64,000 nucleotides of DNA, from assembly GCF_020745735.1 (NCBI RefSeq), contig NC_083446.1:248001-312000 (forward strand), read 5' to 3'. The stretch is from Hemiscyllium ocellatum. Lineage: Eukaryota. Numbering within the stretch: the stretch's first letter is position 1; the number at the start of each line of letters is the position of its first letter. The position numbers and the translations under genes were made by a program. The notes beneath the pieces were generated by a model. The model was not told the origin of the DNA, did not search any database, and saw only the letters and a program-made list of their open reading frames with translations. Of the stretch, positions 1 to 64,000 are shown piece after piece.

Positions 1-439
1 CTCAACACTTATGGTCTGGGACTAATATAAATCTTTACTCTAAGGTAACAAAGCTCATTGTGTATCCTTCCCTTACACAGTATCCCATTTCAAGGACTTC
101 ACAGAACTGCTCAAAAGTCAAAGTAAAAACTGAGACACAAAAGTGTCCCTCGTTAAGCTATGTGTGTCTTCCCTAAAGCTAAAATACCCAAGTTCCAGAA
201 TACTCTGACAAACATACTGTTATTTATCTTATTGGATCACTAAATGATTGAAAATAAGCATAAAGTTTCATAATTGGTATATTAAACCAAACACTGTAAA
301 GTGGAGTTTCAAAAACTGTTTTTAAATGAAATCTCCATTGCTACAAAATGGCTGCAAGTAAATTATTAACTTTAGACAGACAGAAAACCCACTGGTTACT
401 AACTCAAAAACAAGAAATCTAGTTACAGCACACACCATC

Positions 440-850
440 TTGTACAAAGCAGCCTGTTTGATTGACACCATATCCATAAACATATGGTGCTTGGAGCAGC
501 AGTATGTACCACCAGATGCACTACAGAAATTCACTAAGGCTCCATAGGAAGCACCTTCCAAACCTAGAGCTACTACCATCTAGAAGGACATGGGTTGCAA
601 ATAAACTTGCAAAACCTGTGCAAGTTCCCCTCCAAGCCACTCACCATAGTGACTGGGAAATATTCACTGTTTCTTCAGTGTCACTGGATCAAAATCCTGG
701 AACTCTCTCCCTTATAGCACTGGGAGTGTCCCTCCATGAAACACATGGCAATAAGTTCAAGAAGGCAACTCACCACCATCTTTCTCAGGGCAACACAGGA
801 TGGCGGTAAATACTGGCCCAGCCAGTACACATGGTGTTTTTTTAATAAAA
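440..850 (+). mobile_element. 3' end fragment of a non-LTR retrotransposon (CR1/L2-superclade, family B in this window)
   Basis: Similar to 18350-18745 (atgcactacagaaattcac...ttcaagaaggcaactcaccaccatc...ggcccagccag) and ends in an A/T-rich tail. Confidence 0.7.
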
Positions 851-2703
851 TCATCAGTATTTGCACCAATAAAGACAGAGAATTAAAATTATATTTTAAT
901 TGGAGAACCTCTCTTAAGCCTTACACCTTAAGACATTCCACTGTTCAGGTCAAACGGCTCCTCTTGTGGAGCGGTCTGCATTATCTAGATTGAAAATGTG
1001 GTGTGTAGTTAGCTTTACAACAAATTGCCTGTTTGGAGAGAGAGATTAGATAGGTAACGTCTGCATCGAGCTTCTGGCAGTTCACCAATTCTTCAGAGTT
1101 TTAAAATGAAATTCACCACAAACATAAATTGGGATAAGGAAAATAAACTTGCCAAAATTCAAATATTTGTGAATATCTAAACTCCCCTGTGGTGCATCAT
1201 TTTTAGTTTCTGTCGTGAGACAGAGCACTGACCTTTCCCCTGACATCTGGTCAATCTCAGAATCAGGAAAGGGGTCATAGAGCAAAGGTCAACACTATAC
1301 ACAAATAGCGATCTATTATTGTACAGCTCTTTGTAAATCAGCTCCAAGTAACAGCAGCTATTTCTACCCAGTTGGCTGAGTACCAGCTTGAAGCTCCAGA
1401 GTAACGTAGTCACAGGCTTTGCAGTCCTGCCTGCCTCCTGACATTGATTCAAGGTTGCTGTTATACATTTGTAACGACCCACACAGTTAAATAGTCCAAT
1501 TCATGAAGACCCAATGTGTCACACACCTCAAACAGCTGCCAAATCCCTTCTCCCTGGCACCTCTTTCCTTCCTCCCCTTCTCTCCACCATCATCATCGCT
1601 CTCTCTTTCACACTGCCCACCTTTCCTCCACACACACAACCCCCTATCTCCTCTGTCCCTGAGTGAGTCGATGTCAGTCCCACAGCGGGGGCTGGCTGTT
1701 TGCTGCCGGAGAGAGAAGACGGTGTGTCCTTACGGGATCTGATGCTGACCGTTGCTTTAAACGATGCTTCGAAGTGCTCGACACATGTCACTCTGCTCTG
1801 TCACATGGGGTGTGCGCCAATGCTCCTCCTGCTTCCTCTCAGACAGAGGGGTGTCCGTCTCCTCTGGCTGCTGCTGTCTGCCTGGAGCTCCGCACTGTCA
1901 CTGTATCCCCCTGCGGTGAGTTCATTGGGACAGGGGACAAAGCCGAGAGAGCAGCCTGGAAAGGCTGGCACTGGGACCGGCACCAGGCTCGGGGCTCGGC
2001 ATGATGTGGACCGAGCGGCTGCATGCTCCACACTTTCAGGCAGATCGACTGCAGGGGCTTTGGGGAGGGGAGGGCAGGAGAGAGAGATGAGTTCCTCAAG
2101 TCCTGGGGCCAGTTCACCCGAATCTGTGTGGACCCTATGCTGGCTGGGTGCTGGGTGGCTGGGTGGCTGGGTGCTGGGTGCTCCGAGCTGGTTAGGGCAC
2201 CCACTTTGTTGGGGCAGTTTGTGGGTGGTGTCTGTGTGTGTGTGGGGGGGGGGGGATCGGTCCCTGGGGCAGACAGGGAACCATAAATACCATCACATGC
2301 ACAAGAGCTGCTCCTTTTCATTCTGCTGTCTTTGTCTCTCTCTCTCTCTCTCTCTTTCTCTTCCTGTCTCATTGTTTTGCAGAAAAGAAAGTTTCAGTTT
2401 TGAGTGGTTTGGGCTCAACGCTTTCTGTTTGTGGCTCTGTCTCTCTGTCTCTCTCTCTCTCTGAGTACCCCGGGCACCCACTCTGTGTCTCCACTCTGTC
2501 CCAATCCCTCCCACCGGACCTCATTCATCAATACAGACCCAACAGCTCTGTCCAATCTTCACTGACCGACTGACTTCCTCTTTCAAACCAGTCGCTTTGT
2601 TTCTCTCACCTCGGAAGCCAGTTTCCCGAAAGTCAAAGCTGTCTTTAACCTGTACACCGCTACACTGTCACAACAGACCAGATGTGGGAAGGTCCAAATC
2701 AAA

Positions 2704-3550
2704 CCCCGGGGACAGAGACCCCCCTCTTCCCCAAAACACCCCTCCCACTGACCCCCGGGACAGACCCCCTCTTCCCCAAACCACCCTCACCCAGTCCCCA
2801 GGACAGACCCCCTCTTCCCCAAAACACCCCTCCCACTGACCCCTGGGACAGACCCCCTCTTCCCCAAAACACCCCTCCCACTGACCCCCAGAACAGACCC
2901 CCCTTCCCCAAACCTCCCCTCCCACTGACCCCCAGGACAGACCCCCTCTTCCCCAAACCACCCCTCCCACTGACCCCCAGAACAGACCCCCTCTTCCCCA
3001 AAACACCCCTCCCACTGACCCCCAGAACAGACCCCCCCTTCCCCAAACCACCCTCATCCGGTCCCCAGGACAGACCCCCTCTTCCCCAAAACACCCCTCC
3101 CACTGACCCCCAGAACAGACCCCCCCTTCCCCAAACCACCCTCACCCGGTCCCCAGGACAGACCCCCCCTTCCCCAAACCACCCCTCCCACTGACCCCCA
3201 GAACAGACCCCCTCTTCCCCAAAACACCCCTCCCACTGACCCCCAGAACAGATCCCCTCTTCCCCAAAATACCCCTCCCACTGCCCCCAGGACAGACCCC
3301 CTCTTCCCCAAACCTCCCCTCACTCTGCCCCCAGTCAGACCCCCTCTTCCCCAGGGACAGACCCCCTCTTCCCCAAACCACCCCTCCCACTGATCCTGGA
3401 CAGATCCCCTCTTCCCAAACCCCCTCCCACACTGCCCCCAACTCCCACCATTCCCCCACAGCCCCACCCCGTACAGATCCCCCACTGACCCCCAGGACAG
3501 ACCCCCGCATCCCCAAACACCACACCTCCATTGCCCCCAGGACAGACCAA
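2704..3550. repeat. C-rich ~44-bp minisatellite (CCCCAGGACAGACCCCCTCTTCCCCAAAACACCCCTCCCACTGA)n, ~19 copies
   Basis: Direct periodicity; explains the P-rich and G-rich ORFs at 2597-3633. Confidence 0.95.
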
Positions 3551-3904
3551 GGGTTCAACTTGATACCAGGGTTGGAATATGAGTTTGTCTGCTCGGGTTT
3601 ACAATGTCTCTCAGCACGTGCCATATTTATCAAATACCTTTTTATATTATAATCATTACATCATTAACAAGGGCGGGAGTAGGCCATTTAGCCCCTTAAG
3701 CCTGCTCTGCATTTCATCAACAAGACCTTTACCCCAAAAAAATCTTAAATCCCTTGGCAGTCAAATGTTTCTCGCTCAGCCTGAATAAATCACATGACCT
3801 GCCACCACTGCTGGTCTAAGCAAGTATTATTACAATGAAGCTTCCCCCAACACTTTTCAAAAGACTATTTAAAACAATGTCTGGGAACCCAGGCACAGAA
3901 CAAA

Positions 3905-4170
3905 ATATAGGGTTTGATTGAGGTGACAGAGATAGGGAGGGGGTGTATGGGCTGGAGAAGCATACAGAAATCGGGAGGGGGTGTAGGGCTGGAGGAGGTG
4001 ACAGAGATACGGAGGGCTGTAGGATTTGGAGGAGGGTAGAGAGATAGGGAAAGAGTGGAGGGGCTGGATGGGGTGACAGAGATAGGGAGGGGTATAGGTG
4101 CTGGAGGCGGTGACATATATAATAGGGATAGGGTGTAAGGATTGGAGGAGGTGACTGAGATTGAATGGTG
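3905..4170. repeat. Degenerate ~50-bp purine-rich tandem repeat
   Basis: Recurring ggtgacagagatagggagggg...gggctggagg units. Confidence 0.7.
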
Positions 4171-5020
4171 GGTTGCAGGGGGCCGGAGGTATCACTGACG
4201 TTGGGCATGTTGTTGAGGCTAAGAACATGGATGAGAAATTTAAAATCATCACATTGCTTGCCTGGTAGATAATGTGGTGAGCAAGTACTGGAGTGATTGA
4301 TGAACTGAATATGTTGTGAGATAATACATAAATTGTATAGTTGTACTGACCTCAAATTGATGTAAGGTTGTATTTCAGAGATCATCCAGGGTGTGTGTTA
4401 GAATAGAGGATTGTTGAAGAAACAAAATGTGGTGAGACATTGCTGTGTCCGTGTGATGTTCTGAAGGTGGGAAAAGAAGATCTTAGTGACACCCAAATAT
4501 AACATCATGTCAGGGTCAAGGGTAACATTGAGGTGGGAAACAAATTGGCTTCACCTCAGACTGTTGCCAGGAAGAGGAATGAAACCAGTAGTAGGCAATG
4601 AGATATGGAATAGGGACCGAAAATAATGTTTGCAGAATTCCCAACATTAACTGGAAGGAATTTCTGCTCATCCAGTTCAAGACGTCAGATAACGAATCTG
4701 CTAATTTAATAACAGTGGGAGAGTCGAGAGAGAGGTGGTGGTGAGGTCAAGATGGGAATCATGGGAAAAAAAACCACCATGACTTCAGATAATATCATGG
4801 AGAGACAGTACGTTGGTAAGAAATAGGAGCCAAGATCAGATGCTTGGAGGGACACCAAGGATAGTAAAAGGGAGCAGGAGGAGATGCCATGGCTGTGATT
4901 CTCTGGCTGCAGTTAGATAACAAGGGAACTGACCAAGAGCTGTCCCATCCAGGTGGACAACAGTGGACAGAGGTTGCAGGATAATGACATGATTGTCTGT
5001 GTCACAGGCTGCAGACATAA
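4170..5020 (-). mobile_element. Decayed L2-like LINE fragment
   Basis: Minus-strand remnant GVPPS resembling the RT GVPQGS motif at ~4840-4860; the rest is degraded and the assignment is tentative. Confidence 0.45.
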
Positions 5021-5024
5021 CAAG

Positions 5025-5400
5025 TACCAGGGATTGTAATATCTCAGCCCTGCATACCTGGGATTACAATATCACTGTGTATCAGGGACTGTAATATCTC
5101 AGCCCTAATTACCGGGGATTATAATATCACTGTGTACCAGGGACTGTAATATCTCAGCCCTGATTACCTAGGATTACAATATCTCAGCCCCGATTACTTG
5201 GGATTACAATATCACTCTGTACCAAGGATTGTAATATCCCAGCCCTGTGTACCTGAGATTACAATATCTCTGTGTACCACTCTGTATTAGGGATTGTAAT
5301 ATTCAGCCATGCTGGGATTACAATATCACTCTATCAGTGGTTGCAATATTGCATCCCTGTATACCTGGGATTACAATATCACTCTGTACTCATAGGGACT
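5025..5400. repeat. Degenerate 27-31 bp tandem repeat (GGGATTACAATATC core); related copies at ~7570-7850
   Basis: Repeated gggatt(a/g)caatatc(tcagccc/actgtgt) motif. Confidence 0.8.
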
Positions 5401-6029
5401 TGAAGCTCTTGACCATCTCCACCTCAGCACCATTGATACAGACAGGGGCATGACCTCCACTCCACTTCCTGGAGTCAATGTCCAACTCCTTCATTTTGCT
5501 GATATTAAGGGAAAGGCCTTATACCATACCACTAAGCTCTTTACCTCTTTCCTGTACTCTGTCTCATCGCTGTTTGTGATCTGAACCATTATAGTGGTGT
5601 CATCAGCAAATTTTTAAATGGAGTTAGAGCAGAATTTGGTCACACAGTTATATAGTGTATATGAAGTGTCGTAGGGCTGAGTAGGTTTGTGAAGGTTGCA
5701 TCTGCATCCTGTGTAGGTCAGGGTCACCTGACTTGAATGGTTCTGGGGTAGAGTGGTGCTGGAAAAGCACAGCAGTTCAGGCAGCATCTGAGGAGCAGGT
5801 CTGAATGGTTCAGACCTGGACTTCAATAGGGAGTGGATCTCCGGGTTCATCTAGGTTCCTAGTTGGGGAACACTTGGATTAACATCTTTGACATGCAGTC
5901 CTCTACGGACTTACTGATGAAGTGGCGCACTCATTTAGGCTGGCTGCTGAGTTCTTGAATATGGAACAGTCCACCAATTCCATACCTGGATTTACAATAT
6001 TACTATAAACCAGGGGATATAATATGTCA

Positions 6030-7380
6030 GAAGGGAGAAAGTGAGGACTGCAGATGCGGAGATCAGAGTCAAGAGTGTGGTGCTGGAAAAGCACAGCCAG
6101 TCAGGCAGCATCTGAGGAGCAGGAAAATCAACATTTCGGGCAAAAGCCCTTCACCAGGAATGAGGCTTGTGGGTCAGGGCTGAGAGATAAATGAAGGGGG
6201 TTGGGGTTTGGTGGAAGATGATGATAGGCGGATGAAGGTAAGGGAGAAGGTAATAGGTCAGAGGGGGGAGGGATGGACAGGTCCGGAGGGTGATGCTGAG
6301 TTGAAAGCTTGGGACTGTGATAATGGGGGGGAGGGGAAATGAGGTAGCTGTTGAAATCCACATTTATGCCATGTGTCCCAAGACGGAATATGAGGCGTTC
6401 CTTCTCCAGGCGTTGGGTGGTAATGGTTTGGCAGTGCAGCATGTCCTTGATGGAGGGGGAGGGGGAGTGGGGTTGGTGGGTGGGAGTGTGCCAGAGATGT
6501 TTTCTGGAACGATCTGCAAGAAGGCATCCTGTCTCTCCAATGTAGAGGAAACCACACCAGGTGCAATGGATACAGTAAATGACATTGGTAGAGGTACAGG
6601 GAAATTTCTGACGGATGTGGAAGGATCCCTTGGGGCCTTGGACGGAGGTGAGGGGAGTGGTGTGGGCGCAGGTTTTGCACTTCCTGCGGTGACAGGAAAG
6701 GTGCCAGGAGTGAGATGTGGGCTGGTGGGGGCGTGAACCTGACGAGGGAGTCGCGGAGGGAATAGCCTTTTTGGAACGCTGATAGGGGTGGGGAGGGAAA
6801 CATGTCTGTGGTGGCGGAGTCCATTTGGAGGTGGCAGTAGTGGCGGAGGATGATGCGTTGTATGCGGAGGTTGGTGGGATGGAAGGTGAGGACTGGGAGG
6901 TGTTCTGTCCTTGTGACAGGAGGGGTGTGGTTCGAGGGCGGCGGTGCATGAAGTGGAGGAGATACACTGGAGGGCATCATCAACCACGAGGGAAGGGAAG
7001 TTGTGATCGTGGGGAAGAAGGAGGCAGTCTGGTACCATCTGAGGTGGAATTGGTCATCCTGGGAACAGGTGCAGCGGAGGCGAAGAAATTGGGAATAAGG
7101 GATGGCATTTTTACAGGAGGTGAGGAGGTGTAGTCTAGGTAGCTGTGGGAGTCAGTGGGCTTGTAGTAGATGTCTATGGTTACTCAGTCGTCAGAGACAG
7201 TGATGGAGAGGTCCAGGAAGGGGAGGGAGGTTTCTGAGATGGTCCAGGTGAATTTGAGTTTGGGCTGGAAGATGTTGGTAAAATTGATGAACTGTTCAAC
7301 CTCCTTGTGAGAGCATGAGGGGGTGCTGATACAGTTATCGATGTAGTGGAGGGACAGGTGTGGGAGGGTCCCGGTATAAT
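6030..7380 (-). mobile_element. Penelope-like retroelement (PLE), 5'-truncated and decayed: RT C-terminus plus GIY-YIG endonuclease
   Basis: ORF 7184-7384 has YIDN...FINF...KFT...LPFLD (PLE RT). ORF 6128-6967 has CKTC...TSTNVIYCIHC...LYIGET (GIY-YIG). Degenerate hammerhead core at 6128-6161. Confidence 0.9.
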
Positions 7381-8094
7381 GCAATATAATATGTCAGATC
7401 TGCATACCTAGAATTATATCTCAGCAGGTCTCATTCTGTATCAGGGATTATATTTCAGCAGGTCTGGCAGCATCTGTGGAGAGAAAGTAGAGCTAATATT
7501 TTGGGTCCAATGTGGACCTGATCTACTGAATTTCTCCAGCAATTTCTATTTTTGTTTCAGATATCTTTGTTTCCCTTTGTAATATTTCAGTGTCTGCATA
7601 CCTGGGGTTGTCATATGACAATGTGCCGAAGGTTTGTAATATCTCCACTATGTGTACCAGTGTTGCAATATTTCGGCTCAGTCCCAGTCCTGGGATTGTA
7701 ATATTGTCATGTACCAGAGTTGTAGTATCTCGGCTCAGCATACATGGGATTGTAAGGTAAGCCTGCATTTCATGGGATGGTAATATCTTGGCTGCGTGCA
7801 GCAGAAGTCATGATATCTTAGCCCTGTGAGTTTTGGGTTTGTAATATCTCAATTATCCACAACTGCTGACTTATCTTCAGGTGAGCTGATTCAAATCAGG
7901 GAAGTGTGAAGCTAGACCTCTTTACAGCTGATCAGAAAATAAACTCTTAAAAGGGCGTGAAAGGCTTAATGAAGCAAAGTGCCTGAAACACCACCTTGAC
8001 ATCATGTGGGCTGACTGGGAGACTAGCTGAGGATCTGAGCGGTATCCCCAGTACCTGAGCCTTTCTACAATCTGGGTAACAATGTCTATTATGA

Positions 8095-8304
8095 ATGTCT
8101 ATCATTCAAAGAACTTCAGCTTGCTCAAAACAAAAGCCTCTTCCAGTTAGACTATCAGGAGATTTTCCTCCAACACACGAGAAAGGCCGGTCCTGTAGTT
8201 ACCAACTGGAAAAGAGAATAGTGATAGCAAACCTGCTGGATAGTTCATACAACGCAACGAGCAGGAATGAGGATTCACCTTCCCCTATTCTACAGTCGCA
8301 AAAA
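8095..8304 (+). other. Candidate upstream exon (possibly of the LBH-domain gene)
   Basis: Unique non-repeat island with open frame MSIIQRTS...SPILQSQK ending at a perfect donor AAA|GTAAGT; no recognisable homology. Confidence 0.3.
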
Positions 8305-8849
8305 GTAAGTGGTATTGCTGGCAGCTCAGACCTTAGTCTCTCTTTGCCTCATAGCTCAGGGACATTTGAAGTCAAACATTCTTTTCACATTCAATTTAAC
8401 TTTCCCACATAACATGCTGCAAGTGATGCTCTGGACTTTACAAGTTCCTACAACCCTGATATTTTAGAAAAGGACTTGCCTTTTATATAGGATCTTTTAC
8501 ACCCTAGAGATTTTCCCAAAGTTCTCGCCATTTTTATATGTGATTATTATTGTAATGACAAAAACCACAAGTAATGACTGCAGAGCAAGCTCACAAAACA
8601 GCACAATGACTCTGAGAATCTTATAACAAGGAAGCCATCTGCAGCATTTTTTGTCTCTTTCACCACAGTATGTCAGTGCTGTGCATTTGAGAAACCTCTC
8701 TGAATAGTTACCCCACCTGCTTTTTCAAATGGCCATACAATTAACTTGGTTTCTATCAATGCAGTTTGTGAGACAGGTTCCAGGATAAAATTAATTCTCT
8801 GATAATGCAGCATTCCCTCAGCACTTAAAGTACAAACATTCACCAGTCT

Positions 8850-11685
8850 GACAGTGCCCACTCCCTCAGTACTTACCCTACACAGTGTGGTGGTCCCTCA
8901 GCACTGACCCTCCGACAGTGCCCACTCCCTCAGCACTGACCCACCGACAGTGCGGCACTCTCCCTCAGCGCCAACCCTCTGACAGTGCGGCACTCCCTCA
9001 GCACTGACCCTCCGACAGTGCGGCGCTCCCTCAGCACTGACCCTCCGACAGTGCGCCACGCCCTCAGCACTGACCCTCCGACAGTGCCCACTCCCTCAGC
9101 ACTGACCCTCCGACAGTGCGGCACTCCCTCAGCACTGACCCTCCGACAATGCGGCACTCCCTCAACACTGACCCTCCGACAGTGCAGCACTCCCACAGCA
9201 CTGACCCTCCGATAGTGCAGCACTCCCTCGGCACTGACCCTCCAACAGTGCGGCTCACCCTCAGCACTGACCTTCCGACAGTGCAGCACTCCCTCAGCCC
9301 TGACCTTCCGACAGTGCAGCACTCCCTCAGCGCCGACCCTCTGACAGTGTGGCACACCCTCAGCACTGACCCTCTGACAGTGCAGTGCTCCCTCAGCACT
9401 GACCCTCTGACAGTGCGGCACGCCCTCAGCACTGACCCTCTGACAGTGCAGCGCTCCCTCAGCACTGACCCTCTGACAGTGCGGCACTCCCTCAGCACTG
9501 ACCCTCTGACAGTGCGGCTCGCCCTCAGCAGTGACCCTCCGACAGTGTCCACTCCCTCAGCACTGACCCTCTGACAGTGTGGTGCTCCCTCAGCACTGAC
9601 CCTCCGACAGTGTGGTGCTCCCTCAGCACTGACCCTCCGACAGTGCAGCACTCCCTCAGCACTGACCCTCTGACAATACGGCACTCCCTCAGCACTGACC
9701 CTCCGACAGTGCGGCACTCCCTCAACACTGACCCTCCGACAGTGCGGCACTCCCTCAGCACTGACCCTCCGACAGTGCGGCACTCCCTCAGCACTGACCC
9801 TCTGACAGTGCAGTGCTCCCTCAGCACTGACCCTCTGACAGTGCAGCGCTCCCTCAGCACTGACCCTCTGACAGTGCAGCGCTCCCTCAGCACTGACCCT
9901 CTGACAGTGCGGCACTCCCTCAGCACTGACCCTCTGACAGTGCGGCTCGCCCTCAGCAGTGACCCTCCGACAGTGCCCACTCCCTCAGCACTGACCCTCT
10001 GACAGTGCAGCGCTCCCTCAGCACTGACCCTCTGACAGTGCGGCACTCCCTCAGCACTGACCCTCTGACAGTGCGGCTCGCCCTCAGCAGTGACCCTCCG
10101 ACAGTGCCCACTCCCTCAGCACTGACCCTCTGACAGTGTGGTGCTCCCTCAGCACTGACCCTCCGACAGTGTGGTGCTCCCTCAGCACTGACCCTCCGAC
10201 AGTGCGGCACTCCCTCAGCACTGACCCTCTGACAATACGGCACTCCCTCAGCACTGACCCTCCGACAGTGTGGTGCTCCCTCAGCACTGACCCTCCGACA
10301 GTGCGGCACTCCCTCAGCACTGACCCTCTGACAATACGGCACTCCCTCAGCACTGACCCTCCGACAGTGCGGCACTCCCTCAGCACTGACCCTCCGACAG
10401 TGTGGCACTCCCTCAGCACTGACCCTCCGACAGTGCGGCACTCCCTCAGCGCTGACCCTCCGACAGTGCGGCACGGTGGCACAGTGGTTAGCACTGCTGT
10501 CTCACAGCGCCTGAGACCCGGGTTCAATTCCCGACTCAGGCGACTGACTGTGTGGAGTTTGCACGTTCTCCCCGTGTCTGCGTGGGTTTCCTCTGGGTGC
10601 TCCAGTTTCCTCCCACAGTCCAAAGATGTGCGGGTCAGGTGAATTGGCCATGCTAAATTGCCCGTAGTGTTAGGTAAGGGGCAAATGTAGGGGTATGGGT
10701 GGGTTGCGCTTCGGCGGGTCGGTGTGGACTTGTTGGGCCGAAGGGCCTGCTTCCACACTATAAGTAATCTAATCTAATCTAATCTAATTGCTTCAGCGCT
10801 GACCCTCCGACAATGCGGCACTCCCTCAGCACTGACCCTCCGATAGTGCAGCACTCCCTCTGCACTGACCCTCCAACAGTGCAGCTCACCCTCAGCACTG
10901 ACCTTCCAACAGTGCAGCACTCCCTCAGCCCTGATCTTCCGACAGTGCGGCACTCCCTCAGTGCCGACCCTCCGACAGTGTGGCACTCCCTCAGCACTGA
11001 CCCTCCGACAATGCGGCATTGCTTCAGCACTGACCCTCCAACAGTGCGGCTCACCCTCAGCACTGACCTTCCGACAGTGCAGCACTCCCTCAGCCCTGAC
11101 CTTCCGACAGTGCAGCACTCCCTCAGCCCTGACCTTCCGACAGTGCGGCACTCCCTCAGCGCCGACCCTCCGACAGTGTGGCACACCCTCAGCATTGACC
11201 CTCTGACATTGTGGCACACCCTCAGCACTGACCCTCCGACAGTGCGGCATTGCTTCAGCACTGACCCTCCGACAGTGCGGCACTCCCTCAGCACTGACCC
11301 TCCGACACTGCGGCACTCCCTCAGCACTGACCCTCCGACAGTGCGGCACTCCCTCAGCACTGACCCTCCGACACTGCGGCACTCCCTCAGCACTGACCCT
11401 CTGACAGTGCGGCACTCCCTCAGCACTGACCCTCCGACAGTGCAGCACTCCCTCAGCACAGACCCTCTGACAGTGCAGCACTCCCTCAGCACAGACCCTC
11501 TGACAGTGCGGCACTCCCTCAGCACTGACCCTCCGACAGTGCAGCACTCCCTCAGCACAGACCCTCTGACAGTGCGGCACTCCCTCAGCACTGACCCTCC
11601 GACAGTGCAGCACTCCCTCAGCACAGACCCTCTGACAGTGTGGTGCTCCCTCAGCACTGACCCTCTGACAGTGTGGTGCACCCTG
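8850..11685. repeat. 33-bp minisatellite (CACTCCCTCAGCACTGACCCTCCGACAGTGCGG)n, ~75 copies, interrupted by a SINE
   Basis: Direct periodicity giving 11-aa ORF repeats (EGVPHCRRVSA); occasional 30-bp variants. Confidence 0.97.
10468..10787 (+). mobile_element. HE1-like tRNA-derived V-SINE, full length
   Basis: A-box TGGCACAGTGG, B-box GGTTCAATTCC, V-domain ctgtgtggagtttgcac...gggtttcctc, CR1-type tail gggccgaagggcctg followed by (TAATC)n. Confidence 0.93.
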
Positions 11686-11852
11686 ATCATCTGGCCAGGC
11701 CGTTAGCAGACAGACAATGTGCCTGAGCCTTTCTCATTATTTTTAAAACCACAAGCAGCTGAAAAGTTGTTTCCTGTTGTTGAACAATATTGCAACGTTG
11801 GTTTACAAACCTCCTCCTCTCTCAGCAAAGATCGAGGCCTCAGCGGGGTTGG

Positions 11853-14800
11853 TGTGTGTGTGTGTGTGTGTAACTGTGGGAGGTGCGTGTGTGTGTGTAA
11901 CTGTGGGAGGGTGGGGGGGAGGTGTGTGTGTGTGTAACTGTGGGAGGGTTGGGGGGAGGTGTGTGTGTGTGTAACTGTGGGAGGGTTGGGGGGAGGTGTG
12001 TGTGTGTGTGTAACTGTGGGAGGGTTGGGGGGAGGTGTGTGTGTGTGTGTAACTGTGGGAGGGTTGGGGGGAGGTGTGTGTGTGTAACTGTGGGAGGGTT
12101 GGGGGGAGGTGTGTGTGTGTAACTGTGGGAGGGTTGGGGGGAGGTGTGTGTGTGTAACTGTGGGAGGGTTGGGGGGAGGTGTGTGTGTGTAACTGTGGGA
12201 GGGTTGGGGGGAGGTGTGTGTGTGTAACTGTGGGAGGGTTGGGGGGAGGTGTGTGTGTGTAACTGTGGGAGGGTTGGGGGGAGGTGTGTGTGTGTAACTG
12301 TGGGAGGGTTGGGGGGAGGTGTGTGTGTGTAACTGTGGGAGGGTTGGGGGGAGGTGTGTGTGTGTAACTGTGGGAGGGTTGGGGGGAGGTGTGTGTGTAA
12401 CTGTGGGAGGGTTGGGGGTTTGTGTGTGTGTGTGAGTGTAACTGTGGGAGGGTTGGGGGGAGGTGTGTGTGTGTAACTGTGGGAGGGTTGGGGGTTTGTG
12501 TGTGTGTGTGTGAGTGTAACTGTGGGAGGGTTGGGGGGAGGTGTGTGTGTGTAACTGTGGGAGGGTTGGGGGTTTGTGTGTGAGTGTAACTGTGGGAGGG
12601 TTGGGGGGAGGTGTGTGTGTGTAACTGTGGGAGGGTTGGGGGTTTGTGTGTGTGTGTGAGTGTAACTGTGGGAGGGTTGGGGGGAGGTGTGTGTGTGTAA
12701 CTGTGGGAGGGTTGGGGGTTTGTGTGTGTGTGTGAGTGTAACTGTGGGAGGGTTGGGGGGAGGTGTGTGTGTGTAACTGTGGGAGGGTTGGGGGGAGGTG
12801 TGTGTGTGTAACNNNNNNNNNNNNNNNNNNNNNNNNNNNNNNNNNNNNNNNNNNNNNNNNNNNNNNNNNNNNNNNNNNNNNNNNNNNNNNNNNNNNNNNN
12901 NNNNNNNNNNNNNNNNNNNNNNNNNNNNNNNNNNNNNNNNNNNGGGGGGAGGTGTGTGTGTGTAACTGTGGGAGGGTTGGGGGGAGGTGTGTGTGTGAGT
13001 GTAACTGGGAGGGTTGGGGGGAGGTGTGAGTGTGTANNNNNNNNNNNNNNNNNNNNNNNNNNNNNNNNNNNNNNNNNNNNNNNNNNNNNNNNNNNNNNNN
13101 NNNNNNNNNNNNNNNNNNNNNNNNNNNNNNNNNNNNNNNNNNNNNNNNNNNNNNNNNNNNNNNNNNNNNNNNNNNNNNNNNNNNNNNNNNNNNNNNNNNN
13201 NNNNNNNNNNNNGGGGGGAGGTGTGTGTGTGTAACTGTGGGAGGGTTGGGGGGAGGTGTGTGTGTGTGTGTGTAACTGTGGGAGGGTTGGGGGGAGGTGT
13301 GTGTGTGTAACTGTGGGAGGGTTGGGGGGAGGTGTGTGTGTGTAACTGGGAGGGTTGAGGGGAGGTGTGTGTGTGTAACTGTGGGAGGGTTGGGGGGAGG
13401 TGTGTGTGTGTAACTGTGGGAGAGTTGGGGGGAGGTGTGTGTGTGTGTAACTGTGGGAGGGTTGGGGGGAGGTGTGTGTGTGTGTGTAACTGGGAGGGTT
13501 GGGGGGAGGTGTGTGTGTGTAACTGTGGGAGGGTTGGGGGGAGGTGTGTGTGTGTGTAACTGGGAGGGTTGGGGGGAGGTGTGTGTGTGTGTGTAACTGT
13601 GGGAGGGTTGGGGGGAGGTGTGTGTGTGAGTGTAACTGTGGGAGGGTTGGGGGGAGGTGTGTGTGTGTGTAACTGTGGGAGGGTTGGGGGGAGGTGTGTG
13701 TGTGTGTGTGTAACTGTGGGAGGGTTGGGGGGAGGTGTGTGTGTGTGTGTGTAACTGTGGGAGGGTTGGGGGGAGGTGTGTGTGTGTAACTGGGAGGGTT
13801 GAGGGGAGGTGTGTGTGTGTAACTGTGGGAGGGTTGGGGGGAGGTGTGTGTGTGTAACTGTGGGAGAGTTGGGGGGAGGTGTGTGTGTGTGTGTAACTGT
13901 GGGAGGGTTGGGGGGAGGTGTGTGTGTGTGTGTAACTGGGAGGGTTGGGGGGAGGTGTGTGTGTGTAACTGTGGGAGGGTTGGGGGGAGGTGTGTGTGTG
14001 TGTGTAACTGGGAGGGTTGGGGGGAGGTGTGTGTGTGTGTGTAACTGTGGGAGGGTTGGGGGGAGGTGTGTGTGAGTGTAACTGTGGGAGGGTTGGGTGG
14101 AGGTGTGTGTGTGTGAGTGTAACTGTGGGAGGGTTGGGGGGAGGTGTGTGTGTGAGTGTAACTGTGGGAGGGTTGGGTGGAGGTGTGTGTGTGTGAGTGT
14201 NNNNNNNNNNNNNNNNNNNNNNNNNNNNNNNNNNNNNNNNNNNNNNNNNNNNNNNNNNNNNNNNNNNNNNNNNNNNNNNNNNNNNNNNNNNNNNNNNNNN
14301 NNNNNNNNNNNNNNNNNNNNNNNNNNNNNNNNNNNNNNNNNNNNNNNNNNNNNNNNNNNNNNNNNNNNNNNNNNNNNNNNNNNNNNNNNNNNNNNNNNNN
14401 NNNNNNNNNNNNNNNNGGGGGGAGGTGTGTGTGTGTAACTGTGGGAGGGTTGGGGGGAGGTGTGTGTGTGTNNNNNNNNNNNNNNNNNNNNNNNNNNNNN
14501 NNNNNNNNNNNNNNNNNNNNNNNNNNNNNNNNNNNNNNNNNNNNNNNNNNNNNNNNNNNNNNNNNNNNNNNNNNNNNNNNNNNNNNNNNNNNNNNNNNNN
14601 NNNNNNNNNNNNNNNAGGTGTGTGTGTGTNNNNNNNNNNNNNNNNNNNNNNNNNNNNNNNNNNNNNNNNNNNNNNNNNNNNNNNNNNNNNNNNNNNNNNN
14701 NNNNNNNNNNNNNNNNNNNNNNNNNNNNNNNNNNNNNNNNNNNNNNNNNNNNNNNNNNNNNNNNNAGGTGTGTGTGTGTNNNNNNNNNNNNNNNNNNNNN

Positions 14801-16200
14801 NNNNNNNNNNNNNNNNNNNNNNNNNNNNNNNNNNNNNNNNNNNNNNNNNNNNNNNNNNNNNNNNNNNNNNNNNNNNNNNNNNNNNNNNNNNNNNNNNNNN
14901 NNNNNNNNNNNNNNNNNNNNNNNNNNNNNNNNNNNNNNNNNNNNNNNNNNNNNNNNNNNNNNNNNNNNNNNNNNNNNNNNNNNNNNNNNNNNNNNNNNNN
15001 NNNNNNNNNNNNNNNNNNNNNNNNNNNNNNNNNNNNNNNNNNNNNNNNNNNNNNNNNNNNNNNNNNNNNNNNNNNNNNNNNNNNNNNNNNNNNNNNNNNN
15101 NNNNNNNNNNNNNNNNNNNNNNNNNNNNNNNNNNNNNNNNNNNNNNNNNNNNNNNNNNNNNNNNNNNNNNNGGGTGGAGGTGTGTGTGTGTGTGTGTAAC
15201 TGTGGGAGGGTTGGGTGGAGGTGTGTGTGTGTGTGTGTGTGTGTGTAACTGTGGGAGGGTTGGGTGGAGGGGTTTGTGTGTGTGTGTGTGAGAGAGAGAC
15301 TGTAACTGTGGGAGGGTTGGGTGGAGGGGTTTGTGTGTGTGTGTGTGTGTTTGTAACTGTGGGAGGGTTGGGTGGAGGGGTTTGTGTGTGTGTGTGTGAG
15401 AGAGACTGTAACTGTGGGAGGGTTGGGTGGAGGGGTTTGTGTGTGTGAGAGAGACTAACTGTGGGAGGGTTGTGTGTGTGTGTGAGAGAGAGAGACTGTA
15501 ACTGTGGGAGGGTTGGGTGGAGGGGTTTCTGTGTGTGTGTGTGTGAGAGAGACTGTAACTGTGGGAGGGTTGGGTGGAGGTGTGTGTGTGTAACTGTGGG
15601 AGGGTTGGGTGGAGGGGTTTGTGTGTGTGTGTGTGTGTGTGTGTAACTGTGGGAGGGTTGGGTGGAGGGGTTTGTGTGTGTGTGTGTGTGAGAGAGACTA
15701 ACTGTGGGAGGGTTGTGTGGAGGGGTTTGTGTGTGTGTGTGTGTGAGAGAGACTGTAACTGTGGGAGGGTTGGGTGGAGGGGTTTCTGTGTGTGTGTGTG
15801 TGAGTGAGACTGTAACTGTTGGAGGGTTGGGTGGAGGTGTGTGTGTGTAACTGTGGGAGGGTTGGGTGGAGGGGTTTGTGTGTGTGTGTGTGTGAGTGTA
15901 ACTGTGGGAGGGTTGGGTGGAGGGGTTTGTGTGTGTGTGTGTGAGAGAGACTGTAACTGTGGGAGGGTTGGGTGGAGGGGTTTGTGTGTGTGTGTGTGTG
16001 TAACTGTGGGAGGGTTGGGTGGAGGGGTTTGTGTGTGTGTGTGTGTGTGAGAGAGAGACTGTAACTGTGGGAGGGTTGGGTGGAGGGGTTTGTGTGTGTG
16101 TGTGTGAGAGAGACTGTAACTGTGGGAGGGTTGGGTGGAGGGGTTTGTGTGTGTGTGTGTGAGAGAGACTGTAACTGTGGGAGGGTTGGGTGGAGGGGTT

Positions 16201-16231
<31 letters not shown>

Positions 16232-16260
16232 CTGTAACTGTGGGAGGGTTGGGTGGAGGG

Positions 16261-16298
<38 letters not shown>

Positions 16299-16384
16299 CT
16301 GTAACTGTGGGAGGGCTGGGTGGAGGGGTTTGTGTGTGTGTGTGTGTGAGAGAGACTGTAACTGTGGGAGGGTTGGGTGGAGGG

Positions 16385-16422
<38 letters not shown>

Positions 16423-16502
16423 CTGTAACTGTGGGAGGGTTGGGTGGAGGGGTTTGTGTGTGTGTGAGAGAGACTGTAACTGTGGGAGGGTTGGGTGGAG
16501 GG

Positions 16503-16548
<46 letters not shown>

Positions 16549-16637
16549 CTGTAACTGTGGAAGGGTTGGGTGGAGGGGTTTGTGTGTGTGTGTGTGAGAG
16601 AGAGACTGTAACTGTGGGAGGGTTGGGTGGAGGGGTT

Positions 16638-16674
<37 letters not shown>

Positions 16675-16703
16675 CTGTAACTGTGGGAGGGTTGGGTGGA
16701 GGG

Positions 16704-16745
<42 letters not shown>

Positions 16746-16777
16746 CTGTAACTGTGGAAGGGTTGGGTGGAGGGGTT

Positions 16778-16810
<33 letters not shown>

Positions 16811-17095
16811 CTGTAACTGTGGGAGGGTTGGGTGGAGGGGTTTGTGTGTGTGTGTGTGAGAGAGACACTGTAACTGTGGGAGGGTTGGGTGGAGGGGTTT
16901 GTGTGTGTGTGTGTGAGAGAGACACTGTAACTGTGGGAGGGTTGGGTGGAGGGGTTTGTGTGTGTGTGTGTGAGAGAGAGACTGTAACTGTGGGAGGGTT
17001 GGGTGGAGGGGTTTGTGTGTGTGTTGTGTGTTTGTGTGTGTAACTGTGGGAGGGTTGGGGAGAGGGGTGTGTGTGTGTGTGACTGGAACTGTGGG
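11853..17095. repeat. Compound G-rich satellite: (GT)n + AACTGTGGGAGGGTTGGG... units, with several N-gaps
   Basis: Direct periodicity; two sub-arrays with different unit tails; source of the spurious 1861-aa and 1778-aa ORFs. Confidence 0.97.
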
Positions 17096-17399
17096 AGTGT
17101 TGGCGGGGGGGAGGTGGGGTACAGGACTGTACCCCACATGGTCGGAGGGGTGGGTAAGAGACTGTAACCTGAAGGTGTGAGGAGAGGTTACGTAACAAAA
17201 AAAATACTTTCACTACCCCAGAATATTGGCAGGTTCCTTCAGAGTTCTTTTCAAAATGTAAGTTGCAAACAGAGCCAATAGTTTGCACACAGCATAGCTA
17301 AGTCAAGGGTGTTGGCTTCTCCTTATCTCGAAAGCTTCATGTTTAGAAATCATGTAGAATCATCAATACTGTCTGAAAGATTGAGAGAAAATTATTGAA

Positions 17400-18745
17400 T
17401 AATTCACTGATTAGAGTCATACCTGACACTAAGGAAGATGGTTGTAGTTGTGGAGGGTCAGTCATCTCGGCTCCAGGGCATCACTGCAGGAGTCCCTCAG
17501 GATAGTGTCCTAGGCCCAACAATCTTCAGCTGCTTCATCAATGACCTTCCCTCTGTCAGAAAGTCTGAAGTAGGGGATGTTCCCTGAGGATTGTACAGTG
17601 TTCAGCGACTCCTCAGATACTGAAGCAGTCCATGCTCAAGTGCAGCAAGACCTAAACAATATTCAGGCTTGGGCTGACAACTGGCAAATAACATTCGATT
17701 AGATTAGATTAGATTACTTACAGTGTGGAAACAGGCCCTTCGGCCCAACAAGTCCACACTGACCTGCCGAAGCGCAACCCACCCATACCCCTACATTTGC
17801 CCCTTACCTAACACTACGGGCAATTTAGCATGGCCAATTCACCTGACCCGCACATCTTTGGACTGTGGGAGGAAACCGGAGCACCCAGAGGAAACCCACG
17901 CAGACACGGGGAGAACGTGCAAACTCCACACAGTCAGTCGCCTGAGTCGGGAATTGAACCCGGGTCTCAGGCGCTGTGAGGCAGCAGTGCTAACCACTGT
18001 GCCACCATGTCGCCCACACAAATGCCAGACAATGACCATCACCAATAAGAGACACTCTAATCGCTGCCCCTTGACATTCAATGGTATTACCATCACTGAA
18101 TCCCCCACTGTCAACATCCTTGGAGCTACCATTGACCAGAAACACAACTGGACTCACCACATGAACATAGTGGCTGCAAGAGCAGGTCAGAGTTGAGGGA
18201 TACTGCGGTAAGTAACTCACCTCCTGACACCCCTAAAGTCTATCCACCATCTACAAGGCACAAGTCAGGAGTGTGATGGAATCCTCCCCACTTGCCCTGG
18301 ATGGGTACAGCTCCAACAACACTCAAGAAGCTTGACACCATCCAGGACAAAGCAACCCTGTTGATTGACACTACATCTACAAACATTCAATCCCTCCACC
18401 ACCGATGTTCAGTCGCAGCAATTAGAACTATCTACAAAATGCACTGCAGTCATTCACCAAAGATCCTCAGACAACACCTTCCAAACTCATGACCACTTCC
18501 ATCAAGAAGGACAAGGGCAGCAGGTACTTGGGAACACTATCCTCTGCAAGTTCTACTCCAAACCTGACTTGGAAATATACTGCAGTTCCTTCACAGTCGT
18601 TGGATCGAAGTCCTGGAAATCCCTCTCTACCAGCATTGTTGGTGAACCCACAGTATGTGGACTGCATCTTCTCAAAGGCAAATAGGGCTGGGCTATCAAT
18701 GCTGTCCAGCCAGCGACGCCAAAGTCCCACAAATGAATAAAATGA
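17400..18745 (+). mobile_element. Family B LINE (CR1/L2 superclade) RT 3' portion, split by a SINE
   Basis: Decayed RT motifs GVPQDSVLGPTIFSCFINDL at ~17490-17550; the sequence resumes after the SINE at 18015. Confidence 0.85.
17697..18014 (-). mobile_element. HE1-like V-SINE, full length
   Basis: Near-identical reverse complement of 10468-10787. Confidence 0.93.
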
Positions 18746-18779
18746 AGCCACACAAAACCTTCCTTTTGTTAAAAAGAAA

Positions 18780-19935
18780 TGAATTCATGGGATGTGGGAG
18801 CTGTTGGCTGGCCAGCATTTATTGCCCACCTTGAGTTCCCCTTGAGAAGATGTGGGTGAGCTGCCTTGTTGAATCGCTGCAGTCCATATGCTGCAGGGGA
18901 CACCCACAATACTGTAAGGGAGAGAGTTCCTGGATTTTTGGCCTGGTGACACTGAAGAAATGGTCAACATTTCAAGTCAGGATGGTGTGTGGCTTGGAGG
19001 GGAACCTGTCTTTTCTTTACACAGAGAGTTGTGAATGCATGGAATGCGTTGCAAGCGGTGGTGGTGGAAGCAGAGTCATTAGGGATGTTTAAGAGACTGC
19101 TGGACATGCACATGGACAGCAGTGAATTGAAGGGTGTGTAGGTTTAGTTATTTTATTTTACATTAGGATTAATGCTCAGCACAACACCGTGGGCCAAAGG
19201 GCTGTTCTGTGCTGTATTTTGTGATGTTCTATGTTCTATATTATAGGGGATGGTGTCTCCATTTATTTCCTGTCCTTCTCCTTCTAGATGGAAGTGTTTC
19301 ATGGGTTTGGAAGGTGCTGCCTGAGGATCTTTGGTGAATTTCTGCAGTGCATCTTGTAAACGGTACGCACTGCTGCTACTGAGTGTCAGTGGGGGGAGGG
19401 AGGGAGTGGGTGTTTGTGAGTGTGGGGCCAATCCAGCGAGGGCTGCTTTGTCCCTGGATGGTGTCGAGCTTCTTGTGTTGTTGGAGCTGCCCCCATCCAG
19501 GGGCAAGTGGGGAATATTCCCTCACCCTCCTGCCTTGGGCCTTGTAGATGGTGGGACAGGCTTTGGGGGGAGTCAGGAGGGAGTTACTTGCTGCAGGATT
19601 CCCAGCCTCTGACCTGCTCTTGTAGCCACTGGGTTCACATGGTGAGTCTAGTTTAGTTTCTAGTCAATGGTAACCCCAAGAGTGTTGATGGTGGAGGAAT
19701 TCAGTGGTGGTAATTACCTTGAGGTTAGATTCTGTCTTGTTAGAGATGATCATAGTCTGTCACTTGTGTGATGTAAACGTTACTTGCCACTTGTCAGCCT
19801 AGACCTGGAAATTGTCCAATTTTTGCTTCATTTGGACATGGACTGCTTCAGTATCTGAGGGGTTGCAAATTGTATTGAACACTGTGCAATCATCAGTGAG
19901 CATCCTCACTTCTGAGCTTGTGATGGAGGGAAGCC
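18780..19935 (-). mobile_element. Family B LINE fragment, tail-to-tail with 17400-18745, interrupted by a CR1 3' end (~19010-19240, +)
   Basis: Reverse-complement similarity to 17600-18745. Confidence 0.8.
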
Positions 19936-20611
19936 TCTAATTCTGAACTTTTGAGCTTCTCGTAATTCCCATTGCTCCACTGTTGGTGGTCTTGCCTTTG
20001 CCTGCCTGGAGACCTGACCTCTGGAATTCCATCGCGAATCCCTCTTGAATGATGTGTCTTGAAATCTACCCATTTGACTGAAGGTTTAGTCAGTTATCCC
20101 TGATATTTTCTTATGTGATTTAATGTTGAAGTAGATCTGATTATACTCCTGTGATGCCCTTTGGATCATTTTACCACTTCCAGGTTACTATATAAGTGCA
20201 AGTTATTGTTACAATGGGCTATTGTCCTTATTTTTGAAGGTTTAAAAAAATCCCAGAAACCCAGATCATTATTTTATAAGGAGAACTAGCTGACATCAGG
20301 AGAGGATTGGGTTTCGTTTTGGCTGGGCCTATCCCTTTGAAATAAGGTGTCTGTTCATCGCAGATGCCTTCCATAGTTGAAGAGGTGCACCTTTGAGCCA
20401 AGGGCGAGCAGGTGGCCAGGGGCCTGTTTTTGAGAAGAGGCGATGAGGTCCCAGAGAGATACACCATGGACTCACTGGTTCATAATAACTTGGTTATTTG
20501 GGTTGCGAGCTATGCAGTCTCAGGTCTCTCGTAGTTGACTTACTGTCAATGAATGAAGTAGATTCATTCATGGAGATGCTCCCATGTTGAAGTGAGTCAG
20601 AACCTTAAGCA

Positions 20612-21421
20612 TCTGGATCAGTGGTGCTGGAAGAGCACAGCAGTTCAGGCAGCATCCAATGAGCAGCGAAATCCCTTCATCAGGAATAAAGGCAGTGAGC
20701 CTGAAGGGTGGAGAGATAAGCTAGAGGAGGGTGGGGGTGGGGAAAAAGTAGCATAGAGTACAATAGGTGAGTGGGGGAGGGGATGAAGGTGATAGGTCAG
20801 GGAGGAGAGGGTGGAGTGAATAGGTGGAAAAGGAGATAGGCAGGTAGGACAAGTCAGGGCAAGTCATGGGGACAGTGCTGAGCTGGAAGTTTGGAACTAG
20901 GGTGAGGTGGGGGAAGGGGAAATGAGGAAACTGTTGAAGCCCACATTGATGCCCTGGGGTTGAAGTCTTCCGAGGCGGAAGATGAGGCATTCTTCCTCCA
21001 GGTGTCTGGTGGTGAGGGAGCGGCGGTGAAGGAGGCCCAGGGCCTCCATGTCCTCGGCAGAGTGGGAGGGGGAGTTGAAATGTTGGGCCACAGGGCGGTG
21101 TGGTTGATTGGTGCGGGTGTCCCGGAGATGTTCCCTAAAGCGCTCTGCTAGGAGGCGCCCAGTCTCCCCAATGTAGAGGATACCGCATCGAGAGCAACGG
21201 ATACAATAAATGATATTAGTGGATGTGCAGGTAAAACTTTGATGGATTTGGAAGGCTCCTTTAGGGCTTTTGATGGAGGTGAGGGAGGATGTGTGGGCGC
21301 AAGTTTTGCAGTTCCTGCGGTGGCAGGGGAAGGTGCCAGGATGGGAGGGTGGGTTGTAGGGGGGCGTGGACCTGACCAGGTAGTCACGGAGGGAACAGTC
21401 TTTGCAGAAGGTGGAAAGGGG
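20612..21421 (-). mobile_element. Penelope-like element 3' fragment (GIY-YIG region)
   Basis: Colinear with 6070-6800; remnants HFNSPSHS...RHLEEECLIFRLG. Confidence 0.88.
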
Positions 21422-21659
21422 CAGTCAGACCACACCAACAGTGACACATTAATGCATCCCACTCTGCCATTAATATGTAAATGAGGGGAGAGTGGGAAGG
21501 AGAGAGGTCTCTTTCTGCTTTATCTGATGCACCAAATCTCTCAAAAAACAATGTGATCTGTTTGACAATACCAACATGGGCTGGTATCTTATCAAGTAAC
21601 TGAACGTCCGTGTTCCTGTGACGCCAGGCCGCATTCCAGCAATTCGTAAATCAGAGTCT

Positions 21660-22300
21660 CAGTCATAGAGTCATAGAGATATTCAGTATGGAAACAGACC
21701 CTTCGGTCCACCTGTCCATGCCGACCAGATATCCTAACCTAATCTATCCCATTTTCCAGCACTATCTATATCCCTCTAAACCCATCTTGTTCATGTTCAT
21801 ATACCCTTCCGGATGACTTTTAAATGCTGTAATTGAAGCTTCCACCACTTCCTCTGGCAGCTCATTCTATACACACACCACCCTCTGCATGAAAAATTGC
21901 TCCTTTGGTCTCTTTTATAGCTTTCTCCTCTCACCCTAACCTATGCCCTCTAGTTCTGCACTCCCCCACTCCTGGGAAAAGACTTTGTCTATTTATCCTA
22001 CCCATGCCCTTCATGATTTTATAAACCTCTATTAGGTCACCCCTCCGCCTCCGATGTTTCAGGGAAAACAGCCTCAGCCTGTTCAGCCTCTCTCCATACT
22101 GCAAATCCTCCAGCCCTGGCAACATCCTTGTAATTCTTTTCTGAACCTTTTCAAGTTTCATAACATCCTTCCGATAGGAGGGAGACCAGAATTGCATGTA
22201 ATATTCCAAAAGTGCCCCAACCAATGTCTTGTACATGACCTCCCATAATCAATGCACTGACCAATAAAGGCAAGCATACCAAATGGCTTCCTCATTCCCT
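21660..22300 (-). mobile_element. CR1 (HER1-like) LINE 3' fragment
   Basis: ORF 21931-22236 YKTLV..LEY..QFWSP..RKD...RRRRGDLIEVYKIM..TRGH, typical CR1 ORF2 C-terminus. Confidence 0.92.
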
Positions 22301-22578
22301 CACTCTGCTCCACCTGGACAGACCCCTCACTCTGCTTTACCCAGAGAGACCCCTCACCCCCTTTCAGTGGGAGAGTTGCTGGGGTGGATGGGAGGTGGAG
22401 TGGGTATTAGGGTGCAGTGAAAGGTTTGAGCAGGTCTGGAGCGGAGAAGCAGAGCTCAGAGCGTTCTTGATGAGTGGGGAGGTGGGTCGAGGCCAGGAGC
22501 CAGTGCAGAGAGTTCAGTGAGTGGGTAAGTGGCACAGCACATTGATGGAATATTCTTTCCTGAATTTGTTGTCCTTAG

Positions 22579-22685
22579 GACCCTGTGAGCAAAGTGTCAC
22601 CATGACTGATGTGATGGTCAACAGCTGTAAAGCCTCTGCTGAAGAAATGGGGCTCAAACATGATGACAACAGGCTACCCTTCCAG
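22579..22685 (+). CDS. LBHD1: LBH-domain gene exon containing the ATG at 22602
   Basis: tccttag|GA acceptor, CAG|gtacag donor; MTDVMVNSCKASAEEMGLKHDDNRLPFQ. Confidence 0.85.
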
Positions 22686-25600
22686 GTACAGATATCCGGA
22701 ACGGGGATGAGAACTACAGGGGCACTGACTGGGGAGGGGATGGGGACAGGGTAGGAGATGGGAAGTTATGTAAGAGGCAGGTGGAGACAGGGAGTCTATG
22801 TGTGTAATGATAGGGAGAGGTGGGAGATGGGGAGACAGTGAACTCCAAGAGCTTTTTCTCTGTCAATCTTGAAGCAATTTATTTTTATATAAATGTATAA
22901 ATAACTTGTTGAATCTGTGCTTTTGAGTTCCTGAGAAATCAGAGAATTCTTGGCACAGAATCAACTGGATTGTTTGGGAAATGGTTGTCTGCCAAGTCAA
23001 TGTGATTTACTGAGTTGTCTGCTCCTGTGCCCAATTCTCTAGTTTTCCGCTGCCATTAAATCTGTTAGTGACCGAGGTACTTTCTCATTCACACTGATTC
23101 CGCAGCTGTGACATACCTGACAAAGATTCATCTGAATTCAGCCTCCTTCAAATCTGCTCTGCCATGCTATAGGATAATGGCTGATCTGATTGCTCATCAT
23201 TCCCATTCATGTTTGATTCATTCCCTTGTTAATCAGGAGTCTCTAGATCTACTGTTATGATCCCAGCTGATGGTACAACTGGACAAGTCAGATCCCAGAG
23301 TGAAATCTAGTCTGACAGATCTTTTTGGAAATTTTAGTTATGTGGTGCTGGTCACTGAAACACAGTTACACAAGGTAACAACAAAACAGATCCTTATAGC
23401 ACACAGCTTTGAAATGGAAAATACATTTAAAAATCAGCTATCTGGATTTAGCACACTAAGAAAAATCTCAAAACAAACAGCAGAACAGAATTTCAACCTA
23501 TTGTTCAACACCATTACTTCATAGCAAGTCTATAGAAGTTCCATTTTGGTTCTAAAATCTTGAGTGTTCATTTTAACTGATATTTCCCAGTTTCTATCCT
23601 TGTGAACTGTGGTGTCATCTCATATAAACATACAACACTGAAAGTTTAGGCTTCCTCAGCTTCTAATCATTGCAAATTCCTTTTCTGCACAAATTAAACA
23701 TTTCTACTTCCTTGAAAGCTCTGAAAATAATTTTTCTGAAAAAAATATTTCTGCTTCTGACCCTGCTCAGGTCCCCTCTGAACAGCCTTAAAACTTTGCA
23801 AACTCTAAGCAAAGAAATCTCCAACTCAAAGTAAAACTGGAAGACAACATTTTCTGCCTTGAACAATAGATGTTTCCTCTAAGCTTAAAAGGCCGATGTT
23901 TATAAATTTCTAACAGACCTTAAAGCATAATGGTTTACTTTACTAAGTCATAAGGTAAACAATGGCTACAGAAATACTCACAAGGTAGTTATTAACTTCA
24001 GTTGCACAGAAAGGCCACATGTCACTATTTCAAAATCCAAAACTCTACACGTGACACAAATGATATTAAAACACATATAAATCACATAGGCGACATCACA
24101 ATATAAATCTTGGCCTTGTTAAGTTGTAACCTGACCATCTTGTGCAGGTTTGACCCACCCTGAAATCTAAAACTCTCCCTTCTGTACCAGTTTTCTGGGC
24201 ACGTTTTCATTCTCTCAACCTTCCTATTTCTAGAGTTAACAACACATCATACCAGGAGCAATCCTGAGGTGACAGGTCCTGCTTTTTGACCTCCTGCCTA
24301 GCTCCTTAAATTTGAATTTCAGGACCAACTCCCTCCGTTACTGACACCGTTGCTGTCAGAATGGTCAAACTCCATGACATTCTTGATTCTGGCATCAGAG
24401 AGGAAACATACTATGACTAGGGCCACAGAAATGCCTGTCTGCTCCCCTACCAAAAGGCCTTTCATCTGAGAGGGTGGGGAGAGATTGTGAGAGAGGGTGG
24501 GGAAAGAGTGGGGGGTGGGGATAAATGTAAGGGTGAGGGTGGGGAGTGACTGTGAGAGAGGGTGGGGAGAGATGTAAGGGAGTGGGGAGAGAGTGAGATG
24601 GGATGGGGTGGGGAGAGAGTGAAATGGGGGGTAAGAGTGTGAGAGAGGGTGGGGAGAGAGTATGATGGGTTGGGCATAGAGTGAGAGTGAGGTGGGGAGA
24701 GAGTGGGGGTTGGATGGGAAGAGAGTGAGGAGGGATGGTGGGGAGACTGAGGGGACTGGGAGAGAATGGTGAGGGAGAGTGAGGGGGAGGAAGTGCTAGT
24801 CCAATTTATAGGTAAGTGAGGGTTGGCTGTTCCCACGCTGGACTGTTTCCAGGCTGGTATGTTGCTGGCTGAATGAAATGTCTTTTTTTTTTAAGTGCCC
24901 TACTATGACCTATTAAACTCACTGGCTTGTAGTTGTTTGCTTTCTGTCTCCAGAATCCAGGGAATTTTGGAAAAATTAAAACTAATGCTTCAACTACCAT
25001 TTCTCACACCAGAGAATGAAGTCCGTGAGGATATGGGGATTTGTCAGATTTCAGTTGTAATAATGTTTTCTCTCTCCCTGGTGGTGACTTTTCAAGTTCC
25101 TCACTCTCTTTCAGCCTATGATTCACAATTATTTCTGGGATGTTATTTGTATCCGTTACACTGAAAACACATGCAAGTTATCTGTCAAATTTATCTGCCA
25201 TTTCCTTACTTTAAATGATTTGTCTCCGGACACTGCCTCGAGAGGTCTAGCCTGACAGTAGTTACGTTTTTCCTTTTTGAACATTGGTAAATGCCTGTAT
25301 TACTTGTTTATGTTTCTGGCGAACAATCTTTACCTGGAATTGTTCCTTCCTTATTAAGCTTTTGGTCTTTTTTTTGGTTTCCGTTTACACTCTCCGATCT
25401 TCTGACCTGTCGTTCAATTTTGTAGAATCATATGCCCCTGCTTTCAACTCCACCCAATCTTACCCTCCTCACTTAGAGAAAAACCACACAACCAGGTTAT
25501 AGTCCAACAAGTTTATTTGGAAGCACTAGCTTTCGGTACGCTGCTCCTTTGTCAGGTAGCTAGTTTCACTGGCCTCCTCACTCAGCTTGTTCTATCACTA

Positions 25601-36672: not shown

Positions 36673-39347
36673 GCCATGCTCTCTTGTCCTAGTTTCCCCT
36701 ATGAGTGGAAACATGCTCTCTATTTCTATTTCATCGATTCCCTTCGTACTTTTATATGTTTCTATAAGACCCCCCTTCATTCTTCTAAATTCCAATTAAT
36801 ATAATCCAAATCAACTTAGCCTCTCCTCATAAACCAACTCCCTCAATTCCAGAATCAACCTAATAAACTTCCTCCCTCTAGTGCCAGTACATCCTTTCTT
36901 AAGTAAGGAGGCCAAATCTGCACAAAGTACTACAGATATGGTCTCACCAGCACCTTGTACAGCTGTAACATACCTCTGCTTTTAATCTCAAACCCTTTAG
37001 CAATGAAGGACAAAATTCCATTTGCCTTCTGAATTACCTGTTGTATCTGCAGACCAAGTTCTGTGGTTCATGCACAAAGACACCCAGGTTCCTCTGCAAA
37101 TCAGCATGCTGCAACCTTTTATTATTCAAGTAATAATCTATTTTTCTGTTACTCCTACCAAAATACATAACCACATTTATTAATATTGTATTCCATCTGC
37201 CAGACCTTTGCCTACTCACTCAATGTGTCTATGTTCCTCTGCAAAGTTTCATAGTCGTAGAGATGTACAGCATGGAAACAGACCCTTTGGTCCAACCCGT
37301 CCATGCTGACCAGATATCCCAACCCAATCTAGTCCCACCTGCCAGCACCCGGCCCATATCCCTCCAAACCCTTCCTATTCATATACCCATCCAAATGCCT
37401 CTTAAATGTTGCAATTGTACCAGCCTCCACCACTTCCTCTGGCAACTCATTCCATACACGTAACACCATCGGCGTGAAAAAGTTGCCCCTTAGGTCTCTT
37501 TTATATCTTTCCCCTCTCACCCTAAACCTATGCCCTCTACTTCTCGACTCCCCAACCCCAGGGAGAAGACTTTGCCTATTTACCCTATCCATGCCCCTCA
37601 TAATTTTGTAAACCTCTATAAGGTCACCCCTCAGCATCCAACGCTCCAGGGAAAGCTGGAATCAAACCTGGGTCACTGGCACTCAGGGACAGCAGTGCTA
37701 ATCACTGAGCCACCGTGCCACCCTCAGAGGATCAATCCATGTGGAAGTAAGAAGATCAAGAGTTAGAAAACACTGGCACAACTAGTTCATAGACCACTGA
37801 CCAGTTAAAATATTGGACAGAGCTGTAAACAATAACTTACTGAGGCTTGTGAACAAAAGCAACGTGAAAATTGTCGTGGAGTTTAATCTTCATGGAGGCT
37901 GGGCCAAGCAAAAGTAGACAAGAAGATGGAATTATAGAATACTGTGTGACAATTTCTTGGAGCAACCCATTGTGGAATTGACAAGGGATAAAGCTATCTT
38001 CGATTTAGTATTGTGTAACAAAGAAGAATTATTTCGGAATGCTGCTGTAAAAGATCCACCAGGCAGTAATGATCACAGCACCATTGATTTCCATGTTAAG
38101 TTTGAAAGTGACAAGCTCTAAACAAACAAGAATTTTAAAGCTAATTACATTGGTATAAAAGGAGAACTGACTTAGGTTGACTGTAAATGAACAAGGAAAA
38201 TATTTAAAGAAATAATTCAAAATGTTCAATAAAAGTGAACATGTTCAATTGAATAACAAAAATTCAGTAAGAAAGACCCATCCATGGCTCACTCAGGAAA
38301 TTAATGATACTTCAAGGTTTGGGGCTTCTCATTCAAGGTAAGGATTATGTTAGTTTAAAGAAGAGGCTCATAATATTATAAAATTAAACAAGTCGGAGAA
38401 ATGTGAGTGTTTCAGAACCCAGCAAAGGGACAGCAAAAAAAGTAATAAACAAGGGGGAAAATGGTATGTGAGGGTGAACTAGCCACAGATAGAAGGAGAG
38501 ATTGTAAGAACTTTTAGAAGAATGTAAAAGAGAGGAGCTAAAAAGAAACATTGGTGCCTTGGAGCTGAGACATGATAAATTATTGTGGGGAATGAGTAAA
38601 TGGCTGAAGTATTGAAGAAATATATTCTGCCTGTCTCCACAGCAAAAGACATACGGTCCATTTCAGAAATAAACAGTAACCTAAGAGTTAAAAAGAGTGA
38701 GGAAAAAGTCAATATTAACAGGAAAAGAAATGGAGAAACTGAGGGGGCAAAATCTGATGAATCCATAGGACCAAGTGTCCTATGCTCGGGCTCAAAAAAG
38801 ATGTGGCTGCAGTGATGGTGATATGTTGAATGAATAGTCCCATCAGATTGGAAGTTGGCAAATGTTACACTGCTTTTCAAGAAAGAATGGACAGAGAAAG
38901 AGAATGGAAGAAAAGGAGAGTGGGGGAGAGAGAGAGCAAGAAAGAGAGAGAGTTGGGGAGAGAGAGAGTGGGAGAGAGAGTGGGGGGAGGGGTGGGGGAG
39001 AGAGAGAATGGGGAACCACAGTTCACTGGGCCTGACCCCAGCTGTTGAAAATGCTGGAATTTGTTTTTGAAGAAGTGTTAAAAATGCACTTACAAAAGCA
39101 AAGTATAATGTAGACTCTACATTTTTTATTTGACTTCCACTTTTGAATGGGAATTGATTTGGTAAAAGGACTGTTAGAACAAAAGACTGAGGATTCTTCA
39201 CCAGTTCACACTGACGCTGAGACTGAAGGAGTTCCCAGCTGTTATTATTGTCAAATGGGTGTTTTGATGAAGAAGTGTATATTTCTCAGAGATCTGTGGA
39301 TTAAGAATGGATGATTATTTAACAAGTGGTGGTACCATTCAGATATT

Positions 39348-39660
39348 AGGGGAGGTGATGGCCTACTGGCAATATCTCCAGGTAATTAATCCAAGGATCC
39401 AGGCAGTGTTCTGGGACCTGGGTTCAAATCCTACCATGGTAGAATTTGAATCCAATAAAAATCTGGAATTAGGAGTCTAATGATGACCATGAATCCCTTG
39501 CCAATTGTTAGGAAAAACCCAGTTAGATCACTAATGACATTTTAGAGAAGGAAACCGCCTATGGGTGACACCAGAACCATGTCTCTTAACTGCCCTCTGG
39601 GCAATTAGAGATAGGCAATAAACGTAGTTATACCCAATGACACCCTCATATCATGAATCT
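39348..39660 (+). mobile_element. Second tRNA-derived SINE family sharing its 3' tail with the family B LINE (another decayed copy at ~30660-30960, -)
   Basis: A-box-like tggcctactgg, B-box GGTTCAAATCC, tail gggcaattagagataggcaataaa...catgaat. Confidence 0.65.
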
Positions 39661-39789
39661 TTTTTTAAAATTGCAAATAGATATCGCAAGTGACACGAAA
39701 TTCCAAAAGCAGGTCATGTAGGAAAATGCAGGCATCAATAAATAGGTATTTTATAAAGTCAGGATTTCATGAAGATGTAGTGTAGGTCT

Positions 39790-41469
39790 GTGGAAGACAT
39801 GAGTAATATCCCAAAAATTAAAGGGAGTCACAGGGCTGAGTTGAGTATGGTTGCCATTACGAAAGAGATAGTGCTAGAAAAGTTAAAAGGTCTTAAAATT
39901 GATAAATCTCCTGGCCCCGATGGGATACACTCTAGAGTTCTGAGAGAGGTGGCTGAGGAAATAGCAGAGGCATTGGTTGAGATCTTTCAAGAGTCACTGG
40001 AGTCAGGAAAGGTCCCAGATGATTGGAAGATGGCTGTTGTAACCCCCTTGTTCAAGAAAGGATCAAGGCAAAAGATGGAAAATTATAGGCCAATCAGTTT
40101 AACCTCGGTTGTTGGTAAAATTCTAGAATCCATCATTAAGGATGAGGTTACTAAATTCTTGGAAGAGCAGAGTCTGATTAGAACAAGTCAACATGGATTT
40201 AGTAAGGGGAGGTCATGCCTGACAAACCTGTTGGAGTTTTTTGAAGAGGTAACAAGTAGGTTAGACCAGGGAAACCCAGTGGATGTGGTCTATCTAGACT
40301 TTCAAAAGGCCTTTGATAAGGTGCCACACGGGAGGCTGCTGAGCAAGGTGAGGGCCCATGGTGTTCGAGGTGAGCTGCTGGGATGGATTGAGGATTGGCT
40401 GTCTAACAGAAGGCAGAGAGTTGGAATAAAAGGTTCTTTTTCAGAATGGCAGCCGGTGACGAGCGGTGTCCCGCAGGGTTCGGTGTTGGGGCCACAGCTA
40501 TTCGCATTATATATTAATGATTTGGATGAGGGGACTGGGGGCATTCTAGCGAAGTTTGCCGATGATACGAAGTTAGGTGGACAGGCAGGTAGTACTGAGG
40601 AAGTGGGGAGGCTACAGAAGGATCTAGACAGGCTGGGAGAGTGGTCCAGGAAATGGCTGATGGAATTTAACGTGAGCAAGTGCGAGGTCTTGCACTTTGG
40701 CAAAAAGAATAAAAGCATAGACTACTTTCTAAATGGTGAGAAAATTAGTAAAGCCAAAGTACAAAGGGATCTGGGAGTGCTAGTCGAGGATTCTCTAAAG
40801 GTAAACATGCAGGTTGAGTCCGTGATTAAGAAAGCAAATGCAATGTTGTCTCTTATCTCAAGAGGGTTGGAATATAAAAACAGAGATGTGCTACTGAGAC
40901 TCTATAAAGCTCTGGTTAGGCCCCATTTGGAGTACTGTGTCCAGTTTTGGTCCCCACACCTCAGGAAGGACATACTGGCACTGAAGCGTGTCCAGCAGAG
41001 ATTCACACGGATGATCCCTGGAATGGCAGGTCTAACATATGAGGAACGGCTGAGGATCCTGGGATTGTATTCGTTGGAGTTTAGAAGATTGAGGGGAGAC
41101 TTAATAGAGACGTACAAGATAATACATGGCTTGGAAAAGGTGGACGCTAGGAAATTGTTTCCGTTAGGTGAGGAGACTAGGACCCGTGGACACAGCCTTA
41201 GAATTAGAGGGGGTCAATTCAGAACAGAAATGCGGAGACATTTCTTCAGCCAGAGAGTGGTGGGCCTGTGGGATTCATTGCCACGGAGTGCAGTGGAGGC
41301 CGGGACGCTAAATGTCTTCAAGGCCGAGATCGATAGATTCTTGTTGTCTCGAGGAATTAATGCTGGTAAGTGGAGTTGAAATGCCAATCAGCCATGATTG
41401 AATGGTGGAGTGGACTCGATGGGCCGAATGGCCTTACTTCCACTCCTATGTCTTATGGGCTTATGGTCT
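39790..41469 (+). mobile_element. Young 5'-truncated CR1 LINE with an uninterrupted 529-codon reverse-transcriptase ORF (39790-41379)
   Basis: KSPGPDG, NYRPISL, QHGF, YLDFQKAFD, GVPQGSVLGP, FADD motifs with no stops or frameshifts; no APE endonuclease domain; CTTATG-type tail at ~41445-41469. Confidence 0.96.
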
Positions 41470-42900
41470 GGAGTTTCTTTATCAGAGCCAACAGAAAAGC
41501 TTGATGAGGGTAATGCTGTTAATGTGGTATACATGAATGCATTTGATACTGTCCACAACAGTTACAAGTCATCGATTTAAAATAGTCGGTAGCAACATGG
41601 ATACAAAATGGGCTGAGTGATAGGAAAGAGTCATAGAGATGTACAGCATGGAAACAGACCCTTCGGTCCAACCCTCCATGCCAACCAGATATCCCAACCC
41701 AATCTAGTCCCACCTACCAGCACCCGGCCCATATCCCTCCAAACCCTTTCTAATCATATACCCATCCAGATGCCTTTTAAATGTTGCAGTTGCACCAGCC
41801 TCCACCACTTCCTCTGGCAGCTTATTCCATACATGTACCACCCTCTGAGTGAAAACGTTGCCTCTCAGGTCTCTTTTATATCTTTCCCATCTAGTTCTGG
41901 ACTCTCCACGCTTGGGAAAAGACTTTGTCTATTTACCCTATCCATGCCCCTCATAATTTTGTAAACCTCCGACGCTCCAGGGAAAACAGCCCCAGCCTGT
42001 TCAGCCTTTCCCTGTAGCTCAAATCCTCTAACCCTGGCAATAGCCTTGTAAATCTTTTCTGAACCCTTTCAAGTTTCACAACATCCTTCTGATATGAAGG
42101 AGACCAGAATTGTACACAATATTCCAACAGGAGCCTAACCGCTGTCCTGAACAGCCGCAACATGACCTCCCAACTCCTGTACTAAATACTCTGACCAATA
42201 AAGGAAAGCATACCAAATGCCTTCTTCACTATCCTATCTACCTGCAACTCCACTTTCAAGGAGCTATGAACCTGCACTCCAAGGTCTCTTTGTTCAGCAA
42301 CTCTCCCTAGGACCTTACCATTAAGTTTACAAGTCCTACTAAGATATGCTTTCCCAAAATGCAGCACCTCACATTTATCTAAATTAAACTCCATCTGCCA
42401 CTTCTCAGCCCATTGGTCTACCTGATCAAGATCCTGTTGTAATCGGAGGTAACCTTCTTCATTGTCCACGATAGCTCCAATTTTGGTGTCATCAGCAAAC
42501 ATACTAACTATATCTCTTACATTCACATCCAAATCATTTACATAAATGATGAAAAGTAGAGGACCCAGCATCAATCCTTGCAGCACTCCACTGGCAACAG
42601 GCCTCCAGTCTGAAAAGCAACCCTCCACCACTACCCTGTCTTCTACCTTTGAGCCAGTTCTGCATCCAAATAGTGAGTACTCCCTGTATTCTGTGAGATC
42701 TAACCTTGCTCACCAGCCTCCCATGGGGAACCTTGTCAAAAACCTTACTGAAGTCCACATAGATCACATCTACCATTCTGCCCTCATCAATCCTCAGTGT
42801 TACTTCTTCAAAAAACTCAAATCAAGTTTGCGAGACATGAATTCCCACTCACAAAGCCATGTTGACTATCCCGAATCAGTCCTTGCCTTTCCAAATACAT

Positions 42901-42995
42901 ACTGAAAATGTGTTGCTGGTTAAAGCGCAGCAGGTCAGGCAGCATCCAAGGAACAGGAAATTCGACGTTTCGGGCAAAAGCCCTTCATCAGGAAT
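42901..42995 (-). mobile_element. ~95-bp PLE-terminus insertion inside CR1, flanked by an AATACAT direct repeat
   Basis: AATACAT at 42894-42900 and 42993-42999; the body matches the arm of 36480-36672. Confidence 0.82.
42960..42995 (-). ncRNA. Minimal type-I hammerhead ribozyme motif (intact consensus)
   Basis: Minus strand AUUC-CUGAUGA-A-GGGC(UUUU)GCCC-GAAA-CG-UC/GAAU; stem I AUUC:GAAU pairs perfectly. Confidence 0.82.
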
Positions 42996-43209
42996 ACATG
43001 AACATCCTGAGAGAGTAACTGTCAATCAATATTTCTTGGCCTGGAGGAACGGTTGCAGTGCAATTCCCCAGGGGTCAGTATGGTTACCCTTGCTTAACTT
43101 GATGTATATTAATGATCTGGATCTTGGTGTGTAGCAGTCAGTTTCAAAGTTTGTAGGTTATGCGAAACTTGGGAGAACTGCAAACTGTGAGGAGAACAAG
43201 GTGGAACTT

Positions 43210-44410
43210 CAGATGGACATTGACGGGTGGGTGGAGTGGGTGAATTGGTGACGGATGGACATTGACGGGTGGGTGGAGTGGGTGAATTGGTGACAGATGG
43301 ACATTGACGGGTGGGTGGAGTGGGTGAATCGGTAACAGATGGACATTGACGGGTGGGTGGAGTGGGTGAATCGGTGACAGATGGACATTGACGGGTGGGT
43401 GGAGTGGGTGAATTGGTGACGGATGGACATTGACGGGTGGGTGGAGTGGGTGAATCGGTGACAGATGGACATTGACGGGTGGGTGGAGTGGGTGAATCGG
43501 TGACAGATGGACATTGACGGGTGGGTGGAGTGGGTGAATCGGTGACAGATGGACATTGACGGGTGGGTGAATCGGTGACGGATGGACATTGACGGGTGGG
43601 TGGAGTGGGTGAATTGGTGACAGATGGACATTGACGGGTGGGTGGAGTGGGTGAATCGGTGACAGATGGACATTGACGGGTGGGTGGAGTGGGTGAATTG
43701 GTGACAGATGGACATTGACGGGCTGGTGGAGTGGGTGAATTGGTGACGGATGGACATTGACGGGTGGGTGGAGTGGGTGAATTGGTGACGGATGGACATT
43801 GACGGGTGGGTGGAGTGGGTGAATTGGTGACGGATGGACATTGACGGGTGGGTGGAGTGGGTGAATCGGTAACAGATGGACATTGACGGGTGGGTGGAGT
43901 GGGTGAATCGGTAACGGATGGACATTGACGGGTGGGTGGAGTGGGTGAATTGGTGACGGATGGACATTGACGGGTGGGTGGAGTGGGTGAATCGGTGACG
44001 GATGGACATTGACGGGTGGGTGGAGTGGGTGAATCGGTAACAGATGGACATTGACGGGCTGGTGGAGTGGGTGAATCGGTGACAGATGGACATTGACGGG
44101 TGGGTGGAGTGGGTGAATCGGTGACGGATGGACATTGACGGGTGGGTGGAGTGGGTGAATCGGTGACAGATGGACATTGACGGGTGGGTGGAGTGGGTGA
44201 ATTGGTGACGGATGGACATTGACGGGTGGGTGGAGTGGGTGAATCGGTGACAGATGGACATTGACGGGTGGGTGGAGTGGGTGAATTGGTGACAGATGGA
44301 CATTGACGGGTGGGTGGAGTGGGTGAATTGGTGACGGATGGACATTGACGGGTGGGTGGAGTGGGTGAATTGGTGACGGATGGACATTGACGGGCTGGTG
44401 GAGTGGATGA
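43210..44410. repeat. 42-bp minisatellite (CAGATGGACATTGACGGGTGGGTGGAGTGGGTGAATCGGTGA)n, ~28 copies
   Basis: Direct periodicity (14-aa ORF repeats); embedded in CR1 RT sequence. Confidence 0.97.
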
Positions 44411-44610
44411 TAGATGAAGAGAAATATGAGGTGATACACCTTGGTCAGGAGAATGTTGAAAGACAATATAAAATAGGAGGTACAATTCTAAAAGGGGTGC
44501 AGGAGCAGAGGGACCTGAGGGTACATGTGCACAGGTCACTGAAGGTGGCAGGGCAGGTGGGGAAAGCAGTTAATAAAATATACAATGTCCTCAAGGCTTT
44601 TTAAATTAGT

Positions 44611-44922
44611 GGGTGGCACGGTGGCAACAGTGGTTAGCACTGCTACCTCACAGCGCCAGAGAACAGGGTTCAATTCCTGCCTCAGGCGACTGACTGTGTG
44701 GAGTTTTCACGTTCTCCCCGTGTCTGCGTGGGTTTCCTCCGGGTGCTCCGGTTTCCTCCCACAGTCCAAAGATGTGCGGGTCAGGTGAATTGGCCATGCT
44801 AAATTGCCCGTAGTGTTAGGTAAGGGGTAAATGTAGGGGTATGGGTGGGTTGCGCTTCGGCCGGTCGGTGTGGACTTGTTGGGCCAAAGGGCCTGTTTCC
44901 ACACTGTAAGTAATCTAATCTA
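44611..44922 (+). mobile_element. HE1-like V-SINE
   Basis: Highly similar to 10468-10787. Confidence 0.92.
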
Positions 44923-45969
44923 AAAAAAATTTAGGGTCGTAGATGACAAGAACAAGGAGATGATGTGAACTGAATTGAGGCACTGGTTAGATCTCATCTG
45001 GAGTATTGTGTACAGTTGGGCTCAAAATTATAGGCAAGATGTTATAAAGCATTGGAGAGAGTGCTGTAGTGAGTTACAGAAATTCACAAGAATGGCTCCA
45101 GAGATGAGAAACTTCAGCTATGAGCATAGTTTGGAGAGTTTGGGAATAGGCTGAGATCTGATAGAAGTTTTCAGAGTAATCAGAGATCTGCATACAGTAG
45201 CTGTACTGCTTCCATATAAAAAAGTGAGAATGAGAGCTCACAACCTGAAAGTACTTTGTAAAAGAAGAAAATGTGAGGAAAAACTGTTTCACTCGACAAG
45301 GATATAGGGATGGAGTGCATTGACTGGAACTGTGGTGGAGGCAGGTTCAATTTGAGATGGCATTGGATGATTATTTGGATCGAAATGGGATGCAGGAATA
45401 TGGGAACAATGCTTATTTGAAGAGTCAACGTATGGAGGAGGGGCCGAATGGTCTCTTTCTGCAGTTCAATCATTGTGTGACTTGTGGATAGGTATCAGCT
45501 TTTGCACAATGAGGAGTCAGGAATAAAAAAGCCAGCAGAGGATTTCTCGAAGAAACTAAAGCAGGATGGTAAGAAATACTCTACAGTAGAAAATGAGACT
45601 TTGAGATTGTAAATAGTTCTCCAAACTTTTGAAGTCTAGGTCTGACACAATAACAGAGAGAAACACTGATCTTAATCCACTGGCTTTCACTCAAAAGGTT
45701 TAAACTCAAAATATGAGACTGTTTAGACAAAGTCTTCCATTTCAATCATTTACTGTAAAGATGATTCACATTGCTGGCAAAGATCTTCAAACTGCAGAGG
45801 AATTGTCCAGAGAGTGAAACGACAGGTTCTGTTAAAGGTTTAGGAAATACCCAGATTGTATAAAATTATTTGGTTGGGTGATGAGGAACATGAGATAAAT
45901 GAATGCAATAATATGGTGTTACTTCTGTACAATGTCTTGTGACAAAATGCATTTTTGAAATGGTTTTAT

Positions 45970-46300
45970 CTTCGGCCCATCAAGTCTGCTTCGCCATTCA
46001 ATCATGTCTGATAGGTTTCTCAACTCCATTCGCCTGCTTTCTCCCTGTAACCCCTGATACTTAAGAACTGGTCTATCTCTGCCTTAAATATATTCAATAA
46101 CCTGGCCTCCAGAGTATTCTGTGGCAATGAATTCCATAGATCCACCACTCTGGCTGAAGACGTTTCTCCTCCTCTCCTTTCTAAAAGGGTCTTCCCTTTA
46201 CTTTAAAGTTGTGCCCTCAGGTCCTTGTCTCTCTGGTTAGTGGAGACATCTCAACATCCTCTGTCCAGGCCTTTTGGTATTCTGTAAGTTTCAATTAGAT
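45970..46300 (-). mobile_element. CR1 3' end fragment
   Basis: Reverse complement reads ...agccagagtggtggatctatggaattcattgccac..., as in 41245-41285. Confidence 0.75.
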
Positions 46301-47277
46301 CTGGTAAGGTTGGAGGTCTCTAAAGACCACATCACTTCACTTTTGATAGGGGACTGAATTAGGAAAAGAACCATTTTGTTTAAAAGACAGGGAATGGAAC
46401 TGCTGACCTATTAAAAGGCAAGCTGCTGTAACTCATGTTTTGTGAGCAGTGGGGATAATGCAAATCAATAGCAGGGCACTAGAGATGTGTACAAAGTGAG
46501 ACTTGGTCAGCAAGAGAGCGCTGATTGGTTTCAGAGTAGGTGACAGCATGTGGGTATGAACCACACAGTGAGAAACTGTCAGACCCCTCTCTCACCTGAA
46601 GCTAAATAGAAAATGGATATTTTAACCCAAGCTGTCAGCTGTTCCTTTTAACCAATAAGCCAGAGTCTTTAGAATTTGCGAACAAATTGCTGAGTGCCTC
46701 CTTTAGAAGCATAAAAAACCCCCAAAGGAACGCCTTCAGAAACAGAAGGCAGACACTTAATTGAATCTCAAAGATTAGTGTAGCTGAAATATTTCCTCAG
46801 TACCTTTTCCTCTTCCATCCATTACACCAGTGTTTTTCTGACTGCATGCATGGGTGTGGTTTATAGTTCTTTGTAGTTGTTTACCAGGGGTGAGAATGTA
46901 TTGTCTGCAAATAGTAAATAGCCATTCTTACCGAGTACTATGACTGCAGCATAAGTCTTCCTCGGCATTCAGGGAGACCTTCAAATACTCAGCACCTACT
47001 GTAAACTTTGTGAAACCCCTCTCTGGACACAAATCCAAAGTTTCCATCTCCAAAATAAACCAATGTGCTCTCTTCAAGATAATATATCTGTTTTTTTCTG
47101 TTAATAAGATGAACTATTTCCAATGGTTGAGGATTTTGAAACCATTGGCATAGTCTGACAATGAAGGCTAGACTGTTCAGGAGTGATATTAGGATGTACT
47201 TCAACACACAAAGGGTGAGAAATTTAGAACGCTCTTCCATGAACAGCAGTCCTTGCAAGATCAGTTAAATTTAAATA

Positions 47278-47690
47278 AGGTGGCATGTGGCTCAGTGGTT
47301 AGCACTACTGCCTCACAGCACCAGGAACATAGGTTCGATTCCAGCCTCTGGCAACTGTCTGTGTGGAGTTTGCACATTCTCATGTCTGCGTGGGTTTCTT
47401 CTAGGTGTTCACATTTCTTCCCACAATCCAAAAGGTATGCAAGAGAGATGCCTATGCTAAATTGCCCATAGTGTTCAGGGATGTGAAGGTTAAATGCATT
47501 AGGCAGGGGTAAATGTGGGATAATAGGCTAGGGGACCGGGTCTGCATTAGGCAGGGGTAAATGCATTAGGCTGGGGTAAATGTGGGATAATAGGCTAGGG
47601 GACCGGGTCTGGGTGGGTTACTCTTCAGAAAGTCGGTGTGAATGTTTAGAGCAGAAGGGCCTGTTCCACACTGTAGGGGATTCGATGAAA
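47278..47690 (+). mobile_element. Older V-SINE copy with an internal duplication
   Basis: gtggctcagtggttagcactactgcctcacagc...ctgtgtggagtttgcac...gaagggcctgttccacactgtag. Confidence 0.85.
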
Positions 47691-47891
47691 TCTGAGAAAT
47701 ACGATTGCTTGTTCATCAAAAAAGGGCCAAAGGCACATTTGAGAGTCACTCACAGCACAGAAACAAACCCTTCCATCCAACTAGTCCATGCTGAACATAA
47801 TCCCAAAGTAAAGTGCCTGCTTCTGGCCCATATCCTTCCAAACCTTTCCTATTCAGATACTTATCGAAGTTAGAATCATACAATCCAGGTA

Positions 47892-48032
47892 CAGAACAAC
47901 CTCACTTATCCAAACGAGACCGGCGTGGAGTATTTTGTTTGGATAATGATAACGTTTTTACAGGACCTGGAGATCTTGTTCAGATAATCCAATATTTGGA
48001 TAACTGATGTTCGGATAACAGAGATTGTTCTG
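47892..48032. mobile_element. Tc1/mariner (Tigger/pogo-like) MITE, 141 bp
   Basis: 24-bp TIRs CAGAACAACCTCACTTATCCAAAC / CAGAACAATCTCTGTTATCCGAAC (4 mismatches) and TA on both flanks. Confidence 0.82.
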
Positions 48033-48822
48033 TATATGGAAGTTAGCCACAGGCTAGCCACGATCCCCTTGACTGGTAGAACAGGCTCTAGGGCTGACCA
48101 GCCTACTCCTATATTAACAATGGATGGGGCAAGTTCATTATTGACAATTTAACACCGATGAAACCTGGAGTAAAGACTTGGTCATAGAGGACCCTCCCGT
48201 CAAATAAATACTTCGTCTCATCGCCATATCCAGTCAAAAGAGTCACAACTATCTAAAAATGCAACATTTTATGAATATTCAGTTCATTAGCCAATTCCTC
48301 ACCCATTCTGATCATGTGACCTCCAACCAAATCAGCCTGAATGCTGTGGGACAATCTTGGGTCACACCTTAAAATGACTTTTGAAAATCTGAATAAACTA
48401 CGTCAACTAGTTTCCCCTTATCCACCCTGAAGATTACAACTGCAAAAGAAAGATTTAAGCAGAAATGCAAAACCCATTTGAGACACCAGCGGTCAGAAAC
48501 TCTGTCACTAAACCTCCACCAACAAATCAACTCCTCCTCAGAATGTGCACTTATGTGGTATCTTTAAAAACCTCTGTCCTAACTGATGGTAAACAGTGAT
48601 GAGGGCACTGAAGTACCTGTTTGCATTGTTGGATACACAGCCAAATTGAACATTGCAAGCTCCTACAACCACAATAAGGTCAGTAGCCAGTTAATGTACT
48701 TGACTGAGGGGTTGGCCTTTTCTGAGAGTGATTCTCCCTCTGTACTGGCCCAGTGGGAAACCTTCAGACTCAATAATGAAAACAAAAAAGGTCTTTTGAT
48801 CAGGAACCTTCTTTCAAAATTA

Positions 48823-48828
48823 TTTATT
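48823..48828 (-). terminator. Probable SLC3A2 poly(A) signal
   Basis: AATAAA on the minus strand ~500 nt downstream of the stop. Confidence 0.6.
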
Positions 48829-49323
48829 GAAACAAAAGATATAAAAGATTCAAAAACGTTAGTCAGATTTTGAAAAAAGTGAACAAAAGGCAGGCCATGC
48901 TGAACATTTAATTAACAACAAAAGACAACTTTGCTGTTTCCACATGCACAAAGTTACTAAACAGAATCAACCCTGGAAGGTACTGCGTGATGAAAACTAT
49001 CACAATTCAGTCCAGGACAGTGCAGTGTGATTTTAAGGTTTTGGGAAGTTGTGCGGGTTTTACTTTCAAAATGCACAGACCATATCAGGAAGATGCAAGT
49101 GGTCAGACTCTGTTGCTGTGTGGGTGACAAGAGCTAAGAGTTAATCATAAGCTCCACAAGAAGTTCCACAAGGGACTTTAGAAAGAAACTGCAATTACTG
49201 AGGAATACAATTAAACCAGAAAGCATGTTAACCATGGAATGTGAGAGTAAAAGATTGAGAATTTAATCCCATCCCCAAGATCTGTTGCTACACTTGGGGT
49301 CAGTGTGAGGGGGTGTCAACATC

Positions 49324-49662
49324 TCACGCAACATAAGGGAAGTTCAACAGCAGACCCTCGCCTGCATTCAGATGAATATCAGTCAAACTGATTTCTCCCT
49401 CTGACCTCTCAGTGTTTGAGCTCAGCTCAATGGAAGCTTTGGCTGGGAGGGAGCTATCCTCCAGCGTCACCACTGTAGACTGGGTGTCGAGGTTGACCAA
49501 GACAAGGAACCGGTCACTTTGGTCCCAGACCCGAGTGTATCCATAGACATTTCCTTTGCTGTGGACAGACTGGAACTCGCCAAATTGCAATGATCGCTCC
49601 TTGATTTTCAGCAAGCTCAGCTTCTTAAACAGAGACAGGAGAGATGGAGGGGATTTCTGACC
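49324..49662 (-). CDS. SLC3A2: SLC3A2 coding exon 9
   Basis: ctctatag|GGT acceptor; ends FPYVA-TGA. Confidence 0.95.
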   Translation of the reverse strand, partial: GQKSPPSLLSLFKKLSLLKIKERSLQFGEFQSVHSKGNVYGYTRVWDQSDRFLVLVNLDTQSTVVTLEDSSLPAKASIELSSNTERSEGEISLTDIHLNAGEGLLLNFPYVA

Positions 49663-52600
49663 CTATAGAGAGACAGCAAAAAAAAACAACTTCAAAGCAT
49701 TTTAAATAAGCCATTCAGGTTCACAGAGCAGTTTACAGCATGGGAGAGCACACAGCCTAATACCCCAGTGGGTTGGGGTAGGGCGGAAGAGAGAGGCAGA
49801 GGGAAGAGATGGTCCATACCCCTGTGAGAGTCAGAGTGTGTGTATGCAAATCCCAGTGAGAGCGTGTGTATCTGAGAAAGCCTGTACAAGAGAGAGGAGA
49901 GGAGAGAGTGTGTGTGAGTGAGTGACACAGCCTGTACTCATGAGAGTCAGTGTGTATGAGAGCTGTATCCTAGCAAGGATCAGTCAAAGAGGCAGACATG
50001 ATAATGGAGAGTGTATTTTGTTTTTTTTAAAAGAAAGGTTGTAAATATAAAACCACAGTGAGGTAACTGAAACACTAACCTGGACTGTTTGATTTAACAG
50101 TGGGGCTTCACGAAAACTCTGTTTGGACGTGAAGCCTCCATTTGCTGAATTATTCCACAGCATCCATGGGGCATTTCCCTTGTTTACCTGCAGACAACAC
50201 ACAAGGTCAGAACTATTTAAACACAGAATCTACAATGTAATGTCCATGAGAAAGGGATTCACTCAATTTCCACACAAGTTCCCAAATCATCTGATCATAG
50301 AGGTGTCAATCATGGGACATTGCCCACAGGACACTACAAAGACCTCACCCACCAGTGCCTCTTGAAAGTGATTTATGGAAAGAACAGAGTGGATATTTCC
50401 ATAAGTCACTTTCAAGAGAGCAACTTGCCTGACAGCCTCAAGTTGATGACTTAGTTCTGATTGTTGAGACTGTGGGGAACCCAGTCAGCAACCATTAGTA
50501 AGCTGCAACGTTTTTAGTTCCTAATCCTCAGACTGATCCCTGGGCTGGTGGGATTGACCTTTGTAAAGGGGTTGAACCAGTTGGGAATATATTTGCACTG
50601 TTCAGAAGAATGAGTGGGGAAATCTCAGAGCCTTATAAAATCTGAACAGGACTAGACAGGGATCCCAATAACCAGGGAGTCCAGAACCAGGGACCACAAT
50701 CTAAAGATACCAGGTAAACCATTTAGGACTGAAGAGGAGAACTGTCTTCATCCATGGTGTAGTGAGCCTGTAGAATCCTCTGCCACAGAAACAATCATAG
50801 CCAAAACATTGTACGATTTTAAAATGTTGAAGTTGGATTTAGCACTTGGGGGCTAAAGGGATCAGAGGATATGGGGGAAAAGCAGGAACAGGGTATTGAT
50901 TCGGATGATCAGATGCGATCATTATCAATGCCAGAGCAGCCTTGAAGGGCCAAATGTCCTAATCCTGCTCCTAATTTCTATCAAGTTTGTAATCTTTGTA
51001 CAGGCTCTGCAGCATGCAGCCCCCCACCATCTCCTCATCCACCTGTCTCTAACCTATTCCTCACCCCCCCCCACACTCCTCCTCCGCCCCCCCCACCCCA
51101 CCCCGAGCACAAACCAGTGTCTGTACCTGGTTGTCTTCCAAGCCGATCTCATCTCCATAATAAATAAAAGGAGTCCCGGGGAGCGTGAAGAGCATCATGT
51201 GGACCAGTCCATGAAGGTGTTGCTGTATCGACGATGCCATGTGACCCATTTCATAACCTGAAAGCTGCACAGAGACTCTAAGCATCAGTATTAGCCATAA
51301 CACATGAATCAGTCAACAGCTCCCTCCCTAAATACAACCCGCCAGCTCAAACAACAGCCCACTCCATTCGGACCGGAGCACCACAGAAGGCACCACTGCA
51401 CCACAGGTTACATACCGCCCAGCTTGGCCAGGACTTGCCGCAGTTCTCGATGTACTTCTCCACACTTTGCTGAACGCTCTTTGCAACTGGAGGCTTCGAA
51501 GTCAAAAAGATTTGTCGGAGATAGTAACTGAAGAAAAGGTCAGTATCTGATCGATTCAACAGCTGCAGAATCTCCTCATTTTCAGAAATGGCTGTGCCAG
51601 CAATGAAAATCCTGGGGGACAATAACTAAATATTAATATGGAAGGGAGTGAAAGAGATCAGCTTGTGTGTATACATGTCTCAAATGGTACATGCTGTGAG
51701 CTGGTATTGTGACAAGACTGTTCCTTACCTTGGGTCATCATCCCCAGAGAAATTCTTGGTGAGGTTCTGCCACTCAATCACTCTGTGGGGAGCCTGTGAC
51801 AATTTCAACAAGAAATCAAAACTCAGCCAGCAATTTAAATGAAGATGATGTTACTCAGACAGCCAGGCTTCAGCCAGGGTGGTAAAGAGAGAGATCAAGA
51901 GAGCGCGGGACTGAGAAAGCAACACAGGCAGATGAGGAGGTAGGTTCCTTCAACTCTGGTTAGTAAGGGGGCTCTCTTCCTGGTGAGATCATGCAGCAGA
52001 TTCCCCACTTCCACTGCAGGACAGGGACTGTATTGTGAAGGTGGGATACCTCATGCCACCCTGCAGTTTATTTGCGAGTACCACACAGTCAATGCAGCAA
52101 ATACACCAACTGTCAACAGCACTGCGTGACAGCGGGTGGGGGGTGTAAATGCAAGAAAGGGGTCACGCACTTACCGAAGTTAGAACTTCCTCGATCCCTG
52201 ACACACTCAGTCCATCCACACCCATTTTCAGCCAAAACTGAAATGCCTCCTTCTCCTGTGGGAAATAGAACCAGTTTACTGTACTGCTGCTTGTTAATCT
52301 CCAATCTAATACAGGATTAATGAAAACCTGTCAGTCCATGATCCTCCTGTCAAGGACTTCCCATTAACAATGCTTACTTGTACTTCTACCATAAAACTGC
52401 CTGTCAACATTTCCATCGGAAATCCTGTATGTAAACGGTCACATGTGGTAGCATGCGCTGGTTAGTATCTGGCACTCTGCATTCAACTTACTTTCAGCAC
52501 TTTTACCCTCTTCTATTCATCAAAGACATTAGATTAGATTACCTACAGTATTGAAACAGGCCCTTCGGCCCAACAAGTTCACACCAACCTTCAGAAGATT

Positions 52601-55600
52601 AACCCCCACAGACCCATTCCCCTAACTTATATTTACCCCTGACCAATGCACCTAACACTATGGGCAATTTAGCATGGCCAACTCACCTGACCCGCACATC
52701 TTCAGATTGTGGAGGAAACTGGATCACCCGGAGAAAACCCATACAGACAAGGGGAGGATGTGCAAACTCCACACAGACAGGTGCCTGAGGCAGGAATCGA
52801 ACCCTGGCCCCTGGCGCTGAGAGGCAATAGCGTAGTGCTAATCATTAAGCCACCATGTCGTCCCATTGTGACAGCCTGGCGTGCAATCCTGGCCTCACTC
52901 CTCCAACCGAAGTGTTAGAGCACTGAAGTGGCATACTATCAGACCAGAAGAAACTTCATCTAATGCTGTTCCACACATCCCCTCTCACCTCAAATCCCTC
53001 TCCCAGCTGAGACGATGTCACTACAGAGACAGCAAGTGCCCCCTGCTCAGCACCCAAGAGTCTCAAAGCCGATTAAGTTGGGCTGGGGTGGGGGTGGGGG
53101 GTGGGTGGGTGGTGGTGGTGTTTCAAGACCCAGCCTAATCTAGTCACCACAACAAAGGGGTATATCCTTATGAAAATGGCACATACCTTTAACACATCTT
53201 GGCCACCATCAGTCCTGTTGAAGTTAATCCCAAACCACTTCTGCTTTCCTTTGTAATTGGGAGTGAGATCAAGAATCACCTTGAGACCTGTTTGGACACA
53301 TAATCTGACTGAGTTTCAAGCAGCTGCAGGACAAAGGTGAATATTTGGTTCAGTTTTTAATGGTGATAGCAGATTCATTTGCTATGAGCTTTCAAAATTC
53401 TGTCCAATTTTGTAATAGTGTCCACAGATTGGAGGGTGAAAAATGTAACCCTACTGTTTAAAGGGGGACAAAGCAGAAAACATGGAATTACAGACTGTCA
53501 GCCTGATATCAGTCAGAGAGGAAATGCCAGAACCTAATATAACAGATGTGATAAATGGGCCTTTAAACAAACAGTGAGATGCCTGAATAAAGCAATGTTG
53601 GGAGATCATGGTACAAACCTGTTAAGAGATTTAATATGAGGACATTACTAGCAGAGGGAAAGCTATAGGTTTTCTGGATTCTCACACAAGAGGATCACAA
53701 ACTGAATTAAGGCACACAGGACTGAGGTAGCATAAAAGAATGTGGATTGATTAATAGGCAGAAAGTAGAGAGTGGGAACAACTGGGTCAATCTCAGATTG
53801 GCAAGTTGTAACCAATAGGGTCACAAGGATTTGTGCTTGGGTCCAAATCACAAGCAATATCAATGATCTGGACATAGGATACAGCAATGGAATATCATGT
53901 GGATGTGTGAAGTTATTCAATTTGGCAGGAAAAACAGAAATGCTGAGCATTTCTGAACATCAGCCACTCCAAACAAGACAATCATAGATTCATTACTCCC
54001 TCTTAGTCACAGACTGGGGAGAATGAGGGGCATAAAGAGGGAATCGTGGGGAAGGGGGTTCTCAGGAGAAGGTCTCCTGCTGTTCCCACTGTTACCTCAC
54101 ACCCAGAAAGGGGAATTTTACCCAAATAATGAGAGATAGAATTTATTGGACAGCGCAGTACTGTTTGACTGCAATCCTAGTTACCTTTCCTCCTGGCCAC
54201 CTCCAGCAGCTTCTCCATCTGCTCCAAGGTGCCAAATGTGCTGTCAATCTTGTTCAGCCTCGTCTCGTTGACCATGTCTGCAACATTCTGGTGGATTGGG
54301 CCAATGATGATGCCTTTAACCTTGAGGGCAGCAACCTCCTCCATTCTCTGACTCACTCCTGCAGGTGACAACACATAGATATACATTGAGCACCGCCAAC
54401 TTTACTGAACAAGGTGCCGATCCCAAAGCCTAGTGACAGCCAGAGACTAATCCAGAACACCATCTCACCATCCAGCAGCCCCAAGCCCCGGATCCACCCC
54501 CACAGTAAACCCTCGCACAATGTGTCCCAGACCAGATCCCATCCCCAACATCCAGCCAACTCTCTCAACCCAGGCCAATTCTGCACTGACTCAGCAGCAA
54601 TGCCCCACCCACCGCCCGCCGAAGCCCCACCCACCGCCAGCCCCACCCACCGCCCGCCGAAGCCCCACCCACCGCCAGCCCCACCCACCGCCCGCCGAAG
54701 CCCCACCCACCGCCGCACAAAACCTCCCCGTTGCCAGGGGCGGGACCTAGAGATTAAAGGTGGGGATGCCCCGCCCCCTACGGCTGATGCAACAGGAGAA
54801 CACGCCCCCACCAACCGTCACCCTCCACATACACACCCCCTCCCCCACATACACACCCCCCGACCCTCACCCCCTCCCTCACACACACCCCCCGACCCTC
54901 ACCCCCTCCCTCACACACACCCCCCGACCCTCACCCCCTCCCTCACACACACCCCCCGACCCTCACCCCCTCCCCCACACACACCCCCCGACCCTCACCC
55001 CCTCCCCCACACACACCCCCCGACCCTCACCCCCTCCCCCACACACACCTTCACCCCCGACCCTCACCCCACATCCACTCTCATACCCTCTCCCACCAAC
55101 CGTCACCCTCACCCCCCCCTCGCCCCTCACCCTCTCCCCCCCCTCGCCCCTCACCCTCACCCCCCCCTCGCCCCTCACCCTCACCCCCCCCTCGCCTCGC
55201 CCCTCACCCTCACCCCCCCCGCCCCTCACCCTCACCCCCCCCGCCCCTCACCCCCCCCCCTCACCCTCACCCCCCCCCCCCGGTACCTGCCAGGTCTCCC
55301 TCGCCGTCTCCATCCGAGTCCTGAAAGGCCGGGCTGTGGATGCGGTAGAGGCCGCCGCGCTGCCACCACGGGGAGGGGGGGAGCGGGCGGCAGCGCGGGG
55401 CCTGGACGATGATAACCACCGCCCCGGCCAACATGGCGAGCCAGGCCAGCCAGAAGAGGGTTAGGAGCAGCCAGCGGCTCCGGACCCAGGCCGGGCTGCT
55501 CGCCACCGCCAGCAGCTCATCTTTACTCAGGCCCGTGAACTTAGTGGGAGTCGCAGGCCCAAGGCCCGAGCCGGGACTCGCTTCCCCCTTCTCCCCTTTC

Positions 55601-55722
55601 AGAGCCCCGTTCGTGTCCCCAGCCAGACCCGCTGTCATCGGCAGCTTCTCCTGGTCTACTTCGTTCAGCTCGACCTCCTTAAGGCCCAGCTCAGCGTCCT
55701 TCATCCCGGCCTCAGAGCTCAT
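49324..55722 (-). CDS. SLC3A2: 4F2 cell-surface antigen heavy chain (CD98hc), 545 aa, 9 coding exons
   Basis: KEVELNE..QEKLPM, KFTGLSKDELL, WVRSRW + TM helix, QAPRC (disulfide Cys), LDLTPNY, FWL..GVDG, LFTLPGTP..YGDEIGL, KERSL, GEGLLLNFPYVA*; all introns GT-AG with consistent phases; CDS 1638 nt. Confidence 0.97.
50080..50187 (-). CDS. SLC3A2: SLC3A2 coding exon 8
   Basis: 108 nt, phase 0-0; APWMLWNNS. Confidence 0.9.
50560..50980 (+). mobile_element. CR1 3' fragment (intronic)
   Basis: Decayed RRMSGEISEPYKI / RGHNLKI-like remnants and a tail cttgaagggccaaat. Confidence 0.7.
51127..51264 (-). CDS. SLC3A2: SLC3A2 coding exon 7
   Basis: 138 nt; LFTLPGTPFIYYGDEIGL. Confidence 0.93.
51416..51611 (-). 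CDS. SLC3A2: SLC3A2 coding exon 6
   Basis: 196 nt, phase 2-0; IFIAGT...WPSWA. Confidence 0.92.
51729..51793 (-). CDS. SLC3A2: SLC3A2 coding exon 5
   Basis: 65 nt, phase 0-2; EWQNLTKNFS. Confidence 0.92.
52175..52255 (-). CDS. SLC3A2: SLC3A2 coding exon 4
   Basis: 81 nt; EAFQFWLKMGVDGLSVSGIE; a second in-frame acceptor 6 nt inside is possible. Confidence 0.9.
52529..52862 (-). mobile_element. V-SINE (diverged copy)
   Basis: Similar to 17697-18014. Confidence 0.88.
53187..53287 (-). CDS. SLC3A2: SLC3A2 coding exon 3
   Basis: 101 nt, phase 1-0; LKVILDLTPNYKGKQKWF. Confidence 0.95.
54185..54358 (-). CDS. SLC3A2: SLC3A2 coding exon 2
   Basis: 174 nt, phase 1-1; LKVKGIIIGPIH. Confidence 0.95.
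54735..54795. promoter_or_regulatory. Candidate intronic regulatory module: two GC-boxes plus a C/EBP-ATF response element TGATGCAAC (54785-54793)
   Basis: GGGGCGGGA, GCCCCGCCCC and a TGATGxAAx consensus in a short unique island between C-rich repeats. Confidence 0.5.
54830..55281. repeat. C-rich low-complexity tandem repeats in SLC3A2 intron 1 (also 42-bp units at ~54605-54715)
   Basis: Units such as ccccgaccctcaccccctccctcacacacacc. Confidence 0.9.
55287..55722 (-). CDS. SLC3A2: SLC3A2 coding exon 1 (cytoplasmic tail, TM helix, neck)
   Basis: aacATG at 55722; GCAG|gtaccg donor in phase 1. Confidence 0.95.
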
Positions 55723-55765
55723 GTTAGCGGCTCTCCAAAACACTGCTGTCGGCCTTGAAACTAGA

Positions 55766-56290
55766 AAATACTGCTTCCTACAGCCCCGTGACACTGCAAT
55801 ACTGCTTCCTACAGCCCCGTGACACTGCAATACTGCTTCCTACAGCCGCGACACTGCAATACTGCTTCCCACAGCCCCGCGACACTGCAATACTGCTTCC
55901 CACAGCCCCGCGACACTGCAATACTGCTTCCCACAGCCCCGCGACACTGCAATACTGCTTCCCACAGCCCCGCGACACTGCAATACTGCTTCCTACAGCC
56001 CCGCGACACTGCAATACTGCTTCCCACAGCCCCGCGACACTGCAATACTGCTTCCCACAGCCGCGACACTGCAATACTGCTTCCCACAGCCCCGCGACAC
56101 TGCAATACTGCTTCCCACAGCCCCGTGACACTGCAATACTGCTTCCCACAGCCGCGACACTGCAATACTGCTTCCTACAGCCCCGCGACACTGCAATACT
56201 GCTTCCCACAGCCGCGACACTGCAATACTGCTTCCTACAGCCCCGCGACACTGCAATACTGCTTCCCACAGCCCCGCAACCCTGTAATAC
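55766..56290. repeat. 31-bp minisatellite (GACACTGCAATACTGCTTCCCACAGCCCCGC)n, ~17 copies, starting ~45 bp upstream of the SLC3A2 ATG
   Basis: Direct periodicity with 29-bp variants. Confidence 0.96.
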
Positions 56291-56609
56291 TATTGCTGTA
56301 ATAATCCTACTTCAGTTCCCCAACACGACGCCACAGAACTGCGTCCGTGTGCGCTCTCTAACAACCTATTTGGTTTCCAGACCGTCTCTCTTTCTCTGAG
56401 GAACCCCACCTCACTCCCTTCCCCTTTTAAAGGCTCTGCCAGCCTCCTCCTCCTCCTCATCACTGCAGAATTTAAGGTGGAACTTCCAGTATTCACACTG
56501 CAGGAGAGTTACTAAAACTCTCAGGAGTACAACGACTTCAGGAAATATGGAGAGAGACTGGAGAAATTGGGATTATTCTGCTCTGAGTAGAGAGAGTTAG
56601 GAAAGGAGA

Positions 56610-57660
56610 TATCCTTCTTGCATTTACCTTCTCTGGTCCTGTTAGAATTTTCATGAGCTTTCCACCCTCATTCTTCTAAATTCCAGTGACTGTAGTACAC
56701 TGATCCAGCCTCTCTTCATATCTTAGTTCTACCAATACAGGAATCAGTCTGATAAACCGTCATTGTGCTCCCTCATAACTAGAACATCTTTTAGTGACAG
56801 TCACCAAAACTGGAAACAATACTTCATATTTGGTCTCACCAAGGCCCTGTGTAATTGATTAGATTAGTTACAGTGTGGAAACAGGCCCTTCGGCCCAACA
56901 AGTCCACACCGACCCTCCGAAGAGCAACCCACCCAGATCCATTTTCCTACATTTACCCCTTCACCTAACACTACTGGCAATTCAGCATAGCCAATTCACC
57001 TAACCTGCAAATTTTTGGACTGTAGAAGGAAAACAGAGCACCCAGAGGAAACCCACACAGACACGGGGAGAATGTGCAAACTCCACGCAGTCAGTCGCCT
57101 GAGGCGGGAATTGAATCTAGGTCTCTGGTGCTGTGAGGCAGCAGTGCTGACCACTGTGCCGCCCAAAATTGTAGCCAGACACCCTTGTTCCTTTACTCAA
57201 AACCTCTCGCTATTAAGGTTAACAGATTATTTGCCTGCTGTAGCTGCATGCTTACTTCCAGTGATTGGTACACAAGGACACCCAGGTCTCTCTGCACCTC
57301 CCCTTTTCCCAATCTATCATCAGTCAGATAATATTTGTCTTTCTGGTTTTGCTACCAAGGTGAATAACCTCACATTTATCCATATTAAACTGCATATGCC
57401 AAGCATTTACCCACTGATTCAATTTGTTCAAATCACACTGAAGCATCTCTGCAGCCTCCTCATAATTCAGCCTCTGTAAATTTAGAGACATTACATTTAG
57501 TTCCCTATCTAAATCATTCATACATGTCATGAATAGCTTGTGGCCAAACACTTATCCCTGACGTATCCCATTAATAACTGGCTACCACTGGAAAATGGCC
57601 TGCTTATCGCTACTTTTTGTTTCCTGTCTGCCAATCAGTTCTCTATCCATGTCACTACAC
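56610..57660 (-). mobile_element. Decayed CR1 fragment hosting a V-SINE (56858-57163, -)
   Basis: LQCDLNKLNQWVNAWHMQFNMDKCEVIHLG motif. Confidence 0.85.
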
Positions 57661-58854
57661 TTTCTCTCACATATCCTCCCCCCCAAAAATCACATGTATT
57701 TCAAAACATTAGTTAGTTCAGAGAAGATTTGATAGAGTTTTTTAAACTCATGAGGTGTCTGGCAGAGTGGACAAGGAGAAATTATTCTGTGCTAAAGAAT
57801 CAAGAACCAGAAGGCACTGTAAAAGAAGCAATGCAAAGGTGAGATAAACTTTTTTCACATAGTGAGTACTTAGGATATGGAATGAACTGTCTGGAATTGA
57901 AAACAAAATAGCTCTGTTCTAGTAGCCATGACAGAAACATGGCTGTCAGATTATGTGGATATTGCACCTGAATGTTGTAGGGTGCAGGATATTTTAGGGA
58001 AGAAAAGGTGGAGGGTGGCTCTGTTCATTAATGATAGCATGTACACAAGAAAGAAGGACTACCTAGGTTTAGGGACGAGGTTGTAAAAAATGGTTTGAGT
58101 TGAGATGAGAAAAGATAAAAGCAATAAGTCACTTGTAGGAATGGTATATGGATCCCAACATTCACCATTGTACTCCCTCATAGCTAGAACACCTTTTAGC
58201 GACAGTCACCAAAACTGAAACAATACTTTGTATTTGGTATCACCAAGGCCCTGTGTAATTGTAGCAAGACATCCTTGACCCTCTACTCAAAACCTCTCGC
58301 TATTAAGATTAACAGATTATTTGCCTGATGTAGCTGCATGCTTACTTCCAGTGACTGGTACACAAGGCCACCCAGGAGATCAGAAAGGATAAAAGCAATA
58401 AGTCACTTATAAGAATGGTATATGGATCCCAGCATTCACCACATGTTACAGTGGAGCTTAAATGAGCTTGTCAGGGAGGCAAAATGACAGGAATAGGAGA
58501 ATTTACATACAGACTTAAAAATTCAGATGGGCAAAGGTAGCTCAGATGAAAAATTCATGGAACTTTTCCTGGATGGTTTCTTGGAACAGCATGTTATCAA
58601 GCCAATCAGAAAGCTGGCTATACTGAACCTGGTGCTGTGTAATAAGATACACTTAATTAATGATCTCATGGTAAAGGTGCCCTACAAAGCAGCAAGCATA
58701 ATGCAATTGAATCTTACATTCAGTTTGTTGTAGGAATGAGTGTATTTGAGACTATTTTTAAAAATTTAGATAAGGGGAATTATCAAGACATGAAAGAAGA
58801 GCTGGCTGAAGTGAATTGGCAAATTAGGTTAAAGGCTATGTCAATAGATTTATT

Positions 58855-59162
58855 TATTAGATTACTTACAGTGTGGAAACAGGCCCTTCGGCCCAACAAG
58901 TCCACACCGACCCGCCGAAGCGCAACCCACCCATACCCCTACATTTGCCCCTTACCTAACACTAGGGGCAATTTAGCATGGCCAATTCACCTGACCCGCA
59001 CATCTTTGGACTGTGGAAGGAAACCGGAGCACCCGGAGGAAACCCACGCAGACACGGGGAGAATGTGCAAACTCCACACGGTCAGTCGCCTGAGTCGGGA
59101 ATTGAACCCGGATCTCAGGCGCTGTGAGGCCACAGTGCTAACCACTGTGCCACCGTGCCACC
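58855..59162 (-). mobile_element. HE1-like V-SINE, full length
   Basis: Near-identical to 17697-18014. Confidence 0.93.
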
Positions 59163-59371
59163 CACAATATCCAATAGCAGAGACTATTTCAGAATATACA
59201 GATCAGGTACATTTCAACCAGCAAGAAAAATTTCAAGGATGGATCTGCAATCTATGGCTAACGAGAAAGGTTAAAGATAGTATCAAACATAAAGAAAAGC
59301 AGATAATTGTGGAGCATTGAGTCAGAAGAGTGGGTAGCATATAAAAAAAATTCATAAAGAGAGAAATTAAG

Positions 59372-60180
59372 AAGCACAGCATGTCAGGCAGCATCCGAAG
59401 AGCAGGAGAGTCGACATTTCAGGCAGCCTCGTAAGGAATGAGGCTGTGAGCCAAGGGGGTGGTGAGATAAATGGAAGGGGGGTAGGGCTGGAGGGGAAGA
59501 TCTGAGAGTGCGATAGGTAGATGGAGGTGGGGGTACTAGTGATGGGTCAGAGGGGAAGGTGGAGTGAATAGGTGGGAAGGAAGATGGACAGGTCATGAGG
59601 GCAGTGCCGAGTTGGAAAGTTAGATCTGGGACAAGGTGGGGGGAGGGGAAATGGGGAAACTGGTGAAATCCACATTGATGCCATGGGGTTGGAGGGTCCC
59701 AAGGCAGAGGATGAGAGGTTCCTACTCCAGGCTTCAGGTGGTTAGGGAGTGGTGATGTACGAGGCCCAGCTCTTGCATGTCCTTGGCGGTGTAGGAAGGG
59801 AAAGTGCTCAGCAATGGGGCGGTGGGGTTAGTTGATGTGGGTGTCCAGAGATGTTCTCTGAAGCACTTTGTGAGTAGGCATTCTGTCCACCCAATGTAGA
59901 GGAGACTGCATCAGGAGTAACAACATGTGTGGATGTGCAGGTGAAACTTTGATTGATGTGGAAGGCTCCTTTGGGGCCTTGGATGAAGGTGAGGGGGTAG
60001 GTGTGAATATAGGTTTTGCAATTCCTGCGGTGGCAGGAGGTGCCGGGAGTGGAGGATGGGTTTGAGGGGGGGTGGGGCGCGGTGGGGGGTGAAGTGGATC
60101 TGACAAGGGAATGGTCTTTGCGGAAAGTTGGTAGGGGTGGGGAGAGAAATATATCTCTTGTGGTGGGGTCCGTTTGTAAG
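59372..60180 (-). mobile_element. Penelope-like element 3' fragment
   Basis: Colinear with 6090-6830 and 20630-21420. Confidence 0.85.
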
Positions 60181-61427
60181 TGAGCATCGATCCTATAGAA
60201 AGCAAGTCTGGAGATTGAATAGTGGAAAATAAAGAAACAGCAAGTGAAGTGAACAGGAATTTTGCATCAAAAATATAAATTGTTGGTGAAACTCAGCAGG
60301 CCTGTGGGGCAAAAACAGAGTTAAATTTTCAAATTCAGTGATTATTCATCAGAATGTAGGGTGTTTTGCATCAGCCGCCATTATAAAGTAATATAAAATT
60401 GTCTCAATTCTGCTGCATTGCATGTTTCTTCAAAGTGAATTGGCTTTAAGATCACTGAAGAATTTATTTGTAGAACTTTACTTACCTGTATTGGCTATAA
60501 CATGATTCTGGGCCCATGAGTTTAAATGGCGTGGCTATTGCACAATTTTCTTGCAATGCACGATTGCAGAACTATCAAGTTATATCAGAACTGACAGATA
60601 TATGTTAATATCCCAGAAATAAATGTAAATCAGGAGATGAGAGGAAAGGAGGAACTCAGGAAAGTCACAATCACCAGGGAAGTGGCACTGAGTAAATTGT
60701 TGGAGCTGAGGGGTGACAGTTGTGTGAAAGGCAAATCCTGTTTGGCCAATCAAATTAAGTTCTTTGAAGAGGTAACACATGCTGAGGATAAAGGGAATCA
60801 ACAGATATACTGTACTGAGGTTTCCAGAATGCATTTAAAAGCTCATGGTTTAGGGGTTAAGTATTAACATGGATAGAAGATTGACTGGTTAACAGGAAGC
60901 AGATTTAAATAGGGGTTTCTCAGGTTGACAAGATGTATCAACTGGTGTGTCATTGGAATCAGTGATGGGACCTCATCTGTTTACAATTACTGTTGATGAT
61001 TTGGATCATGGGACCAAAGATCTGGTAAATGAATTTGCTTATGACACAAAGAAGAGAGAAAAATGAATTGTGAAGAGAACATAAGGCGCTTGCAAAGTCG
61101 TTGAGACAGGTTAAGTGAGTGAGCACAGATGTGGCAAATGGAGTAATAATATGGGAAAATATGAAGTTGTCCATTTTGTCAGAAAAATAAAGAAGCATTT
61201 TATCTAAATAGTGAGAGCTTGCAGAGCTCATGAATATATCACAAAAGTTAATATGCGGTACAGCAAGTAATTAGGAAAGCTAATTGAATGTTATTGTTTA
61301 TCACAAGGGGAATTGATTGCAAAGGGAGGTTATGATTCATATATATATACAGGGCATTGGTGTGACTGCATCTGGAGTACAGTACTGGTCACTGTACTTA
61401 CCTAAGGATCTTAATGTATCAGAAGGG

Positions 61428-61585
61428 AACACTACACTGTCAGAGGGTCTGTTCTGAGGGCGTGCCACACTGTCAAAGGGTCAGAACTGAGGGTGCACAG
61501 CACTGTCGGTGGGGGTCACTGCTGAGGATAGTGCTGCACTGTCAGAGGTGTTATCTTTGGAAAAGACATTAACCCAAGGCCCACT
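61428..61585 (+). mobile_element. Deu-domain-like SINE remnant preceded by about three degenerate 33-bp units
   Basis: gtgctgcactgtcagaggtgttatctttggaaaagacattaacccaaggccc resembles the DeuSINE core as recalled; the units are the reverse complement of the 8850-11685 satellite. Confidence 0.55.
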
Positions 61586-61860
61586 TATAATGTTCTCTCG
61601 ATAATGTTCTCCATGAAGCATTGTATTTCATGCACAATGTCAGAAAGCTGATCGTGGCATTGGTCCCTGGCTCTGGAAGTCGCTGCCTCACATGGACCTT
61701 GGAGGCCTTCACAGCCAGCAAGTAAATGAGAGAGAACTTGGTTTTTTACCTGTTGATGATTCTGATTAGCAACTGAGCCAGATTCGCTCAAACAGGGAAA
61801 CAGGTTCTGGGATCTTTCTGTGCAGTGCACATTGTAATTAAAAGTAACTAGCAGGCTGGG

Positions 61861-62077
61861 CAGAGTTAAAAATCACACAACACCCAGTTATAGTCCAACA
61901 GGTTTAATTGGAAGCACTAGCTTTCAGAGCGCCACTTCTTCATCAGGTGTCCTCCACAACCACCTAATGAAGGAGCGACGCTCCGAAAGCTAGTGCTTCC
62001 AATTAAACCTGTTGGACTATAACCTGGTGTTGTGTGATTTTTAACTCTATCCACCCCAGTCCAACACCAGCATCTCC
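61861..62077. mobile_element. Second-family fold-back element with two inverted hammerhead-like motifs; 11-bp TSD
   Basis: 88-bp inverted arms 61862-61949 and 61961-62048; AGCAGGCTGGG at 61850-61860 and 62078-62088; CAC-CU(G/A)AUGA-A-stemII-GAAA-GC-UA-GUG on each strand. Confidence 0.85.
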
Positions 62078-62329
62078 AGCAGGCTGGGGTTATTTGTCTC
62101 GCGAACAAGTTGGGGGAATGACCCTGAGCCAAAATCCTCCGAGAGCTGAGGCAGCCCTGATGGGCCAGTGGCTCCTTCCTGCACCATTCCAATTGTGTGT
62201 TTCAGAAGGAGAGAGTATGATTTATTTTGCCCTATTTGTGGTTTGGTGGGTGCCAGGTGTTAAATACCATTTCCTGTACTGACTGTGACTAAGCTGGGAG
62301 TCCAGTTTGTGCTTGCCCTGTTTAGCCAA

Positions 62330-63018
62330 CTTGGTGTGCAGGTTCATAGCTCCTTAAAAGTGGAGTTGCAGGTAGATAGGATAGTGAAGAAGGCATTTCC
62401 TTTATTGGTCAGAGTATTGAGTACAGGAGTTGGGAGGTTATGTTGCGGCTGTACAGTACATTGGTTAGGCACTGTTGGAATATTGTGTGCAATTCTGGTC
62501 TCCTTCCTCTTGGAAAGATGTTGTGAAACTTGAAAGCATTCAGAAAAGATTTACAAGGATGTTGCCAGGGTTGGAGGATTTGAGCTACAGGGAGAGGCTG
62601 AACAGGCTGGGGCTGTTTTCCCTGGAGCTCGGAGGCTGAGGGGTGACCTTGTAGAGGTTTATAAAATCAAGAGGGCATGGATAAGGTAAAAAGACAAAGT
62701 CTTTTCTCTAGGGTGGGGGAGTCCAGAACTAGAGGGCATAGGTTTAGGGTGAGAGGGGAAAAATGTAAAAGAGAACTAAGGGCCAACGTTTTCACGCAGT
62801 GGGTGATACATGTTTGGAATGAGCTGCCAGAGGAAGTGGTGGAGGCTAATACAATTGCAACATTTTAAAAGGCATCTGGATGGGTATATGATTAGGAAGG
62901 GTTTGGAGGGACATGGGCCGGGTGCTGGCAGGTGGGACTAGATTGGGTTGGGATATCTGGTCAGCATGGACGAGTTGGACCGAAGGTCTGTTTCTGTGCT
63001 GTACATCTCTATGACTAT
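62330..63018 (+). mobile_element. CR1 (HER1-like) 3' fragment with tail
   Basis: ESRTRGHRFRVRGE...WNELPEEVVEA; tail ggaccgaaggtctgtttctgtgctgtacatctctatgact. Confidence 0.92.
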
Positions 63019-63309
63019 AATTCCTGACAGGAACAGAGTCTGAGCAGGGGGGTTCCTCCTTAAGGTTGTACCCCTGTCACAGACATAACTTGTTATTCCA
63101 AGTTTATATTTTTGCAGCCAGAGGATCTTGTGTTTTGGAAATATGAGCCTAGTATCAGAATGCAGCAACTTGTTTACTGTGATTAATGTCTCCAGTATTG
63201 ACTGTGATTGTTTACTGAGAGCCGTCCAGTTTTCACTGTGATCACTGTCTCCAGCGTTCACTGAGACGAGTGTCTCCAGTATTTACTGTTGATCAGTGCG
63301 TCAACTGTT

Positions 63310-63797
63310 TTGTGAAACCAGAACAGGATGTACTGGCACGTGGAGGATGCAGAGGTTGTTCACTAAGTTGATTTTGGACTTGAGAGGGTTGGTTATGAGG
63401 AGAGATTGAGTAGATTGGGACTCTATTCATTGGAATTTGAAAGAACTGGGGGGAGATCTTTTAGAAACACCCAAAATTATGAAGGGAATAGATAAGATAG
63501 AACCAGGGAGGTTGTTTCCACTGGTAGGTGAAACTAGATCTAGGGGGCACAGCCTCAAAATAAGGTGGAGCAGATTTAGGACTGAGTTGAGGAGGAACTT
63601 CTTCACCCAAAGGGTTGCGAATCTATGGAATTCTCTGCACAGTGAAGCAGTTGAAGCTACTGCATTGAATGTCGGATTATGTTAAGAAGGCAGGTAAGTG
63701 GAGCTGAATCCATGAAGAGATCAACCATGATTGTATTGAATAGCAGAGCAGGCTTGGAAGGGCATATGGCCTACAGCTGCTCCTAGTTCTTATGTCC
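63310..63797 (+). mobile_element. CR1 3' fragment
   Basis: GDLLETPKIMKG...SRGHSLKI...FFTQRVANLWNSL. Confidence 0.88.
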
Positions 63798-64000
63798 TGT
63801 GTTTGCTGAGACCACAATGTCCAGTGTTTACTAGGATCAGTGTGTCCACTGTTCACTGAGACCAATGTGTCCAGTGCCCAGATGCCACTGTGAGACCTTT
63901 ATTTGGTCCTGAATCACTCACTCAGCTGGAGCCTCCTAACAAATACAGAGATGTTGTCTATGACCATTACTCTGTGGGTGGTAAGAGGGGAGCAGTGGAA

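What the first reader, a model, noticed from the sequence alone, without database searches (positions are those of the whole stretch)
61850..62088. Second, unrelated fold-back family with back-to-back hammerheads on both strands
Seen: a 217-bp insert with an 11-bp TSD and 88-bp inverted arms. Plus strand: CAC-CUAAUGA-A-GGAGC GAC GCUCC-GAAA-GC-UA-GUG (61961-61995). Minus strand: CAC-CUGAUGA-A-GAAGU GGC GCUCU-GAAA-GC-UA-GUG (61949-61915). Versus family 1, stems I and II differ in sequence yet still pair, the palindromic loop is GC instead of CG, and the extra A is kept, which is natural covariation support. Each copy has a lesion. Partial relatives at ~25477-25560 and ~36110-36177. Inference: the same architecture arose in two families, giving ribozymes in both polarities.
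Basis: partly seen in the sequence, partly recalled or inferred. Interest (0 to 1): 0.8.

Follow-up and report, generated by a model that had tools for sequence, protein, structure and literature searches.

The report
Head-to-head Penelope tail stubs with hammerheads
This 217-base insert is an old, decayed pair of Penelope-like retrotransposon tail ends inserted head-to-head in a shark-like genome, so the "hammerheads on both strands" are two damaged mirror copies of one known kind of minimal ribozyme, not a new two-polarity ribozyme system.

Summary
An exact 11-bp direct repeat flanks a 217-bp insert (61861-62077). Its two arms are about 91% complementary, and each carries a minimal type-I hammerhead motif. 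That motif occurs far more often in the window than shuffled sequence gives.

The anatomy is the published signature of a Penelope-like element (PLE) insertion:
- two 5'-truncated copies of the element's 3' end, joined head-to-head;
- a 28-nt AC-rich "tail" on one end only;
- a target duplication whose length varies among copies (11, 13 and 14 bp in this window).

Contigs from public runs show a very large family in at least three related species. Coverage rises toward the 3' end, and copies end at two discrete points about 30 nt apart. The insertion is also present at the same site in two other species, so it is old.

Both local hammerheads are damaged. The plus copy has A at core position G5, where 98% of the family has G. 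The minus copy has a weakened helix II. In a transcript of either strand the motif would be buried in a -135 to -157 kcal/mol hairpin.

Two marine metagenome contigs carry the same hammerhead variant next to reverse transcriptase and GIY-YIG genes.

The scan has already described this kind of element on other DNA of this genome. This is a new member of a known kind, of low interest.

The parts
61850..61860 (.). Left copy of the 11-bp target-site duplication AGCAGGCTGGG
   Evidence: Exact direct repeat. Contigs of two other species join this flank to the first 24 nt of the element (records 25 and 9).
61861..61949 (-). Left arm: an inverted, 5'-truncated copy of the PLE 3' end, without the tail. 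Its 3' end abuts the target duplication and its 5' end is at the CAC that opens the hammerhead.
   Evidence: It ends at the equivalent of 62049, inside the family's first cluster of 3' ends (table 7).
61915..61949 (-). Minus-strand minimal hammerhead motif. The core CUGAUGA and GAAA are intact. Helix II is weakened (GAAGU/GCUCU: one A-C mismatch and two G-U pairs).
   Evidence: Family majority letters at 61937 and 61934 give GGAGC. The isolated fold is only -3.7 kcal/mol and is not a hammerhead shape; the double-hammerhead form scores +1.5.
61950..62077 (+). Right arm: a direct, 5'-truncated copy of the PLE 3' end.
   Evidence: Contigs of other copies begin at 61952-61956 and run to 62076-62078 (table 8).
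61961..61995 (+). Plus-strand minimal hammerhead motif. Helix II is perfect (GGAGC/GCUCC) and the AGCU palindrome is present, but the core reads CUAAUGA (G5 to A).
   Evidence: At 61966, G makes up 94-98% of family depth in the four runs (98% in X1) (table 3). The predicted cut lies between 61992 and 61993.
62024..62070 (+). Stem-loop CUGGUGUUG (62024-62032) / CAACACCAG (62062-62070). The first family 3' terminus lies in its loop and the second lies just past its 3' strand.
   Evidence: Fold. 3' ends pile up at 62044-62046 and at 62077/62078 (table 7).
62050..62077 (+). 28-nt 'tail', 79% A+C, present on this arm only
   Evidence: Alignment. About a fifth to a quarter of family depth continues through it. 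It matches the optional 30-40 bp PLE tail described in PMC8557442 and PMC11167929.
62078..62088 (.). Right copy of the 11-bp target-site duplication
   Evidence: Contigs of two other species join 62059-62077 to this flank (records 32 and 16).
25477..25572 (-). Single-arm relative of the same family with a degenerate hammerhead (CUGACAA; helix II has one mismatch). It is flanked by a 13-bp direct repeat matching at 12 of 13 positions (25464-25476 and 25573-25585).
36110..36176 (-). Single-arm relative with an internal deletion that removes the 3' half of helix II and GAAA

Best explanation
The insert is the product of one Penelope-like element (PLE) integration event. The GIY-YIG endonuclease nicked both target strands 11 bp apart. 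Each freed 3' end primed reverse transcription at one of two internal start sites near the 3' end of the PLE RNA. One start lay past the AC-rich stem-loop and gave the arm with the 28-nt tail. The other lay inside the loop and gave the arm without it. Both cDNAs stopped early, about 90 and 128 nt in, just upstream of the hammerhead in the pseudo-LTR. They were then joined 5' end to 5' end. The result is a fold-back with 3' ends facing outward, a tail on one side and an 11-bp target duplication.

The two hammerheads are therefore mirror copies of one minimal, dimer-type PLE ribozyme. In active elements this ribozyme probably processes tandem PLE transcripts with help from the element's protein. 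Here it is a passenger. The insertion is old and fixed, and both copies have since been damaged.

Shown here: the anatomy, the family-wide pattern of ends, the shared insertion in three species and the lesions. Inferred: priming on both strands, the use of two start sites, and the ribozyme's role.
For: Anatomy of this locus:
- Exact 11-bp duplication, and arms with their 3' ends outward.
- A 28-nt, 79% A+C extension on the right arm only.
- Both arms share C at the 62047 position, where 96% of family depth has T. This points to one source.
- 7 of the 8 arm differences are transitions, several at CpG sites, as expected for decay after insertion.

Family evidence:
- 66,000-76,000 contigs per DNA run lie on the element in three species.
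- Summed depth rises 5' to 3' along the arm: 2.7M over the core, 12.6M, then 20.5M at 62016-62041. This is the pattern of 5' truncation.
- Copies end in two clusters, 62044-62046 and 62077/62078.
- Core, helix II stems and AGCU show no variant at or above 10% apart from this copy's own lesion. Loop II positions 61977 and 61978 vary freely.

Other copies and relatives:
- Target duplications vary in length: 11, 13 and 14 bp.
- Single-arm copies occur in the window.
- The same hammerhead variant lies downstream of a GIY-YIG-like ORF in L002 and beside an inverted RT fragment in L001. L002 also has an inverted pseudo-LTR piece.

Literature:
- PMC11167929: a purified PLE protein cleaves and extends both strands and starts reverse transcription at two internal sites in an AC-rich stem-loop. 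The tail is the stretch between them. The hammerhead needs the protein to cut and is not needed for insertion.
- PMC4209133: minimal hammerheads have an extra nucleotide between 9 and 10.1 and a palindromic 15.2-16.2. Several families occur per genome, and opposite-strand pairs lie 100-700 bp apart.
Against: - No PLE gene lies in this window. The only RT ORF (39790-41379) is LINE-like.
- The autonomous partner with exactly this tail was not found in this genome.
- The metagenome PLEs share the 35-nt hammerhead but not the tail sequence, so they are relatives of the ribozyme, not the parent.
- The target here is not AT-rich, unlike the preference reported for the Anolis element.
- The first 3' terminus is blurred over roughly 62044-62052, because this copy differs from the family majority at 62047, 62049 and 62051.
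- All run data are assembled contigs, so depth is only a rough guide to copy number.
- No cleavage assay exists for this variant.
Confidence: 0.85

Rival explanations
1. It is a miniature inverted-repeat DNA transposon (MITE) whose terminal inverted repeats happen to contain a hammerhead-like string. It would move by cut-and-paste using a transposase encoded elsewhere.
For: Long inverted arms and a flanking direct repeat. The whole insert folds into a very stable hairpin. Rfam miRNA-hairpin models score it weakly, as they do for MITE-like hairpins.
Against: - The other copies in the window are single arms with their own direct repeats of different lengths.
- Family depth rises steadily toward one end and copies stop at two discrete 3' sites. 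This fits reverse transcription, not excision.
- The arms differ in length by a one-sided 28-nt tail.
- The same ribozyme variant sits next to RT and GIY-YIG genes.
- An 11-bp duplication is longer than usual for DNA transposons (general knowledge).
Confidence: 0.04
2. It belongs to a non-autonomous, SINE-like or retrozyme-like short element with its own defined unit (hammerhead plus about 90-nt tail). Such an element would be transcribed on its own and mobilised in trans by a PLE, rather than being random 5'-truncated pieces of a full-length PLE. The fold-back would still come from priming on both strands.
For: - All four arms in the window start within a few bases of the hammerhead's 5' edge.
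- The family is enormous.
- Earlier notes of this scan describe ORF-less Penelope-derived hammerhead mini-elements and tandem arrays in this genome.
- Animal non-LTR retrozymes are reported to derive from PLE pseudo-LTRs (bioRxiv 10.64898/2026.07.22.740005; PMC7229834).
Against: - Depth falls gradually rather than in one step at a fixed 5' edge.
- Contigs of other copies continue upstream of 61952 with a shared sequence, and continue past 62077 (table 7). Longer forms therefore exist.
- No tandem units occur here.
Confidence: 0.1
3. It is a functional two-polarity ribozyme unit, as in viroid-like or retrozyme circular RNAs that self-cleave in both strands during rolling-circle replication.
For: A hammerhead motif can be read on each strand. 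Contigs from probable RNA assemblies in four species contain family members.
Against: - The two motifs are mirror copies of one sequence, not two separate ribozymes.
- One has the G5A core lesion and the other a weakened helix II.
- Each transcript would form a -135 or -157 kcal/mol hairpin, against -8.1 or -3.7 for the hammerhead fold.
- The two motifs cannot dimerise through AGCU, because only one is sense in any one RNA.
- No circular permutation or tandem units are seen.
- The RNA label on those runs is a guess, and contigs cannot show RNA ends.
Confidence: 0.01

Closest known systems
Minimal hammerhead ribozymes of Penelope-like elements (Cervera and de la Pena 2014, PMC4209133)
   Same: Type-I layout with a short helix I and the CUGAUGA and GAAA boxes. 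It has an unpaired nucleotide between A9 and G10.1, a G10.1-C11.1 pair and a helix II longer than the canonical 4 bp. Helix III is reduced to A15.1-U16.1 around a palindromic dinucleotide, which implies action as a dimer. Several consensus families occur per genome, most copies are solitary, and some pairs lie on opposite strands.
   Different: This is a specific sequence family (helix II GGAGC/GCUCC, AGCU, cut after UA) in a shark-like genome. The two local copies are damaged. Cleavage has not been tested for this variant.
PLE insertion architecture: inverted 5'-truncated copy plus one-sided tail (Craig et al. 2021, PMC8557442; Frangieh et al. 2024, PMC11167929)
   Same: Head-to-head inverted copies with their 3' ends outward. 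An optional extension of about 30 nt sits at one end only. Two discrete 3' termini flank an AC-rich stem-loop. The target duplication varies in length and 5' truncation is heavy.
   Different: Both copies are truncated to about 90-130 nt, so nothing but the pseudo-LTR tail survives. The tail is 28 nt, at the short end of the published 30-40 bp range. The target is not AT-rich.
Family 1 of this window (36480-36672 fold-back; 42894-42999 stub)
   Same: Same kind of element: a minimal hammerhead followed by a 60-90 nt tail. It occurs as a fold-back with a 14-bp target duplication and a tail on one arm only.
   Different: No significant sequence similarity outside the ribozyme boxes. Helix II is GGGC/GCCC with a UUUU loop, the palindrome is ACGU and the cut follows UC. 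In the family-1 fold-back the inverted arm stops near the cut site rather than upstream of the whole motif.
Animal non-LTR retrozymes (Cervera and de la Pena 2020, PMC7229834; Li et al. 2026, bioRxiv 10.64898/2026.07.22.740005)
   Same: Non-coding sequences that bear type-I hammerheads and are related to PLE pseudo-LTRs. They are reported in one cartilaginous fish.
   Different: Retrozymes are direct tandem repeats with a hammerhead in each unit and yield circular RNAs. Here the two copies are inverted, with no tandem unit.
MITEs and miRNA-like hairpins
   Same: Inverted arms, a flanking direct repeat and a long hairpin. Rfam MIR845_1 scores 48.5 bits.
   Different: The Rfam score is below the gathering threshold of 81 bits. 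The family's structure shows reverse transcription from a 3' end, not cut-and-paste.

Membership tests
Hammerhead ribozyme, minimal PLE type | Conserved core C3-U4-G5-A6-N7-G8-A9 ... G12-A13-A14 ... U16.1-H17 | tested here: inconclusive
   The minus copy has the full core. The plus copy has A at G5. 98% of family depth has G there, so the family meets the feature but this copy does not.
Hammerhead ribozyme, minimal PLE type | Helix II closed by G10.1-C11.1, with one unpaired nucleotide between A9 and G10.1 | tested here: met
   Plus copy: A, then GGAGC-GAC-GCUCC, 5 bp. Minus copy: same layout with one mismatch and two wobble pairs. The family majority restores GGAGC.
Hammerhead ribozyme, minimal PLE type | Helix III reduced to A15.1-U16.1 around a palindromic insert, allowing a double hammerhead | tested here: met
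   AGCU in both arms, in the 25.5-kb copy and in L001/L002. The computed double-hammerhead energy of -16.3 equals two monomers at -8.1 each, so the gain is marginal.
Hammerhead ribozyme, minimal PLE type | Match to a curated covariance model (Rfam Hammerhead families) | tested here: not met
   No hammerhead hit at E<=10. The consensus-perfect family-1 motif also fails, so the models do not cover this minimal form.
Hammerhead ribozyme, minimal PLE type | Self-cleavage at the predicted site | not testable with these tools
   This needs transcription and cleavage assays. Published minimal PLE hammerheads cut poorly alone and need dimers or the PLE protein (PMC4209133, PMC11167929).
Penelope-like element insertion | 5'-truncated copies with an adjacent inverted copy and 3' ends outward | tested here: met
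   family depth gradient.
Penelope-like element insertion | Optional tail of about 30-40 bp at one end only, and two discrete 3' termini | tested here: met
   The 28-nt extension is on the right arm only. Ends pile up at 62044-62046 and at 62077/62078 in all four runs.
Penelope-like element insertion | Target-site duplication of variable length | tested here: met
   11 bp here, 13 bp at 25.5 kb, and 14 bp at the family-1 fold-back.
Penelope-like element insertion | Terminus shared with an element encoding a telomerase-like RT and a GIY-YIG endonuclease | tested here: inconclusive
   There is no PLE ORF in the window. The same 35-nt hammerhead variant lies beside RT (YIDD; RVT_1 E=4.6e-5) and a GIY-YIG-like ORF (Atlas score 0.97 to PF01541 clusters) in metagenome contigs L001 and L002, but their tails differ.
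MITE (DNA transposon) | Family members are complete fold-backs with a fixed-length target duplication | tested here: not met
   The other copies are single arms. Duplications are 11, 13 and 14 bp. Depth shows a gradient and ends cluster at 3' sites.
Non-LTR retrozyme | Direct tandem units, each with a hammerhead | tested here: not met
   Only an inverted pair is present here; there is no direct tandem.

The most novel reading that the evidence does not exclude
Fold-back insertions of this very abundant PLE-tail family would give hairpin RNAs of about 90 bp when transcribed within host genes. Small-RNA pathways could process these into guides against the PLE's reverse-transcription entry site and hammerhead. 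Such loci would then act as host-side traps that silence the element, which might also help explain why this one has been kept in three species.
Probability: 0.06. Interest if true: 0.5.

Novelty: new member of a known kind. Interest (0 to 1): 0.18.

Why it matters
On its own it matters little. It is a clean, small example of how Penelope-like elements insert, and another family of their minimal hammerheads.

Its modest value is as natural evidence for a model so far based on one lizard element in vitro: two-strand priming from two internal start sites. Here a shark-like genome holds a family with the same two-terminus pattern around an AC-rich stem-loop. One insertion shows one arm from each terminus.

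The family-wide invariance of the core, helix II stems and the AGCU palindrome, set against a freely varying loop II, is consistent with selection on the ribozyme in the active lineage.

For annotation, such fold-backs should be masked as PLE fragments. They should not be called MITEs, miRNA precursors or new ribozyme systems.

Tried and rejected
- Rfam search, whole window at gathering threshold and the locus at E<=10. No hammerhead family was found, only sub-threshold miRNA-hairpin look-alikes. One search showed that Rfam also misses an intact minimal hammerhead, so the negative says nothing.
- Search for an autonomous PLE in the window. The only RT ORF (39790-41379) matches LINE-1 and R2 proteins best. 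Most other long ORFs overlap minisatellite arrays.
- My early idea that all copies start at a fixed 5' edge just upstream of the hammerhead, which would imply a defined RNA 5' end. The four arms in the window suggested it. Family contigs extend upstream with shared sequence and depth falls gradually, so I demoted it to a rival.
- Test for hidden homology between families 1 and 2. Nothing was significant. A shared 9-mer, CCAGCATCT, in both tails gave p=0.07 and lies at different distances from the end.
- Pfam on the L002 ORF gave no GIY-YIG hit. The assignment rests on the VIY...YIGET motif and Atlas neighbours.
- Loose ends 'before 61993', which looked like 5' ends at the cut site. They turned out to be copies with a GT insertion after 61992 that breaks the alignment (tables 4 and 7).
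- The search of earlier findings by sequence returned nothing.

Full report
**Observation**

AGCAGGCTGGG occurs exactly at 61850-61860 and 62078-62088, bounding a 217-bp insert at 61861-62077. The repeat finder reports inverted arms of 96 nt at 90% complementarity. A four-way alignment shows that true homology is 61861-61949 against 61961-62049, with 8 differences in 89 positions, 7 of them transitions and several at CpG sites. The few extra bases in the figure are a chance extension into the direct repeat.

My hammerhead descriptor asked for a helix I of at least 3 bp, CUGAUGA with at most one mismatch, zero or one extra base, a helix II, GAAA, a short insert and UH. It finds exactly three sites in the 64-kb window:
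- + 61961-61995;
- - 61949-61915;
- the family-1 motif at - 42995-42960.

One hundred dinucleotide-preserving shuffles give 0.01 strict and 0.10 relaxed hits, against 2 and 3 observed. The partial relatives at 25474-25557 and 36110-36176 are real.

First, the right arm carries a 28-nt, 79% A+C extension (62050-62077) between the end of arm homology and the target duplication. The left arm lacks it.

Second, the 11 nt between the arms (61950-61960) is not filler. Contigs of other family copies begin at 61952-61956 and run through to 62076-62078 (table 8). Loose-end consensus sequences from other copies also show similar sequence upstream of the CUGAUGA box (table 7). The right arm is therefore 61950-62077 and the left arm is 61861-61949. 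They meet 5' end to 5' end, with their 3' ends facing the target duplication.

**The family**

I laid assembled contigs of three DNA runs (coded organisms A, B and C) and one probable RNA assembly (organism D) on 61600-62350 at 80% likeness.

- Size: 66,000-76,000 contigs per DNA run fall on the element, and 10,555 in the probable RNA assembly.
- 5' truncation: summed depth on the right arm rises from 2.7 million over the ribozyme core to 12.6 and then 20.5 million at 62016-62041. It falls to 5.0 million over the tail. Unique flanks sit near 25.
- Copy number: the tool warns that summed contig depth is not a copy number. Three loci in 64 kb point the same way, to something like 10^5 copies in a genome of a few gigabases.
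- 3' ends: copies stop in two clusters, 62044-62046 (about 3,000 contigs in organism A) and 62077/62078 (about 1,400). All four runs show this pattern. This copy differs from the family majority at 62047, 62049 and 62051, so the first cluster may really extend to about 62052.
- Stem-loop: the two termini bracket the 3' strand of a stem, CUGGUGUUG (62024-62032) with CAACACCAG (62062-62070).
- Longer forms: some contigs run past 62077 into a shared continuation. Others run upstream of 61952 into another shared sequence.

**Age**

In organisms B and C, contigs join the left flank to the first 24 nt of the element, and the last 19 nt of the tail to the right flank. Flank identity is 95-97% (records 25, 32, 9, 16). 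The insertion therefore predates the split of these three species.

Both arms share C at the 62047 position, where 96% of family depth has T. This points to one source for both arms. Their 9% divergence is then mostly decay after insertion.

**The ribozyme motif**

The family-majority motif has these parts:
- helix I, CAC with GUG;
- the core CUGAUGA;
- an unpaired A;
- helix II, GGAGC with GCUCC, closed by a 3-nt loop;
- GAAA;
- GC;
- UA, followed by the cut.

The A15.1-G-C-U16.1 stretch is self-complementary. These are the traits Cervera and de la Pena list for minimal PLE hammerheads (PMC4209133): an extra nucleotide between 9 and 10.1, a conserved G10.1-C11.1 pair, a palindromic 15.2-16.2 and a longer helix II. 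That paper also reports several families per genome, mostly solitary copies, and pairs on opposite strands 100-700 bp apart.

Across the family, the only positions within 61961-61995 that show variants at 10% or more are this copy's own lesion (61966, where 98% of depth has G) and two loop II positions (61977 and 61978). On the left arm, the majority letters at 61937 and 61934 restore GGAGC (table 3). The active lineage therefore keeps an intact motif. At this locus the plus copy has the G5-to-A core change, and the minus copy has a helix II with one mismatch and two wobble pairs.

Folding energies:

| Form | Plus copy / plus RNA | Minus copy / minus RNA |
|---|---|---|
| Isolated 35-mer | -8.1 kcal/mol, hammerhead shape | -3.7 kcal/mol, not a hammerhead shape |
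| Double hammerhead (intermolecular AGCU helix, swapped helix I) | -16.3, no better than two monomers | +1.5 |
| Whole-insert hairpin | -135 | -157 |

Neither copy is expected to cleave here. The marginal dimer energy fits the low in vitro activity and protein dependence reported for these ribozymes (PMC4209133, PMC11167929).

Rfam gives no hammerhead hit. It also misses the consensus-perfect family-1 motif, so that negative carries no weight.

**Link to Penelope-like elements**

No PLE gene lies in this window. The only reverse transcriptase ORF (39790-41379) matches LINE-1 ORF2p and R2 best.

A single scan of metagenome contigs with the 29 specified bases of the motif returned two marine contigs. 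Both carry CAC-CUGAUGA-A-GGAGC-GGA-GCUCC-GAAA-GC-UA-GUG.

- L002: the motif lies about 750 nt downstream of an ORF with the VIY...YIGET signature. Its nearest Atlas clusters are GIY-YIG proteins of chordates, with a score of 0.97. Pfam itself gave no hit. An inverted copy of a pseudo-LTR segment sits at the contig's start.
- L001: an inverted RT fragment (MDVSSLY...QGTAMGT...YIDD; RVT_1 E=4.6e-5) abuts the hammerhead-bearing repeat.

These contigs tie the ribozyme variant to RT/GIY-YIG elements and show the same head-to-head layout at a larger scale. Their tails differ from family 2, so they are not the parent.

Earlier notes of this scan on other parts of this genome describe Penelope hammerhead stubs and Penelope fold-backs with long arms. 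I treat these as leads. They agree with what I found here.

**Mechanism**

Craig et al. describe PLE insertions as heavily 5'-truncated, often with an adjacent inverted 5'-truncated copy, and with a 30-40 bp tail often at one end only (PMC8557442). Frangieh et al. studied a purified Anolis PLE protein (PMC11167929). They report that:
- the protein cleaves and extends both DNA strands;
- reverse transcription starts at two internal sites in an AC-rich stem-loop, without homology to the target;
- the tail is the stretch between those two sites;
- the hammerhead needs the protein to cut and is dispensable for insertion in vitro.

The locus fits this point for point. It has two cDNAs primed from the two nicked strands, 11 bp apart. 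One starts past the stem-loop (the arm with the tail) and one starts within the loop (the arm without it). Both stopped within about 130 nt and were joined at their 5' ends. Target duplications of 11, 13 and 14 bp in the window fit a variable stagger between the two nicks.

Shown here: the anatomy, the family termini, the shared insertion and the lesions. Inferred: two-strand priming and the choice of start sites.

**Rivals**

- A MITE is unlikely. The family consists mainly of single, truncated arms with duplications of variable length.
- A defined SINE-like or retrozyme-like short unit mobilised in trans remains possible, at about 0.1. Window copies start near the hammerhead edge, and ORF-less derivatives are reported in this genome. 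Family depth, however, falls gradually and longer forms exist.
- A true two-polarity ribozyme system is not supported.

**Families 1 and 2**

The two families share no significant sequence outside the ribozyme boxes, yet have the same layout. Family 1 also forms a fold-back with a 14-bp duplication and a one-sided tail. This is best read as two PLE lineages inheriting the same ribozyme plan and the same insertion chemistry, not as an architecture arising twice. The change from ACGU to AGCU keeps the palindrome, which agrees with the dimer model. As evidence it is weak, because one random dinucleotide in four would do the same.

**Verdict**

The insert is a new member of a known kind: an old, fixed, decayed head-to-head pair of PLE tail stubs carrying minimal hammerheads. 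Interest is low. The most useful by-product is the family-wide two-terminus pattern, which mirrors in a shark-like genome the dual internal initiation sites seen in vitro for a lizard element.

Noticed in passing
L001 (1050 nt) and L002 (1470 nt), marine metagenome contigs: Two eukaryote-derived contigs in marine metagenomes carry a PLE with the same 35-nt hammerhead variant. L002 has a GIY-YIG-like ORF at 90-581 and an inverted pseudo-LTR piece (1-109 against 983-1091, 94% complementary). L001 has an inverted RT fragment abutting the hammerhead-bearing repeat. The host organism is unknown.
   Followed up: partly
window 62046 / 62078 (table 5): In 18-33 contigs per DNA run (the three DNA runs), a copy ending at 62046 is joined directly to an opposite-strand copy starting at 62078. 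This is a tail-to-tail arrangement, the reverse of the head-to-head one here. It may reflect PLE insertion into the end of an existing copy.
   Followed up: no
window 61961 / 61993 (table 5): Three contigs of organism A show an opposite-strand joint at 61993, the first base after the predicted hammerhead cut. An earlier scan note reported an inverted arm ending at a cut site elsewhere in this genome. There are too few cases to interpret.
   Followed up: no
window 61992 (table 4): About 6% of family depth has a GT insertion right after the predicted cleavage dinucleotide UA. This marks a subfamily and breaks alignments at that point.
   Followed up: no
window 36480-36672: The family-1 fold-back has a 14-bp target duplication (GCCATGCTCTCTTG). 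Its inverted arm carries an extra extension of about 35 nt and stops within a few bases of the hammerhead cut site. It shows the same PLE signature as the finding, from a different family.
   Followed up: partly
window 39790-41379 (+): A 529-aa ORF with an RVT_1 domain (E=5e-33). Its best solved-structure matches are LINE-1 ORF2p and R2. It is a LINE fragment, not a Penelope-like element.
   Followed up: partly
window 2720-3416, 8850-17081, 25761-26558, 34099-35071, 43210-44410, 54602-56291: The window is dense with minisatellite arrays, with periods of 22-99 bp and lengths up to 2.8 kb. The very long ORFs on both strands, such as 11703-17288 (1861 aa, no Pfam hit), overlap these arrays and look like repeat artefacts.
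   Followed up: partly
window 61652-61729: A short stretch about 130 bp left of the insert has 5-15 times the flank depth in the three DNA runs, so it is a piece of another dispersed repeat.
   Followed up: no
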